A stretch of 62,844 bases of DNA from an uncultured Ectothiorhodospiraceae bacterium (lineage in GTDB: Bacteria; Pseudomonadota; Gammaproteobacteria; SZUA-152), in assembly GCA_964645165.1 (NCBI GenBank), contig CAZXZI010000002.1, forward strand, positions 1-62,844, in the 5' to 3' direction. Position numbers and translations under genes: made by a program. Below the pieces are notes generated by a model. The model did not search any database. It had not been told where the DNA came from and saw only the letters and a list, made by a program, of their open reading frames with translations. Of the stretch, positions 1-62,844 are shown piece after piece. Positions within the stretch are counted from its first letter, which is position 1, and the number at the start of each line of letters is the position of its first letter.

Positions 1-2
1 CC

Positions 3-449
3 TTTTGGCAGTTGCCGGGAGTGGTTTCCACGGCCGTGGGTTATGCGGCGGGGGTGAACCCAAATCCCTCTTACCAGGAAGTGTGTGCTGGGAAAACCGG
101 ACATAATGAGGTAGTGCGCGTGGTGTTTGAACCAGAGATGGTATCTTTTGCGACTTTGCTGAACCTGTTTTGGGAAGGGCATGATCCCACCCAGGGTATG
201 CGTCAGGGGAATGATCGTGGCACGCAATATCGTTCGGGTATTTACGTGTTTGATGCGGCGCAGCGACAACTGGCAGACGAAACTGGCGCCCATTACCAAC
301 AGCAATTAACGACAGCGGGCTACCCATTGATTACCACCGAAATTCTCGACGCGCCGCCCTTTTATTTTGCCGAGGATTATCATCAACAATATCTGGCTAA
401 AAATCCGGATGGATATTGCGGAATGGGTGGTACGGGGGTGAGAATTTAA
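3..449 (+). CDS. msrA: Peptide-methionine (S)-S-oxide reductase MsrA, 5' end cut by the window edge
   Basis: The translation [73 protein letters not shown] is colinear with E. coli MsrA. The reading frame stays open to base 3. Confidence 0.95.
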
Positions 450-485
450 GCGTGATGAATAGTGACCATTTTATAGTGTTTGTCC

Positions 486-1037
486 ATGGCGATTAGAACT
501 GCAGAACAGTTGGTACAATTCTGGTTTTCGGAACCGGTGCAGCCGTTGTGGTTTAATGCTACGGCGGAGTTTGATGCCGAGCTGCGCGCCGAATATCTCC
601 CCACCTATCAGGCCGCACTCAACGGTAAGCTTGCACACTGGGCTGATACGGCAGAAGGTGCGCTGGCGCTGGTCATCTGTCTCGATCAACTGCCGCTGAA
701 TATGTTTCGCGGTCAGGTCGAGAGTTTTGCCGGAGAAGCCCCTGCTCGGCAGGTGGCCGCCACGGCAATCGCGCAGGGTTTGGATCAGGTGCTGGAAAAA
801 GCACAGAAACCCTTTTTGTACATGCCCTACATGCACAGCGAATCACTGGTTGATCAGCAACAAGCGCTGGTATTGTTTGAGCAGGCAGGTCTGCACGATA
901 ATATGAACTGGCTTAAGCACCATCATGATATTGTGGCGCGCTTTGGCCGTTTTCCGCATCGCAATGCGATACTGGATCGTCTGAGCACTGAAGAAGAGTT
1001 GACCTGGCTCGCTTCCGATGACGCGTTTACGGGCTGA
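486..1037 (+). CDS. DUF924 family protein
   Basis: Motifs typical of DUF924 are present: WF..FDAELR, LALVICLDQLPLNMFRG, YMPYMHSE and RFGRFPHRNAILDRLST. I chose the ATG at 486, in frame with the TTG at 480. Confidence 0.8.
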   Translation: MAIRTAEQLVQFWFSEPVQPLWFNATAEFDAELRAEYLPTYQAALNGKLAHWADTAEGALALVICLDQLPLNMFRGQVESFAGEAPARQVAATAIAQGLDQVLEKAQKPFLYMPYMHSESLVDQQQALVLFEQAGLHDNMNWLKHHHDIVARFGRFPHRNAILDRLSTEEELTWLASDDAFTG

Positions 1038-1216
1038 ACGAAATGCGTCGGCGTGTGGGTATTCACTTGAAGCGCTGACGACGAGTGGTTACACTTTTTG
1101 TCAGCGGGAGGCGCTAAGTCACATCAAAATAATATGACACTCGATCTCTCCCATTTTCGCCAATTATTAGTGCAACGCCGCGCTGCCTTGCAGCAGGTGA
1201 CGATGCAGCAGCTACC

Positions 1217-1456
1217 GTGGAGCTGGATCAAACCCGGATGGGTCGATTGTCTCGCATGGATGCCTTACAAGGTCAGGCGATGTCACAGGAAACGCAGCGC
1301 CGCCGAGTGCAGGAACTGCATCATATTGCCGCCGCCCTGCAACGGATTGAACGAAACGAATTTGGTGAATGTGCGCATTGCGGTGAAATGATTGCTGAAG
1401 GCCGGCTGTCCATCAATCCGGCTGTCACGTTGTGTATTGTTTGCGCAGATAAATAA
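1217..1456 (+). CDS. TraR/DksA-family C4 zinc-finger protein, possibly frameshifted (N-terminal part lies in another frame from ATG 1134)
   Basis: VELDQTRMGRLSRMDALQGQAMSQE...CAHCGEMIAEGRLSINPAVTLCIVCA carries the DksA/TraR CxxC-N17-CxxC finger. A family-like N-terminus, MTLDLSHFRQLLVQRRAALQQ, sits in a different frame at 1134-1196. Confidence 0.75.
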   Translation: MELDQTRMGRLSRMDALQGQAMSQETQRRRVQELHHIAAALQRIERNEFGECAHCGEMIAEGRLSINPAVTLCIVCADK

Positions 1457-1503
1457 TCAACTGCAGTCGCAGGGTTTAAGTCAATAGTATTGAGAGGTAG
1501 AAA

Positions 1504-1830
1504 ATGGTCATCGATGCATTAAAGGGTTTTGACGAAGAAGTACCAAAGTGGGATATCGCACTCGCGGCATTGGCAAAGGAAGAAGCGGCAAAACTGAATC
1601 AGGGCTTACGCATTGCTGAATTTAAACGGTTGGCGGATGATCACGCGATTCGCTTTGATGACATCATGGTCACCATGTTTGAATTAGTCATCAACAACGA
1701 GTGGCGATACGAATATCCGGACGGTGTGGAAAAACCCATTAGCCGTGATGAAGTGGAAAAGCTGTACGTGGGTGGACGATTGGTTGAAGCCGACGTCAAT
1801 GCGTACGAAGGGTTGTGGTTACCCGCCTAG
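1504..1830 (+). CDS. Hypothetical acidic cytoplasmic protein (108 aa)
   Basis: Clean ORF with GAGAGGTAG upstream of the ATG. I recognise no motif. Confidence 0.55.
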   Translation: MVIDALKGFDEEVPKWDIALAALAKEEAAKLNQGLRIAEFKRLADDHAIRFDDIMVTMFELVINNEWRYEYPDGVEKPISRDEVEKLYVGGRLVEADVNAYEGLWLPA

Positions 1831-1889
1831 GCAAAACCGCAAAACCGATTGAGTCCCTAAATTACTGTAAATTATTAGTAGAGAAGATT

Positions 1890-2438
1890 ATGAAAATGAA
1901 TGTTGTCAGCAAGGCTGCCGCATGTGTCGGTGGCCTTTTTCTTTTGCTAGCTTTAAGTAGTGTGTCGTTAAATGTGTCAGCCGAGCCCTTTGCACCCCGA
2001 CCCAATATTCCTGTGGGAATTGCCGACAGTTATACCGTACAAAGTGCCCGCGATTCGGTGATTCCCGAGGCGGCGCGAGTGGGTATTCCATCGTATCCCG
2101 GTGCCGTGATCATCCGCACCTTTGCTGTGAATGAACGACCACCAAAATATGAAGGCCTGCCGATTATTGAGCTGATCAGTACGGATGATTATGAAACCGT
2201 CATCGATTTTTATAAAAAGAAGTTACCGAGCTGGCGCAATGCCGAACTGATGTCGGCCTACTATTTTGCGCAGTTCGGTAATCTCAATTTTTTTAAACCC
2301 GAAGAGCCGCACGTGGGCATCCACAAAATGGAAAACTACTATCGGGCGGGGGATAAAGAATTATTGCGCAAATTGCTGCCGGGTGCGCAGACTTTGATTA
2401 AGGTTTTTTATGCGCGAGAAGCCAAGGATGGCCAGTGA
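1890..2438 (+). CDS. Secreted hypothetical protein
   Basis: An internal ATG at 1890 follows GAGAAG. The N-terminus MKMNVVSKAAACVGGLFLLLALSSVSLNVSA looks like a signal peptide. Confidence 0.6.
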   Translation: MKMNVVSKAAACVGGLFLLLALSSVSLNVSAEPFAPRPNIPVGIADSYTVQSARDSVIPEAARVGIPSYPGAVIIRTFAVNERPPKYEGLPIIELISTDDYETVIDFYKKKLPSWRNAELMSAYYFAQFGNLNFFKPEEPHVGIHKMENYYRAGDKELLRKLLPGAQTLIKVFYAREAKDGQ

Positions 2439-2513
2439 ATTGGCAGGCTTGCCAACGACAGAATTGCTACGCAAAGACTAATTGATCAGAGGGAACCACA
2501 GAGTCCTGACGAG

Positions 2514-2540
2514 CCCCATCCCGGAAAAACCGGGTTGGGG
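2514..2540. terminator. GC-rich hairpin between convergent genes
   Basis: The sequence ccccatcccgg-aaaaa-ccgggttgggg forms an 11-bp stem with one mismatch. There is no clear U-tract. Confidence 0.35.
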
Positions 2541-2562
2541 ATGATCGCCAGTATTTGAATGC

Positions 2563-2874
2563 TTAGTGCTGGGCAGCTTCGTCATTCACCCAAACCTTTA
2601 CGGGGTGCGCATTTCTGTCCTGTGCAGCGCGACCCTTGTGGCCGTTCATGCTGACCATGTCCAGGCTGTTGCATTCAGGGCATTTGGTCGAGTTGAATTT
2701 GACGATGTGGAAGATTGTCCATGCCATGGGGATTACCAGTGCCGGTAATAGCCCCGTTACCAGCGCAAAACCGCCCACCGTGCTCCAAACAAAGGCATCC
2801 ACCATGAAGCTGGCTTTACATTGTCTGATGGGTTTTCCTACAAATCCACAGGATGTACAAATACGATCTTTCAT
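2563..2874 (-). CDS. Small membrane protein with a split zinc ribbon (CxxC, hydrophobic hairpin, CPxC)
   Basis: Taking the start at MKDRICTSCGF, a hydrophobic stretch of about 45 aa (FMVDAFVWSTVGGFALVTGLLPALVIPMAWTIFHIV) follows, then KCPECN. Confidence 0.6.
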   Translation of the reverse strand: MKDRICTSCGFVGKPIRQCKASFMVDAFVWSTVGGFALVTGLLPALVIPMAWTIFHIVKFNSTKCPECNSLDMVSMNGHKGRAAQDRNAHPVKVWVNDEAAQH

Positions 2875-3067
2875 TACCGTTTCTCCAAAATTACCAATAA
2901 AAAAGTACCTTAGTAAACTAATCAATATTAGTGATTACTAATTTATGGGGGAGGATATAGAAAGATGTAAAATAAATCTATGTTTTAGTCATTGAAGTTT
3001 TTTATCCCCTCACCAAGTCAGTGGTTATGCGGGCATGGGGGCAGGTGTGGTCAATACCTTATTGAAT

Positions 3068-4414
3068 TTATTGGGTATTTTTGTCGAAGTGCGTGCGGGT
3101 GAGTTGAAACACCACCGGGCTTAGTGCGATGAGCGCGATCAGGTTGGGGATAGCCATAAGCCCGTTGAGCACGTCAGCCAGCAGCCAGATGATCTCCAGT
3201 TTTCCCAGAGCTCCCACCACAATGGCGACCAGCCACAGCAGGCGATAGGGCAGGATGGCGCGGATGCCGAACAGAAACTCAGCGCAGCGTTCACCGTAAT
3301 AACTCCAACCCAATACCGTGGTGAAGGCGAAAATCGCCAGCCCGAGGCTGACGATGGTGCTGCCAAAGCCAGGTAGTCCGGTGGCGAAGGCCAGCATGGA
3401 GAGGCTGGAGCCGGTTTCGCCGCTGGTCCAGGTGCCGGTGAGAATGATCACCAGCGCCGTCATCGAACAGACAATAATGGTATCGATAAGGGTGCCGAGC
3501 AGACCAATCATGCCTTGCTTCACCGGGTCATTGGTCTGCGCTGCCGCGTGGGCAATTGGCGCACTGCCGAGACCGGCCTCGTTGGAAAAAATGCCCCGCG
3601 CCACACCAAAGCGAATCGCTGCCCACATGGCGGCGCCGGCAAAGCCACCCGTGGCGGCGGTCCCCGTGAAGGCGTTACTAACAATACTGGTGATTGCAGC
3701 GGGCACCTCGGCAGCGTGCGCGAGGATGATCCACAAGGCGCCAGAAATATAGGCCAGCGCCATGAAAGGCACCAGCTTGGCCGCCACCACGCCGATTCGC
3801 CGAATACCCCCGAGTATCACTACTGCGGTCAGCACCATCATCACGCCACCTGTGAGCCAGTCAGGGATGTCGAAGGCGCTGTGCAGAGCGTCAGCCACGG
3901 AATTGGCCTGCACCATGTTGCCAATGCCAAAGGCGGCGATCATGCCGAACAGCGCAAAGGCGATGCCTAACCATTTCCAGGAACTACCCAGACCGTTTTT
4001 GATGTAATACATGGGGCCGCCGACAAAGCGGCCGCGCTCATCGACTTCGCGATATTTCACCGCGAGTACCGCCTCGCTGTATTTCGTGGCCATGCCCACC
4101 AGTGCGGTAATCCACATCCAAAACACGGCACCGGGTCCTCCGAGAAAAATAGCAGTGGCTACACCGGCGATGTTACCGGTGCCGATGGTGGCGGCGAGTG
4201 CCGTCATCAAAGCCTGAAAGGGCGTGATGTCACCTTTGCCTTCTGAGTGGCGGCCGCGCCACAATAATTGAAAAGCGGTGATCAGGTGTCGCCAGGGCAT
4301 GGCCTTGAGGCCAAGGGTGAGGAATATGCCAGTGCCTAGTAACAGTACCAGCATGATGGGCCCCCAAATCACACCGCTGATTGTGTTAAGAAAGTCGCTG
4401 AGTAGTTTATTCAT
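3068..4414 (-). CDS. Alanine/glycine:cation (sodium) symporter, AGCS family
   Basis: The motifs GDITPFQALMTALAATIGTGNIAGVATAI, GGPGAVFWMW and FSNEAGLGSAPIAHAAA are hallmark AGCS motifs. Start taken at MNKLLSDF (ATG at 4414). Confidence 0.9.
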   Translation of the reverse strand: MNKLLSDFLNTISGVIWGPIMLVLLLGTGIFLTLGLKAMPWRHLITAFQLLWRGRHSEGKGDITPFQALMTALAATIGTGNIAGVATAIFLGGPGAVFWMWITALVGMATKYSEAVLAVKYREVDERGRFVGGPMYYIKNGLGSSWKWLGIAFALFGMIAAFGIGNMVQANSVADALHSAFDIPDWLTGGVMMVLTAVVILGGIRRIGVVAAKLVPFMALAYISGALWIILAHAAEVPAAITSIVSNAFTGTAATGGFAGAAMWAAIRFGVARGIFSNEAGLGSAPIAHAAAQTNDPVKQGMIGLLGTLIDTIIVCSMTALVIILTGTWTSGETGSSLSMLAFATGLPGFGSTIVSLGLAIFAFTTVLGWSYYGERCAEFLFGIRAILPYRLLWLVAIVVGALGKLEIIWLLADVLNGLMAIPNLIALIALSPVVFQLTRTHFDKNTQ

Positions 4415-4544
4415 GGCTTGTCCGGTTTTGTCATTATGGTTGGGTTTATAGACTGTATAAGAGCCTTTCGATACACTGTCTCGCGTTTTACGTGCCAACA
4501 GATATAGTTATACGATACAGCTAACGAATGGATCAAAAATAAAA

Positions 4545-5177
4545 ATGCAAAACTCTCTACAAAAAACCTTGGTACTTGTGTTCATTATATTCGCGGTGAC
4601 TGCTGGCGAAGCGCAGGCGCGGACAAAATTTGAATCTTTTATGTGGAAGTCGGCTGCAACAGCCTCTGTGGCATTGATCGCGGTGACGAATCCCGCCAAA
4701 GCAGATGGAGTGACTTTGGAGCTGGGGGGCGATGGAGACGGTGATTTCACCGTTACTCGCATCGGCCTGCAGTGGGATTGGAATGATGACCTTCTTGATC
4801 TTTATGGCTGGAAACTGAACTCCTATTGGCAGTTAGAGTTTTCAAAATGGCAAGGTACCTTTAGCGCTAGTCAAGAGGCGGCAAATGTAACAGCGGGTAT
4901 TATTCCCGTGTTTCGCTTTTTAGGTAAGCCGGGTTACGCGCAACCCTATTTTGATGTTGGCGTAGGTATTAGTGCATTCACAGATAGCAGACTGGGCGGG
5001 CATGAGTTTGGCTCCAACTTTCAGTTCTCAGATGTTATGGGCTTTGGCGCAAATGTGGGCAAACATAACCAGTGGGGCTTTGGTTACAAGTTTGAGCACT
5101 ATTCGAATGGTTCGGTACGTTCGCCTAACTCAGGCATCAACTTTCACGCGTTGACGCTCACGTATCGGTATTATTAA
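4545..5177 (+). CDS. Acyloxyacyl hydrolase / lipid A 3-O-deacylase (PagL-like) outer-membrane protein
   Basis: A signal peptide is present, with a beta-barrel-like alternating pattern. The C-terminal FEHYSNGS...NSGINF motif matches the PagL His-Ser site region. Confidence 0.7.
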   Translation: MQNSLQKTLVLVFIIFAVTAGEAQARTKFESFMWKSAATASVALIAVTNPAKADGVTLELGGDGDGDFTVTRIGLQWDWNDDLLDLYGWKLNSYWQLEFSKWQGTFSASQEAANVTAGIIPVFRFLGKPGYAQPYFDVGVGISAFTDSRLGGHEFGSNFQFSDVMGFGANVGKHNQWGFGYKFEHYSNGSVRSPNSGINFHALTLTYRYY

Positions 5178-5196
5178 TTTTACGGAAGGCGCTAAG

Positions 5197-5225
5197 GGCT
5201 TAGATTACTGTAAGCCTATTTTTTT
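5197..5225 (+). terminator. Rho-independent terminator candidate after the PagL-like gene
   Basis: Hairpin ggctta-gattactg-taagcc followed by tattttttt. It overlaps the last codons of the convergent response-regulator gene. Confidence 0.5.
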
Positions 5226-5681
5226 GTTCAGCGTATCAAATATCTGACCAAAAAATTGTCCTCGATCAACAGGCTTGGTCAAAAAGGCATTTGCGCCAAC
5301 GCGCTTTCCCCAAAATTGTTCGGTGGCTTGTTGCTCACCACTGACGATGATGATGGGGATTTCTGAAGTGGCGTCATGTTTTCGAATTTGTCGAGTGGCT
5401 TGAAAACCATTTAAGCCGGGCATTACCACATCCATTAAAATGAGATCCGGCATGTGAGCCTTGGCAGCGGCAACTCCCTCAATGCCATTGGTTGCTGCGA
5501 TGGTTCTGAACCCGGCTTGTTTTAACACCTTGGTAAATGCGGCTACTACCGTGCGCGAGTCATCTACGATGAGTATTGTAAAGTCATAACCACCGTTGGG
5601 TCGTGGGTTATGTCGCCGTTCCTTAACGGTTTTGATTCCGCTGGAGCGGGTGAAGAGATTTTTTAAGGTGAATCGTTTCAT
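5205..5681 (-). CDS. Single-domain CheY-like response regulator
   Basis: ILIVDDS...PDLILMDVVMPGLNGF...IPIIIVSG...GANAFLTKP contains the receiver-domain D-D-D-T/S-K pattern. Confidence 0.9.
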   Translation of the reverse strand: MKRFTLKNLFTRSSGIKTVKERRHNPRPNGGYDFTILIVDDSRTVVAAFTKVLKQAGFRTIAATNGIEGVAAAKAHMPDLILMDVVMPGLNGFQATRQIRKHDATSEIPIIIVSGEQQATEQFWGKRVGANAFLTKPVDRGQFFGQIFDTLNKKIGLQ

Positions 5682-5772
5682 ACGGTGGTTGCCCCGGGTT
5701 TCTGGGGGCTATCATAAGGTCAGCTGCGACTAACTTCAAACGTACGTTTTATTGGCGGATGTGAGATTGCTA

Positions 5773-6504
5773 ATGAGTCATTTTGATTTTCAGCCCATTG
5801 GAATTATTCGATCCTGTTATAAGGAAAAGTTCGGGATTCCGCGACAACCGGGGCTCGCGACAGCGGCTACCGCCACCCTGGAATTATATACCCCTTATGA
5901 TCGTCCTGAAGCTTTGATGGAATTGCAGGGCTTTTCGCACATTTGGCTGGTGTTTGTTTTTCACCAGGCGATGCGGGACGAATGGAAACCAACGGTGCGG
6001 CCGCCACGTCTCGGCGGGAATCAGCGCGTTGGTGTCTTCGCCTCACGTTCACCCTTTCGTCCTAACCCGATTGGTCTGTCGGCAGTGATGCTAGAGGATA
6101 TCCAGTGCAACAGTGGCCACTGTGAATTACAGCTGCGCGGTGCCGACTTGCTGGACGGTACCCCTGTGCTGGATATCAAACCCTATGTGCCCTATGCCGA
6201 TTCCCTGCCCGATGCGCGAGGTGGGTTTGCCGTGCAGCCACCGCAAAATAAATTGGTTGTGGTTTTCAGCGAGTTGGCCACTACGCAGTGCGCAACCTGG
6301 GAGCAAGCGCAATATCCGAACCTGCGTCAGTTGATTGAGCAAATTCTGCAAGCTGATCCTCGGCCGGCCTATCAGGCGAACAAAGCAAATGAACAATCTT
6401 TTGGCATGCGTCTTTACGAATTTGATGTGCTGTGGCGCGTGTGTGGACAGCATATCGAAGTCACGTCTTTGCGGCCATTGCCGACGCCTGAAACCCAGCA
6501 ATAA
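5773..6504 (+). CDS. trmO: tRNA (N6-threonylcarbamoyladenosine(37)-N6)-methyltransferase TrmO (YaeB/TsaA family)
   Basis: Family motifs IGIIRSCYKEKFGIPRQPG, GFSHIWLVFVFH, RPPRLGGNQRVGVFASRSPFRPNPIGLS and GTPVLDIKPYVPYAD are present. Confidence 0.9.
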   Translation: MSHFDFQPIGIIRSCYKEKFGIPRQPGLATAATATLELYTPYDRPEALMELQGFSHIWLVFVFHQAMRDEWKPTVRPPRLGGNQRVGVFASRSPFRPNPIGLSAVMLEDIQCNSGHCELQLRGADLLDGTPVLDIKPYVPYADSLPDARGGFAVQPPQNKLVVVFSELATTQCATWEQAQYPNLRQLIEQILQADPRPAYQANKANEQSFGMRLYEFDVLWRVCGQHIEVTSLRPLPTPETQQ

Positions 6505-6739
6505 TCCATGCCACTGCGAAGTTTAAGATTCAAATTCTCTGGCCGATAATCTTATCTGATTATTGAAATTACGAATATTGGCAACGTGAAGGTCGCACAT
6601 TTTGTGCGCGTTCCATGAGGGAGCGGAAATGCCGGGTTGAAATGGGGGTTGGTGTAGAGACGGATTTTTTGCCGACTAAGATTAGCGTGTAGTTAAACTT
6701 AAGGGTCGGAATGCTTACGGCGATCAGCGGTAAGTATCT

Positions 6740-9202
6740 ATGCTTACTATGTCCAGTGTCAGTGAGTCAGGTGTAACGTCACTTTTTCCAAATGCAGGCC
6801 AGTCGGTGGCATCAATCGGCCGGTACGTGCGCGCCAATTTTTCCGGGCTTAAGCAACGGCTGCCATCCGGTGTGCGCCTGGTACTGATTCTTGATGAGAA
6901 AAATGGACAGCTCTCGGTGGTGGCGCATTCAGGAATTGCCAGTGACGCGAGTGCTCAATCGCTAAATGAATTGCCAAAAAGATCAATGCTTTTTCAGGTG
7001 TTTGATACGACTAAAACTTCTGCGCTTGATGTGCTGGCTGGTTCACCTGAAGACCAGGCCATGTTTTCCAGAATATTTAATATTCATCACATGTTGGTGA
7101 TCCCGATTTTTAATCGGCAGCGACCGCTTGGCGTGATTGTGGTCGGTCGTGATGAGGCTGACGATGCGTTTTCTGAAAATGAAACCTTGGCGGCAAATCA
7201 GGCGGGAATCGCATTGGGGCAAATGCTCTCTGAAATGATTTCTAAAAATGAAAATGTTCTTGTTAAGGGTCGTGCGAATGCAGGGGTAGAGCGAGAGAGT
7301 GAAGTGCAGCGTCAAGAGCGGTTCCGGGTTTTAAATCAAATGATGGAAAGCCCTGTGGTGGTGCTGGATGAAAATTTGCTGGTGCGTGAAGTGAATGCGC
7401 CTGCAGAGAAGATGTTTGGTGTTGATGGTCGCCAGTTGTTGAATAAAGACTTAACGAGATACTTTGCTGGTGGCAGTCATAAATTGCAGGCGCTGGGGGA
7501 CATCAAAAGTTCCGGAGCCACTTTTTTTGAAGCGACTGTGGAAAAACTGGGTGGTGAAACCTTATTTGTAGACGTGCATGCCACCTTGATTATGCCCAAT
7601 GGCGAACCGCTGATAAAAGTATTTCTGCGCGATGTGACTGAACGGAAAACAGCTGAAGGTGCATTACAAAGGGCGAATCAACAGGTTGCTCATTTGTTAG
7701 AGTCGACTAATGACGCCTATTTAGCATTAGATAGAAATTACGTAATTTCATACTGCAACCGACAAGCAGAGCAATTGTTTCAGGTATTGCGTGCTGATGT
7801 GTTGGATCAGATTGTATGGGATGAATTCCCTGAATTTTCTGTTGTGTTTTTTGAACATTTTCAGTTAGCAATAAAGGAAGGCAAGGGCACGTCATTTGAA
7901 GTGTATTACGCACCATCCGACGCGTGGATTGAAACACAAACCTACCCGCATGCTGACGGCTTGTCTGTTTTTTTTCGTGATATCACACAGCGTCGGCGAT
8001 CGGAAAATCTATTGCGTGGCCGCGAGCTTCACTTTCGTACGCTGTTAGACAATATGATGGATGGTGTAATGACTATCGACAGTAACAGCATTGTGAAAAC
8101 GTTTAATCCTGCGGCGGAGTACATGACCGGTTACCTGGCCAATGAAATAGTCGGCAAATGTGTCAGCCAATTCGCTTGTGACGTCAACAAGGATAGCTGC
8201 GAGGTTGGCTTGTGGCATTTTTTGGGGCGGGAGCATTTAGAGGATGTTGGCAGGCGACATGAAATTCAGGTGACACGTAAGGATGGTTCGCGTTTTCCTG
8301 CAGAAGCCTCGGTGGCAGAAATGCAATTGGGTGACGAATGGAATTACGTGATTACCCTGCGTGATATTTCCGAAAAAAAAACGGCTGAGGAAGAACTGTT
8401 TGCGCACCGAAACCAACTGGAAGAATTGGTTCGCGTGCGCACAGCGGATCTGCAAATCCTGCGTGATCAGGCTGAACAGGCAAACCGCGCGAAGAGCGCG
8501 TTTCTTGCCAATATGAGTCACGAGTTGCGCACGCCTCTGAATGCGATTATTGGTTACAGCGAATTACTGCATGAAGACGCCAAACTGTTGGGCGCAGGTG
8601 GGCTAGCTTCTGATCTCGGTAAAATACACACCTCCGGTCATCATCTGCTGAGTTTAATTAATAACGTCCTGGACTTATCAAAAATCGAAGCTGGAAAAAT
8701 GGAAATGAAGCTGGAGTCATTTCATGTGGCTTCGTTGGTTGATGATGTGTCATCCACCGTAGGTATGCTGATGAAAAAGAACAACAATACTCTAAAGGTT
8801 AATTGCGACAGTGACCTGGGTGATATGTTGGCGGATAGTAGGTGGGTGCGCCAACTGATTCTAAATTTATTAAGTAATGCAGCAAAATTTACTCGTGACG
8901 GAAATATTGAGTTGAATGTGCGACGCACTGAAGCTGCCGATGATGCAACCTTGTTTTTTACGGTTGTCGATAACGGCATCGGAATGAATAACGAACAAAT
9001 CTCATTATTGTTTCAAGCCTTTCAACAAGCACACAACAATACGAACACTGAAAACGAAGGTACCGGCCTGGGGCTAACCATAAGCAGGACGCTTTGCCGT
9101 ACGATGGGTGGTGATATTCAAGTCAGTAGCGAAGCTGGTAAAGGCTCGACCTTTGTCATCAACCTGCCAGCGGTGGTAGTGCCGGGTAACGACTGGTCGT
9201 GA
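6740..9202 (+). CDS. Cytoplasmic GAF + multi-PAS sensor histidine kinase
   Basis: An N-terminal GAF-like region is followed by three PAS-like segments (e.g. FRDVTERK, FRDITQRR, LRDISEKK boundaries). These are followed by an H-box FLANMSHELRTPLNAIIGY and N/G boxes (LLSNAAKFT, DNGIGM, GTGLGL). No receiver domain is present. Confidence 0.9.
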   Translation: MLTMSSVSESGVTSLFPNAGQSVASIGRYVRANFSGLKQRLPSGVRLVLILDEKNGQLSVVAHSGIASDASAQSLNELPKRSMLFQVFDTTKTSALDVLAGSPEDQAMFSRIFNIHHMLVIPIFNRQRPLGVIVVGRDEADDAFSENETLAANQAGIALGQMLSEMISKNENVLVKGRANAGVERESEVQRQERFRVLNQMMESPVVVLDENLLVREVNAPAEKMFGVDGRQLLNKDLTRYFAGGSHKLQALGDIKSSGATFFEATVEKLGGETLFVDVHATLIMPNGEPLIKVFLRDVTERKTAEGALQRANQQVAHLLESTNDAYLALDRNYVISYCNRQAEQLFQVLRADVLDQIVWDEFPEFSVVFFEHFQLAIKEGKGTSFEVYYAPSDAWIETQTYPHADGLSVFFRDITQRRRSENLLRGRELHFRTLLDNMMDGVMTIDSNSIVKTFNPAAEYMTGYLANEIVGKCVSQFACDVNKDSCEVGLWHFLGREHLEDVGRRHEIQVTRKDGSRFPAEASVAEMQLGDEWNYVITLRDISEKKTAEEELFAHRNQLEELVRVRTADLQILRDQAEQANRAKSAFLANMSHELRTPLNAIIGYSELLHEDAKLLGAGGLASDLGKIHTSGHHLLSLINNVLDLSKIEAGKMEMKLESFHVASLVDDVSSTVGMLMKKNNNTLKVNCDSDLGDMLADSRWVRQLILNLLSNAAKFTRDGNIELNVRRTEAADDATLFFTVVDNGIGMNNEQISLLFQAFQQAHNNTNTENEGTGLGLTISRTLCRTMGGDIQVSSEAGKGSTFVINLPAVVVPGNDWS

Positions 9203-9221
9203 TGCCAGTATTTTGAGCTGA

Positions 9222-9257
9222 ATAAAAAGGGTTCGGCCTTTAAAAAAAGCCGAACCC
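9222..9257 (-). terminator. Rho-independent terminator of the spondin gene pair
   Basis: A perfect 9-bp stem gggttcggc/gccgaaccc is followed on the minus strand by TTTTT. Confidence 0.7.
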
Positions 9258-9276
9258 GTACAAACATTCCCCTTCT

Positions 9277-10029
9277 CTACTGCATTCTTGTGACCACCAC
9301 CTTCGCCGCTTGGCCCAGCCAACGATGAGACTCATCCAGGGCCGATGTGGTGAGGCCGTCGTCTGCCGTCACCACGCCCCGGTGGATGGTCAGCCTGTCC
9401 AGGTCATCCCGCGCGACGTTAAAGCCTTCACCGCCCGCCGCCGGCCCGGGCATGGTGCCCGCGGTTTCCGTGTTGGCCTCGGTTCCCGCATCAAACACGT
9501 GGCTGAGGGTGGAAAGGCTCTCACCCACCGCCAGACCACCGATGCTCCAGTTGCGTACGCCGGTGAAGGCATCATTGGTGTTGGCCAACATACTGGCCAC
9601 GCTGAGTTGCAGACTGGCGGTGTGGTTCACACTGATAGACACCGTCTCCGAGCTGCCGGGAGCGAAAGGGCCGTTGCTGGAGCTGGCACTCATGGCGACT
9701 GCGTTGTTGGTATCGGCATCGGCGAGGAAGGCCGCAGGGTCGCCGGACTCGGCCAGGGTTTCCAGCCCCACCGTCACTGCCGAGCCCAGTTGCCAGGGTT
9801 GGTAACCAGACTCGTGAATCACCACACCCAGGGGCGTGAAGGGTTGTCCGTTGGTCAGATTGTGCACGGTGACCCGGTAGGTGGCCTGCGTTGCCATCGT
9901 GCCATTGTTGTCATCGCTTGAGCAGGCGCTGAGTGTTAGCAGTCCTGTGGCGATGGCGGCAATGCCCAGATAGCGTGACAACCGTGGCTGTACGGTATGC
10001 GTTTGGGTAAAACGATTAATTATTCCCAT
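9277..10029 (-). CDS. Spondin_N domain lipoprotein (paralog 1)
   Basis: GGAGG precedes the ATG at 10029. A lipobox LLTLSAC is present. YRVTVHNLTNGQPFTP, ANTNDAF, FDAGTEANTE and IHRGV match bacterial spondin-domain proteins. Confidence 0.8.
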   Translation of the reverse strand: MGIINRFTQTHTVQPRLSRYLGIAAIATGLLTLSACSSDDNNGTMATQATYRVTVHNLTNGQPFTPLGVVIHESGYQPWQLGSAVTVGLETLAESGDPAAFLADADTNNAVAMSASSSNGPFAPGSSETVSISVNHTASLQLSVASMLANTNDAFTGVRNWSIGGLAVGESLSTLSHVFDAGTEANTETAGTMPGPAAGGEGFNVARDDLDRLTIHRGVVTADDGLTTSALDESHRWLGQAAKVVVTRMQ

Positions 10030-10042
10030 GACATCCTCCCGT

Positions 10043-10810
10043 TTACGGTGTGACGGTGACAGTGATTTTCGCCACCGGGTTTTGCCAGCGGTGAATGCTG
10101 CTGACCAGGTCGCTGTTGCCACCAGTGGGGTTTTGATCACCCAGCACACCGCGATGCACATGAATGTTGGTGTTGGTGTCGGCGCTGCCGGGTACGACCA
10201 CCCCCGTGCCATTCGTGCCCGCATCACCGCCGGGTGCGCCGGGCATCATGCCAACGTCGGTGTAGGCGCAGGCACCGGAGGTCATTAGCGTTTCATCATT
10301 GCCCTCGGTGCCGGCATCGTAGGCGTTGACGTAGTAGGTGTAAGTGCCCGCTGCGTTGGGGATGCTTTGTGATTCCAGCCCCAGAAAACCATCATTGGTG
10401 GGCAGCACCATGGCCACCACGCTGAGATTGGTCGCCGTGGTGACCAACATGGCCGTGGTGCTGGCACCGGGAGCCAACACGCCGCCGGCCGGATCGGCGA
10501 TGGTGTCTGCATCGATGGCACCCACTTCCGCAGTAGCCAGCAGCGGGTTGAGGTGTCCGCACTCGGCCATGTGCTCAATGGGCAAAGGAGCGGGCATGCC
10601 GACCTGGAACAAATGCATGCTGCTGTCGTGAGCAGTGAGCAGCAACGGTGTGAAGTGGTTGCCATGGGTGAGATTGGTGACGGTGACATCCCAGGTGGCG
10701 GCCTGGGCGATGTTCGTCCCAAAGGCGGTGGTGAGGCCTGCGGCCAGTGCCAATGTGAGTGCGTGTTTGCGCAAGCCGGTACGGGATGCAGGGCGTGTGT
10801 TTCCTTTCAT
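10043..10810 (-). CDS. Spondin_N domain secreted protein (paralog 2)
   Basis: GGAGG precedes the ATG at 10810. A signal peptide ends in NIAQA. WDVTVTNLTHGNHFTP, LPTNDGF, YDAGTEGNDE and VHRGV are present. Confidence 0.8.
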   Translation of the reverse strand: MKGNTRPASRTGLRKHALTLALAAGLTTAFGTNIAQAATWDVTVTNLTHGNHFTPLLLTAHDSSMHLFQVGMPAPLPIEHMAECGHLNPLLATAEVGAIDADTIADPAGGVLAPGASTTAMLVTTATNLSVVAMVLPTNDGFLGLESQSIPNAAGTYTYYVNAYDAGTEGNDETLMTSGACAYTDVGMMPGAPGGDAGTNGTGVVVPGSADTNTNIHVHRGVLGDQNPTGGNSDLVSSIHRWQNPVAKITVTVTP

Positions 10811-11112
10811 GATGAACCTCCGAGTAGATGAAATAGCGGTTGTTATTCCGCACAAGCCCTGATGGGACGGTGCGAGCTCAGCCAGTGTCTGCTCTTCAAG
10901 TTGTGCAAACATCACGATTCCATCACGAATTGTTCACGTTTTATGTTCTGAGGTTTTTAAGGTTTTGAGGTTTTGTTTGGCGGCGACCAGGGATTATTAT
11001 CCTTGTCGCAATGAGGGATGCTTTAAGGTGTGTGCATTGTGCTACGGGCAGCAGCGGGGCGCGGTTGATTGCTCGGGCTTGTCTTTGTTTCTGTGAGTAT
11101 CCCGGCAGTGGA

Positions 11113-14100
11113 TTATTCCTTCCACTTCTGGATGCGCCCATTATAGGAATCTGCAATATACAGTTTGCCGTCCTGGCCCATGGCGACATCCTCGGGATTG
11201 TTGAAATAACCCAGCGCGGTGCCATAAGTGCCTGTTACCTCCCCGGTCTGCCAGCCGTATTGACCATTGCCGATCCAGCCGATGGCGTTGCCGGCGGCAT
11301 CCCATTTGTACACGCTGTGTGACCAGGCGTTGGCGACGTAGATATTGCCGGCGACATCGAGGTTGATTCCGTAGACCTTGGTGAATGCGCCGAAGGCCGT
11401 GCTGTCACTGGCAGGTGCGGTGCCGGTCTGCCAGCCGTTCATGCCGCCGCCAATCCAGCCCAGCCGGTTGCCGCTGCTGTCCCATTTCTGCACCCGCCAG
11501 TTTTCGCTGTCGGCGACGTAGATATTGCCGGCGCTGTCCACGGCGATGCCCATGGGCCATTTGAAGCTGCCGTTGCCTGTACCTGTCGCCGGTGCCGTGC
11601 CGGTCTGCCAACCATCCGCGCCACCGCCGATCCAACCGACATAGTTTCCGGCGGTATCCCATTTTTGCACGCGATGGTTCCAGTAATCGGCCGCATAAAT
11701 ATTGCCGGAGTCGTCGAGGGCGATGCCGTAGATACCATCGAACTGGCCATCACCACTGCCTCTGACAGGGGCGGTACCCGTTTGCCAACCGTTTGTGCCG
11801 CCGCCAATCCAGCCCAGGCGGTTGCCGCTGCTGTCCCATTTCTGTATCCGATTATTGGCGTAGTCGGCAATGTAGATATTGCCGGCGGCATCGAGGTGTA
11901 CCTTGGTCGGGGTGTCGAATTGGCCATTGCCTACACCCGATAACGGAGCCATGCCGGTTTGCCAGCCATCGCTGCCGCCACCGATCCAGCCCAGGTAATT
12001 GCCGGCACTGTTCCATTTCTGGATACGATTATTGCCAGAATCCGCGGCAAAAATGTTGCCGCTTGTATCGATAGCCAGACCGGTAGAGCCGGAGAACTCG
12101 GCATCACCCGGACGCCCGGAATCGGGTGCGCTACCGGTCTGCCAGCCGTTGCTGCCACCGCCGATCCAACCTTCGAAGGAAAACGGTGTGTAAGCGAAGC
12201 CAGCGGTGGCGGTGGTTTGCCACCAGGGGATGCCTGCCATGCTGACCACCACGTTGGCATAGCCCGGATTGCCCGCAGGTGTTGTGGCCATGACGGTGGT
12301 GTCATCGACGACGGTAACGCCGAGGGCAGGGATACCACCGATGCTGACTTGTGCCTTGGGTCGGAAATAAGCGCCGCTGATGGTGATGCTGGTACCGCCG
12401 GCGACGGAGCCGGTGGTGGGGTTGATACTGGTGATGCTGGGTAGCGGTTCAGGGAATTGGCTGGGGTCAACGGCGGGGTCATACAGGCCGCCGGTGGCTA
12501 GAGAACTGGCAAATACCCCACCCCAGACCATGACCTTGCTGCCGTTCCAGAGAATACCGAACCCCTGCCCGGCAGCAGGGCGTCCGCTGGTCCAGGCGCC
12601 GGCCCAGCTGTCGGCGACCGGGTCGTATAACAGGTTGGTGCTGAATTCATACATTCGGGAACCCGTCCACACCGCCCGTGCGTAGGGGAAGGTGGGAGTT
12701 ACGGGGGGTGGCAGGGCAGCCACTTGCCAGGTGTTTGTACTAGGATTGTAGCGGGCGGCGCTGTTGTTGAAGGTGGCGGATGAGCTGTCAGTGTCACCAC
12801 CATAAACAATCATTTCCGCACCGCTCCAAACGGTGGCGTGCTGGCGACGGGGGCTGGGCGCATTGCTATTTGTTATCACCGTCCAGCTGTCGGTGGTTGG
12901 GTCATAACGGGCGCCGGTGTTGAGGTAGGTGGTGTCGCTGCTGCCTCCCCAAACGAGCATTTCGCTACCCGTCCACACGGCGCTGTGCCAGGCGCGGGGA
13001 CTGGGGGCGCTACTGGTTTGCAGAGGAGTCCAGGTGTCGGTGATGGGGTCGTAAGCGGCGCCGGTCGACAGCCCCTGAGCACCACAGGCCGTGCACGCGT
13101 CGCCGCCCCAGATGATCATTTCACTGCCGGTCCACACGGCGCTGTGTCCGAATCGCGCCGATGGGGCATTGATGGAGGAGAGAGACGTCCAGGTATCGGT
13201 TTGCGGGTTGTAGCGGGCGCCCGTGCCAAGGGTGACGAAATCCGTGGAACCACTGAGCCCACCCCAAACGATCATCTCTGTTCCCGTCCACACGGCGGTG
13301 TGATCGTAGCGTGCCTGGGGTGCGCCAGTGGTGCTCATGGGTGACCAGGTGTTGCTGGCCGGGTCAAAACGTCCGCCGGTATTTTTGGCGATGGCATTGC
13401 CGTCATGCCCGCCCCAAACGAGCATTTCGCTGCCCGTCCAGACTGCTGTGTGTCGGGTGCGGGCAGCAGGGACATTGGCCGTGGAGGTGGCGGTCCAGAC
13501 CTTTTTGTATTCAAACAGTCCCTCGGTAATTGCCACCTGACAGTCAGGATTGACAATGGCAACGTCGGCACCACCTAGTTCGCCGGCAGGGATGAAGCCG
13601 CTGATGTTGTTTGCGCCGTTGATGAGTACCGAGCTGGCCAGTTTGTTGGCGATGGTCAGTTGGGCGCTGGACTGAAAATTACTTCCCGTTAACGCCAGGA
13701 GGTTGCCGCCATCCACGGCGCCTGCATTGGGGGTGAGTGCCGTTATGGTGGGTGCGGCGGCGCTCAGTACATCGCTGCGGGTCAAGACCCAGACTTCTCC
13801 ATCCGAATCGGAACTCTTGATGCCGCCGACTCCCAGGGCATACCAGGCGGAACCGGTGAGCAGGCCATCGTTGACGGAAAAATCCAGACGAACGCTATCC
13901 GCAAAGGTGCCGGCGGGCACCGTGACTGTCTCACGAGCCGCGTAGGTTATGGCGAATTTGAACGGCGTGGATATGCCACCAAAGTTCAGGTTTCCGCTGG
14001 TGGTGATCGTCCTGCCGGCCTCCCAGTTATCGATGCCGTTGACGATGGGCGGGCTGCTGCTGACGAGGGTGCCGGTTTCATCGGCAAGCCCGTAGCTCAG

Positions 14101-14433
14101 GGTTTGCCCGTTGACGTAGGCTTCGTCCTCCCATTCGGTTGCAGATTCGCAGGTTCTGACTGTGGCCTGGCCATTGTAGGTAAGGCCATTGGTCCATACC
14201 TGGGTTTTTGTACCGGAGGCAGTCCCGGCAAGGGTAACGTCGTAACTGCGCGAGGTGCCCTTGGTGAGCGGATAGTAGTCGGAGTAATTGATCGGCGGTG
14301 GTTTGCTGACCTTGGGGCCGCTACCCCCTCCGCCCCCGCATCCTGCCAGCAACAGCAAAATCAGGGCGAGGCCACCGACCAGAAAAAGCCTGCGCTTGGC
14401 TTGCTGCCACGATAAAAAAATGCACACACCCAA
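11113..14433 (-). CDS. Large lipoprotein with an N-terminal beta domain, IPT/TIG, a Kelch beta-propeller, a second IPT/TIG and a six-blade NHL beta-propeller
   Basis: A lipobox LLLLAGC is present. Two IPT-like segments occur (ITALTPNAGAVDGGN..., ITSINPTTGSVAGGT...). About seven W(T/S)G(S/T)EM(L/I)VWGG Kelch blades are followed by six blades of about 59 aa each of the form GWIGGG.DGWQTG...G.F..P.G(I/V)..D..GNIY(I/V)AD..N.R(I/V)QKW. The exact start is uncertain (TTG 14433 or GTG 14427). Confidence 0.85.
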   Translation of the reverse strand: MGVCIFLSWQQAKRRLFLVGGLALILLLLAGCGGGGGSGPKVSKPPPINYSDYYPLTKGTSRSYDVTLAGTASGTKTQVWTNGLTYNGQATVRTCESATEWEDEAYVNGQTLSYGLADETGTLVSSSPPIVNGIDNWEAGRTITTSGNLNFGGISTPFKFAITYAARETVTVPAGTFADSVRLDFSVNDGLLTGSAWYALGVGGIKSSDSDGEVWVLTRSDVLSAAAPTITALTPNAGAVDGGNLLALTGSNFQSSAQLTIANKLASSVLINGANNISGFIPAGELGGADVAIVNPDCQVAITEGLFEYKKVWTATSTANVPAARTRHTAVWTGSEMLVWGGHDGNAIAKNTGGRFDPASNTWSPMSTTGAPQARYDHTAVWTGTEMIVWGGLSGSTDFVTLGTGARYNPQTDTWTSLSSINAPSARFGHSAVWTGSEMIIWGGDACTACGAQGLSTGAAYDPITDTWTPLQTSSAPSPRAWHSAVWTGSEMLVWGGSSDTTYLNTGARYDPTTDSWTVITNSNAPSPRRQHATVWSGAEMIVYGGDTDSSSATFNNSAARYNPSTNTWQVAALPPPVTPTFPYARAVWTGSRMYEFSTNLLYDPVADSWAGAWTSGRPAAGQGFGILWNGSKVMVWGGVFASSLATGGLYDPAVDPSQFPEPLPSITSINPTTGSVAGGTSITISGAYFRPKAQVSIGGIPALGVTVVDDTTVMATTPAGNPGYANVVVSMAGIPWWQTTATAGFAYTPFSFEGWIGGGSNGWQTGSAPDSGRPGDAEFSGSTGLAIDTSGNIFAADSGNNRIQKWNSAGNYLGWIGGGSDGWQTGMAPLSGVGNGQFDTPTKVHLDAAGNIYIADYANNRIQKWDSSGNRLGWIGGGTNGWQTGTAPVRGSGDGQFDGIYGIALDDSGNIYAADYWNHRVQKWDTAGNYVGWIGGGADGWQTGTAPATGTGNGSFKWPMGIAVDSAGNIYVADSENWRVQKWDSSGNRLGWIGGGMNGWQTGTAPASDSTAFGAFTKVYGINLDVAGNIYVANAWSHSVYKWDAAGNAIGWIGNGQYGWQTGEVTGTYGTALGYFNNPEDVAMGQDGKLYIADSYNGRIQKWKE

Positions 14434-14724
14434 CCTCCGCCCCTTGTCGGTTTATTGCAGGGGAACAAACTAACTATGGATGGGATTAAGGGCCATTTCA
14501 ACCAACGAATCTGGTGTATTTTTGTTTGGCTGTGTGCACGACTGATTTTCTGTCATACCGACCAACAAAACCCAATTTGAGGTGAGGCGTTTTCAGCCAA
14601 TAAAGCATTTTGTGTTCCGCAGGGTGGGCTTTGCCAACCAGCTGCACCTTAATCATGTCTCAACGGAGGGCACAGCCGACACCAGGAAACAGTGTTTTGT
14701 GTAGAGAGCAAGTCTTTTTATTGA

Positions 14725-15546
14725 CTAACAACAACACCCACCCGGCTTGACCGCTTCAATGGTGGCGGACAACACATAATCTTCCACCCCGCGCCCTGGC
14801 GCCCAGTCTTTAATAAAGGCCTTGGACTCATCTTTCGGTGCGATACGAATTTGTTCAAAACCCGCCTCGGCCATGATCTTTTCCAGGTCACCAATGAGTT
14901 CTGCGCCCGCCATGCAGCCGGCGTGCAGCAAGGGATCATTTTTCATTTCTGCCGGCATTTTCGCACTGGCCACCACGTCGGAGATGGCCAGCCGGCCACC
15001 GGGTTTGAGGATGCGCAGGGCGTCACGGAACACCTGCGGCTTGTTGGGGGAAAGATTGATCACGCAGTTGGAAATAATCACGTCGGCGGTGTTGTCGGCC
15101 ACCGGTAGATGCTCGATCTCGCCGAGGCGAAATTCCACCTGCGTGTATTTACCTTTTTGTGCGTTGGCGCGGGCCTTGCTGGTCATGGTGGGGGTCATGT
15201 CGATGCCGATGATGTGGCCGGTTTCGCCCACTTCCTGCGCGGCGAGAAAGGCGTCAAAGCCGCCGCCGCTGCCCAGGTCCACTACCACTTCGCCGGGTTT
15301 GAGGCTGGCAATGGCGCGCGGATTGCCACAACCCAGACCCATGTCCGCACCGTCGGGTACGGCGTTCAGGTCGTCCTGTGAATAGCCCATGCGCGTGGAG
15401 ATCAACGTGTTGATGGCCGTATCGTCAGAAACGCCGCAGCAGCTGGACTCAACCCCACAGCCATCGCCGGCATTGCTGGCCTCGGCCACTTCTGCATAAC
15501 TCTCGCGTACGTTTTGGCGAATGTCGTCCTGTTTTTTGTGATCCAT
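14725..15546 (-). CDS. arsM: Arsenite S-adenosylmethionine methyltransferase (ArsM-like)
   Basis: IRQNVRESYA, the cysteine pair SSCCG, GLGCGNP, the SAM motif VVDLGSGGGFD, ISNCVINL and ILKPGGRLAISD are present. Start at MDHKKQ follows GGAG. Confidence 0.8.
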   Translation of the reverse strand: MDHKKQDDIRQNVRESYAEVAEASNAGDGCGVESSCCGVSDDTAINTLISTRMGYSQDDLNAVPDGADMGLGCGNPRAIASLKPGEVVVDLGSGGGFDAFLAAQEVGETGHIIGIDMTPTMTSKARANAQKGKYTQVEFRLGEIEHLPVADNTADVIISNCVINLSPNKPQVFRDALRILKPGGRLAISDVVASAKMPAEMKNDPLLHAGCMAGAELIGDLEKIMAEAGFEQIRIAPKDESKAFIKDWAPGRGVEDYVLSATIEAVKPGGCCC

Positions 15547-15723
15547 GGGAGGCTCCTGAAAATAGCGGCGTAGACACGCGGGGATCGAAAATCGAGTGGC
15601 GTATATTAACTCAAAACGCGGAGCTTGAGCGACAACCCGCTTGCGCAGGGTAGACCCGGCAGGCAGGGGTTTATTACGCAAACGATGACGCACGCGATGA
15701 TAAAGCAAGGCTGTGGTGTTGGC

Positions 15724-16848
15724 TTACTGCCGGTGTAGGCTGAGGCTCAGTCCGTAAGCGCCGAGATCGGAGGCAAAGGGAGAATCGGATAACTCCTTGA
15801 GCGCCCCGCTGTGCGCATCAATGCGATATGCGCTGATGTTGCCTGCGCCATTATTCGCCACGTAGGCGTACTGGGTTTTGTCGTCCACCACTACGGCGTA
15901 AGGGAACCAGTCAGCGCGATAAGGTGAACCTTTCACCTCGGCCAGCTTGCCGCTGGTGCTGTCCAGGGTGAAGGCGCTGACATCGTGAGAACCCCAGTTG
16001 GCGGCATACACAAAGCGCTCGGTGGGATCCACGGTCACGGAATAGGGCTGGGCACCGGCCAGAAAGGGTGAGCCGGGCACCGCTGAAAGTTGCCCGGTTC
16101 TCTGATCGATACGGAACACCGACACCGTGGTGGAGCCGTAATTGGCGACAAAGGCAAAGTGTCCGCTGGGGGAAACCTTTATGTAAATGGGGCGGTCATC
16201 GGTAGCAGCGGGCGTGCCAGAGGGAGTTAATGCGCCGGTTTTGGCGTCCACACGATAGCTGTTGACGCTGGCGGCGTAAAAATTGCTGACGTAGGCAAAG
16301 TGTCCATCGGGACTCAGGGTCACGTCGATAGGATGCTCGCCGGTGGGGGTCTTGAGGCCAGTGTCGCGGATGGCACCGGTCGTGATGTCGCGGCGGAACA
16401 CAGCCACATTATTGTCGTCTTCATGCGTGATGTAGACGAAGTGATTGTCGGGGCTCAAATGCACAGAGTCGGGGTACTTGCCCACCGCAAAGGGCGAACC
16501 CGGAATGGCGTGCAGTCGGTCATCCGTCGTGGAGACCTCGAATACCGACACATCCCCCGAACCCTGATTGGTCACATACACAAAGCGCCCGTCCTGTGTG
16601 CTGTCTACCGATACCGGGTAGCGCCCGGTCTTGTAGGGCGAGCCCGGCACCTCGTGCAATTCGCCGTTGTGCAGATTCAGCCGGTAGACGGACATGTCGT
16701 GCGCCGCCTGATTGGCGGAGAACAACATGCGCGAGTCGCTATTGGCCAGCGTGCCGGCATAGCTCACGTTCATCAGACACAGTAAGCCCGCAAACAAACC
16801 GCCGAAGGACATCAGGCGGGCGTTTTTCCGGAGCTGGAAAAAAGGCAT
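15724..16848 (-). CDS. Secreted lactonase-type seven-blade beta-propeller protein
   Basis: A signal peptide is followed by repeated units of the form P(Y/I)...(S/T)PDG.F(A/V)YV(A/T)N...(S/V)VS(V/A)(F/Y), typical of this family. Confidence 0.8.
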   Translation of the reverse strand: MPFFQLRKNARLMSFGGLFAGLLCLMNVSYAGTLANSDSRMLFSANQAAHDMSVYRLNLHNGELHEVPGSPYKTGRYPVSVDSTQDGRFVYVTNQGSGDVSVFEVSTTDDRLHAIPGSPFAVGKYPDSVHLSPDNHFVYITHEDDNNVAVFRRDITTGAIRDTGLKTPTGEHPIDVTLSPDGHFAYVSNFYAASVNSYRVDAKTGALTPSGTPAATDDRPIYIKVSPSGHFAFVANYGSTTVSVFRIDQRTGQLSAVPGSPFLAGAQPYSVTVDPTERFVYAANWGSHDVSAFTLDSTSGKLAEVKGSPYRADWFPYAVVVDDKTQYAYVANNGAGNISAYRIDAHSGALKELSDSPFASDLGAYGLSLSLHRQ

Positions 16849-16994
16849 AAAAGTACAGCGGCGCAAATGGCCGCGAAAGGATTGTTCGTCCATGGTATTC
16901 CCCCCTAAATATGATCAACGGTTTTTTTTATGATTAGCAGCTTGAGCATATCACAGTCAAAGATGTCGATTTTGCCGGGGGAATGTGTGTTTTA

Positions 16995-19334
16995 TCAGGC
17001 CGTGCGCTGTTGGGCCGGTGGTGTTGCGGGGCTGCTCCCCAGTTTTTTCCGTAAGGTCTGCGCCGCGGCCACCATGTTGTGCAGTGCCGCTTCCACTTCC
17101 GGCCAGCCGCGGGTCTTCAGTCCGCAATCCGGGTTCACCCACAGGCGCTCGGCGGGGATATGTTTGGCGGCCTTTTTCATCAGTTCGATGATCTGCTGGG
17201 TGTTGGGAACATTGGGCGAGTGGATGTCGTACACCCCGGGGCCGATCTCGTTAGGGTAGACGAAATCCTCGAAGGCCTCCAGCAATTCCATGTCGGAGCG
17301 CGAGGTCTCGATGGTAATCACGTCGGCGTCCATGGCCGCCACGGATGCGATGATGTCATTGAATTCCGAGTAACACATGTGGGTGTGAATCTGGGTTCTG
17401 TCCTGCACACCACTTGCAGTTAGACGAAAGGCGTTCACCGACCAGTCAAGGTAGTTTTGCCAGTCGGCCTTGCGCAGCGGCAGGCCTTCACGCAATGCCG
17501 CCTCGTCGATCTGGATCACGCCGATACCGGCACTTTCCAGATCGGTCACCTCATCGCGCAGTGCCAGAGCGATCTGTTTGCCGGTAGCGGCACGGGGTTG
17601 GTCGTCACGCACGAAGGACCAGTTGAGTATCGTCACCGGGCCGGTGAGCATGCCCTTCATGGGTTTGTCCGTGAGTGACTGTGCATATTGCGCCCACTCC
17701 ACGGTCATCGCCCGGGGACGGCTCACGTCGCCAAAGATCACCGGCGGCTTCACGCAACGTGAACCGTAGGACTGCACCCAGCCATAGGCGGTAAACGCAA
17801 AACCATCCAGTTGCTCGCCGAAATATTCCACCATGTCGTTGCGTTCCGGCTCGCCGTGTACCAGCACGTCCAGTCCCAGGGCTTCCTGTTTTTTTACCAC
17901 CCGTGCAATTTCGTCGCGCATTTTTTGTTGATATGTTGGTGTGTCGATGTCCCCGTTTTTAAGGGCACGGCGGGTCTGGCGTATCTCCGGGGTCTGCGGG
18001 AAGGAGCCGATGGTGGTGGTGGGAAACAGGGGTAACTTCAACCATTCACGTTGTTGCGTGGCACGTTCGTGGTAAGCGGACTGGCGTTGGGCCATATCAG
18101 CGTTGATGGTGGCGACACGTGTTTGCACCGCAGGTTGATGAATGCGTGTGGACTCACGTCGACTGCGCACGGCATCGCGGGAAACCTGTAATGTGTCGAT
18201 TTGTGTTTCTGCACCGTCGTTCAATGTGTGTTGCAGCGTCACCAGTTCCTCGACTTTTTGCGTGGCGAAACTCAGCCAGGAGTGCAGTCCTGTATCGAGC
18301 CCGGGTTCCTGTTGCAAATCCACCGGCACATGCAACAGTGAGCAGGATGGCGCAATCCATAGTTCACCACTGAAGCGTTGACGCAGGTCGTCGAGGGTTT
18401 GCAGCGCTGCATCCAGATCGGTGCGCCAGATGTTGCGCCCGTCGATGATGCCCACTGACAACAGTTTGTGGCCGGGCAGCCAGTCCACCACCTTGTTCAC
18501 TTCGTCTGCGGCGCGCACCGCATCGATGTGCAAGCCTTCCACCGGCAGTGTGCAGGCGAGATTGAGATTGTCGCGTAGCGGGCCAAAATAGGTGGCCAGC
18601 AGACGTTTCAGGCCGCGAGTGTGTAACTGAAAATAGCTGGATTCAAAGGCGGCCTTCCAGTCTGCCGGTAAATCCAGCGCCAGAATGGGCTCGTCGATCT
18701 GCACCCATTCCACGTTCAACTCGGTCAGTTGCTGAAGAATTTGCTGGTAAACCGGAATGAGTTTGTCCAATAAGGTCAGTGCATCGAAATCCGTTTTGCT
18801 TTTACCTAACCATAAATAGGAAAGCGGGCCGAGGATCACCGGCTTGACCTTGTGCCCCAGCGCCTGTGCCTCGCGCACTTCGTCGAACAATTTGTTGGAG
18901 GCGAGGCGGAAGGTCTGTAGCGGCAAAAACTCCGGCACCAGATAGTGATAATTGGTATTGAACCATTTGGTCATCTCGCAAGCGGCGACAGCCTTGCCGC
19001 CGGGTGCGCGGCCACGGGCCATGCGGAAATAGGTATCCAGATCCACCTGCTCGCCAGACCACTGGAAACGCGGCGGCACCGCGCCGAGCAGACAGCTCAT
19101 GTCCAGCACCTGGTCGTAAAACGAAAAATCCCCCACCGGCACAACACCCAGCCCTGCATCGGCCTGCTGCCGCCAATGACGGGCGCGCAGCTCGGCGCCG
19201 GTCTGTGCCAGTTGCTCGGCGTCGATGTCGCCACGCCAGTAGGCCTCCTGGGCGAATTTCAACTCGCGCCGTGCGCCGATGCGCGGGAAACCGAGGTTGT
19301 GGCTGGTGATGGTTTTTTGTGAGGTGGTGGACAT
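16995..19334 (-). CDS. metE: Cobalamin-independent methionine synthase (5-methyltetrahydropteroyltriglutamate-homocysteine methyltransferase)
   Basis: [39 protein letters not shown] and [11 protein letters not shown] support a full-length two-domain MetE. Confidence 0.97.
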
Positions 19335-19349
19335 GCCGTGCTCCTGTTT

Positions 19350-19400
19350 AACCCCCTCTCCCCTTGAGGGGTGAGGGGTGAGGGTTGGGGTGAGGGGTGA
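19350..19400. repeat. REP-like element, family B (ccctctcccc / ggggtgagggg type), in the metE leader
   Basis: The sequence aaccccctctccccttgaggggtgaggggtgagggttggggtgaggggtga is near-identical to copies at 25658-25762. Confidence 0.8.
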
Positions 19401-19468
19401 TTGCGTTGAGGTCGATTATTGAACTCTCAACGTACAACTTGCGGCGCAGTATGGTGCTTGGGTACTAT

Positions 19469-19481
19469 TGAGTAAATTTCA
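19469..19481. promoter_or_regulatory. Candidate MetR operator (TGAA-N5-TTCA-like)
   Basis: TGAGTAAATTTCA matches 7 of the 8 specified positions of the enterobacterial MetR consensus. It lies about 135 bp upstream of the metE ATG. Confidence 0.3.
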
Positions 19482-19593
19482 TAATATTAAATATCATTAT
19501 TAGTTCTACTCATGTATTTGCTCGCTGCACCCTGCTTTGTGTGCTTGCTTGCCATCATCGGTATTGGTCGACGAGATGTTCACGGAATGACAA

Positions 19594-20484
19594 TTGATTA
19601 AACAGTCACTGCTAAAAACAACCTTGCTTACTGGCCTGGCGTTAATTGCATTCGCTGCCAATTCGGTGCTTTGTCGGTTGGCTCTGGGAAGTGGCGTGAT
19701 TGATGCGGCGAGCTTCACGGTGATCCGTTTGTTGTCTGGCGCGATTGTTCTTTTGCTAGTTATCAGCGCTGGCCGAAGTCGGAAGGATTCAAAGGCCACG
19801 ACAAAAGGGAGTTGGGTCGCCAGCTTTATGTTGTTTCTTTACGCTGCCACATTTTCTTATGCCTATATCCCGTTAGATACCGGTACCGGCGCACTTGTCC
19901 TTTTTGGTGCTGTGCAGATAACGATGATTCTGCTATCCATTATTTCCGGAGTCCGCTTGCATGTTATTGAATGGGTCGGGATGGTTGTCGCTTTTACGGG
20001 GCTTGTTTATCTCGTTTTGCCCGGGCTTACGACACCGTCATTGAGCGGATTTTTATTGATGGCGGTTGCTGGAGTGGCGTGGGGTATTTATACCCTGAAA
20101 GGTCGTGGTTCGAAGAATCCTCTGATGGACACGGCCTGTAATTTTTTACGGACAATACCGTTTGCTTTTCTGTTAGCCATCGTCACCATGCGCGGCGCAC
20201 ATTATTCTTTCGATGGAATTATTCTGGCCTTGTTATCCGGCGGCCTTACGTCGGGGCTTGGTTACACCATCTGGTATGTCGCGCTTGGCGGCCTCTCTTC
20301 GACACAGGCGGCGGTACTGCAACTATCGGTGCCGGTCATTGCTGCGCTGGGAGGTGTTGTCTTCGTGTCTGAATCCATCACCCTTCGTCTTGCCGTCTCA
20401 ACCGTTATTGTTCTTGGTGGGATTCTGATGGTCGTTGTCGGTCGATATTATTTTTCTCGAGTGGGGTCTGCTGGAAAAGCATAA
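19594..20484 (+). CDS. DMT superfamily (EamA-like) transporter
   Basis: Ten hydrophobic segments show two-fold EamA repeat character. Only a TTG start is available at 19594. Confidence 0.8.
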   Translation: MIKQSLLKTTLLTGLALIAFAANSVLCRLALGSGVIDAASFTVIRLLSGAIVLLLVISAGRSRKDSKATTKGSWVASFMLFLYAATFSYAYIPLDTGTGALVLFGAVQITMILLSIISGVRLHVIEWVGMVVAFTGLVYLVLPGLTTPSLSGFLLMAVAGVAWGIYTLKGRGSKNPLMDTACNFLRTIPFAFLLAIVTMRGAHYSFDGIILALLSGGLTSGLGYTIWYVALGGLSSTQAAVLQLSVPVIAALGGVVFVSESITLRLAVSTVIVLGGILMVVVGRYYFSRVGSAGKA

Positions 20485-20568
20485 CTATAAATTGCGTGTT
20501 GAGCGGATTGCGGGTGTTGTGTTGTTAGCTTATGGTTTGGAGTCGCTGTTCAGGGAGGTGTTTGGCTA

Positions 20569-20967
20569 ATGGAGATGGAATGTCACAGAAATATTAACGC
20601 GCTGCACGGTTTTATCGAGCGTTGGCTGAAGGGGTCGATAGAAAAAACCCGGCGGGATTATCAGTATTTCTCAGATGCGCTTGATGAGGATTTTATCATC
20701 ATCCACCCGAGTGGTGAGCAGCAGGACAGGCCAGGTATCGTCAACGATTTGTGGCATGCGCATGGTACCAAATCGGAAAATTTCACCATTGAAATTCGAG
20801 AAGTGCAGTTTCGTTCTGCATCAGAAAATATTTGCATCATGACCTATGAAGAATGGCAGACGGGAGCTGAAGTGTCGGTACGCATCAGCACGGTGGTTTT
20901 TCAAAAGTCAGAACATAGCGGTAAGTATGGCTGGTTACATTTACATGAAACCTGGCACCGTACCTGA
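20569..20967 (+). CDS. NTF2-like (DUF4440/SnoaL-like) small protein
   Basis: Size and pattern fit the family (L..FIERWLKG....F.....D.DF..IHPSG). This is a weak, motif-level call. Confidence 0.5.
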   Translation: MEMECHRNINALHGFIERWLKGSIEKTRRDYQYFSDALDEDFIIIHPSGEQQDRPGIVNDLWHAHGTKSENFTIEIREVQFRSASENICIMTYEEWQTGAEVSVRISTVVFQKSEHSGKYGWLHLHETWHRT

Positions 20968-20991
20968 ATTCACAGCTGGGACATCAATATT

Positions 20992-21897
20992 ATGTATCTC
21001 GAACTTCGACACCTGCGCAGCCTGCTGGCCATTCAGCAGGCGGGGAATCTGGCTCGTGCCGCCGAGTCGCTGCATGTCAGCCAGTCGGCGTTGTCGCATC
21101 AGATAAAAGCACTGGAACACTACTTCGAGTTAGCCCTGTTTCTGCGCAACACCAAGCCGCTACGACTCACCCCGGCGGGGCAGAGTCTGGTGGCGCTGGC
21201 ACAACAGGTGTTGCCCATGGTGAGCAATGCCGAGGCCGAGCTGCATCGCGCCGCGCAGGGAGAGGTGGGTCGGCTGCACATTGCCATCGAATGCCACGCC
21301 TGCTTTGAATGGCTGATGCCGGTGCTGGATTCTTACCGCGAAAAGTGGCCGCAGATTGAAGTGGATATCTGCGTGGGTGTGAGTTTTGATCCCATCCCCG
21401 CACTGCAAAAGGGCGAGATTGATCTGGTGATCAGTTCCGATCCGCTGAATCTGCCGGACGTGGTGTTCGAGCCGTTATTTGATTACGAGGCGCTGTTGGT
21501 GCTGGCGCCGGATCACCCGCTGGCAAAGAAAAAATTTATCGTCGCCGATGATCTAAGCAATGAGACGTTGATCACCTACCCGGTGAAGCGCCAGCGCTTG
21601 GACGTGTTCACTCACTTTTTGCAGCCCGCAGGAATTGAGCCTGCGGCGGTGCGCCAGGCCGACCTCACCGCGGTGATTTTGTTGCTGGTGGCTAGTCAGC
21701 GCGGTGTTGCCGTATTGCCGGACTGGGTGCTGCGTGAAGCAGCGCGAAAATCTAGTTTGACTCAACGCCCGCTGACCAAAAAAGGCATGCACGGCACCCT
21801 GCACGCGGCGGTGCGACGGGGTGAAAACGAAGTGGCGTTTGTGCGGGATTTTATTGCGTTGGCGCGGGGGGTGGATGTTTCTGATTCCGAGTTGTAA
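20992..21897 (+). CDS. metR: LysR-family transcriptional activator MetR
   Basis: The protein is colinear with E. coli MetR: LHVSQSALSHQIKALE, RLHIAIECHACFEWLMP, WPQIEVD, LITYPVKRQRLDVFTHFLQPAG and LYAAV-like HAAVRRGE. Confidence 0.9.
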   Translation: MYLELRHLRSLLAIQQAGNLARAAESLHVSQSALSHQIKALEHYFELALFLRNTKPLRLTPAGQSLVALAQQVLPMVSNAEAELHRAAQGEVGRLHIAIECHACFEWLMPVLDSYREKWPQIEVDICVGVSFDPIPALQKGEIDLVISSDPLNLPDVVFEPLFDYEALLVLAPDHPLAKKKFIVADDLSNETLITYPVKRQRLDVFTHFLQPAGIEPAAVRQADLTAVILLLVASQRGVAVLPDWVLREAARKSSLTQRPLTKKGMHGTLHAAVRRGENEVAFVRDFIALARGVDVSDSEL

Positions 21898-21908
21898 ACG
21901 CGGAGGGC

Positions 21909-22338
21909 GCAGAGGTGCAGAGAAAGGCTTTTTGAGTTTCGCCGCGTGGGGGTGAATCATTCGGGGCAACCTGAGTGGTGAGAGTATCTTCATAAAACGG
22001 ACTCAACCAGCCCGTCATCCCGGCGCAGGCCGGGATCCAGAATGGCGGGTTAACCGGCTGGGTTTTCGTTTTTACTCCGATGAAGAAATACGTGTTTGCC
22101 TCAAAACCAAAGGTCAGCAGAAATTGTTAAGTCTCTGGATCCCGGCCTCGGCAACTGCTCCTGTGTCGCCTAAAAGCGCCTACTGTTGGTGCTCTACCTC
22201 CTGCATCCATGCAGTCGTGCGCCGGGATGACGGATTGGCTGGGCCTTTCTTGAAAGACACTCCTTTCCGCGAAAGTTATCACCCGATTTGCTGTATCCAA
22301 CGCGGCAGGCTCCCCAAAGCCTTTCTCTGCACCTCTGC
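21909..22338. repeat. 430-bp MITE-like composite element with perfect 23-bp terminal inverted repeats
   Basis: gcagaggtgcagagaaaggcttt at 21909-21931 is the exact reverse complement of 22316-22338. Each arm carries an inverted family-A REP unit (22014-22040 and 22135-22232). Confidence 0.7.
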
Positions 22339-22483
22339 GTGCTCTGCGTTAAATACTCAAGCCCCCAAACAACCTCCAAAGTTTTTCCGACAGCCGCTTG
22401 TCATCTTTCAGCCGATTCGCTATCTTGTGCCCACGCTTCATCGTAAGTACTAGATATTGTGGTATTTGATTAAAAGACCCGCA

Positions 22484-22600
22484 ATCCAGTGTTTGCAGAT
22501 ACATTAAAACAGGGGAACCCGGTGTGATTCCGGGACTGTCGCGCAACGGTGTGGGGGACGATTTTTATTGGTGTCCCCCGAGTCCGAATACCTGTTGAAG
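22484..22600 (+). promoter_or_regulatory. Cobalamin riboswitch aptamer (short-P6 type) in the nrdAB leader
   Basis: AGGGGAACCCGGTGTGATTCCGGGACTGTCGCGCAACGGTGT, a GGGGGACG...GTCCCCC hairpin and GAGTCCGAATACCTG align with the E. coli btuB core (AGGGAATCCAGTGCGAATCTGGAGCTGACGCGCAGCGGTAAGG ... AAGCCCGAAGACCTGCC). Confidence 0.8.
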
Positions 22601-22759
22601 CGGAAATTTCTCGCATTCTCGATGCGAGGATTTCTTCACCGGGTCTCGCGTCAAGGCCGTCGGTGGAAGACCGCTACCCGGCCGCGTATTCGCCCCGTAG
22701 CATTCTCTTCCCCGCACCCCGTGACCCCGTTACATCATCAGGCAGCACGAGGGGGGAGC

Positions 22760-25651
22760 ATGCACACCACTACCGAGATACCGGACGCCAGCGTTCCGGG
22801 TATTACCGAAATCAATCTGGCCGCCGACACCCTGTCGAGCATCAACGCCGGTCTGTCCACCTATGCCGAGCAGGGCGTGGACACCCGTCAGTACGAGGTT
22901 ATCCGTCGTAACGGCAAGCTGACCCGCTTCGACGCCAGCAAAATCAGCGTCGCCCTCACCAAGGCCTTTCTCGCCGTGGAAGGTGGGCAGGCCGCCGCGT
23001 CGACGCGCATTCACGAAACCGTGCGTGATCTCAGTGCCCAGGTGCTGGACGCCCTGTTCCGTCGCCTGCCCGATGGCGGCACCGTGCACATCGAAGACAT
23101 TCAGGATCAGGTGGAGCTGGCGCTGATGCGCAATGGCCATCACAAAATCGCCCGCGCCTATGTGCTGTATCGCGAGCAGCACGCGCGTCAGCGAAAGGAA
23201 AAACAGGGGGCGGAAGCACAACCGACAATGCCGCAGATGCAGGTCAGGCTCGCCGATGGCGGTCTGCACCCGCTGGATCAGTCGCGTCTGCACACCCTGA
23301 TTGCCGAGGCCTGCTCCGGGCTGGACAACGTCGATGCCGGACGCGTGTTCGAAGGCGCGTTGCGCAACCTGTTCGACGGCATCAAACAAAGTGACGTGGG
23401 TCAGGGGCTGACCATGAGCGCCCGTGGCCTCATCGATCAGGAACCCAATTATTCACAGGTGGCGGCGCGCCTGCTGCTGGCTGATTTGCGCGGCGAGGCA
23501 TTGGCCTTTTTGCAAACAGACGATGACGTAACCGACAGCGGTATTCTCAGCAGTGAAGAAATGAGCGCACGCTATCCCGTGTATTTTTTTCAATACATTC
23601 ACCGTGCCGCCCAACTGGAATTGTTAGCCCCGGAGCTGACCCGTTACGATCTGCAAAAACTGGGGCAGGCGTTGAAACCGGAACGCGACCAGCAATTCGC
23701 CTACCTCGGCCTGCAAACCCTGTACGACCGCTATTTTATTCATTCCGCTGAGGGTCAGCGCTTCGAACTGCCGCAGGCCTTTTTCATGCGTGTGGCCATG
23801 GGCCTGGCCATCAACGAAATCGATCGCGAAAACCGCGCCATCGAATTTTATAACCTGCTCTCCAGTTTTGATTTCATGAGCAGCACGCCGACGCTGTTCA
23901 ACTCCGGCACGCTACGTCCGCAACTATCGTCCTGTTATCTCACCACCGTGCCGGACGATCTCGGCGGCATTTACGGCGCGATGAAAGACAACGCGCTGCT
24001 GTCAAAATTTGCCGGTGGGCTGGGTAACGACTGGAGCCGGGTACGCGGACTGGGTTCGCACATCAAGGGCACCAACGGCAGTTCCCAGGGTGTGGTGCCG
24101 TTTTTGAAAGTGGCCAACGACACCGCGGTGGCGGTGAATCAGGGCGGCAAACGCAAGGGCGCGGTGTGTGCGTATCTGGAAACCTGGCACATTGACGTGG
24201 AAGAATTTCTGGAGCTGCGCAAAAACACCGGCGACGAACGCCGCCGCACCCACGACATGAACACCGCCAATTGGATTCCCGATCTGTTCATGGAACGCGT
24301 CGCGGAAGAAGCGCAGTGGACGTTGTTTTCGCCGGAGGAAACCCCCGAGCTGCACGAACTCACTGGCCAGGCCTTTCGTGAAAAGTATGAAGACTACGAG
24401 GCGCGTGCCGAGGCTGGTGAGCTGAAAAATTTCAAAACCGTGGATGCCATCACCCTGTGGCGCAAACTGCTGGGCATGGTGTTTGAGACCGGCCACCCGT
24501 GGATTACCTTCAAAGACCCGTGCAACCTGCGTTACACCAACCAGCATCGCGGCGTGGTGCATTCCTCCAACCTGTGCACTGAGATTACTTTGCACACCAA
24601 CGATGACGAGATCGCTGTGTGCAATCTGGGTTCGGTGAATCTCGCCGCGCACATCGACGGAAATGGCCTGAACCTGGAGCGGCTGGAAAAGACCATTCGC
24701 ACCGCCATGCGTATGCTGGATAACGTCATCGACTACAACTACTACTCGGTGCCGCAGGCGCGTCACTCCAATCTTCGTCACCGTCCGGTGGGACTGGGCA
24801 TCATGGGTTTTCAGGATGCGTTGCACAAACAGAATCTGGCCTATGCCTCGGAAGCGGCGGTGGAATTCGCTGATCGTTCCATGGAGGCGGTGTCGTATTT
24901 TGCGATTCAATCATCGGTGGAGCTGGCCGACGAACGCGGTTGTTATTCCACGTTTGACGGTTCGTTGTGGAGCCGTGGAATCCTACCCATTGATTCCATT
25001 GGCTTGGTCAAAGAAGGTCGTGGCAAGTATCTGCAAATGGATGAAAGCAAAACGCTGGACTGGGATTCCCTGCGCGAGCGGGTCAAAACCATCGGCATGC
25101 GTAACAGTAATTGTCTGGCCATCGCGCCCACTGCCACCATTTCCAATATCTGCGGCGTGTCGCAGTCCATCGAACCTACTTATCAAAATCTGTTTGTAAA
25201 ATCGAACCTGTCCGGCGAGTTCACCGTGGTCAACGCTCAGCTTGTGCATGAACTGAAGGCGTTGGGCCTGTGGGATGAAGTGATGGTCAACGATCTGAAA
25301 TATTTTGACGGCTCGGTGCAAAGTATTGACCGTATTCCGCCGGAGTTGAAACAAAAATATGCCACCGCGTTTGAGATTGATTCGCGCTGGTTAATTGAAG
25401 CCGGTTCACGTCGGCAGAAGTGGATCGACCAGGCGCAGTCACTGAATCTTTATCTGGCTGAGCCCAGTGGTGCCAAGCTGGATAGTTTGTACAAACTGGC
25501 CTGGGTGCGCGGACTCAAAACCACCTACTACCTGCGCACCTTGGGCGCGACGCATGCAGAGAAAAGTACCTCGGGGCAGGAGGCTGTAACCGTGGAGGAG
25601 GCACCGAAGGTGTGTTCCATCCTCGATCCGGATTGTGAGGCGTGTCAGTAG
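22760..25651 (+). CDS. nrdA: Ribonucleoside-diphosphate reductase alpha subunit (class Ia, long form, 963 aa)
   Basis: GAGGGGGGAG precedes the ATG at 22760. An ATP-cone region is followed by SSCYL, NLCTEI, the C-terminal tail YYLR and a CxxC end. Confidence 0.95.
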   Translation: MHTTTEIPDASVPGITEINLAADTLSSINAGLSTYAEQGVDTRQYEVIRRNGKLTRFDASKISVALTKAFLAVEGGQAAASTRIHETVRDLSAQVLDALFRRLPDGGTVHIEDIQDQVELALMRNGHHKIARAYVLYREQHARQRKEKQGAEAQPTMPQMQVRLADGGLHPLDQSRLHTLIAEACSGLDNVDAGRVFEGALRNLFDGIKQSDVGQGLTMSARGLIDQEPNYSQVAARLLLADLRGEALAFLQTDDDVTDSGILSSEEMSARYPVYFFQYIHRAAQLELLAPELTRYDLQKLGQALKPERDQQFAYLGLQTLYDRYFIHSAEGQRFELPQAFFMRVAMGLAINEIDRENRAIEFYNLLSSFDFMSSTPTLFNSGTLRPQLSSCYLTTVPDDLGGIYGAMKDNALLSKFAGGLGNDWSRVRGLGSHIKGTNGSSQGVVPFLKVANDTAVAVNQGGKRKGAVCAYLETWHIDVEEFLELRKNTGDERRRTHDMNTANWIPDLFMERVAEEAQWTLFSPEETPELHELTGQAFREKYEDYEARAEAGELKNFKTVDAITLWRKLLGMVFETGHPWITFKDPCNLRYTNQHRGVVHSSNLCTEITLHTNDDEIAVCNLGSVNLAAHIDGNGLNLERLEKTIRTAMRMLDNVIDYNYYSVPQARHSNLRHRPVGLGIMGFQDALHKQNLAYASEAAVEFADRSMEAVSYFAIQSSVELADERGCYSTFDGSLWSRGILPIDSIGLVKEGRGKYLQMDESKTLDWDSLRERVKTIGMRNSNCLAIAPTATISNICGVSQSIEPTYQNLFVKSNLSGEFTVVNAQLVHELKALGLWDEVMVNDLKYFDGSVQSIDRIPPELKQKYATAFEIDSRWLIEAGSRRQKWIDQAQSLNLYLAEPSGAKLDSLYKLAWVRGLKTTYYLRTLGATHAEKSTSGQEAVTVEEAPKVCSILDPDCEACQ

Positions 25652-25657
25652 TGAGTA

Positions 25658-25762
25658 ACCCCCTCTCCCCTTGGGGGGAGAGGGCTGGGGTGAGGGGGGA
25701 TGGCTCCGAGGCTGATTCATGAACCCTCACCCCAACCCTCTCCCAGTTTTGGGAGAGGGAGA
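25658..25762. repeat. Two inverted family-B REP-like copies in the nrdA-nrdB spacer
   Basis: aaccccctctccccttggggggagagggctggggtgagggg is followed by gaaccctcaccccaaccctctcccagttttgggagaggg. The two copies are in inverse orientation. Confidence 0.8.
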
Positions 25763-25807
25763 AAAAGCCTCGAACAAATAACAGTAAATAGCCATCGGAG
25801 AAAAACC

Positions 25808-26974
25808 ATGCTCGACTGGGACGACCCATTGGGACAAAACGCCCAAACCACAACCGACACAAGCCCACCCAACCCGGCGCTGGTGGAACAGGCGCTGGCG
25901 ACTTTCGCACAGGAGGAGCCGGTGCAAACAGAGGTGGTGCACACACCGCTGGAGAACGCGTCGCCCAACGGCGTCGCCCCCGTGCGCGCCGACGACAAGC
26001 GCGTGGTCAACGGCCTCACCGACATCAATCAACTGGCACCGTTCAAATACCCCTGGGCGTGGAATTATTTCCTCAACGCTAACAAGAATCACTGGACGCC
26101 GCTGGATATCAACATGTCGCAGGACATCCACGACTACCACCACAAGCTGTCCGACACCGAGCGTCACGTGTACGAAAACGTATTGTCGTATTTAACCACC
26201 TCGGACATCCTCGCCATGCGCAACATCGGCCTGGCAGTGATGGAAAAGATGAGCGCGCCGGAGTTACAAATTTATCAGGCACGACAGGTCTACGAAGAGG
26301 CTCTGCACACCTGGACCTACCAACATTGCATCGAGACTATCGGTCTGGATCAGGGTGAAATTTATAATCGTTATCGCGTGGTGCCGGAGATTAACCAGAA
26401 AATCCAGATGGCCAATCGCCGCCTCAACGCGGTATTGCGTGCGGATATTGATTTGCATCAACGTGACGATCTGGAAACCTTCGTGCTGTCGTATTTATTC
26501 TTTGGCGCGGTGTTCGAAGGCTGTTGGTTTTACAACGGCTTCAGTCCCATCTTCGCCCTGCAGCGTCGCGGCCTGATGAAGGGCACCGCCGAGCAGTTGC
26601 AATACATCATGCGCGACGAAGTGATGCATTGCGGCTTCGGTATTCGCGTGGTGAAACAGATCATCGCCGAAAACAATGTGCAGCTCGACCCTGCTGCGTT
26701 GCGTGAAATGTGGGACGAGGCCGAGGCCTGCGAGGCAGCCTACAGTGGCTATGTGTTGCGCGCCCCCATTCTGGGCTACAGCGCTGATGAACACATGGAG
26801 CAGTTCCGCTACATTGCAAACCGCCGCGCCCGCCAGCTGAACATCGAAGAACCCTTCCCCGGTGCGCAGTGTGCGCTGCAGTGGCTGGATGAGCAGGCCA
26901 ACATCCGCAAGGAGAAGAACTTCTTCGAGACCCGGGTGACGGAGTATCAGACCGGTGGGGCATTGAGCTGGTAG
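25808..26974 (+). CDS. nrdB: Ribonucleoside-diphosphate reductase beta subunit (class Ia)
   Basis: The di-iron ligand context (EEALHTWTY, FFGAVFEGCWFYNGF, MRDEVMH) is present. Start at the ATG at 25808 (MLDWDDP). Confidence 0.93.
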   Translation: MLDWDDPLGQNAQTTTDTSPPNPALVEQALATFAQEEPVQTEVVHTPLENASPNGVAPVRADDKRVVNGLTDINQLAPFKYPWAWNYFLNANKNHWTPLDINMSQDIHDYHHKLSDTERHVYENVLSYLTTSDILAMRNIGLAVMEKMSAPELQIYQARQVYEEALHTWTYQHCIETIGLDQGEIYNRYRVVPEINQKIQMANRRLNAVLRADIDLHQRDDLETFVLSYLFFGAVFEGCWFYNGFSPIFALQRRGLMKGTAEQLQYIMRDEVMHCGFGIRVVKQIIAENNVQLDPAALREMWDEAEACEAAYSGYVLRAPILGYSADEHMEQFRYIANRRARQLNIEEPFPGAQCALQWLDEQANIRKEKNFFETRVTEYQTGGALSW

Positions 26975-26980
26975 TCAATA

Positions 26981-27050
26981 GGGTGGGTAGGCATTTCATG
27001 CCCACGAAAAATGCGCGTTCATCGTGTGGGTACACAAAACGTACCCACCC
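26981..27050. repeat. REP-like hairpins (gggtgggta / tacccaccc type) downstream of nrdB, a possible terminator
   Basis: One hairpin is gtgggtac-acaaaac-gtacccac. A preceding one is gtgggtaggcatttcatgcccac. Confidence 0.6.
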
Positions 27051-27150
27051 TGCAATTCTCAGCAGGTGCGGATTGGGCATGTTCGCGGAGGGCGTGACAG
27101 GGTAGAATTGACCCCAATGGTTCACCTGCTGTAGGTTCAAAACGTCCCCC

Positions 27151-29157
27151 ATGTCTGATCTCAATCCCCGCCAGAAAGCCGCGGTGCGCTACATTGACGG
27201 CCCCTTGCTGGTGCTGGCCGGAGCCGGTTCCGGCAAGACCCGGGTGATCACGCAGAAGATCGTGCATCTGGTGCAGAACTGCGATATCAAGGGTCACCAC
27301 ATCACCGCGGTGACCTTTACCAACAAGGCCTCGCGGGAGATGCAGGCGCGGCTCAAGGGTGAGTTGAAGGCTGCGGAGCGTCGCGGCATGCGGGTTTCCA
27401 CCTTTCACAATCTGGGTCTGAATATTCTCAAGCGTGACGGCAAGGTGCTGGGACTACGCAAGGGTTTTTCCATTTACGATGCGCAGGATTCGCAGGCGCT
27501 GATCAAGGAACTGATGCGCCGCGCCTTTGATGATGACGAGGCAGCGCAGGAATTTCAGTGGCAGATTTCCAAGTGGAAAAATGACATGGTCAGCCCCGCG
27601 CAGGCTCAGACTGCGGCCAATGACGACCCCAAAATGGTGGCGGCTTCCATGTTGTTCGAACAGTACAATCACCATCTGAGGGCCTACAATGCCGTGGATT
27701 TTGACGACCTCATCGGCCTGCCAGCGCAGCTGTTCAGCGATTTCCCCGAGGTGCTGGATCGCTGGCAGAATCGCATTCGTTACCTGCTGGTGGACGAATA
27801 TCAGGACACCAACAGCGCCCAGTACCGGCTGGTGCAGAACCTGGTGGGTGTGCGCGGCGCGTTGACCGTGGTGGGTGACGACGACCAATCGATTTATGCC
27901 TGGCGCGGCGCGCAGCCGGAAAACCTGGCCCTGCTAAAGGACGATTTTCCCACCCTCAAGGTCATCAAGCTGGAGCAAAATTACCGCTCCACCGGACGTA
28001 TTCTCAAGGCCGCCAACCAGCTCATCGACAACAACCCGCACGTGTTTGAAAAACGTCTGTGGTCCGAATTGGGTTTTGGTGACCCCATCAAAGTGGTGCA
28101 GGCGCGCAACGAAGATCACGAAGCGGAGCAGGTGGTGTCACGGCTGTTGGCGCACAAGTTTCAGAATGGCGGGCGCTTCAGTGATTACGCTATTTTGTAT
28201 CGTGGCAATCACCAGTCGCGGTTGTTTGAAAAAGGCCTGCGGGAAAACCAGTTGCCCTATCAAATCTCTGGCGGCACGTCGTTTTTTGCCTATCAGGAAG
28301 TGAAAGACATCATGGCCTACATGAAACTGCTGGTGAACCCGGATGACGACACCGCCTTTGTGCGCGTGGTCAACACACCGCGGCGTGAGATCGGTCCGGC
28401 CACGTTGGAAAAAATAGCCACCTATGCGGCGGAACGTGGTGTGAGCATGTGCAATGCTTGCGAAGAAATCGGCCTGGAGACGCAACTGAATTACCGTGCG
28501 CTCACGAATGTGCGCACATTTATCAGTTGGCTTTCAGCAAAAGCAGAACTGGCCGAACGCGGTGACCCGGTGGCCGCCGTCAAAGAACTGATCAACGACA
28601 TTGCTTACGAAGACTGGCTGCTGAACACCAGTAACGACCCCAAGACTGCAGAGCGGCGCATGGGGAATGTGCATGAGCTGGTGGACTGGCTTGGGAACAT
28701 GGCCAAAAAAGCTGAGGAGGGTGCGACCCTGGGCGAGCTGGTGGCACAGATGGCGTTGATGGATATTCTCGAACGCAACGAGGAAGAGGCGCGCGACGAT
28801 TGTATTTCGTTAATGACCTTGCACGCAGCCAAAGGGCTGGAATTTCCGCACGTATTCGTAGTGGGCATGGAAGAAAACCTGCTGCCCCACCACGCCAGTC
28901 TGGAAGCAGGCGATATCGAAGAAGAGCGTCGGCTGGCTTACGTGGGTATCACCCGCGCGCAAAAAACGCTGACGTTTACGATGGCTGCAAAGCGGCGCAA
29001 ACACGGCGAGACTGTCGACTGCGAACCCAGCCGTTTTCTCGACGAGCTGCCCGAAGACGACCTGGCGTGGGAAGGCCGCGGGCACGAGCAAGCCCCGGAA
29101 GAGCGTCAGGAACGGGGCCGTGCTCATCTATCGAATCTGCGTGATATGCTGGGATGA
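27151..29157 (+). CDS. rep: ATP-dependent DNA helicase Rep (UvrD/Rep SF1)
   Basis: LNPRQKAAV, AGAGSGKTRVIT, LLVDEYQDTN, VGDDDQSIYAWRGA, QNYRS, TLHAAKGLEFPHVF and YVGITRA are present, and the 668-aa length is typical of Rep. Confidence 0.9.
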   Translation: MSDLNPRQKAAVRYIDGPLLVLAGAGSGKTRVITQKIVHLVQNCDIKGHHITAVTFTNKASREMQARLKGELKAAERRGMRVSTFHNLGLNILKRDGKVLGLRKGFSIYDAQDSQALIKELMRRAFDDDEAAQEFQWQISKWKNDMVSPAQAQTAANDDPKMVAASMLFEQYNHHLRAYNAVDFDDLIGLPAQLFSDFPEVLDRWQNRIRYLLVDEYQDTNSAQYRLVQNLVGVRGALTVVGDDDQSIYAWRGAQPENLALLKDDFPTLKVIKLEQNYRSTGRILKAANQLIDNNPHVFEKRLWSELGFGDPIKVVQARNEDHEAEQVVSRLLAHKFQNGGRFSDYAILYRGNHQSRLFEKGLRENQLPYQISGGTSFFAYQEVKDIMAYMKLLVNPDDDTAFVRVVNTPRREIGPATLEKIATYAAERGVSMCNACEEIGLETQLNYRALTNVRTFISWLSAKAELAERGDPVAAVKELINDIAYEDWLLNTSNDPKTAERRMGNVHELVDWLGNMAKKAEEGATLGELVAQMALMDILERNEEEARDDCISLMTLHAAKGLEFPHVFVVGMEENLLPHHASLEAGDIEEERRLAYVGITRAQKTLTFTMAAKRRKHGETVDCEPSRFLDELPEDDLAWEGRGHEQAPEERQERGRAHLSNLRDMLG

Positions 29158-29212
29158 CACCTCGTGCTAAGGACTGAGTAACGTGGCACACCGGCAGAGA
29201 CTGTTTGCTATC

Positions 29213-29392
29213 GTCATCCTGGCGCAGGCCGGGATCCAGAGATTTTTTTACGTTCTCCAGGATTATTCGCTGCGCTCACCCTTCGGGTTGCCTGCGGCGT
29301 TCAACGCGCTTCGCGCTTAATGTTCCGGCCTCGGCAACTGCTCCATGCGTTGTGCTAGCTCCTCTGTCCATGCAATCGTATGCCGGAATGAC
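29213..29392. repeat. Family-A REP-like units (gtcatcc[ct]ggcgcaggccgggatccag type)
   Basis: A short unit at 29213-29239 and a long unit at 29324-29392 are homologous to 22014-22040 and 22135-22232. Further copies lie at 33501-33527 and 44399-44486. Confidence 0.75.
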
Positions 29393-29425
29393 AAAAACCC
29401 ATTAGCGTTTTTTAAGGTAGTCACC

Positions 29426-29956
29426 ATGCGCCACCCATTAATCATTTTTCTACTATTCAACCTAATCACCACCAGCGCCATCGCCGCCGGAAGCCGGCCG
29501 GTGGAAATGGACGATGGTGATGACGAAGATCTCGTCGTACCACAAAAACTGCAACTCACCATCAGCAAAAATATGCCCGCCCTCAGCAAACTTTCACGCG
29601 AAAATAACGTGCCCATCCTGCTGATGTTTGCCACCGAAGATTGTCACTATTGCCAACGTCTGGAAGCCGAAGTGCTGGGGCCCATGCGCATTGCGGGTAT
29701 CGATCCGCAGCGAGTTATTCTGCGCAAAGTGATGATGGACGAATACGACGAACTGCTTGATTTTGATGGCAGCAAACGCAACGCAGAAAGTTTCAGTATC
29801 AACCGAGGGGTGGAGGTGGTCCCGACCCTGCAACTGGTCAATGCAAAAGGTGAAGAGCTGGTGCCGAAGATTGTGGGTTATCAAACACCCGGAATGTACA
29901 GCAGCTATCTTGAAGAAGCGATTGAGGTTTCCCAAATGTTGCTAGAGAAAAAGTGA
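29426..29956 (+). CDS. Periplasmic thioredoxin-fold protein (CxxC)
   Basis: A signal peptide MRHPLIIFLLFNLITTSAIAA is followed by LLMFATEDCHYCQRLE and VVPTL. Confidence 0.7.
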   Translation: MRHPLIIFLLFNLITTSAIAAGSRPVEMDDGDDEDLVVPQKLQLTISKNMPALSKLSRENNVPILLMFATEDCHYCQRLEAEVLGPMRIAGIDPQRVILRKVMMDEYDELLDFDGSKRNAESFSINRGVEVVPTLQLVNAKGEELVPKIVGYQTPGMYSSYLEEAIEVSQMLLEKK

Positions 29957-30013
29957 CCGACAGCTACGAAGCTGCCTTTGTCGGTGTTCTTAATTTAGGC
30001 AGCCGTAGGTTTT

Positions 30014-30757
30014 TCAGGCCTTGCCCATCTCCTTAAGCCGTCGCCGTGCTGCGGCCACCAATCGCCGACTTACTTCCAGTTTGTCATCAATGCCGCGAAA
30101 ACAAATCTGGCATTTACCTTCGTTGTCTTTTTCCAGTCTTTCAATAAACTTAATTGCGACTAATGAATTACGATGAATGCGCAGAAATCGTTCGCCGTAT
30201 TCTTCTTCCAGTGATTTTAATGAATCGTCAATAAGCAGGGTGCCTTCGGGGTGGCGCACGGAGACGTATTTTTGTTCGGCCTGAAAATAATAGATTTTTT
30301 CCGAGGGAACTAACTGCAAGTTGCCCCCCGCGTAGGCGCTGATGTGACTGCGTGAGCGTTGCGCATCTTCCTGTTTACCCAGTTCCAGCAGTTGGGCGCG
30401 GTTTATTTTTTGCGCCTTGCTGAGTGCATCTTCTAATCGTTCACGACGAATTGGTTTGAGCAGGTAGTCCACAGCGTTGGCCTCGAAGGCGGCCAGGGCA
30501 TGTTCGCTGAAGGCGGTAGTGAAGATCACCGCGGGCGGGTGTTTCATGTGCGACAGGTGCAGGGCAGTTTCCAGGCCGTCCATTTCCGGCATGCGGATGT
30601 CCAGCAGTACCACGTCGGGATTGAGCACGCTGGAGCGCAGCAGAGCCTCTTTACCACTTTTCGCTTCGCCAACAATTTCCGCCTCCGGAAGATTCTCCAA
30701 CAAGCGAAGCATGCGCGTGCGAGCCAGGGGTTCGTCATCGACAATGAGGATTTTCAT
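30014..30757 (-). CDS. algR: LytTR-family response regulator AlgR
   Basis: The protein is colinear with P. aeruginosa AlgR (ILIVDDEPLAR, VLLDIRMPEMDGL, PAVIFTTA, YLLKP, SHISA, FLRIHRNSLVA). It sits in conserved argH / algZ-algR synteny. Confidence 0.85.
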   Translation of the reverse strand: MKILIVDDEPLARTRMLRLLENLPEAEIVGEAKSGKEALLRSSVLNPDVVLLDIRMPEMDGLETALHLSHMKHPPAVIFTTAFSEHALAAFEANAVDYLLKPIRRERLEDALSKAQKINRAQLLELGKQEDAQRSRSHISAYAGGNLQLVPSEKIYYFQAEQKYVSVRHPEGTLLIDDSLKSLEEEYGERFLRIHRNSLVAIKFIERLEKDNEGKCQICFRGIDDKLEVSRRLVAAARRRLKEMGKA

Positions 30758-31908
30758 GTTTGATTTTTCCCGTTGTTGTCTGTGCCGGTGTTACTGCGTT
30801 GGTAGGGAATAATCAACGTAATGATGTAATCGTTTTCATCTTGCTGCACGCTGAGTTTACCTGCCTCACCATAAATAGCGGCTAGCCGTTGGCGAACATT
30901 ATCCTGGGCGATCTGGTTGCCTTTCTTCTGTTCGGCATTTTCTCGCGGTGACAGCGGGTTGCTGATGCTGATGTAAATGTCATTTTCGTAAATATGGCCG
31001 TCGATGCCGATGGTGCCGCCATGGCCTATGGGTTCTATACCGTGGTAGATGGCATTTTCCAGCAGCGGTTGCAGGATGAGTCGCGGCACCGAGGCGTCTT
31101 TGGGTAGCTCGTCCACGCTCCAGCGTAGTTGCAGGCGTTCGCCGAGGCGCAGCTTTTCAATTTCAAGATAGCGTTGGGTGAGTGTTAGTTCGTCGGCAAG
31201 ATTGATGTGCAAGCTGGCATCGGCAAGATTGTTGCGAAACAGATCAGCGAGATTTTCCACCGCGGCTTCCGCCTGGTCTGCATCAACTTGGGTGAGACTG
31301 GCGATGGTGTTGAGGCTGTTGAATAAAAAATGCGGGCGGATGCGTGACTGCAACGCCTGTAATCGTGACTGTGCCTCGGCGTGCACATTCTGTTTCCACT
31401 GGTGCTGAATATAAAAGAAGCGCAGCACGATGGCGCTGAAGATTGCGCTGATGCCGAGGTTGCGCAGCAGCAGGTCTATTTGCCAGGGACTGGGAGGCCA
31501 GAAATTCGCATTCCAATTTTCCATGCTTAGATAACTGCCGATCATGAAGGCGACTTCAGTAATCACCAGGGTGGTGAACAGTAACAATAAATAGCTGATG
31601 GTAGCGGCGCGGGTTTTTGTCATGCGTGCCAGTAGAGGGCGAGTCAGGCACAGGACACCGGCGCTGCTGAGCCCCACCCACTGTACAAATAGCGAGATGA
31701 TGCTGAGGTCGTTCCAGCGATCGCCACTACCACGCAGCGGTGAAAGGGTGAGCACGATGGCGAGCAGCTCGCTGATGACCACCACGGCGAAGACCATGCG
31801 CACGTTGCAAAAATCCGGCAGGAAGAAGCTGTCGGCTGTTGCGTTGGTGGCGTTGGTGGCGTTGGTAGCGTTGGCTGCGGTGTTAGTGTTGTGTGTAGTG
31901 GGGTTCAT
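30754..31908 (-). CDS. algZ: LytS/AlgZ(FimS)-type sensor histidine kinase
   Basis: Multiple TM segments are followed by RIRPHFLFNSLNTIASL (His_kinase PF06580 motif) and LLENAIYHG. An ATGA overlap links it to algR. Confidence 0.8.
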   Translation of the reverse strand: MNPTTHNTNTAANATNATNATNATADSFFLPDFCNVRMVFAVVVISELLAIVLTLSPLRGSGDRWNDLSIISLFVQWVGLSSAGVLCLTRPLLARMTKTRAATISYLLLLFTTLVITEVAFMIGSYLSMENWNANFWPPSPWQIDLLLRNLGISAIFSAIVLRFFYIQHQWKQNVHAEAQSRLQALQSRIRPHFLFNSLNTIASLTQVDADQAEAAVENLADLFRNNLADASLHINLADELTLTQRYLEIEKLRLGERLQLRWSVDELPKDASVPRLILQPLLENAIYHGIEPIGHGGTIGIDGHIYENDIYISISNPLSPRENAEQKKGNQIAQDNVRQRLAAIYGEAGKLSVQQDENDYIITLIIPYQRSNTGTDNNGKNQT

Positions 31909-32092
31909 AGAGGTTCAAGTGTAACGAAGCACGCTGTGCGGAGCTATGTTGGCGAATCGGTTAGCCTTTTGTGCTGAGTCATGGGTCATTTTGCTCGTGT
32001 GCCGCTTTCCAGTGGGGCTATGAATCAATATCGTCTATACTGCGCGTCAGCTTGAGCACTAAGAATACGAGTAATTTTCAGGTAAATCGCAG

Positions 32093-33484
32093 ATGAATGA
32101 CAACGTAGAAAAACCCTGGGGTGGCCGCTTTACCGAGCCCACCGATGCCTTTGTTGAAGCCTTTACTGCCTCGGTAAACTTCGACAAGCGGCTCTACGCC
32201 CACGACATTGCCGGTTCCGTCGCCCACGCCACCATGTTGGCCAAGGTGGGCGTGCTCACCGATGATGAGCGTGATGCCATCGTCGCCGGGCTCGCGGTAA
32301 TTAAAGCCGAGATCGAGGCCGGCACGTTTGAATGGTCGGTGGCACGCGAAGATGTGCACATGAATATCGAGGCGCGGCTGATTGAGAATATCGGTGAGGT
32401 GGGTAAAAAACTGCACACCGGCCGTTCGCGCAACGATCAGGTGGCCACCGATATCCGCTTGTATCTGCGCGATGAGTTGCAGACCTGTCTGCTTGAATTG
32501 AAGCGTCTGCAAACCGCGCTGGTAGATATGGCTGCACAAGAGGCCGATACCATCATGCCCGGTTTCACCCATTTACAGACCGCGCAGCCGGTAACCTTTG
32601 GTCATCATCTGCTGGCCTGGTTTGAAAATCTCAAACGTGATCACGGCCGGCTGGTGGATTGCGCCAAACGCACCAACGTGATGCCGCTGGGCTCCGCCGC
32701 GCTGGCCGGCACCTCCTATCCCATCGACAGGGAATACGCAGCACAATTGCTGGGTTTCGACGCGGCCACGGAAAATTCGCTGGATTCGGTGAGTGACCGA
32801 GACTTTGCCATCGAGTTTGTGTCGGCGGCGGCGTTGATCATGGTGCACCTGTCGCGCTTTTCCGAAGAGATCATTCTCTGGGCCTCGGCACAGTTTAATT
32901 TTGTCGAGCTGGGCGACAGCTTTTGCACGGGCTCATCCATCATGCCGCAAAAGAAAAATCCTGACGTGCCGGAATTGATTCGCGGCAAGACCGGTCGTGT
33001 TACCGGTAACCTGATGAGCCTGTTGATGTTGATGAAGGGCCAGCCGTTGGCCTACAACAAAGACAATCAGGAAGACAAAGAACCGTTGTTTGACACTGTG
33101 GATAACCTGCGCGCCAGCCTGCGGGTGTTTGCGGACATGATTCCGGCCATTGTTGCCAAACACGACAACATGCGCGAAGCGGCACGGCGGGGGTTTTCCA
33201 CTGCTACTGATTTGGCGGACTACCTCGTGCGGCAGGGCGTCCCGTTTCGTGATGCACATGAGGTGGTCGGCAAGGCCGTGCGCCTGGGGGTGGATAGTGG
33301 CCGCGATCTGGCCGAGATGTCACTGGCAGAGCTGCAAGGCTTCTCGGATAAGATTCAACAAGACGTGTTTGATGTGCTGACCCTGGAAGGCTCCGTCGCA
33401 GCGCGTGACCATCTTGGTGGTACCGCGCCGGCGCAGGTGCGCGCCGCTGCTGCACGCGCCCGACAATGGCTGGCTTCACCATAG
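32093..33484 (+). CDS. argH: Argininosuccinate lyase
   Basis: [18 protein letters not shown] and [20 protein letters not shown] form the fumarate-lyase signature. Confidence 0.97.
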
Positions 33485-33594
33485 ACTGGTTTTTATTGTC
33501 GTCATTCCGGCGTAGGCCGGAATCCAGGAGGTTTGGTAAGCCACTGGATTCCGCTATTCACCGGAATCATGAAAAAAATATCAGTGATGGCTTT

Positions 33595-34602
33595 TTGAAC
33601 CATGCGCTGCAATCTCTGCGTGTTGCAGCCGTCGCCTTTTTTCTTAACGGTGCCGTGCTGAGTATTGCCGCCGCACAACCCGTCACCCCCTTTTTTAGTT
33701 CCAACCAAAGCCCCGTTATTCAACTCCACAACCTGCCTGCTATCGACAGTGCCAGCATTCTGCAGGAACACCGTGCGCGTTATCGATTGGTGAATGGTCT
33801 CGCCAGCAATTACACGGTTGAAAATAAGCCTAACGAAAAGTTGTTGTTCGATGGTGAAACCAATCGCACCACGTTTGTCTATTCGCGCGGTGTGGGCAAA
33901 GGGTGGGAATGGGGTGTGCAGATTCCGTTTGTGAATCACAGTGGCGGTTCGCTGGATAGTTTTATTGAAGACTGGCACAGCACCTTTGGACTGCCGCAGG
34001 GTGGACGCAATACCGCGCCGCGTAACCAGTTTAAGTATTTTTATCAGCGCAACGGCGTGAGCCAATTGTCACTGACAAAGGCGACATCCGGGATTGGCGA
34101 TGTGCGATTGACGGCAGGTCGACAGTGGCCAAATGCAGGCAAAGGGATACGCTTGGCGATCCGCAGTTCGCTGAGTCTGCCCACGGGTGATAGTGATCAG
34201 TTGCGCGGCAGTGGTACCGCAGAAGCCGCGTTGTGGGTGAGCGCAGATCGCAACGCGTCGTGGTTCAATTATCCCGGTGGCGCCTTTGGCGGCGGAGGAC
34301 TGTTGCTGATGGGCAAAGGCGATGTGCTGGCGGATCAGCAACGCCATGTTGCCGCGTTTGCTAGCCTCGGCGCAGGCGTGCGCGTGTTGCCGTGGATGAC
34401 GCTCAAATTACAGGCCGACGTGAACAGTTCTTTTTATGATGCCAGTTCGCTGTCGCAGATCAACGCCACTGCCGTGCAACTGCTAATGGGCGGTGACCTG
34501 CGCATCAACAAACATGTGCAAGTAGATGTCATGGTCGGCGAAGACATCACTGTGCACGCCTCGCCGGACGTGGTGTTCCATCTCGATTTGGTGGTGGAGT
34601 AG
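33595..34602 (+). CDS. DUF3187-like outer-membrane protein
   Basis: The signal-like N-terminus is reached from the TTG at 33595. [44 protein letters not shown] and a beta-rich C-terminus are present. The start is uncertain. Confidence 0.55.
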
Positions 34603-34742
34603 CCCCTCATATCTCCACCTGGGGCTGGCTTTTTGATAGCACTCGTCGAGGACTTCCTGTAAGCTTCACGCCCGCCATCAGGCTGGCCTCGATCCGAAGA
34701 ACAGGCCGACATTTCAGCACCGAACCCCACAGAGATACTTTT

Positions 34743-36011
34743 ATGAGTTTTGCCGACCTGGGCCTATCCGCCCCTATTCTAAAAGCCGTTGCCGAGAAAG
34801 GCTACGACACACCTTCGCCTATCCAGCTTGAGGCGATACCGGCGGTGATTGACGGTCGGGACGTGATGGCCGCCGCGCAAACCGGCACCGGCAAAACCGC
34901 AGGTTTTACGCTGCCCATATTGGAATTGCTGTCGAAAGGCGAACGTGCGCAGGCCAATCAGGCGCGCGCACTGATTTTAACCCCGACCCGCGAGTTGGCG
35001 GCACAGGTGGGCGAGAGCGTTTCTATTTACGGCAAACATCTATCGTTGAGTTCGGCCGTGGTGTTTGGCGGTGTAAAAATCAATCCGCAAATGATGAAGC
35101 TGCGCAAGGGTGTGGACGTGCTGGTCGCCACGCCTGGACGACTGCTGGATTTGTACAATCAGAAGGCGGTGAAGTTTACGCACCTGGAGGTGCTGGTGCT
35201 GGACGAGGCCGACCGCATGCTGGACATGGGCTTCATTCATGACATTCGCAAAATTCTCGCCACCTTGCCCAAGCAACGTCAAAACCTGATGTTCTCGGCC
35301 ACCTTCTCGAATGAGATTCGCACCTTGGCCAAAGGCATGGTGAATAACCCGGTGGAAATTTCGGTCACCCCGCGCAATGCCGCGACGCCCACTGTTGAAC
35401 AGTGGATTCATCCTGTGGACAAAAAGCAAAAATCCGCGTTGCTCGCACAATTGATTCACGACAACGACTGGCAGCAGGTGCTGGTGTTCAGTCGTACTAA
35501 ACACGGCGCCAACCGTCTGGCTCGTTACCTGGAAGAAAAGGGCATTGGTGCAGCGGCGATTCACGGTAATAAAAGTCAGGGTGCGCGCACCAAGGCGCTG
35601 GCAGATTTTAAACGTGGCAAGGTCAGGGTGTTGGTGGCAACGGATATCGCCGCACGTGGGCTGGATATCGAGCAACTACCGCAGGTTGTGAATTTTGATC
35701 TGCCCAATGTGCCGGAAGATTATGTACATCGCATCGGTCGCACCGGTCGTGCGGGTGCCACGGGACATGCGGTGTCTTTGGTGAGTGCGGACGAGATCAA
35801 ACAGCTTTCGGATATCGAACGACTGACGCAAAAATTGTTGGAACGTAAACTCGTGGACGGTTTTGAACCGGTGCATGATCTGCCGGCATCGCGGCTGGGT
35901 GGCCGACCCATCAAACCCAAGAAGCCTAAAAAGCCAAAATCAGGTCATCATGATGGCCAGCGTTCGGGCGAAAATGCGCAGGGACATCGAGCCAGTCGTC
36001 GGCGAAGATAA
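34743..36011 (+). CDS. rhlE: DEAD-box ATP-dependent RNA helicase RhlE
   Basis: The Q-motif, [21 protein letters not shown] and [10 protein letters not shown] are present, with a basic C-terminal tail. Confidence 0.92.
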
Positions 36012-36315
36012 ACGCAATTTTTTAACGTTGTGCGTGGACATTAGCACAATGACTGTTCATTTCATCAGTAGTAATACCCATCCTTTTTTCCTGCCGTAAT
36101 CCTATTCGGTCATATTCCGCATATTTTATGCGGAAAACTACGTCGCGTGTGAAGCATCGATATCTTATCCTGCATGCATGAATTAACGCAGGGAAGAACA
36201 CCTGTATTAAGTTCATGCGTAACGCGAAGCAATGATTGTTTTCGCGCATTGAATGAATGCATCCATGGTTTTAGCTTTAATGGTTTTAGCTTCCATGGCT
36301 TATAAGGAGATGAAG

Positions 36316-38502
36316 ATGGCTAAAGGAAAACAAAACAAGTGTGTCTCACGGATTCGCTACATCGGATTTGATCCGCAAGACGAACAGCCGGAATTGGCCG
36401 TTTACGCTATTGATCGTAAGCGACAGGTGTTGAAAGTCAGCACAGTGAATCACAAGGGTGAATTTTCGTTAGCGGATAGTGCTATTGAAAAAGCGGATCG
36501 CATTGTGATTGGCCCCAGGGTTGATGATGCTGCAACGCTGGATCATAAGCTGCTCGTCTCCTATCGGCCGAGTCAGTTTAAGACCATTCTGGGAACCACC
36601 GGGCGTTTTGAAATTCCAAAAGTGAAATGGTATCCGTGGCTGACTGTGCGGCAATGTGTGAGTGGGTCTGTGTCGCATTGTCACTGGTACCCCTGGTTGA
36701 CGGCGAATTTTATTAATACCTCGCAATTTAATACGCGGTTTTTATCGGCAGCAAAAACCAGGCTCGTCACCAATCTTGCCTTAAACAATCCAACAAAAAT
36801 GCTGAGTGATGCTGCCATTGCTCGTCCTACGATTCTTCCGCCTTTCGGTAAACACTGCACTGATGTTTGTGAAGGTGTGGTGGAGGTGTATCGCCGCAAC
36901 TGTTGTTGCAAACCGTGGATTATTTACGATCCCCGTCTCGATGACTTGCTGGCAGAACTGGAACGGCTGAAAGATATTTTGCCGCCGGAACCCTGGCCGC
37001 CACGGCCGCAGCCGGATCCCGTTCCCTTTGAGCAGTTACCTTTCCTCAAAGGAGCTACCATTAACGAAGCGCAACTCTCTGCTGGGCAGGATCTCATCGC
37101 CTTGCGTAGCCTGCCTGCGGAAAGTATTCCGGCGTACATCAATGCGCGTCCCTATTTGCACTGCCATTGTGGTACAGCCACAAAGATGGCAAAGGGTTTT
37201 ATCAAGCCGGATGGTGATTTTTCTATTTGCTGGACTGAGCCACGGCGTTGGATGTTGATCAATTGTCATGATGAATACGCCTATGTCGTGAAGCAGTCCG
37301 TCGATGGTGAGACGGTGACTATTTACGACGGTGTTACCGCGAACAAGTGGTTCCATTCCAATGTGAATGCCAGGCTGGTGAGTTATCACCCCCGTGCGCA
37401 ATCCTGCCGTAGCAACGAGTTTCCGGGTGAGGGCGCCTTTGCACTGTTGCAGGACATCGGCAATACAGGCAGCTTCCACCTGAAAACGCCTGATGCAACA
37501 GAGTGGGATCGTGTTGATGATCCTGAATATAACGATGGTCTGGCTTTTCCCGCAGCCAATCTAGCAGCGGCAAAGGGTAAGCTTCTCGACCGCAACTGGG
37601 GCGGTACATTACCATTGCGTTATTACTTTAGTGAGGCGATGAAGGATATTGGTGCAAAGTATTATCGGGTGAGCATTGTTGCTGCGAACCATCACGGTAA
37701 TCCCGTGGGTGACCGCACCTATCTTGCGCCTACCCAGTGGCGCTATTACGAATACGTGGATACGGAAATACACGTGCACAAAACGGCCTTGGGCCCGCAT
37801 AACGCGGGTGGTCAATTTAATCTCTATGAGATTCCTTACGATGCAGATCGTGAATGGCAGGATGGCTTGTATCACGCCATGTTGGATACAACACAACATA
37901 CTGAAGGTCGATACCTGCTGATGGTGGAGGTGTTTAACGCGGCAGGAAAATTGCTGCGGCCCACCGGCACTGCGAATCCAGGTGACAGCACAGAAGCGGC
38001 CTTCAGCTATCGACGCTGGTATCAGGAAACCGGACCGACGGCGGAAGTGCCTTTCGCCGCATTGACGCACATGTTGTGGTGGGACAATCGCAAGGCAGAG
38101 GCAAAGATTGAGGACTTGCGAGTTAATGGTGTCCAAAACACGGCAGAGTGTCAGTTCCTGGTGAACGCAGGGTCGAGCCAGTTCAGTGTGGGCTACCGTG
38201 CTTATCACCCCGAGCCGATGTTTATGCTGGATCACCGTATGTGGTGGCGACGCGGTTTGGGTGGACCCAGTGGTATTCTTACCAGCCCACATCCCAATCC
38301 GGATTATGTTGGTGTGCCGCCAGCGTTGCCCCATCAAAGCGGCAGTAATAGTTTTGCGACGATGTTGGCGGGCTTGAGTAATCCAAAGTGCAGTTTTTCG
38401 GTCAACCTGCACACCAACGTGAAAACCTTTAACGGCACAGTTACGTTGGATAGATACGACGATTGGGATCAGGCAGCCTTTGCGCTGGAGATGACTTCCT
38501 GA
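36316..38502 (+). CDS. Orphan 728-aa cytoplasmic-looking protein, Cys/Trp-rich N-terminal half
   Basis: AAGGAG lies 6 nt before the ATG at 36316. No signal peptide or TM segment is seen. Internal repeats are KWYPWLTVRQC and HWYPWLTANF. Cys clusters are CTDVCEG..RRNCCCKPW and HCHCG. I recognise no family. Confidence 0.6.
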   Translation: MAKGKQNKCVSRIRYIGFDPQDEQPELAVYAIDRKRQVLKVSTVNHKGEFSLADSAIEKADRIVIGPRVDDAATLDHKLLVSYRPSQFKTILGTTGRFEIPKVKWYPWLTVRQCVSGSVSHCHWYPWLTANFINTSQFNTRFLSAAKTRLVTNLALNNPTKMLSDAAIARPTILPPFGKHCTDVCEGVVEVYRRNCCCKPWIIYDPRLDDLLAELERLKDILPPEPWPPRPQPDPVPFEQLPFLKGATINEAQLSAGQDLIALRSLPAESIPAYINARPYLHCHCGTATKMAKGFIKPDGDFSICWTEPRRWMLINCHDEYAYVVKQSVDGETVTIYDGVTANKWFHSNVNARLVSYHPRAQSCRSNEFPGEGAFALLQDIGNTGSFHLKTPDATEWDRVDDPEYNDGLAFPAANLAAAKGKLLDRNWGGTLPLRYYFSEAMKDIGAKYYRVSIVAANHHGNPVGDRTYLAPTQWRYYEYVDTEIHVHKTALGPHNAGGQFNLYEIPYDADREWQDGLYHAMLDTTQHTEGRYLLMVEVFNAAGKLLRPTGTANPGDSTEAAFSYRRWYQETGPTAEVPFAALTHMLWWDNRKAEAKIEDLRVNGVQNTAECQFLVNAGSSQFSVGYRAYHPEPMFMLDHRMWWRRGLGGPSGILTSPHPNPDYVGVPPALPHQSGSNSFATMLAGLSNPKCSFSVNLHTNVKTFNGTVTLDRYDDWDQAAFALEMTS

Positions 38503-38565
38503 AAACCATTGATTAACAACAAAAGGTGATATCGGGCTTCTGCGCTTACAGCTTCGCTTGTAAAT

Positions 38566-39054
38566 TCAGGAGCCCGATGTATTTTCTCCCGTCATCCTGC
38601 CGCGTGCGGTGTGATGCTGGTCAACAGCGGGAATGAGCTTGCCGACTTTTCCAAGGCCGAATTGGGGCATGTTCGTGTACACGCACTCGTAACGTTCTTT
38701 TTGGGAAAGATAAGTCTCGTGCCAAATGCCGACGTCGCCATTAGTTCTTACCTTATTATTAAATTCAAGCCAGGCGGGAACGTGCTGTGAATCTTTACTA
38801 ACAGCATATTGCTCAAGGTGCTCAAATGATCGCCAATATTGCACCATGATCGAGGTTCGCCCAAACCATGATTCATGGCTGATAAAACCTAGCTCCGGCT
38901 TTTGTTTGAGCTCCGTTATCATTCTTTGCATTGCCAGAGTAACAGGCAGCCATTTATGCACCTTCCAGAATTTGTTGATGCGCATGCCAATTAGAAAGAT
39001 CACGAACTCCCCATCGACATCCGCAGTCATCTTTTCTTGATAGATTTTTGCCAC
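38566..39054 (-). CDS. DUF4188 (monooxygenase-like) family protein
   Basis: GEFVIFLIGMRINKFWKVHKWLPV, VQYWRSFEHLEQYA, HVPAWLEFN and VGIWHETY match the family pattern. Confidence 0.75.
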   Translation of the reverse strand: MAKIYQEKMTADVDGEFVIFLIGMRINKFWKVHKWLPVTLAMQRMITELKQKPELGFISHESWFGRTSIMVQYWRSFEHLEQYAVSKDSQHVPAWLEFNNKVRTNGDVGIWHETYLSQKERYECVYTNMPQFGLGKVGKLIPAVDQHHTARGRMTGENTSGS

Positions 39055-39121
39055 CTCATCCGTCTCCTGACATACAGAATAAACAAACTTGTTTTGTTCA
39101 ACTATCCACGAGAGCTAGGTC

Positions 39122-39328
39122 TCATAATCTTATAAAATACGGTATCGCCACTAGAGCGGCACCAACAATCAGCAATACGGTGACGTTTGGCACAAAGTAG
39201 GGGAAGACGAACAGGGCAATGCCGGTGAACAAGGGAATGAGGGCCCGTTGTTTTCGACCATAGGAAAAAAAGCCAATGCCAATGGCGCCGAACAACATTC
39301 CCCATATGAGTGTTGATGTACTTTCCAT
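39122..39328 (-). CDS. Small integral membrane protein (68 aa, about 3 TM)
   Basis: MESTSTLIWGMLFGAIGIGFFSYGRKQRALIPLFTGIALFVFPYF... The start lies 8 nt after the stop of the upstream gene. Confidence 0.6.
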   Translation of the reverse strand: MESTSTLIWGMLFGAIGIGFFSYGRKQRALIPLFTGIALFVFPYFVPNVTVLLIVGAALVAIPYFIRL

Positions 39329-39335
39329 TGAGTGT

Positions 39336-40514
39336 TTAGCTGTGAGGTGGCTCGCTGTCCGGTGCGTCGAAACCAAACCATTTTTTAAGCCGCTTGCGAA
39401 TCAGGAAAATAAACAGACCAAAAATAGTGGCTACCAGCCATGTCCAAAAATTAAGAATGCCGTCCCACAGTATTTCCCACAGTTGCAGCAGATAATTTTT
39501 TGCCACACCTTCCTTGTTGACCACCACGTCCACTTTTAGAGTAGTGGCCGACTTGGGTACCGGTGTGCCGGAACACACATCAGATGTAAACAAAAGCACA
39601 TCGGCGCCTACCTTAAAGGTGCCGGTGGATTTTGGCGTAATGGAAAAATGGGTTTCGGAACCGGACGGATCGACTTTAAAACAAATGCTCTCTTTGGGCG
39701 TTATGTCAAAGTCGGGTGCGTAGGGTGTCACTTTAGCTGAGTTGCCCATGGCGGGCAGCGTTTTCTGCGTTGTTGCCATGTCGGCGGAGAAGTTTGCGCT
39801 GAGTTTTGAGTCGCCAATCCATACCTTGAGCTCCCCCGGTGGGCCTGGTTTTTTTATTATCCCATCAACCCCTAATTCCACCTTATATTCGTTCAGCGGA
39901 TTGATGAATTCCACAGGCTCGACCTGGGTTGAAGTAAGTGCCAATGTTTCTGCAGGTGGATTGTTATTTTTGGGTGACTTGGACTTTTGGGTTGCAGTCG
40001 GTGAGCTCTTATCAAAGGTGATTAGTTCTGATGAACCACTCCGGGCTTCATTTTTTATGGCATGTGGCCTTGTATTCGTTTGTGGGATTTTTAGGATGCT
40101 GCCAACGCTCAAACCAGAAGTCGAACGTCTTTGTCGAGTGGTGTCGCGTGCTGCTGTTGGCGGCATTGCCATTATTACAGACTTAAACGTGCGAACCGGT
40201 TGAGTAAACCAGATTTTATTTTTTTTATCGCAAGGGGGTGTTTTACAACAAAATGCGTGAACTTGAACCTTGATGTTCGAATTCTTTTTAGCGTGACACA
40301 GTGTGTTATTTGCCGAGCCGGTAATCTTTGTGCCAGAAACATTGAGGGTTAGTGTGCAGGCCTTGGAATTGATATGTTTGATGGAGATGACTTTAGCCGT
40401 AATCGTCTTACCAGAATGCGCAAGCTCGGTTATTTTGTCACTAAAGCAGGCCGCCCAACTGATGCTGGGGATCAATAAGAAAATTAGACTATAAAATGGC
40501 TTTATTTTTAGCAT
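39336..40514 (-). CDS. Envelope protein with a signal peptide, Cys-rich domain, disordered S/T/K/P linker, Ig-like domain and C-terminal TM anchor
   Basis: Start at MLKIKPFYSLIFLLIPSISWAAC. Then come a low-complexity linker, a beta-rich region and the C-terminal helix WTWLVATIFGLFIFLIRKRLKKW. The coding sequence is A/T-rich. Confidence 0.6.
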   Translation of the reverse strand: MLKIKPFYSLIFLLIPSISWAACFSDKITELAHSGKTITAKVISIKHINSKACTLTLNVSGTKITGSANNTLCHAKKNSNIKVQVHAFCCKTPPCDKKNKIWFTQPVRTFKSVIMAMPPTAARDTTRQRRSTSGLSVGSILKIPQTNTRPHAIKNEARSGSSELITFDKSSPTATQKSKSPKNNNPPAETLALTSTQVEPVEFINPLNEYKVELGVDGIIKKPGPPGELKVWIGDSKLSANFSADMATTQKTLPAMGNSAKVTPYAPDFDITPKESICFKVDPSGSETHFSITPKSTGTFKVGADVLLFTSDVCSGTPVPKSATTLKVDVVVNKEGVAKNYLLQLWEILWDGILNFWTWLVATIFGLFIFLIRKRLKKWFGFDAPDSEPPHS

Positions 40515-40541
40515 GTCTCTGATTAAACCTCCGTTATGCAT

Positions 40542-41177
40542 TTAGGATTTGAAGCGGAATGTTGGCAGCCCAATGTTATAACGAATAGCGAGCATGCGTG
40601 TGATAAAGATTCCGAGTCCAGCAATAGTAGCGGCAGTGGTGACACCAGTGTGCAATTGCAGCAGCCCAATAAATAACAAAGAACCTCCCCAAGACACGGT
40701 GGCATAGAGTGAGCTTTGGAAGACCACGGGGGGTTCATTGCACAACACATCACGAAAGATGCCACCCATGGTGCCTGTCATGACGCCCATAAAACTGGCG
40801 ATTAGCCAAGGCGCACCTACCATCAATGAGACCAGTGTTCCTGCAATACTAAAGGTTGCGAGGCCAGCGGCATCAGGTAGCAGGAACAGCCTGGGGGAAA
40901 TGGTGGTTATGCGTGCCGCAATAAATATAGCAAGGGCGCTGGCCAGTGAGGCGATAAAAAATACTTCATCTCGAATCCAAAACACGTCTCTATCCAGAAG
41001 CATATCCCGCAGTGAACCGCCTCCCAGGGCAGTGGTGACTGCGATAATAACCACGCCAAACAGATCAAATTGCTTGAAGCCTGCCTTAAGGACGCCTGAG
41101 GCAGACGAGACAATAACGGCGAGTAGCGTTATTGAATAGAGGCTATCTAGAAGTGCTGGTGTTGGATTTAATAACAT
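40542..41177 (-). CDS. TRIC-type cation channel (UPF0126, YadS/YicG family)
   Basis: Two internal repeats each carry the Gly-rich motif (ALGGGSLRDMLL and TMGGIFRDVL), within seven hydrophobic segments. Confidence 0.85.
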   Translation of the reverse strand: MLLNPTPALLDSLYSITLLAVIVSSASGVLKAGFKQFDLFGVVIIAVTTALGGGSLRDMLLDRDVFWIRDEVFFIASLASALAIFIAARITTISPRLFLLPDAAGLATFSIAGTLVSLMVGAPWLIASFMGVMTGTMGGIFRDVLCNEPPVVFQSSLYATVSWGGSLLFIGLLQLHTGVTTAATIAGLGIFITRMLAIRYNIGLPTFRFKS

Positions 41178-41211
41178 GACTGGGCTTGTTTATTCCTGCG
41201 CGTGCCGTGAG

Positions 41212-42156
41212 CTAGCTCGCCCATCCCGCCAAGGTCATCAATGCCAAAATAGTTATCCATGCCACCAGGCTACGTCCACACAAGCCCAGTGTTTCGCGGA
41301 TGGCATCGTTGTGTTGTGCATCATCTTGCGGCGGATGGTTATCGAATTGTAACGAAGCAAAGCCGATGCGTAATAACAGACGATTATTTTGAGATATCGT
41401 GTTGTTGATGCCATCGTCTTCGTCCAATGGTGCATCCTGCCAGGCGTGCATAGCGTGGGTGAAGCTGCCCATCACGGCATAGCTGAGTGCGGTGAGGTGG
41501 CTGGGGATCCAGGCGAGAAGGTAATGCAGACGAGAGACGGCGTTTTGAAATTCGCTGCCGCTGGTTTCGCCATTTTTGGACTCTGTTTCCTCGTCGCATG
41601 TTTTGCAGTTGTGTAGTCCGGCTTGTTGCAGTTCGGCACTGAGCCGATACAACACGGCACCCATGGGGCCGAGGATCACAAACCAGAAAAGAATGGCTAG
41701 CAATTGCTCGTGGGTCTGGATGAGGATGCATTCGCAGAGTGTGCGAACGCGCGCGAATTTGTTTTCGGGCAGTGGAGTGCTGCTTGTGCAGGAGACAAGT
41801 TCCTGCAGGATAGTGTTCGCGTTGTCACTGTTGCCGCTTTCTTCGGCATCCAGGTATTCGTGTACCAGCTGGCGCTTGTCTTTTGGTCCAAGGCAATAAG
41901 TGAGCACGAGGATGCTAAAGATAAAGCTGAAGAACACCAGCAGATCGTTGAGTAAATATTGAACGATAGCGATGCCGGTGAGCGGTAGTAAAACGATGAT
42001 GAGTAGACAGGGGATGCCCTGCCATTTTGGATGGTTGGTCGTTTGCGCGCACATCCATTGATGGTAGGGCCTGATCCAGGCAAGGCTGCGTAGGCCGTGC
42101 ATGGGCGGCAGCAGTTTTTCCAGGATGAGGCTGATCAGTATGGCGAGCAGGGACAT
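41212..42156 (-). CDS. ampE: AmpE-family membrane protein
   Basis: The N-terminus MSLLAILISLILEKLLP plus the position directly downstream of ampD fit AmpE. The protein (314 aa) is longer than typical AmpE because of a central insert. Confidence 0.7.
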   Translation of the reverse strand: MSLLAILISLILEKLLPPMHGLRSLAWIRPYHQWMCAQTTNHPKWQGIPCLLIIVLLPLTGIAIVQYLLNDLLVFFSFIFSILVLTYCLGPKDKRQLVHEYLDAEESGNSDNANTILQELVSCTSSTPLPENKFARVRTLCECILIQTHEQLLAILFWFVILGPMGAVLYRLSAELQQAGLHNCKTCDEETESKNGETSGSEFQNAVSRLHYLLAWIPSHLTALSYAVMGSFTHAMHAWQDAPLDEDDGINNTISQNNRLLLRIGFASLQFDNHPPQDDAQHNDAIRETLGLCGRSLVAWITILALMTLAGWAS

Positions 42157-42219
42157 GGCGACTCACGTTGTTTTGTTGTTGGACTGTGGAGCATCATAAC
42201 GGAATTGTGGCTCGGAGGT

Positions 42220-42780
42220 TTAGGCGTTATCACCTTTTAAGGCCTGCCAAAATAACGGCCACAAAAAGTGCGGGCCAGGATCAGTTTTGCGGCCGGGAGC
42301 TATGTCGCTGTGGCCGGTGATGCGCTCGGGGGTGATGTCGGGATAGGCCTGCATGACGGCCTGGCTAAGTCTGCCGAGTTGCTGGTACTGGATGGACTCG
42401 AAGGGTTGATCGTCACTGCCTTCCAGTTCGATGCCGATGGAAAAGTCATTGCAGCGTTCACGGCCTTCAAAGTTCGATTTGCCGGCGTGCCAGGCGCGTT
42501 GCTGGAACGGTACATATTGTATGGTTTCCCCGTTACGGCGGATCAGTGCATGGGCCGACACGGTGAGTCCGCAGATGTCGGCGAAGCTGCTGTGTTCACT
42601 GGCATCGAGTTGATTACAAAATAGTGCGTCAATCCACGGGCCGCCGAACCCGCCTTCCGGCAGGCTGATGGCGTGAATTACCAACAGGTCGATGGGGCTG
42701 TTCGCCGGGCGCGCATCACAATTGGGTGATGGCACGTGCGTTGCGTCGTCGAGCAGGCCGGTTTGAGGGTCAATGCGCAT
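42220..42780 (-). CDS. ampD: 1,6-anhydro-N-acetylmuramyl-L-alanine amidase AmpD
   Basis: PSPNCDARP, LLVIHAISLP, VSAHALIRRNGE, RAWHAG, NDFSIGIELEG and ITGHSDIAPGRKTDPGP are present. Start at the ATG at 42780. Confidence 0.92.
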   Translation of the reverse strand: MRIDPQTGLLDDATHVPSPNCDARPANSPIDLLVIHAISLPEGGFGGPWIDALFCNQLDASEHSSFADICGLTVSAHALIRRNGETIQYVPFQQRAWHAGKSNFEGRERCNDFSIGIELEGSDDQPFESIQYQQLGRLSQAVMQAYPDITPERITGHSDIAPGRKTDPGPHFLWPLFWQALKGDNA

Positions 42781-42847
42781 AATGAAAATGTTTGTCCATC
42801 GAGCTAAGATAAACGGACTATCGACCATGATGCAGCGTGTGTAAACC

Positions 42848-43195
42848 ATGAAAAAGACAGCTATCAGTTTTGCGATGATTGTGGCCTTGCTTGCCGTGGC
42901 GGTGTTGAACTGGGATTCCGTGCACGCGTTGTTGGTCGCTCGCCCGAATTTTGCTGCTCTGCACCAAGAACCGGTAATTTTGTACGGCACCGATTGGTGT
43001 AGTAACTGCAAAATGACGCGAGCCTATCTGCGTAAAAATCACATTCCCTTTTTTGAATACGATGTGGAAAAGTCGCCCGAGGGACAGCGTCAGTTCAAGG
43101 CCTTGCAGGGGAATGGTGTACCCGTGTTACTGGTGAAAAATAATGTGCTGCGCGGTTTTGATCCCCGTGCGATTCAGGCGGCGATGCGTAACTGA
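42848..43195 (+). CDS. Membrane-anchored or secreted glutaredoxin-like protein
   Basis: An N-terminal hydrophobic segment is followed by VILYGTDWCSNCKMTRAYL and GVPVLLV. Confidence 0.7.
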   Translation: MKKTAISFAMIVALLAVAVLNWDSVHALLVARPNFAALHQEPVILYGTDWCSNCKMTRAYLRKNHIPFFEYDVEKSPEGQRQFKALQGNGVPVLLVKNNVLRGFDPRAIQAAMRN

Positions 43196-43419
43196 TGGTC
43201 GAATATCGTTTTCACCTGGCTATTCCGGCTGAAAAATATTTGGCATTTTACGAAGGCGCTGCGCGCCAGGTAGTGGTGAAGTTGGCCAGCGGCCAAAGCC
43301 TGCAATTCCCGGCAGAATCTTTACGCCCATTTGTGGCGCGCGAAGGCGTGCATGGCGAATTTGTGTTGCGGGTGGATGCTAACAATAAGTTGCAGGCCCT
43401 GGAACGGGTGGGCGACTGA
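43195..43419 (+). CDS. DUF2835 family protein
   Basis: F.L.IPAEKYLAFYEG.A..VVV....G.SLQFPAESLRPFV...GVHGEF fits the family. The gene overlaps both neighbours by 1 nt. Confidence 0.65.
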   Translation: MVEYRFHLAIPAEKYLAFYEGAARQVVVKLASGQSLQFPAESLRPFVAREGVHGEFVLRVDANNKLQALERVGD

Positions 43420-44342
43420 TGCGTATCGGCATTGATTTGGGTGGGACGAAAATCGAGGCCATTGCCTTGGATGAACAAGGCGTAACACTGGCTCGGCAAC
43501 GCGTGCCAACACCGGCTGGTGATTATGCGGCCACCGTGCAGGCTGTTACGGATTTGGTGTTGTCGCTTGAAAAATCACAGGAGCAAATCGGCACCGTGGG
43601 CGTGGCGACGCCGGGCGCCATTGCGCCGGGTACCGGCAGGCTGAAAAACGCCAACTCGGTATGTCTCAACGGCCAGCCTCTGCAAGTGGATTTACAGACG
43701 GCCTTGCAACGAGAAGTGCGGCTGGCCAATGATGCCGATTGTTTTGCGTTATCCGAAGCCACGGATGGGGCGGCGACGGGTGCTGCGGTGGCGTTCGGGG
43801 TGATTGTGGGCACTGGCACGGGTGGTGGTGTGGTAGTGAATGGTCAGTTGTTGCGCGGCGCCAATGCCATCAGCGGTGAATGGGGGCACAATCCACTGCC
43901 TTGGCCTCAGCTGGACGAACTGCCGGGGCCGGAGTGTTATTGTGGCCGGCGCGGTTGTATCGAGACTTTTTTGTCCGGGCCGGGGCTGGCGCGAGATCAT
44001 GCCGCAATGACGGGTGAGCAGGGTGATGCGGTAGAGATTGTGGCGCAGGCCGAAGCGGGCAATGCGAACGCGGAGGCCAGTCTGCAACGTTACGCGCAAC
44101 GCATGGCGCGTGCCCTGGCCTCGGTGATCAACCTGCTGGATCCGGAGGTGATTGTGCTGGGCGGCGGCATGTCGAATATCTACCGACTGTATGAAACGGT
44201 ACCGCTGTTGTGGGGTGAATATGTTTTTTCAACGGGGGTGGAAAATGAGCCGGTGCGCACGCGGTTGTTGCCACCCAAGCACGGGGATTCCAGTGGGGTG
44301 CGGGGTGCGGCGTGGTTGTGGAGAAGCTCAGGGGAAAGATAA
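43419..44342 (+). CDS. mak: ROK-family sugar kinase, closest in pattern to fructo(manno)kinase Mak/YajF
   Basis: MRIGIDLGGTK, LKNANSVCLNGQPL, REVRLANDADCFALSEA, GEWGHNPLPW, CYCGRRGCIETFLSG and KHGDSSGVRGAAWLW are colinear with E. coli Mak. Confidence 0.8.
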   Translation: MRIGIDLGGTKIEAIALDEQGVTLARQRVPTPAGDYAATVQAVTDLVLSLEKSQEQIGTVGVATPGAIAPGTGRLKNANSVCLNGQPLQVDLQTALQREVRLANDADCFALSEATDGAATGAAVAFGVIVGTGTGGGVVVNGQLLRGANAISGEWGHNPLPWPQLDELPGPECYCGRRGCIETFLSGPGLARDHAAMTGEQGDAVEIVAQAEAGNANAEASLQRYAQRMARALASVINLLDPEVIVLGGGMSNIYRLYETVPLLWGEYVFSTGVENEPVRTRLLPPKHGDSSGVRGAAWLWRSSGER

Positions 44343-44398
44343 AGGCGAGTATCCGCTAGGAATGCGCTTAAATATTTGTCTGCAAACGTCTTTCTTCT

Positions 44399-44486
44399 GT
44401 CATGCCAGCACATACCCTCTGGGGCATAAAGGCCAGCATCCAGTGGTTTTAAAGCGTTCTTAGCTTCCGGCCCGCGTAGAAATGAC
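44399..44486. repeat. Diverged family-A REP-like units
   Basis: gtcatgccagca...ggccagcatccag and ttccggcccgcgtagaaatgac are diverged versions of the family-A units. Confidence 0.5.
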
Positions 44487-44560
44487 GGATAGTAAAGTCA
44501 GTGGGTGGCGCTGGATTTAGGCGGATAAAAGTCTAATTCCCATCGTAGTGGGAAGCAGAT

Positions 44561-44848
44561 TTATTGACTCACAGGAAGTAGCGGACTATCCATTTTTGTT
44601 TCATCCAGGTTGGCTCCCGCCAAATCGGCGGCGGTGAGATCCGCGCCGCGCAAGTCTGCGCCGCCGAGATTGGCTAGACGTAAATCCGCACCAATGAGAT
44701 TGGCGCCCCGCAGATCAGCACCCTGCAGATCAAATTGCACTAAATTGGCATTTTCCAGATTGGCGTCCCGCAGGTCGGCATTTTGCAGGCTGCTGATGTC
44801 CAGCGTTAGCAGGGTGCTGAGGCCTTTGCGGTCATGGATTACGATCAT
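44561..44848 (-). CDS. Pentapeptide-repeat protein (95 aa)
   Basis: A(D/N)L.. repeats run through most of the protein. An ATGA overlap links it to the upstream gene. Confidence 0.85.
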   Translation of the reverse strand: MIVIHDRKGLSTLLTLDISSLQNADLRDANLENANLVQFDLQGADLRGANLIGADLRLANLGGADLRGADLTAADLAGANLDETKMDSPLLPVSQ

Positions 44849-46434
44849 GCGGCGATGATGCTGCGTTGTTCAGATTCCTGCGCTTCGCTCAGTGCGGTTT
44901 CGGTGCGTTTGAGCACCTCGGCGGCGGAGTTGTCGCGGTGGGGATGAATCAGCGTGTAGCCGCAGTGCAGGCTGCAAATGAGTGTGTCGGGGATAGCCGG
45001 GTGTTGTACCTGTTTGCCGAGGAAGGATTTGTGCAGTCGTTCCAGGCAGGGCGTGGCGCCCTCGTTGGTCATGCTGAACATTAGCAGGGCAAATTGATCG
45101 GCATCGAGGTGGGCGATGTGATCCACTTTGCGTGCGTGTTCTTTGAGGGTTTTGCTCAGCAGTTTGAGCGTTTGTGTGGTTTGTTTGTCGCTGAGCTTGT
45201 TTAGCCCCTCCACGTGGATTCGCACCACGCATACTGGCGTACCGCGACGCGCAAAATCGTAGGCGCGAGCAAATTCGATATTAAATTGGCGTCGATTGGG
45301 CAGGCCGGTAACTTCATCGTTGAGTTGCTGGGTTTGCAGCAGTTGCTGTTTTTTATCGATGCCGCGTTGAATGTGGCTGATTGCGGGCAGGATTTCCGCT
45401 GTTTCGCGCAGTTGCGGGGTGGCAAATTCTTCCGCCAGGGGCTCGCCTTCAGCCAGATTGTTGAGCAGGCTTTTGATCTGCGAGAAATCCGTGCCCAGCG
45501 AACGTAGTGCGTAGCGCACCATAAAGGCGATGATGCCCACGGTGAGCAACAGGGCAGAGGTATTAAAAATCACCAGGCTTAAAAAGCTGGGCAATGAGCG
45601 GTCGGCACTTTCGGTGAGGCTGAGCTGCCAATCGCTGTGGGCGAGATTCATTTCCAGGTGTTGCGTTTTGTCCGGGTTGCCGAGATGGTCATTCTGGGTG
45701 ATGGTGTTGCCGCTGCCGTCACGCAGCACCAGCTTTTGTCCGCTGTTGGTATTCCCCTTCAGCAGGGGTTGCAGGGTCGATAGGCCAAAATTGACAAACA
45801 CCATGCCCAGCGGGGTGTCGGCGTCATCCAACACCGGGGCGACCAAATCAAAGTGACTGGTCTCGGGGGTAAGTCGGTGCACCGGCGGCATTTTAATGTG
45901 CTCTCCCTGGCTGAGTTTGGCCAGATCGGTGAGGCTTTGCGGGCCGAGCTGTGTGTCAGCCGGTGCGCCCAGGATCTTCCCCGAGGTGCTCAGCAGCGCC
46001 ACACCCATGGCCTGCGGCAGGAATCGACGCATTTGCAACGCCCAGGTCTGGGCGCTGGTTTCATCATTATTTTCGAGAATGTCCTGCGTGGTGGGCTGGG
46101 TGGCGACGTGGTTGACGATTTCCTGGAAAAAAGCCAATTGCGATTCCAGCGTGTGCGCCTTGTCGGCAAGACGTTGGCTGAGCCCGCTATCTTCCGAGCC
46201 CTGGTAATAGGTTTTAGCCAGAAAAAGATTGGTCGCAGTAATGGATAAAAACAGGGTAACAATGACAATGGCGCTGGTGTAGGCGATAAATTTGACTGAA
46301 AAAGCACTAAACAGGGATTTGCGCTCGGCAGCCGTATTGGCAGCCGCATCGGCGTCAGTCGCGGGCGGTGATGCGCTGTTGGCTTGTTCGGTGACGTAAA
46401 CAACCGGGCCGCTGTGCTCGTTGGTCTGAAACAT
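44845..46434 (-). CDS. Membrane sensor with a periplasmic domain and a degenerate GGDEF domain (DADQF)
   Basis: Two TM segments flank a domain of about 200 aa. The C-terminal DEVTGLPNRRQF...HLDADQFALLM places DADQF where GGDEF is expected. Confidence 0.8.
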   Translation of the reverse strand: MFQTNEHSGPVVYVTEQANSASPPATDADAAANTAAERKSLFSAFSVKFIAYTSAIVIVTLFLSITATNLFLAKTYYQGSEDSGLSQRLADKAHTLESQLAFFQEIVNHVATQPTTQDILENNDETSAQTWALQMRRFLPQAMGVALLSTSGKILGAPADTQLGPQSLTDLAKLSQGEHIKMPPVHRLTPETSHFDLVAPVLDDADTPLGMVFVNFGLSTLQPLLKGNTNSGQKLVLRDGSGNTITQNDHLGNPDKTQHLEMNLAHSDWQLSLTESADRSLPSFLSLVIFNTSALLLTVGIIAFMVRYALRSLGTDFSQIKSLLNNLAEGEPLAEEFATPQLRETAEILPAISHIQRGIDKKQQLLQTQQLNDEVTGLPNRRQFNIEFARAYDFARRGTPVCVVRIHVEGLNKLSDKQTTQTLKLLSKTLKEHARKVDHIAHLDADQFALLMFSMTNEGATPCLERLHKSFLGKQVQHPAIPDTLICSLHCGYTLIHPHRDNSAAEVLKRTETALSEAQESEQRSIIAA

Positions 46435-46865
46435 CGGTCGGGGTGATAGCCTCTTTTTTATCTTTGTCGTGACTAATGGTGAATACGAATGAAGCAAGCT
46501 AAAAACGCTTTGTGTATGTACAGTATAGTGGCTTGAACTGTACACAAACTTAATGGTCTGCATAGTTTAAGTTTGCGCAGTCGGAAACGGTGTAAACGCT
46601 CTGCCAGCCCAGAAGGTTGCCTTTGTTTTTATGTCTGCTTGAGGACTTTGTCGGTATATCTGTAAAAATGTTGAATCTTGCTCTCGAACGGTTATTTTAC
46701 GATAAGCTGCGTAAGAAAATAAACCTTAAAATCGATAATTTTATCGCGGCATTCGCTGAGTTTTGGCGTGAATTTTGACCACTTTGCCTCGTAATTGCTG
46801 GCTGGCATTGGGTTGTTTGAGCCGATGGGGTATGCTCGAGTGGACGATATGTTGAGCGGAGTAGT

Positions 46866-47444
46866 ATGAAAAATGTAAGTTTAGCGCGACGGAGGTTCGC
46901 GTTTTTAAGTGCGAGTCTTGCGGGCTTGGGGCTGTTGGCGTCGGGTATGGCCTATGCGGCGGGCGTGACGGCGAGTGCGACAGAGAATGTGGCACGATTT
47001 GCTCAATTAGACGAAGCTGCTGAAAAAATTCTTAATAAAGTCACTGCCTTGGGTGGTGATATGGCTGTGCTGGAAGAAGCACGGGAATTGTCACCCAAAA
47101 CGCAACTGCTGTTGTTAGTAACAGTCGATCCCAGTCCATTTTTCCAGTTAGATGCCATCCAGCTGCAAATTGACGAGCACGCGGCGGCTTACCACCAATA
47201 TACCAAACTCGAATTGGCCGCGCTGCAACAGGGCGGCAGTCATCGGTTGTTTTGGGACAATGTGCCCGCCGGTCGGCACCAGCTCACCGTGTCAATGATG
47301 GGACGCGTGCCCAAAGATCCCGACTTTCAGCGCGAATCCACACTGGTGATTATTTCCGGCGTGGGACGTCGGGTGGTGGAGTTGCGGGTCGCCTCGGGTA
47401 AAAGTCAGCCGTTTCCAGAAATGTCACTCAAGGAGTGGAAGTAA
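46866..47444 (+). CDS. Secreted 192-aa protein, first gene of the TPR/ExbBD cluster
   Basis: The signal peptide is MKNVSLARRRFAFLSASLAGLGLLASGMAYA. The stop TAA abuts the next ATG. Confidence 0.7.
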   Translation: MKNVSLARRRFAFLSASLAGLGLLASGMAYAAGVTASATENVARFAQLDEAAEKILNKVTALGGDMAVLEEARELSPKTQLLLLVTVDPSPFFQLDAIQLQIDEHAAAYHQYTKLELAALQQGGSHRLFWDNVPAGRHQLTVSMMGRVPKDPDFQRESTLVIISGVGRRVVELRVASGKSQPFPEMSLKEWK

Positions 47445-48914
47445 ATGCGTGGCCGTCAGATGAGCGGCGCGCTTCTCTGTGCGGTGGCAGGTGTGTTGCT
47501 GGGCGCTGATGCGCTTGCCGCCACGCCAATCAACTGGGAGCGCATTGAAGACCCGTTAGTGCGTGCCGCCCAGTTTGATTTGTTGATGGGCGAACCGTTT
47601 GAGGCAGTCACTCGTTTGGAAGCGGATCTTGGGCAGGGACGCATTAAACATCGGCCCGCTCAGGCGCAGTTGGTGCTGGGCGGTATGTATCTCGCCAATG
47701 GCGCGCATCACAAGGCGGCAGAGATTTTTGAGCGTTTGGGCAACAGTGACCAACCACAGGCGGTGCGCAATCAAGCCTGGTTGAGTCTGGCGCAAGTGCA
47801 GTATCAGCGCGGGCAAACCGAAGTGGCGCTGGCATCGTTGCACCGTATTCGCGGCGATTTATCCAGTCAGGCACAGCAGGAGCGTTTGTTGCTCAGTGGA
47901 ATGTTGAACATGAAGAAAGGTCGTTTTGCAGAGGCGGCAAATTCGCTGCGCCAGTTGGGAAAAAAATCGCTGGTGCAGCAATTGAGTGAAAAATCCGTGT
48001 GGGCGACTTACGGTCGTTTCAATCTGGGGGTGGCGTTGTTTCGGCAGGGCGAAGAAGCCGAAGGCAACAAATTGCTGGAAGAGTTGGGTGCTGCAGAGGC
48101 AGATACTGTAGAGAGTCTTGCACTGCGTGACAAGGCGAATTTGACTCTAGCTTACCATTATCTCAGCAAAAATGAACCGGAAAAGGCACAGCAATATTTT
48201 GTCAAAACGCGTTTGCGAGGCCCCATGTCCAGTCGTGCTTTGCTGGGGCTGGGACGCGCTTATTCTGCCAAGGGGCAGGATAAAAAATCGCTGGTGCCCT
48301 GGTTGAAGCTGGTCAAGCTGGATGCCAGCGATCCTGCCGTGCAAGATGGTTTGCTGGCCGTGCCGTTCGCCTTCGGCAGACTGGAAGCCTTCAAGCAAGC
48401 GCTGGCCTATTACCAGCAAGCACTGGAAAAGTTTAAGGCAGAAATGGAACAAGTACGCCAGGCGGAAACGGCGGTGAACAGCGGTACCCTGGTGGATAAT
48501 CTGGCGCGTGCGGTGGCCAGCCAATCGGCGGACCAACGCTGGCTGGTGCAGGAGCTACCTAACACCCCCGGCGGGCGCTATTTGTGGCAGCTGTTTGCCA
48601 CCAATGAATTTCAGGAAACTCTGAAAAATTATGCGCAGTTGCGGTTATCGTTGGGACGGCTGGAGCAGTGGTCATCGCAGATTGATGATGCCAAAAGCCT
48701 GGCGCCATCACATCGGCAAAAGTTAGATAAAAGAGTGTTGGCTTTGCAGGGTGCGTTATTGTCGATGTTGGATCGCATTCAAGCCCACCTCAAGATATTG
48801 GCGCAGGAAACGCTGGATCACCGCAAGCAGCGCCTGCTCGGTTATGCCGGAGAAGCGCGTTTTTCCATGGCGCAGATTTATGATTATGCATCCAAGCGCT
48901 GGGGTAGTCAGTAA
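47445..48914 (+). CDS. Secreted TPR-like repeat protein (489 aa)
   Basis: A signal peptide is followed by repeated helical A/L/Y/G patterns (e.g. LVLGGMYLANGAHHKAAEIFERL, AYHYLSKNEPEKAQQYF). Confidence 0.75.
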   Translation: MRGRQMSGALLCAVAGVLLGADALAATPINWERIEDPLVRAAQFDLLMGEPFEAVTRLEADLGQGRIKHRPAQAQLVLGGMYLANGAHHKAAEIFERLGNSDQPQAVRNQAWLSLAQVQYQRGQTEVALASLHRIRGDLSSQAQQERLLLSGMLNMKKGRFAEAANSLRQLGKKSLVQQLSEKSVWATYGRFNLGVALFRQGEEAEGNKLLEELGAAEADTVESLALRDKANLTLAYHYLSKNEPEKAQQYFVKTRLRGPMSSRALLGLGRAYSAKGQDKKSLVPWLKLVKLDASDPAVQDGLLAVPFAFGRLEAFKQALAYYQQALEKFKAEMEQVRQAETAVNSGTLVDNLARAVASQSADQRWLVQELPNTPGGRYLWQLFATNEFQETLKNYAQLRLSLGRLEQWSSQIDDAKSLAPSHRQKLDKRVLALQGALLSMLDRIQAHLKILAQETLDHRKQRLLGYAGEARFSMAQIYDYASKRWGSQ

Positions 48915-51772
48915 TGAATTTGAGGTTATTGTACCAGCTGTTGAATAAGCGATTATTGGTTTTGCTGCCAATCTTGCTTGTGGCGGGTTGTGCTGGCGCA
49001 CCGAAGCAGGAAACGCTCGGCGACCTTGGTGAGCTGGATATTAAAATTGATACCAAATCGCCTATCGCGGGCAGTCGCAACAAGGCGATGGATAATTATT
49101 GGGAGTTCATGTCGGGCGCCAAGGAAGAGACACAAAAAGTTGAGGCCATGCGCCGCTTGGCCGATTTGGAAATGGAGCGCAGTGAAGAGCGTTTTCAAAA
49201 GCAAATGGAAGTGTTTGCGCAGAGCGATTCGGCGGGTTATACCGATGCCCAGGCTTTACGGGAAATTACATTCCGCGGCGCCATCAAACTTTACGAAGAC
49301 GCTCTGAAATTATCCAGTGGTGGCAAACAATCCATTGATTTGCTGTACCAGGTTTCCAAGGCTTATGAGCAAGCGGGCCAACAAGAGAAAGCCATGGATG
49401 CACTAAATCGCCTGTTGGCAATGGATCCGCTGGCAAAGAATCGCGACGAACTACAATTTCGCCGTGGCGAGTTGCTGTTTGATTTACATAAATTCAAATT
49501 GGCGGAACTGGCCTACACGCAAACCATCAGTATGGGTCCATCTTCGCGCTATTACGAAAAAGCAATGACCAAGCAGGGCTGGACTTTATTCAAGCAAGGA
49601 AAATACCCGCGCGCCTTGAAAACGTTCTTTTCTCTGGCAGATCGCAAACTTAAACCTGCGGTGGGTTTGGTGGGCACACGTAAATTGAGTCGCGGTGACA
49701 AAGAACTTATTGATGATGTGTTTCGTATTGTGACGTTGACGTTTGATGAATTGGGCGGCGCAAAAGCGATAAAAACCTATTTTGACGAAAATGGACGTCG
49801 TGGCTATGAGATTCGGGTGTACCGCGACCTGGCTGAATTTTATGCGAAAAAGAATCGAGTGCGGGATGCGGCGGAAGCCTACCATGCCTTTACGAAAGCA
49901 TATCCCATGCATGAGCAGGCCTTTGAATTTGATTTGAAAGCAATAAATGCCTACACCCGATCGGGTTTTGCCAGTGTGCTGATCGAAGAAAAACGCACCT
50001 TTATTAAGCGCTACCGTATTAATGGCGCTTACTGGAAACATTACGAAGATCAGGAAGATACCATTCTTGCACAGCTAAAGGCCGCACTACAAAAAAATTC
50101 GGAAGATGTGGTGCGCCATTTTCATGCGGTAGCGCAGAAAAGCAAAACGGCGGTTGCCTATCAAACGGCCTTTGTCTGGTATCGACAACACCTGAAATGG
50201 TTTGGCCAAAGTAATCATGCACAAAAGCTGAATTTTCTTTATGCAGAACTTTTATTCGAATCAGGGAACTTTGAAAAAGCCGCCAAAGAATATGAAAAAA
50301 CAGCATATCGCTATTTGCGCTTTGGCAAAGATGCTGAGGCTGGATATGCCGCGTTGCTGTCCTACGCCGAGGCAGAAAAAAAGGCAAAAGGGAAACAAAA
50401 GGCAACCTGGAGTCGTTTAGCAGTGGGTAGCGCCATGCGCTTCGGTAAAACATTTCCTGACGATAAGCGCGCAGCACAAGTATTGACCAAAGCGGCTCAG
50501 GACATGTTTGCCCTGAAAAAATTTAATCAGGCTGCTGTGGCGGCACGGCAAATTTTGGAGTTGTCGCATGATGCGAAGCCGGCGGCGAGGCGCACGGCGT
50601 GGAAAATCATCGCGCGTGCTGAATTTGAGAAGGGTGATTATGCACGTGCAGAAGTGGCTTATAAAGTGGCGTTGAGTTTAACGGGCGTTGATGATGCCAG
50701 TCGGACAGCGTTAAGAGATGGCTTGGCTGCCGCCGTGTACAAACAGGGTGAGTACTTGAAGTCAAAAGGAAATTTGCAGGCAGCGATTGCTCAGTTTGCC
50801 CGGGTTGAGCAGGTGTCGCCTGACTCTGCGGTGATTCAATCCGCTGAATTTGATATTGCTGCCAGCCTGATGGAAGCCAAAAATTGGCTGGGTGCGATAA
50901 CTAAGTTTACGGTGTTCCGTGATCAGCACCCCGAGCACCCACTGACGGCGAGGGTCTCGGAAAATTTGATCAAGGCATATTTGAAAAACAAACAGCCGCT
51001 GAAAGCGGCCGCAGAACTGGAAAGTTTGGCGGCTAACAAAACAGACCCTGAAATCAAACGGGACGCCCTGTGGCAGGCGGCAGAATTGTACGAAAAGTCA
51101 GGTAGTCAGCAGCAGGTTATCGCCACCTTCAAGCGTTTTGTGGGTATGTTTCCACAGCCCATGGAGCAAGCGACTGAAGCACGCAATAAATTGGCCGCTA
51201 TTTATGGTAAATCAGGTCAGGCGAGTGAGCGTAGGTACTGGTTGAAAGAAATTATACGCCGCGACAAAAATGCAGGGAGTGCCAGTACTCCGCGTACGCG
51301 ATATCTGGCGGCGACAGCGGCATTGGAGTTGGCTGAGCCAGCCCTGCATTCTTTTCAGCAGGTCAAGTTAGTGCGGCCATTAAAGCAGAACTTGAAACGT
51401 AAGAAGAAAAAGATGAAGGAGGCCGTGGATGCATTTACGGTCGCTGCAGATTACGGAATTGCTGAAGTCTCCACAGAATCGGTTTATTGGCTGGGAGAAA
51501 TTTACAATGAGTTTGGCCGAGATTTGATGACATCAGAACGGCCGCCAGGTTTGTCGCAGGAAGAGCTTGAACAATACGATATTCTTTTGGAAGAACAAGC
51601 CTACCCCTTTGAAGAGAAGTCGATTACCATTCATGAGTCGAATGTGAGCCGCACGAGCGAGGGCACATTTGACAAGTGGGTGAAAAAAAGTTTTGCAAAA
51701 TTACGGAAGCTGAGCCCCATACGTTACTCCAAGTCAGAAAAGAGTGAAGCAATTGCCCAGTTTATTTATTAG
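48914..51772 (+). CDS. Large TPR lipoprotein (952 aa)
   Basis: A lipobox LLVAGC is present and the start overlaps the upstream stop (TAATG). TPR-like helical repeats run throughout. Confidence 0.8.
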   Translation: MNLRLLYQLLNKRLLVLLPILLVAGCAGAPKQETLGDLGELDIKIDTKSPIAGSRNKAMDNYWEFMSGAKEETQKVEAMRRLADLEMERSEERFQKQMEVFAQSDSAGYTDAQALREITFRGAIKLYEDALKLSSGGKQSIDLLYQVSKAYEQAGQQEKAMDALNRLLAMDPLAKNRDELQFRRGELLFDLHKFKLAELAYTQTISMGPSSRYYEKAMTKQGWTLFKQGKYPRALKTFFSLADRKLKPAVGLVGTRKLSRGDKELIDDVFRIVTLTFDELGGAKAIKTYFDENGRRGYEIRVYRDLAEFYAKKNRVRDAAEAYHAFTKAYPMHEQAFEFDLKAINAYTRSGFASVLIEEKRTFIKRYRINGAYWKHYEDQEDTILAQLKAALQKNSEDVVRHFHAVAQKSKTAVAYQTAFVWYRQHLKWFGQSNHAQKLNFLYAELLFESGNFEKAAKEYEKTAYRYLRFGKDAEAGYAALLSYAEAEKKAKGKQKATWSRLAVGSAMRFGKTFPDDKRAAQVLTKAAQDMFALKKFNQAAVAARQILELSHDAKPAARRTAWKIIARAEFEKGDYARAEVAYKVALSLTGVDDASRTALRDGLAAAVYKQGEYLKSKGNLQAAIAQFARVEQVSPDSAVIQSAEFDIAASLMEAKNWLGAITKFTVFRDQHPEHPLTARVSENLIKAYLKNKQPLKAAAELESLAANKTDPEIKRDALWQAAELYEKSGSQQQVIATFKRFVGMFPQPMEQATEARNKLAAIYGKSGQASERRYWLKEIIRRDKNAGSASTPRTRYLAATAALELAEPALHSFQQVKLVRPLKQNLKRKKKKMKEAVDAFTVAADYGIAEVSTESVYWLGEIYNEFGRDLMTSERPPGLSQEELEQYDILLEEQAYPFEEKSITIHESNVSRTSEGTFDKWVKKSFAKLRKLSPIRYSKSEKSEAIAQFIY

Positions 51773-51793
51773 CACCTTCTAAAACGGTTTTTT

Positions 51794-52429
51794 ATGCAAT
51801 TTTTATTTTCCTCAAGAAAAAGTTTACAGAGACATTTTAACCACCTTATTTTTGTTGGGATGGTTTTATTGCTGGGTGCTTGTGCAGCTACAGGCCCTAG
51901 CAGTGATGTTGATTCTACGCCGAAAAAAGAACGGCCAAAAATTGATCCGAAAATTGCTACAGCGTATGAAGCTGCTTTATCAGCCATGCGTGCGGGCAAG
52001 ACGGCAAAGGCAGAAAAGGCTTTGCAGCAATTAACAGCGCAATACCCGAATTATTCCGGCCCACAAGCCAATCTAGGTATCTTATATTTCCACCAAAATA
52101 AATTAGAAAAGGCAAAGATGGCCTTTCAGGCGTCATTAAAAATAAATCCTCAAAATGTCGTTAGCTTGAACCATCTGGGTATTCTTAGCCGTGGCGCCGG
52201 GGATTTCAAACAAGCACAAATTTATTATGAGAAGGCGTTGCAGATAGACCCAAAATACGCATACGCCCATCTTAATTATGGCATTTTGTTAGAGTTATAT
52301 ATGGGCAAGTTTTCAGCAGCATTGCAGCACTATCAGCAGTATCAAAAATTGACGCCAGAAGAAGATATCGAAGTTAAGAAATGGATTGTTGACTTGGGGC
52401 GTCGAGTCAAAGCTAAGGCGAAAAAATGA
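51794..52429 (+). CDS. TPR lipoprotein (211 aa)
   Basis: A lipobox LLLGAC is followed by canonical TPRs (NLGILYFHQNKLEKAKMAFQASLKINPQN, NHLGILSRGAGDFKQAQIYYEKALQIDPKY). Confidence 0.8.
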   Translation: MQFLFSSRKSLQRHFNHLIFVGMVLLLGACAATGPSSDVDSTPKKERPKIDPKIATAYEAALSAMRAGKTAKAEKALQQLTAQYPNYSGPQANLGILYFHQNKLEKAKMAFQASLKINPQNVVSLNHLGILSRGAGDFKQAQIYYEKALQIDPKYAYAHLNYGILLELYMGKFSAALQHYQQYQKLTPEEDIEVKKWIVDLGRRVKAKAKK

Positions 52430-52728
52430 AACAACTTTTCTTTCCGATTTTTATTGCGGTGATGTTGCTATCGACGAATGCACTAGCTTCAGATCGCATT
52501 GAGTTGGATGAAACCGCGATACAGGGTAGTCGGGAATTACCCAAAATTTTGTATATCGTGCCGTGGAAAAGCGCACGTCTGGGTTTGCTGCAAGGCAGTG
52601 CGGGGAGTAGTTCTTTTGATACTGCTTTTGAAGCCTTGGACAGAGATGTATTCCGACGCCAGATCGAATATTATGGCATGCTATACGGAAGCGTGACGCA
52701 AGCGGCATCTAATGTAAGCGTGAAGTAG
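52426..52728 (+). CDS. Small secreted protein (100 aa)
   Basis: The signal peptide is MKQLFFPIFIAVMLLSTNALA. An ATGA overlap links it to the upstream gene. Confidence 0.65.
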   Translation: MKQLFFPIFIAVMLLSTNALASDRIELDETAIQGSRELPKILYIVPWKSARLGLLQGSAGSSSFDTAFEALDRDVFRRQIEYYGMLYGSVTQAASNVSVK

Positions 52729-53019
52729 GGCGCAGAACAAACAACAGTTTGATGCCGTGAATAATAAGTTAGATGTAGGCATTAACTGACTGAACCTTCC
52801 TGATTTACTATCAGAAATTTAAGAAAATCGTTAAAATGCCGCCATCTATAAGGCATTTACGCATGTGCATTGTTTGCAGCGTTTTGTGAACTAGGTCAGA
52901 TTAAAGTGAGTACATTTCGTGGCACGCTAGGCCGCAATCTGGGTAATAAGGTTATACCGGTAACATATAAGACCAAACGTGCGGCATAAAATTGATTGAT
53001 GTGATTTGAGGAGAGAAAT

Positions 53020-53676
53020 ATGGATGTCATTAACGCGATTGTGAAATTTTTCCAGGAAGGCGGGATGTTTATGTATCCCATCTTGTTGGTATTTGCGATA
53101 GGTGCCGCGATTGCGATTGAACGATATATGTATCTGACCCTCGCTAAATTAAGCAATCGTAGCATGTGGGATAAATTAACCCCGCTAGTGAAGGCCAATA
53201 ATTATGAGCAGGCGATGGCGATCAGTAGCCGTTCAAAATCAGAAGTTGGCAAGATCATGTCTTATGGATTAAGCCGTTTGCGCATGACCAAGCATCGTGA
53301 TGATATCGAAATTGCCATGGAAGAAGGCTTGATGGAAGTCATTCCTCGGCTTGAGAAACGTACTCATTACCTAGCGACCTACGCCAATATTGCGACCTTG
53401 CTCGGTTTGTTGGGCACTATCATTGGTCTGATCCAGGCCTTTACTGCAGTAGCCAATGCCAATCCGGCAGATAAGGCCGACTTGCTCTCTGCCAGTATTT
53501 CCGTGGCCATGAACACCACCGCCTTTGGTTTGATGGCCGCAATTCCTTTACTGCTGATGTTTACCGTATTGCAAACAAAAACAACGGAGATTGTCGACAG
53601 CATGGAAATGGCTACAGTGAAATTTCTCAATTCGATCACTGAGTACCGCAAAGAACCTGCGCGTAAAGCAAATTAA
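53020..53676 (+). CDS. MotA/TolQ/ExbB proton-channel protein
   Basis: GAGGAGAG precedes the ATG. Three TM segments and the conserved LATYANIATLLGLLGTIIGLIQAF and SVAMNTTAFGL motifs are present. Confidence 0.9.
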   Translation: MDVINAIVKFFQEGGMFMYPILLVFAIGAAIAIERYMYLTLAKLSNRSMWDKLTPLVKANNYEQAMAISSRSKSEVGKIMSYGLSRLRMTKHRDDIEIAMEEGLMEVIPRLEKRTHYLATYANIATLLGLLGTIIGLIQAFTAVANANPADKADLLSASISVAMNTTAFGLMAAIPLLLMFTVLQTKTTEIVDSMEMATVKFLNSITEYRKEPARKAN

Positions 53677-53691
53677 GCGGAACGACTTCGT

Positions 53692-54186
53692 ATGTCTGTA
53701 AGATCCCGCGTACGGCGCGCACATCGTGAAGCGCCAGAACTGAATATCACTGCCTTTTTGAATTTAATGGTAGTGCTCATTCCGTTTTTGCTGCTTTCAG
53801 CTGTCTTTTCCCAGCTCAGCATTCTGGAGCTTAATCTACCGCCAGATACAAAATCACAGGCTAACAAAGAGCAAAAGAAGGTGCGGAATTTTGAGGTGAT
53901 TATCCGCAAAGACAGATTAGTAGTTGCGGATACTATTGGCGGCGTGTTGAAAATCATTAAAAACACGGATGGCAAACATGACTTTGTAGCGCTTTCAAAT
54001 TTCCTGACGAAGGTCAAAGTGCGTTTCCCCAAAAAGCAAAACATCAGCATTTTGTTAGAGCCGGACACTAATTATGAGCTGCTGGTCAAAGCCATGGACA
54101 CGGTTCGCGAGGTAAAAGTGGTTGAGGCAGCATCTGTTGTGAGAAAAGAATTATTTCCACAGATCGCCATTGGTGATGCGCCATGA
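53692..54186 (+). CDS. ExbD/TolR family protein (paralog 1)
   Basis: ELNITAFLNLMVVLIPFLL forms the N-terminal TM segment with the family pattern, followed by a periplasmic domain. Confidence 0.85.
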   Translation: MSVRSRVRRAHREAPELNITAFLNLMVVLIPFLLLSAVFSQLSILELNLPPDTKSQANKEQKKVRNFEVIIRKDRLVVADTIGGVLKIIKNTDGKHDFVALSNFLTKVKVRFPKKQNISILLEPDTNYELLVKAMDTVREVKVVEAASVVRKELFPQIAIGDAP

Positions 54187-54689
54187 GCGAGTCTCGTCGC
54201 GCCAAGCGAATGTCGCGCCATCATGCGCGTTCCAAACGCAATGCCACGCTTAATATGGTTTCATTGATGGACATCTTCACTATATTGGTGTTCTTTCTCT
54301 TGGTGAGCTCCTCGACAGTGCAGGATTTACCAAACGCTAAGAAAATCAAACTTCCAGAATCTATTTCTGATCAGCTGCCAAAGGAAACTGTCGTCATTAT
54401 AGTGGGTGCGAGTGATATCGTTGTGCAAGGCAGAAAAATTGCCTCAGTCGCGGATGTGATGCGCACGAAGAGCGCAGAAATTAAAGCCCTAAAAAATGAA
54501 CTACTACGTCTTACTGCTCGGAAAGTACGAACAAAAACAGTCGATGGTAAACCCGTGTTGCGGGAAGTCACCATCATGGGCGATAAGAAAATTCCTTTTG
54601 CCTTGTTGAAAAAAATTATGCTGACGTGCACAAAAGCGAGTTACAGCAATATTTCTCTGGCAGTTTTGCATAAACGGGATAAGGGTTAA
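54183..54689 (+). CDS. ExbD/TolR family protein (paralog 2)
   Basis: LNMVSLMDIFTILVFFLLV forms the TM segment with the conserved Asp. An ATGA overlap links it to the previous gene. Confidence 0.85.
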   Translation: MSESRRAKRMSRHHARSKRNATLNMVSLMDIFTILVFFLLVSSSTVQDLPNAKKIKLPESISDQLPKETVVIIVGASDIVVQGRKIASVADVMRTKSAEIKALKNELLRLTARKVRTKTVDGKPVLREVTIMGDKKIPFALLKKIMLTCTKASYSNISLAVLHKRDKG

Positions 54690-54692
54690 GTC

Positions 54693-55631
54693 GTGTCTGT
54701 AATGGTGTACCGCTCATTTATATTGCCATGGACTCGTCTGGAAGAAGATGAAGGGCGGCTCAAGAAAATTGTCACGATTGCCTTGGCAGTGGCATTTATT
54801 TTTAGTGTGGTTGTGCCCTGGGTTCCCGTACCCAAAGTCGATAGGGACAAAGTGGAAGAGCTGCCACCGCGTCTGGCACAACTGTTGTTGGAAAAACAGA
54901 AGCCCAAACCAAAGCCCGCACCTAAAAAAGTAGAAAAGAAGAAAGAGAAGAAGAAAGAAAAAAAGAAGGTAAAGAAAAAAGAAAAACCGAAAAAGAAAAT
55001 TGAAAAACCAAAGGTTGATAAAGTAGCTGAGGCACGAAAGAAGGCAGCCTCTTCGGGTTTGTTGGCGTTCGCCGATGAGCTAGCTGATTTGCGCGATAAG
55101 CCGGTAGCCAAGTCATTGAACAAGAGCAGGCATTTGGCAAAGGGCGTCACTGCCGCCAAGGTGATGAAACGCAATATTCTGACCTCAGGTACGGCTGGTA
55201 GCGGCGGTATTGATACCTCCCATTTAAGTAGCGGCGTTGGCCGCAGCGCATTGGCCGGCCGTGAAACGACGCAAGTGGAAAGTCCGGTGGACATGGTGGC
55301 CAAGGCTGGCCCAAAAGTCTCTGGAGGAGGTTCTGGCAAACCTTCCCGATCTTACGAAGAAATTTCCCTGGTGTTTGATAAAAATAAAGGCGCAATCTAT
55401 TCGTTGTACAGTCGTGCTTTACGCAAGGATCCTACGCTGCAGGGTAAGGTGGTGCTGGAAATTACCATTGCATCGTCCGGCAGGGTAACATCCTGTAAAG
55501 TGATTTCCAGTGAGTTGAACGACAAACGACTGGAACATAAATTGGTTGCGCGGGTGAAATTGTTGAACTTTGGCTCACGGAATGTTGAGGTTATGGTGGT
55601 TACTTACCCCATCGACTTCCTGCCAACCTGA
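54693..55631 (+). CDS. TonB-like protein with a poly-Lys/Glu/Pro spacer and an AgmX/PglI-type C-terminal domain
   Basis: An N-terminal TM segment (IVTIALAVAFIFSVVVPWV) is followed by KPKPKPAPKKVEKKKEKKKEKKKVKKKEKPKKK. The C-terminus is IYSLYSRALRKDPTLQGKVVLEITIASSGRVTSCKV...VTYPIDFLP. The start is GTG 54693 or ATG 54702. Confidence 0.75.
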   Translation: MSVMVYRSFILPWTRLEEDEGRLKKIVTIALAVAFIFSVVVPWVPVPKVDRDKVEELPPRLAQLLLEKQKPKPKPAPKKVEKKKEKKKEKKKVKKKEKPKKKIEKPKVDKVAEARKKAASSGLLAFADELADLRDKPVAKSLNKSRHLAKGVTAAKVMKRNILTSGTAGSGGIDTSHLSSGVGRSALAGRETTQVESPVDMVAKAGPKVSGGGSGKPSRSYEEISLVFDKNKGAIYSLYSRALRKDPTLQGKVVLEITIASSGRVTSCKVISSELNDKRLEHKLVARVKLLNFGSRNVEVMVVTYPIDFLPT

Positions 55632-55660
55632 CTGCTGGGTGTTGCGCTAACGTTACTTGC

Positions 55661-56401
55661 TCAGACCGCAGTATTAAGAATATTTCCCAAGGCATCCCCT
55701 GCAGATGTGACTTGCTTGATGAGTTGCACAAGATCTTTTGATGCGTCTGGTGTCGTCTCGTGTGCCCCTGTGTCTTCTGTACCGTTCGCCCTGTTGTCAG
55801 TAACCACTTTTCCTTTAGTTAAGTCCGTTTCAGTCTTGCTGTAATCGTTTGGACTGCCCTCGGCATCTTCCGGCTTAAGGCGTTGTGCGAGTAACTCTGC
55901 GCGAGCCGATGTGGCCATTTGTGAAGCGGCAGAGGCGACGGCGCGATCAGCACCGGAAGGTTGAGATGGAGCGAGCGCGGCCGTCTGAATGCGTTGCGCT
56001 TTTAGCAGTGTTGCCTCGGGGTTTGCACCGGGTGACGTGTCGATACTGACTTCACCACTCACCGCATAGCGCTGCCCATCGGGTCCTTTGGTGTAACCAA
56101 AACTCGCACCCCCTCGGGCGAGTCCGCCAGCTGCCGCCAGGTGTGCCTGCTCGTGAGCGCGGACTTGACGATCGGTTTTTTTCAGTTCAGCAATAATGCG
56201 ATAGTCGGTGTCAGTCAGTTCTAGTTTATTAGTTTTTTGTTCCCCGTTTGTGGCGGCCTTTTCGGAGGTTTGCGTCGTATCAGCTGCTTTAGTGGGTTTA
56301 ATTGCGGCTTCTGGATCAGTGGGATTACTGGGCGCGACGAGGATCTTTGCGGACACTTGCAAGGGCGATGAAGGCGGGCGGGAAATGGCAGGTAGCTGCA
56401 T
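55661..56401 (-). CDS. SprA-related / putative metalloprotease (CJM1_0395-type) family protein
   Basis: IAELKKTDRQVRAHEQAHLAAAGGLARGGASFGYTKGPDGQRYAVSGEVSID... has the HEQAH motif in the family context. Confidence 0.7.
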   Translation of the reverse strand: MQLPAISRPPSSPLQVSAKILVAPSNPTDPEAAIKPTKAADTTQTSEKAATNGEQKTNKLELTDTDYRIIAELKKTDRQVRAHEQAHLAAAGGLARGGASFGYTKGPDGQRYAVSGEVSIDTSPGANPEATLLKAQRIQTAALAPSQPSGADRAVASAASQMATSARAELLAQRLKPEDAEGSPNDYSKTETDLTKGKVVTDNRANGTEDTGAHETTPDASKDLVQLIKQVTSAGDALGNILNTAV

Positions 56402-56451
56402 AGCTGTCCCCTAGGGGGCGTGCAATGACCTTCGTGTCAGGTGGTGAACGG

Positions 56452-56703
56452 TTAAGCAGTGACGTCCAGCAGACTGCCAATAATGGTGCTCACGCTTTCA
56501 ACCACTTTGCTGGAGGCCTTTATTTGCAGCTCATCCAGTTTCAGGTTGACCAGCGAAGAGGACACATCGACAGGTTGTCGAATCTGCTCGCTGCCCGTGC
56601 CTTCGTTGATGGCCTGCGCTATTGCGGAGGCATCACGACGCATGTTGCTAAGGCCTTGATTAATACCGTTAATACCGGTGTTTAGGGCTGTAATGCTCAT
56701 CAT
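56452..56703 (-). CDS. Mini protein (83 aa) resembling fused N- and C-terminal segments of flagellar rod/hook proteins
   Basis: The N-terminus MMSITALNTGINGINQGLSNMRRDASAIAQ and the C-terminus VDVSSSLVNLKLDELQIKASSKVVESVSTIIGSLLDV follow the Flg_bb_rod and FlgEFG C-terminal heptad patterns. This is pattern-level evidence only. Confidence 0.45.
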   Translation of the reverse strand: MMSITALNTGINGINQGLSNMRRDASAIAQAINEGTGSEQIRQPVDVSSSLVNLKLDELQIKASSKVVESVSTIIGSLLDVTA

Positions 56704-56826
56704 CGTAATCTCATGTTGCGATACGTCAGTTCGGTTTTCCGTGTTTAAAAACACAGCAACCGCTAACCTCTGTATCGTACAGCGCCCATTTCACTGTAGT
56801 GCATTTTGGCTGATTGGCAACCGGGC

Positions 56827-57384
56827 TTATTTGTGGCTATGCCGCCCCGGTTGCCACAGCACGTCGGCCTGTTCTGCCTGCTGATTGAGGTGGCGAGCCA
56901 GTACAAATAACAGGTCAGAAAGCCGGTTGAGATATTGCAGCGCAAGTGGAGAAACGGACTCGTTGCGCGCCACGCTGACTAGGCGGCGTTCGGCACGACG
57001 GCACACTGTGCGTGCCAGATGGCATGTAGCTGCTGCGGCGCAGCCACCCGGTAGAATAAATTCCTTTAAGGGCTTAAGCGTGGCATTCATATCATCAAGT
57101 TCATTTTCCAAACGGTTAACGTAATCCGCAGTCAGTGCCTCCCTGCCGGGGATGCATACCTCCCCGCCAAGATCGAACAGATCATGCTGGATGCCGGTTA
57201 ATAATGCTTGTGTATCCTCACCAATGTCATGAGTAAGTAGAAGACCAAAAAAGCTGTTCAATTCATCAATGTCGCCAAAGGCCTCCACACGCAAACTATC
57301 TTTTCCAGTACGACTGCCGTCACCCAGACCCGTCGAGCCATCGTCGCCCGTGCGGGTATAAATTTTAGAAAGACGATGTCCCAT
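56827..57384 (-). CDS. ATP:cob(I)alamin adenosyltransferase, PduO type
   Basis: KIYTRTGDDGSTGL, RVEAFGDIDELNS, LQHDLFDLGGE, FILPGG and LARTVCRRAER are present. Confidence 0.92.
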   Translation of the reverse strand: MGHRLSKIYTRTGDDGSTGLGDGSRTGKDSLRVEAFGDIDELNSFFGLLLTHDIGEDTQALLTGIQHDLFDLGGEVCIPGREALTADYVNRLENELDDMNATLKPLKEFILPGGCAAAATCHLARTVCRRAERRLVSVARNESVSPLALQYLNRLSDLLFVLARHLNQQAEQADVLWQPGRHSHK

Positions 57385-57462
57385 AGCCCTTTTCCTTAAA
57401 TACGCATGCGGAGTTGCTACGAGTATAATAACAGCCCGATGGAACAGTACCGAAAAAATAAA

Positions 57463-58344
57463 ATGAATGGCTTACAAATAATCGTATTTTGGCTTCTTGT
57501 GGTGTACTGGCCAATGGCGCAGGCTTTGTTGATTGTCACCGATGATGCGGGCAATAAGGTAACGTTGTTGCAACCGGCAAAACGTATTATCAGCCTGGCG
57601 CCCCACGTGACGGAGCTACTGTATGCTGCGGGCGCTGGTGACCGACTCGTCGGCGTGGTAGAGCACAGTGATTATCCGCCCGCCGCAAAAAAACTCCCGC
57701 GCGTGGGTTCCTACAATGCCCTCGACCTGGAAAGGATCGTTGCATTGCGACCGGATCTGTTGGTGATGTGGCAAAGCGGTACTTTACAGAGTCCCGTGCA
57801 AAAATTACGGAAAATGGGCATTCCCGTTTATGCCAGTGAACCACGTAAGCTGGAAGACATTGCACGCAATCTGCGTCAGCTCGGTATTCTGGCGGGTACG
57901 GAAAAGACGGCCCGGGCTGCTAGCAACCAATTCCTGAACACATTAAAAAAACTACGTACGCGTTACCGCACAAAAAAACCGGTGTGGGTGTTTTATCAAA
58001 TCTGGAATCGGCCGCTGATGACCATCAATGGTAAGCATATGATCAGTCAGATTATTGAACTTTGTGGGGGGCGTAATATATTTTCGGGCCTTTCTGCGCT
58101 CGCACCTAAGATAAGTCTGGAAGCGGTGCTGGCAAAAAATCCACAGGTGATTGTGGGCGGTAGTGTAGCCAAGGCCAACCCAAACTGGAAAAAAGATTGG
58201 AACAAGTGGCCGCAGTTAAGTGCGGTAAAAAACCAGGACATTTTTTATGTGAATCCTGATCATTTACAACGCCACACCCCACGTATTTTGCAAGGTGCCG
58301 AAGCGCTTTGCAGAAAATTAGAGGATGTACGCGAAAGACGTTAA
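57463..58344 (+). CDS. btuF: Periplasmic cobalamin-binding protein (BtuF-like)
   Basis: A signal peptide is followed by RIISLAPHVTELLYAAGAGDRLVGV, YNALDLERIVALRPDLLVMW and the class III SBP pattern. An alternative start lies at 57439. Confidence 0.8.
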   Translation: MNGLQIIVFWLLVVYWPMAQALLIVTDDAGNKVTLLQPAKRIISLAPHVTELLYAAGAGDRLVGVVEHSDYPPAAKKLPRVGSYNALDLERIVALRPDLLVMWQSGTLQSPVQKLRKMGIPVYASEPRKLEDIARNLRQLGILAGTEKTARAASNQFLNTLKKLRTRYRTKKPVWVFYQIWNRPLMTINGKHMISQIIELCGGRNIFSGLSALAPKISLEAVLAKNPQVIVGGSVAKANPNWKKDWNKWPQLSAVKNQDIFYVNPDHLQRHTPRILQGAEALCRKLEDVRERR

Positions 58345-58354
58345 CAGTTACTGT

Positions 58355-59080
58355 TCAACCATCGCGTAACTGGTAACTCACGGGTAAAAGCAGTTCCATC
58401 GCCTGCGACGGGCCGAAGCGGTTTGGCAGGTCAATAGCGTCCAGTTTGGCAATGGCGGCTACTGCAGAACGATCTAACAGCGAGTACCCCGAACTTTTAG
58501 CCAGTCGTACATGATTGAGTTGACCAAGATTATCGATGCGCAGAGAGACGATCACCTCTCCCTGCCAACCTCGACGACGTGCTCGTTGCGGGTAAGTTAA
58601 ATAACGGCTTAAACTATTTTGTATTTCGCCCAGCAAATAATTACGTTGTTGCAGTCTTTGTCTGCTTGGCGATGCCGGTTTGGCTAGAGCTGCGGTGGCG
58701 GTACTGTTTGTTGCCTGTTGTGCCGGTGGTATTTCTTCCTGCGTTTGTGGCGAGAGGGTGGCTTTATGGGAAGTCTTTGGCGTGGTCTTCTTAGCCGTAG
58801 CGACCTCTGCCAAGCTGACGGATTTAGCAATATAGCCAGTTTGTTCTGTAGCCGGAACGTGAGGGGTCGGGAGAGCTTTGGGTGGTGTGGTTGCTGTGAT
58901 CACCGTGCTGATGTAACGGGTGCCAAGCGGGCGTGCGGCTGTTTGCGTAACGGGGTCTTGTGACCACAGTAAGCTCAGGCCATGCACCAGGATAGAAATG
59001 ACAATAAAGGCGAGCAGTAGACTCGACGCGCTGTTATAACGTGCCGGTTTCACTGTCTCACCTTTATTGCAGAGTGCCAT
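58355..59080 (-). CDS. tonB: TonB family energy transducer, co-transcribed with btuB
   Basis: An N-terminal TM segment (LLLAFIVISILVHGL) and a Pro/Thr/Ala-rich spacer lead to the C-terminal YPQRARRRGWQGEVIVSLRIDNLGQL...SSGYSLLDRSAVAAI. The gene lies 8 nt after the btuB stop. Confidence 0.85.
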   Translation of the reverse strand: MALCNKGETVKPARYNSASSLLLAFIVISILVHGLSLLWSQDPVTQTAARPLGTRYISTVITATTPPKALPTPHVPATEQTGYIAKSVSLAEVATAKKTTPKTSHKATLSPQTQEEIPPAQQATNSTATAALAKPASPSRQRLQQRNYLLGEIQNSLSRYLTYPQRARRRGWQGEVIVSLRIDNLGQLNHVRLAKSSGYSLLDRSAVAAIAKLDAIDLPNRFGPSQAMELLLPVSYQLRDG

Positions 59081-59088
59081 CGGCGTGA

Positions 59089-61110
59089 TTACAGCTTACC
59101 TTCAAACGTGAAGAAAACGGCACGTTCAGGCAGTGGGTAGTAGGCGTTTCCAGAGGTTCGATAAACACCGAAATTGGCAGTCTTTATGTTGCCTGCATTC
59201 TGAATCTTGATGCGGCCTTTCCAGCCATTGAATTGTTGCGTGTAATTGAGATCCACGCGCGTGTAGGCGGGAAGCATTTTGCCAACATTGTTGTCGTCAT
59301 TGGCCAATGGGCGTTTACCGGTGTACACCGCATCCAGGCCAAATGTGCGGCTCTTGCCGAATTGATGCTGTCCGGAAAGGCTGAACTTGCTGTGTGGCAC
59401 CAGCGGCACGTCATTGCCATCGTAGGCGCCGGAGCGGAATGTCGCCTTGCGGTAGGCGTAACCTGCCTGTAGCGATGTTTGTTTGGAAATGGTCGTGCGT
59501 AGATTAATGTTTAGGCCATCGTGCCGGGTTTTGTCCAGGTTGACGTTGTTGAACGTAGCATTGTCATACGCGATTTCATCCTCAAGTTTGATGCGAAACA
59601 GGTTAACGTCTAGTTGCAGACCGCCTGCGAAACTTTGCCGGGTACCGATCTCGTAATGACGCCCGGTTTGTGGTTTGATTAGCGCAAAGCTGCCTGTGAA
59701 ATAATTCCACATTTCGTCAAACGCCGGTGTGCGGAAACTTTTGGCGATGCGCGCATAGTTACGGCCACCGTAATTGTGTTTGTGGGCAAGGGTGACGTCC
59801 CAGGACGTGATGCTGTCATCTCGCTTGTTGCTGGCTCCATCGGCAGTAAGTTTAATTTTTTGATGTCGAACACCCAGGCTCAGATCAGTATTTTTGCGTA
59901 AAACAATAGCGTTGGTGAAATAGGCCGCGTAACTTTCCTGTTTGGCATCCTGATTACTTAGGGATGTCCCAAATGTCGATATAGACAGAGAGTCAGCACT
60001 CAATTTACTGCGATAAAGATCAACGCCGCCGACAATACTATTATTGCCATAGTTACGATTGACGCGAGGGGTCAGTGAAATAGTTGTGAGGTCGGCTTCG
60101 CTTTCAAATAAACCAAAATCAGTAGAGACGTATTCCTGGTGTTTTTTACTAACGGCAAGTTCTGTTGCTAGGCTGTCACCGATGAGAAACCCTTCGATAC
60201 TGTTACGTGATTCCCTGGCCTTGTCTGCAGAATTGGCTACGGTCGGGTCTGTTCTGTAAGTTGCAGCATCCAGTGCGCCAGGCAAACCGGTTTTCTCCCG
60301 GCTGAGATTAACCCTCGCGCCATAATTCCAGTTAGCCTGCTCACGGCTGGCTTCACTGAACAGACTGAAGTTTTCGTAGGCATTGTTATCGCGATAGCCA
60401 TCTGACTTGATGCTATCCATGCTCAGGGTCAACGAAGTGTCACCCACGAGTTTGCGTAGATCGGTACTGATGCGTTGGGTCTGGAAGGAACCCGCCTGCA
60501 ACTTGATGCTGGCGTGCTCGCTGTCAAAGGCATTTTTGGTGACGATGTTGATGACGCCGCTGGTAGCATTATCGCCGTACAATACCGTGCCACTACCGTG
60601 GATAATTTCAATGCGTGCGATACTCTCTAGCGGGATGCTGGTCAGGTTGACGCCATCGAGATCGAGATCGTTAAGGCGACGGCCATTGAGAAGCATCAGC
60701 GTATTCTGGCTGCCGTTTTCACCAAAGCCGCCCATTTCAACTTTGGAACCGGCACCACCGATGCCGAACAGGGAGGTGACGCTGATGCCAGCCTGGTAGT
60801 TCAACACATCTTCCAGGGTATCGGCGCTGCTCTTGGCGATATCCTCTGCGGTGATGGTGGTGACATTCACCGGCGCGGTATCAATGCTGGTGGCAAAGCG
60901 TGTGGCAGTGACCACTACGGCTGGTGCGGTGGTGGTATCGTCAGCGGCCAGTGCGGAAGTGCTCATTATGTTGGCTGCAATCAGGCAGCTAACAGTAAAT
61001 AGATTCTTTTTATAAAGATTTTTATTCAGGTTTTTACAGAAGTTAAAACAGCGTGAAATAGAAAAATTTGAAATCAACAAGGTACTGCTCCCCAAAACAA
61101 TTGCACACAC
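59089..61110 (-). CDS. btuB: TonB-dependent outer-membrane receptor, vitamin B12 transporter (BtuB-like)
   Basis: A TonB box (VVVTATR) and plug motifs (IEIIHGSGTVLYGDNATSGVINIVTK) are present, with a C-terminal beta-barrel ending in F. The gene is preceded by a cobalamin riboswitch. The true start is probably internal (e.g. TTG at 61080). Confidence 0.85.
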   Translation of the reverse strand: MCAIVLGSSTLLISNFSISRCFNFCKNLNKNLYKKNLFTVSCLIAANIMSTSALAADDTTTAPAVVVTATRFATSIDTAPVNVTTITAEDIAKSSADTLEDVLNYQAGISVTSLFGIGGAGSKVEMGGFGENGSQNTLMLLNGRRLNDLDLDGVNLTSIPLESIARIEIIHGSGTVLYGDNATSGVINIVTKNAFDSEHASIKLQAGSFQTQRISTDLRKLVGDTSLTLSMDSIKSDGYRDNNAYENFSLFSEASREQANWNYGARVNLSREKTGLPGALDAATYRTDPTVANSADKARESRNSIEGFLIGDSLATELAVSKKHQEYVSTDFGLFESEADLTTISLTPRVNRNYGNNSIVGGVDLYRSKLSADSLSISTFGTSLSNQDAKQESYAAYFTNAIVLRKNTDLSLGVRHQKIKLTADGASNKRDDSITSWDVTLAHKHNYGGRNYARIAKSFRTPAFDEMWNYFTGSFALIKPQTGRHYEIGTRQSFAGGLQLDVNLFRIKLEDEIAYDNATFNNVNLDKTRHDGLNINLRTTISKQTSLQAGYAYRKATFRSGAYDGNDVPLVPHSKFSLSGQHQFGKSRTFGLDAVYTGKRPLANDDNNVGKMLPAYTRVDLNYTQQFNGWKGRIKIQNAGNIKTANFGVYRTSGNAYYPLPERAVFFTFEGKL

Positions 61111-61199
61111 CCGCGCGCATTATTTTTTATAAGTGTGTCAAATGACAATCGTGCATTGGGGAATTGTGGAAGGTCGAAGCAGAGCCGGAGCGCCTATCG

Positions 61200-61490
61200 C
61201 CCGCCATCGTCGCCCGCCGCAACGTTGTCTACGGTAGTACAGGCCGGTCTCCGGGCTTATGAGTGATTGCGCTTCCAGTGTTAGGAATAACAATCCGGCA
61301 GACGCCTTCCCGTGTGGGGATACCTTCGTTTGAAACGAGGGTATATCGATACACAGTGGCGTGTGGTCTGCCGCGTACTCAATTACCGTTGCGGGGGCAG
61401 CGCTGGAATGCGTGTTTTTCGGCATTGAAAATTCGCCGCGAAAAACAGGGTCACCAGCTTCCCGTTTCATCCTGCAAACGAAAGTTCGCG
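61200..61490 (-). promoter_or_regulatory. Cobalamin riboswitch (long-P6 type) in the btuB leader
   Basis: The minus strand reads GGGAAGCTGGTGA...ATTCCAGCGCTGCCCCCGCAACGGTAATT...GCCACTG...GGGAAGG...AAGCCCGGAGACCGGCC (B12 box at 61242-61258). Confidence 0.85.
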
Positions 61491-61729
61491 GGACACCTGA
61501 AACAGGCGGCTACTCTACCCTAAGTTAACCGGTTAAATCTACTGCGAGTGAGTCACCGGGTTAATTTTGGCTTGTGGATTACACGCCAGAGCACCAAGAC
61601 TGTTTGTGGGGAGAAAGGGTGTCATGAGTGGCGAGTGATTGTTTCGTCTCACTTTTTTGGCCGTTGTTGATCGTTGTTTCTGTTAAAAGAGTCTCAGGTT
61701 TTCTCCGTGAATTGCCGTATACAATAGGT

Positions 61730-62449
61730 ATGCACCGAATTTTGATTCTTAACGCCAAGGGCGGCTGTGGCAAAACCACCTTAGCCACCAACCTGGCCAG
61801 CTACTATGCAGATCAGGGTCACGTGACTGCATTGCTGGACTATGACCCGCAGGCTTCCAGCATGCGCTGGCTGAGTCTGCGCGACAGCGAGCGCCCGGCG
61901 ATTCATGGCATTGCCGCATATCAGCGGCGACGCGACGTGACCCGCGCCTTTCAGATGCGCCTGCCGGTGGAAGCGGAGCGGGTGATCATGGACGTGCCGG
62001 CGGGCGTCACCGGTCTGGGGCTGGTGGAGTACGTGCAGCGTGTCGATACGATTCTGCTGCCCGTGCTGGCCTCACCCATCGACATCCACGCAGCCGCGCA
62101 CTTTATTCAGGACTTGCTGCTGGTGGGCAAGATTCGCACCTCCGGGGTGCGGCTTGCGGTGGTGGCCAATCGGGTGCGCGAAAATACGCTGATCTTCAAA
62201 GATCTGGAACGGTTTCTTTCCACCCTCAAGCTGCCGCTGGTAGCTACGCTGCGGGATAGTCAGAATTACATCCGTGCCGCCGAGCAGGGGCTGGGTATTC
62301 ACGAGCTGGAAGCAAGTCGCACGAAATCGGATCGGGAACGCTGGACGCCGTTGGTCGAGTGGCTGGATGAAGTCGCCGAGGCGCTGCCGGAACGAGCTGG
62401 TTCTACTCAATTGGCGGGCGTGGTGCCTATTGCGAGTGCCGGGGGTTGA
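61730..62449 (+). CDS. Orphan ParA/MinD-like P-loop ATPase
   Basis: The start is MHRILILNAKGGCGKTTLATNLA (deviant Walker A), followed by DYDPQASS and VIMDVPAG. No parB is adjacent. Confidence 0.8.
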   Translation: MHRILILNAKGGCGKTTLATNLASYYADQGHVTALLDYDPQASSMRWLSLRDSERPAIHGIAAYQRRRDVTRAFQMRLPVEAERVIMDVPAGVTGLGLVEYVQRVDTILLPVLASPIDIHAAAHFIQDLLLVGKIRTSGVRLAVVANRVRENTLIFKDLERFLSTLKLPLVATLRDSQNYIRAAEQGLGIHELEASRTKSDRERWTPLVEWLDEVAEALPERAGSTQLAGVVPIASAGG

Positions 62450-62537
62450 TGATTGGGTAAAATCACGCCTGTCTATCATTAAAGGACTCTGATCCTTTTG
62501 GCTGGCTGAGGAACGAGCGTCGCTTTCGATGCGTTTG

Positions 62538-62843
62538 TTAGAACGTTTCAAAATTAGATTGCCCGAACACTTGGGCTTCAATGACTTCGTCAACAGATTC
62601 TAATTCATAGCGGACACCTATGACATCACTATTATGCCCATATGAAACGTACTGGACTAAAGTACCTCGAATAGAATCACCGGGTTGAACCGATACCTCC
62701 TTATTTTGAAACTTTTGAAGCCATTCTTGATCCGTAATTGATATATCAACTGCATGACCTTGCAGCTTAAGAGCCCATTTAGAAGTTCCTAAATAGTCCG
62801 GTTTTTTTACTCCAACGAATTGAGATAATACCAGCTTGGTTTT
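62538..62843 (-). CDS. Hypothetical protein, 5' end outside the window (C-terminal 101 aa seen)
   Basis: The minus-strand frame stays open from the window edge to TAA (62540-62538): ...KWALKLQGHAVDISITDQEWLQKFQNKEVSVQPGDSIRG...SNFETF. The sequence is A/T-rich and absent from the supplied ORF track because it has no start. Confidence 0.5.
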   Translation of the reverse strand, partial: KTKLVLSQFVGVKKPDYLGTSKWALKLQGHAVDISITDQEWLQKFQNKEVSVQPGDSIRGTLVQYVSYGHNSDVIGVRYELESVDEVIEAQVFGQSNFETF

Positions 62844-62844
62844 A

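Follow-up and report, generated by a model that had tools for sequence, protein, structure and literature searches.

What does a run of nine genes that combines a MotA/TolQ/ExbB-type motor with TPR proteins and a TonB-like protein build in a gammaproteobacterium? The cluster lies in a stretch of 62,844 nucleotides (62.8 kb; hereafter the window) from an uncultured Ectothiorhodospiraceae bacterium. We favor, with a probability of about 0.75, the view that the products of the nine genes make up a single proton-driven machine that spans the envelope on a TPR scaffold and belongs to the Agl-Glt ‘core complex’ class. This view starts from direct observations, namely the domains found in each protein, the tight or overlapping packing of the genes, the conservation of the block in two classes of Proteobacteria, and the GltG-type tail of the last protein.

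According to the list of open reading frames, all nine genes lie on the + strand at positions 46866-55631, and they form an operon-like cluster (see the table). The successive intergenic gaps from O1 to O9 are 0, -1, 21, -4, 291, 15, -4 and 3 nt, and the junctions read TAA directly followed by ATG, TAATG, and ATGA (twice, including the 4-nt overlap of O7 and O8). Thus the packing, the single long spacer and the junction strings given in the preliminary description, which was made from the letters alone, were all recovered. A search against Pfam and NCBIfam domains also agreed with it that no TonB-dependent receptor (TBDT), TolB, Pal or OmpA domain is encoded within the cluster, and no gene for an outer-membrane partner was found adjoining the cluster in the window, a point against the favored view.

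Table. Genes and spacer of the cluster, with positions in the window; signal peptides and lipoboxes were assigned by eye.
Feature	Position	Strand	Description
O1	46866..47444	+	192 aa, secreted; signal peptide, long helix 36-75, beta-sandwich 79-191
O2	47445..48914	+	489-aa periplasmic TPR protein, GltC position
O3	48914..51772	+	952-aa TPR lipoprotein, lipobox LVAGC, GltD position
O4	51794..52429	+	211-aa TPR lipoprotein, lipobox LGAC, GltE position
O5	52426..52728	+	100 aa, secreted; ‘additional gene’ of the core complex
spacer	52729..53019	.	291 nt, precedes the motor genes; conserved blocks
O6	53020..53676	+	218-aa MotA/TolQ/ExbB-family channel subunit, AglR position
O7	53692..54186	+	164-aa first ExbD/TolR paralog, AglQ position
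O8	54183..54689	+	168-aa second ExbD/TolR paralog, AglS position
O9	54693..55631	+	312 aa, GTG start; GltG-like TonB/TolA-type transducer

Of 80 related loci from Gamma- and Betaproteobacteria, nearly all carry these nine genes with order and strand unchanged, an arrangement far beyond what chance would produce. Conservation as a block, which had been proposed as a test of the Agl-Glt reading, is therefore observed. The syntenic loci come from Chromatiales, Acidiferrobacterales, Ca. Thiodiazotropha, Steroidobacteraceae and Burkholderiales, and the nearest relatives of the window cluster are found in uncultured Chromatiales-like MAGs, not in Cellvibrionales. A PD40 beta-propeller lipoprotein, of the TolB-like repeat type, is encoded upstream of the cluster in some relatives.

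The motor genes were assigned as the preliminary description had proposed: O6 matches MotA_ExbB (PF01618, 101.5 bits), and both O7 and O8 match ExbD (PF02472, 53.4 and 65.7 bits, respectively). O6 is neither a TolQ nor an ExbB equivalog, since it misses both cut-offs (65.4 bits against 221 for TolQ, 42.6 bits against 206 for ExbB). When aligned with the solved TolQ and ExbB structures, it retains the threonines of TM2 and TM3 and carries Val in place of the TM3 glutamate (TolQ E173, ExbB E176). The transmembrane Asp30 of O8, at the position of ExbD D25, is present in 68 of 68 orthologues. In O7 the proton-binding Asp site (E. coli ExbD D25, TolR D23) is occupied by Asn24, and among the orthologues this residue is Asn in 49 and Asp in 19 of 68. 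The corresponding substitution in AglQ, D28N, paralyses the M. xanthus motor; hence a stator with Asn in O7 may work differently from AglRQS. Based on synteny, size and published trees, O6-O8 are the putative orthologues of AglRQS.

In the transducer O9, a short cytoplasmic N-terminus that includes a conserved LPW motif is followed by one TM helix, a linker rich in Lys, Pro and Glu, and the AgmX/PglI C-terminal domain. This domain was recognized by NF033768 (‘AgmX/PglI C-terminal domain’) with 69.9 bits against a cut-off of 40, and residues 51-307 align with positions 368-643 of the 650-position GltG model (E 3e-13). Pfam TonB_C (PF03544) stays under its cut-off (21.7 vs 24.6), although TIGR01352 (tonB_Cterm) is passed (32.4 vs 27.1), so the initial impression that the tail is of the AgmX/PglI type and not classical TonB_C holds. 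The tail is a property of the family: all 33 members scanned match NF033768, and 32 of 33 match the GltG model. A search for solved structures with a sequence match to O9 found none. Its TM helix has no conserved His of the TonB/TolA type. This absence, the missing TM3 Glu of TolQ/ExbB in O6 and the Asn of O7 count against the favored view.

For the TPR proteins, the expected similarity to Glt proteins is of a more general kind. O2 matches TPR_16 (48.2 bits) and further TPR families and is syntenic in 74 of 80 loci; it has 489 residues against a median of 622 in relatives, as the clade of the window is without the C-terminal ~130 aa. Its GltC label is positional, after Table S3 of Luciano et al. 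2011. O3 matches TPR families, with a BamD-like stretch and a CpoB/YbgF-like segment at residues 643-758 (71.8 bits, below the cut-off of 90.1). It is a TPR lipoprotein as first described, but since the Pfam TPR matches are confined to about residues 117-243 and 603-787, a protein built almost entirely of TPR-like helices is more than these matches show. At least 2990 homologues of O3 were found, and relatives are encoded in at least 594 species genomes. In our alignment (A1), Cys26, a helix at ~73-95 and the C-terminal motif LLEEQAYPFEEK are all invariant. The size of O3 agrees with that of published GltD homologues (933-1016 aa), and the protein is probably the central scaffold. O4, also syntenic in 74 of 80 loci, matches TPR_2 (64.1 bits); its match to the GltE model (NF033758 gliding_GltE) is generic, being far under the cut-off (52.9 bits against 225) and no better than the scores for PilW and PrsT, which likewise counts against the favored view. 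On the basis of synteny, size and published trees, O2, O3 and O4 can be regarded as presumptive orthologues of GltC, GltD and GltE, whose likeness at the HMM level is generic. GltD and GltE are numbered from Cys1 in a 2025 model of the M. xanthus machine (PMC11761067), which may be compared with the lipoboxes of O3 and O4.

Neither of the two small secreted proteins, O1 and O5, matches a Pfam or NCBIfam family; for O1 this holds at permissive E-values too. The AF2 model of O1 has a mean pLDDT of 79.7 (over 90 in the sandwich), and Foldseek against the PDB returned nothing beyond generic matches to beta-sandwich folds (best E 4e-3, TM up to 0.35). Of the 59 loci whose upstream sequence is long enough, 53 have O1 immediately before O2; the median gap between the two genes is 12.5 nt. 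O1 is thus a conserved ninth member and the first gene of the block, absent from the published core list, and it is probably an accessory of O2. O5 is present in 77 of 80 related loci, and its family comprises 1265 clusters at 50% identity (E<=1e-3) with the invariant motifs RELPKxLYxxPW and DRDVFRR. In its AF2 model the conserved segment 32-61 is unstructured and is followed by a C-terminal helix (62-98). GltF links the tail of GltG to GltC and has a strand-then-helix order (PMC11761067), and since the strand-like motif and helix of O5 follow each other in the same order, O5 may be a GltF-like bridging adaptor. GltF itself, listed among the core proteins in the preliminary description, does not belong there: gltF is a ‘Group A’ gene of Myxococcales and Bdellovibrionales outside the published core (PMC3169522), and O5 corresponds to the core's additional gene.

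The spacer downstream of O5 contains blocks conserved with the related loci L001, L002 and L003, such as GCTATCAGAAAYTCAAGAATATCGTTAAAATGCCG and TGGCAYGC, together with a conserved Shine-Dalgarno sequence, GAGGAG. We found in it no Rfam match, no terminator-like site and no + strand promoter-like match. The spacer probably acts as an internal promoter or a regulatory region.

Luciano et al. 2011 described a core that occupies a single locus in Gamma- and Betaproteobacteria, Geobacter and Fibrobacter and consists of the Group B genes gltC, gltD, gltE, aglR, aglQ, aglS and gltG and an additional gene (PMC3169522). The gliding machine of Myxococcus evolved from this core complex. The window cluster is a further member of this kind, known since 2011. 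It has the same gene order, strand and number, the same small unnamed gene between the gltE-like and aglR-like genes, the same TonB-like last gene with a GltG-type tail, and the same standalone single locus in non-gliding proteobacteria. The published protein sizes (550-690/940-1016/160-260/x/217-245/170-188/162-185/321-371 aa) are mirrored in the window (PMC3169522), so that the reading as a reduced Agl-Glt core is borne out in order and size alike. The Methylibium locus, with 41% identity to O3, gave lengths of 628/956/214/97/222/173/163/365, compared to 634/941/243/-/217/170/163/371 aa published for Mpe_A1224-A1231 (PMC3169522). The window cluster differs in its conserved O1 upstream of the gltC-like gene, in a shorter gltC-like protein (489 aa vs 550-690), in the Asn at the Asp site of its aglQ-position paralog, and in its host, an uncultured Chromatiales-like lineage outside the 2011 list. 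Papers from 2013, 2020 and 2025 give no function for the core complex.

M. xanthus has two such machines, the Agl-Glt system and its sporulation paralog Nfs (AglRQS with GltA-K or NfsA-H). Judged from its genes, the window cluster shares with them a TolQ-like pentamer with two different TolR-like subunits, as well as a TonB/TolA-like transducer with an AgmX/PglI tail, large and small TPR lipoproteins, a periplasmic TPR connector, and a small disordered periplasmic adaptor at the gltF gene position. In contrast, it occupies one locus instead of the three of M. xanthus, and its HMM scores are far under the GltE and GltG equivalog cut-offs. In the 2025 AlphaFold model of the M. xanthus machine, an AglR5-AglQ-AglS heterodimer assembly is joined by GltG, the linker of GltG wraps GltD, GltE sits on GltD, GltC is a connector, and GltF is a strand-plus-helix bridge (PMC11761067). 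The AglR-GltG interaction was demonstrated by a two-hybrid assay (PMC3169522).

From this model and the solved TolQR and ExbBD structures we derived a mechanism in which every protein-protein contact is drawn by analogy. An O6 pentamer would form a proton channel surrounding an O7-O8 heterodimer, to which O8 alone would supply the protonatable Asp. The TM helix of O9 would dock onto O6, and its long charged linker would span the periplasm and wrap the outer-membrane-anchored O3, with O4 bound to O3 and O2 as the putative connector to outer-membrane partners. The small and mostly disordered O5 could bridge the O9 tail, by TonB box-like beta-strand addition, and O2, via its C-terminal helix. Proton flow would then be converted into movement of, or force on, a TPR ‘shaft’ beneath the outer membrane. 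The output is most likely the moving, positioning or releasing of outer-membrane or surface components; gliding itself or TonB-type nutrient import is unlikely.

A working gliding motor like that of Myxococcus, to which ancestry and core architecture would point, is in fact most improbable. The cluster is without the genes that make a motility machine of the core, namely those for the barrels GltA/B/H, GltK, the CglB adhesin and the cytoplasmic platform (GltI, GltJ, AglZ, MglA), and O9, which matches only positions 368-643 of the GltG model, does not carry the cytoplasmic FHA domains of GltG. It is also very unlikely that the genes form a second, specialised TonB-ExbB-ExbD system that energises TBDTs for nutrient uptake, with the TPR proteins as accessories. 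The ExbB/ExbD-family proteins, the single-pass protein whose linker is rich in Pro and Lys and whose fold is TonB_C-like, the TIGR01352 match, a probable partner recognition by beta-strand addition, and the fact that TonB paralogs are common and their receptors often unlinked all speak for such a system. However, the conserved neighbours in the 80 loci include no TBDT family, and the BtuB of the window is matched only in L001, which is syntenic with the window. O9 scores far better on the GltG/GltJ tail domain than on Pfam TonB_C and has no SHLS/His motif, and O6-O8 fall far short of the ExbB and ExbD equivalog models. The cluster has the TPR lipoproteins and two small periplasmic proteins as obligatory neighbours, five periplasmic proteins being strictly co-conserved, unlike in Ton systems. 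Moreover, the window has a classical TonB (TonB_C 58 bits), as had been noted earlier; it sits about 3 kb from the cluster, next to a BtuB-like receptor and BtuF (57406-61110).

Quite unlikely, too, is a Tol-Pal-like paralog that tethers and constricts the outer membrane for envelope integrity and cell division, with O9 as TolA and O3 as the CpoB/YbgF-like partner. Tol-Pal shares the 5:2-type proton channel and an elongated inner-membrane-anchored transducer reaching an outer-membrane lipoprotein complex; the best models for O6 and O7/O8 are TolQ and TolR, O3 resembles CpoB/YbgF and BamD, the PD40 lipoprotein occurs upstream in some relatives, and the 2025 paper sets AglR5QS-GltG directly against TolQ5R2-TolA (PMC11761067). 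Yet all Tol equivalog cut-offs are missed (65 vs 221, 25 vs 127, 72 vs 90), TolB and Pal are not encoded in the cluster, two different TolR-like subunits replace a homodimer, O6 is without the TM3 Glu of TolQ, and the tail is GltG-type instead of TolA domain III. Mechanistically this alternative overlaps with the core-complex reading, the main difference being the proposed output. Unlikely as well, finally, is the idea that the cluster provides energy for an extracytoplasmic redox module associated with the outer membrane and encoded elsewhere in this organism (ApbE-flavinylated DUF3570, DUF4266, TlpA-like thioredoxin and OMP_myx_plus barrels). Experiments have shown that ApbE acts on DUF3570 (PMC8238504), and in about three quarters of relatives the block is joined to a flavinylation module, ApbE-DUF3570-DUF4266-TlpA. 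Of 59 related loci with enough upstream sequence, 45 have a same-strand gene for a TlpA-like redoxin, DUF3570 or ApbE in the 10-kb flanks, in most cases immediately before O1, and OMP_myx_plus barrels occur in ~30% of relatives. Nevertheless, genes that lie side by side need not be functionally linked; in Ca. Thiodiazotropha loci ApbE is the only one of these genes, Steroidobacteraceae loci have another upstream gene set, and none of the module or OMP_myx_plus genes adjoins the cluster in the window or its closest relatives (L001-L006, L055), or occurs anywhere in the 62.8 kb of the window. The linkage is seen in Aquabacterium, with the order SH3-OMP, OMP_myx_plus (157 bits), TlpA, DUF4266 (79 bits), DUF3570 and O1-O9, and in a single MAG with two clusters, the bare, full L005 and the accessory-linked L028, whose contig ends shortly past O5.

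The cluster of nine plus-strand ORFs (O1-O9, numbered in gene order) is a new member, in an uncultured host, of the family described by Luciano et al. in 2011 (PMC3169522). The core complex of that study comprises gltC-, gltD- and gltE-like TPR genes, an additional gene without Myxococcus homologues, aglR, aglQ, aglS and gltG, and it forms a single locus in several Gammaproteobacteria, one Betaproteobacterium, Geobacter and Fibrobacter (PMC3169522). We found every one of the nine ORFs in the window with the length claimed in the preliminary description, together with the four junction strings quoted there. In profile searches, O2, O3 and O4 matched TPR families, O6 matched the channel family MotA_ExbB (PF01618, 101.5 bits), and the two ExbD/TolR paralogs O7 and O8 matched PF02472 (53.4 and 65.7 bits, respectively). 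The gene arrangement is that of the core complex: the TPR trio and the extra small gene lie upstream on the same strand in the expected order, with a shorter GltC-like protein, and are followed by one MotA/TolQ/ExbB gene, two different ExbD/TolR genes that are adjacent or overlapping, and, directly after these motor genes, the gene for a GltG-like single-pass transducer (O9) with a proline-rich linker and an AgmX/PglI tail. As had been proposed, the O9 tail belongs to the AgmX/PglI family (NF033768, 69.9 bits, cut-off 40) and not to classical TonB_C (PF03544, 21.7 bits, cut-off 24.6); the sole TonB-system model that O9 passed was TIGR01352 (32.4, cut-off 27.1). No Pfam or NCBIfam match was obtained for O1 and O5, permissive thresholds included. 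We called signal peptides and both lipoboxes (LVAGC, LGAC) by eye only.

Features of the cluster and its surroundings, in window coordinates, with protein lengths in published core complexes (Table S3 of PMC3169522), in a locus from a Methylibium MAG and in Methylibium petroleiphilum (Mpe_A1224-A1231, PMC3169522)
Feature	Position	Strand	Length (aa)	Gap to next ORF (nt)	Published range (aa)	Methylibium MAG (aa)	Mpe_A1224-A1231 (aa)	Content
GGDEF gene	44845-46563	-						membrane GGDEF protein, divergent from O1
O1-O9	46866-55631	+						whole cluster
O1		+	192	0				secreted
O2	47445-48914	+	489	-1	550-690	628	634	TPR, GltC position
O3		+	952	21	933-1016	956	941	TPR, GltD position
O4		+	211	-4	162-263	214	243	TPR, GltE position
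O5		+	100	291	skipped locus tag	97	-	small secreted
Spacer	52729-53019							291 nt, between O5 and the motor genes
O6		+	218	15	217-245	222	217	AglR position
O7	53692-54186	+	164	-4	169-188	173	170	AglQ position
O8	54183-54689	+	168	3	162-185	163	163	AglS position
O9		+	312		321-371	365	371	GltG-like
Low G+C stretch	50001-56000							second half of cluster
SprA-related gene	55661-56401	-						PF12118, convergent to O9
Small gene	56452-56754	-	100					no family match, convergent to O9
Cobalamin cluster	56827-61110							PduO-type adenosyltransferase, BtuF-like binding protein, classical TonB, BtuB-like TonB-dependent receptor
TonB with BtuB-/BtuF-like genes	57406-61110							part of the cobalamin cluster

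The link to the M. xanthus proteins is indirect, and would run through the Methylibium MAG locus, whose large TPR protein is 41% identical to O3 over its full length and whose gene lengths match those of Mpe_A1224-A1231. Among the orthologues of O9, the GltG/GltJ tail domain was detected in 33 of 33 and the GltG model in 32 of 33. The alignment of O9 with GltG (model positions 368-643 of 650) spans the whole periplasmic part and none of the FHA region. The Glt models of NCBIfam are confined to GltE, GltG, GltJ and the tail domain, and the equivalog cut-offs were missed for GltG (NF033760, 49.1 versus 650) and GltE (NF033758, 52.9 versus 225); the likeness of the TPR protein to GltE is significant yet generic, with its 52.9 bits at the level of PilW/PrsT. 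A sequence search of the PDB returned none of M. xanthus AglR/Q/S or GltC/D/E/F/G. Membership in the core complex is supported by gene architecture and synteny, together with the tail domain and the phylogeny already published, and both the cluster and the core-type reading given in the preliminary description proved correct. As a new member of a family known since 2011, the cluster does not alone open the long-standing question of core function. Publications of 2013, 2020 and 2025 explicitly or implicitly leave the core complex with no assigned function, and our literature search found no later functional study of it in any carrier.

No new kind of system is added here. The core complex is widespread, as proteins of the O3 type were found in at least 594 species genomes in a scan of one genome per species, and the gliding and spore-coat machines of Myxococcus evolved from it. 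At least 2990 O3 homologues were recorded at E<=1e-5 within a scored set of the 8000 candidates with the most shared words, the nearest of those scored being a metagenomic protein with 86% identity. The best 80 loci of the species scan (numbered L001 onwards) come from Chromatiales, Ectothiorhodospiraceae, Acidiferrobacterales, Ca. Thiodiazotropha, Sedimenticolaceae, Steroidobacteraceae and several Burkholderiales. In nearly all of them, tblastn recovered the nine genes in one order and on one strand, so the block is co-conserved in unrelated proteobacteria of two classes. Individual genes were present in 65 to 80 of the 80 loci, and missing genes fell mostly at contig ends. In a small clade (L007, L008, L010, L011) the cluster begins at O3, while L014 and L035 have the TPR and small-protein genes and no motor genes. 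No motor genes were seen in L028 and L040, where the contigs stop soon after O5. Loci L005 and L028 belong to one MAG, the former being a full bare cluster and the latter accessory-linked with no motor seen; this pairing recalls, by analogy, the single AglRQS motor that serves both Glt and Nfs in Myxococcus.

A link of the host to Cellvibrionales, which had been considered, did not hold: the top matches fall in Chromatiales-like MAGs and show flanking synteny. The closest of the best 80 loci, L001 from a Chromatiales MAG (80% identity), shares flanking genes with the window on both sides, so the window derives from a Chromatiales-MAG-like organism. The small gene convergent to O9 also lies directly after O9 in L001, L003, L006, L007, L008, L010 and L011, and the cobalamin cluster is syntenic with L001. 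G+C content is 0.435-0.48 over the second half of the cluster versus 0.56 just upstream (42-46 kb), a drop that could reflect either the Lys-rich proteins or horizontal transfer, as has been proposed for core complexes.

The classical TonB of the cobalamin cluster (TonB_C, 58 bits) does adjoin BtuB-like and BtuF-like genes, as had been described, and the nine-gene block might be viewed as plain redundancy with such a system. We share the earlier doubt and consider this unlikely, because no TonB-dependent receptor is conserved near the block, the O9 tail is of the wrong family, O9 has no His motif, and the motor genes are always accompanied by those of five periplasmic proteins. Scores for ExbB and ExbD of the TonB system were likewise low (42.6 versus 206 and 19.8 versus 153). 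A Tol-Pal-like role in envelope integrity is mechanistically close to the core-complex reading and keeps a low probability. All Tol equivalog thresholds were missed (TolQ, 65.4 versus 221; TolR, 25.5 and 23.4 versus 127; tolA_full, 15.2 versus 59; ybgF, 71.8 versus 90.1) and, in agreement with the absences claimed for the cluster, genes for a TonB-dependent receptor, for TolB or Pal, or of the OmpA type are all missing from it. A gliding machine as such is very unlikely because the gliding-specific modules are missing: the cluster has no beta-barrel or adhesin gene that would correspond to the outer-membrane module (GltA/GltB/GltH/GltK and CglB), and no cytoplasmic platform (GltG FHA domains, GltJ, GltI, AglZ, MglA) was found within it. 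In M. xanthus, GltG carries FHA domains, whereas O9 has about 25 cytoplasmic residues.

The motor subunits have the transmembrane Asp and the TM2/TM3 threonines of 5:2 motors of the MotAB, ExbBD and TolQR type. Solved TolQ and ExbB chains can be aligned with O6, which retains the threonines of both helices and has Val at the site of TolQ E173 and ExbB E176. The transmembrane Asp30 of O8 is invariant (68 of 68 orthologues). At the position of ExbD D25 and TolR D23, O7 has Asn24, which leaves the Asp on just one of the plug subunits. Orthologues of O7 have Asn at this position in 49 of 68 cases and Asp in 19, the latter all from Steroidobacteraceae-type loci, in which O3 often apparently lacks the lipobox Cys. 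The D28N substitution in M. xanthus AglQ paralyses the motor. This natural Asn/Asp asymmetry of the stator could inform the working of 5:2 motors with heterodimeric plugs.

[quoted passage not shown] GltF is small and mostly disordered, adding a beta-strand to the GltG tail and inserting a C-terminal helix into a groove of GltC (PMC11761067). The core complex is not treated in that paper (PMC11761067), and its seven published proteins correspond exactly to the inner-membrane and periplasmic modules in the model. In our preferred reading, the machine would be a proton-driven Tol/Ton-like motor that pulls or turns a TPR shaft anchored in the outer membrane. O5 would fit the role of GltF by analogy: its gene directly follows the gltE-like one, which is also where gltF lies, and its invariant motif RELPKxLYxxPW, predicted to be unstructured alone, is followed by a conserved C-terminal helix with DRDVFRR. 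The O5 family has 1265 clusters at 50% identity, and the best 150 of the 1265 profile matches are all close relatives.

In many relatives, the block is accompanied by genes of the ApbE-DUF3570-DUF4266-TlpA module, described by Méheust et al. (2021) as a flavinylation-linked extracytoplasmic redox system (PMC8238504). Module genes precede or follow the block on the same strand in 45 of the 59 loci whose sequence extends 4 kb or more upstream, counting loci with at least one of redoxin, DUF3570 and ApbE. The fullest order, seen in Burkholderiales, Acidiferrobacterales and a few unclassified gammaproteobacterial loci, is ApbE, PD40/HZS-alpha/CxxCH lipoprotein, SH3-fused beta-barrel, OMP_myx_plus barrel (157 bits in Aquabacterium), TlpA, DUF4266, DUF3570 and then O1 to O9. 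Accessory genes of this set lie upstream of O1 in L009, L012, L015, L016, L018, L023, L031, L034, L037, L049, L051, L059, L067 and L075, and downstream of O9 in L019, L022, L024, L025, L042, L046, L058, L063 and L079; ApbE alone is attached to the block in Ca. Thiodiazotropha. Paired OMP_myx_plus barrels occur in about 30% of relatives, and two adjacent barrels of this Myxococcus-expanded family may recall GltA/GltB. In the window and its nearest relatives, we found no module or barrel genes and instead the divergent membrane GGDEF gene; tblastn of the relatives' OMP_myx_plus and SH3-OMP proteins gave zero matches in the whole window. The link between block and module appears in neither the 2011 core-complex paper (PMC3169522) nor the 2021 flavinylation paper, which mentions no ExbB, ExbD or TPR neighbours (PMC8238504).

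A different upstream set characterizes the Steroidobacteraceae-type loci (L033, L041, L044, L045, L047, L052, L053, L057, L060-L062, L065, L066, L069, L071, L074, L076, L077), namely a 413-aa CxxCH protein, an 844-aa CxxCH/Laminin_G_3 lipoprotein, a 540-aa protein with a Tat-like signal, and TlpA. These loci also have a conserved 117-aa gene directly after O9.

The block could represent an ancestral, self-contained form of the Agl-Glt machine with three features that have not been described so far, a reading to which we give a probability of only about 0.15. The stator of such a machine would be an obligate heterodimer whose AglS-position subunit alone binds protons, the AglQ-position subunit naturally bearing the D-to-N change that is fatal to the Myxococcus motor. 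O5 would be the GltF equivalent hitherto missing, contacting the GltG-type tail through a TonB-box-like strand and the GltC-like protein through a helix. The native output would be to energise mechanically, or to assemble, a redox module of the outer membrane made up of ApbE-flavinylated DUF3570, DUF4266 and TlpA, and not motility or secretion; in the lineage of the window, this redox module would be sited elsewhere or lost. If true, two widespread systems of unknown function would become linked. The recurrent module link and the barrels suggest a search for cargo in culturable Aquabacterium, Methylibium, Marinobacter and Cellvibrio. On the whole, the added leads are modest, if usable: a ninth conserved gene, a GltF-like adaptor, the Asn/Asp heterodimeric plug, and the flavinylation-module linkage in relatives.

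The ninth gene is O1, which is part of the window block and was not included in the core gene list of 2011, so that the parts list grows from seven plus one to nine genes. It directly abuts O2, and is found in 53 of the 59 loci with enough upstream sequence. The AF2 model of O1 (pLDDT 80) has a long helix and a beta-sandwich; because Foldseek against the PDB gave only generic beta-sandwich matches (TM at most 0.35), we infer no function for it. A single 713-aa ORF in the MAG locus L014 (7851-9992) contains both O1 and O2, either as a fusion or as a MAG error, and we rejected this one case as too weak for Rosetta-stone evidence. A DUF3570-O1 read-through in L038, whose assembly has a neighbouring gene with an apparent frameshift, was also set aside as too weak. 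O2 has 489 aa in the window clade (L001-L006) versus a median of 622 aa in relatives; it stops right at the start of O3 because about 130 C-terminal residues are missing.

The spacer that separates O5 from the motor genes shares conserved blocks with L001-L003, GCTATCAGAAAYTCAAGAATATCGTTAAAATGCCG and TGGCAYGC among them, and may carry an internal promoter or operator. It gave no Rfam match, no terminator-like site and no plus-strand promoter-like match, and region-wide counts were at shuffle level; TGGCAYGC was rejected by eye as a canonical sigma-54 site on account of wrong spacing. Upstream of O1, the divergent GGDEF gene occupies the same position in L001-L004 and L006. A GGDEF domain is again encoded divergently, just upstream, in the four loci whose cluster begins at O3, and in L007, the sole locus of that clade examined in full, the upstream protein is GGDEF-EAL. 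These divergent genes hint at c-di-GMP-linked control.
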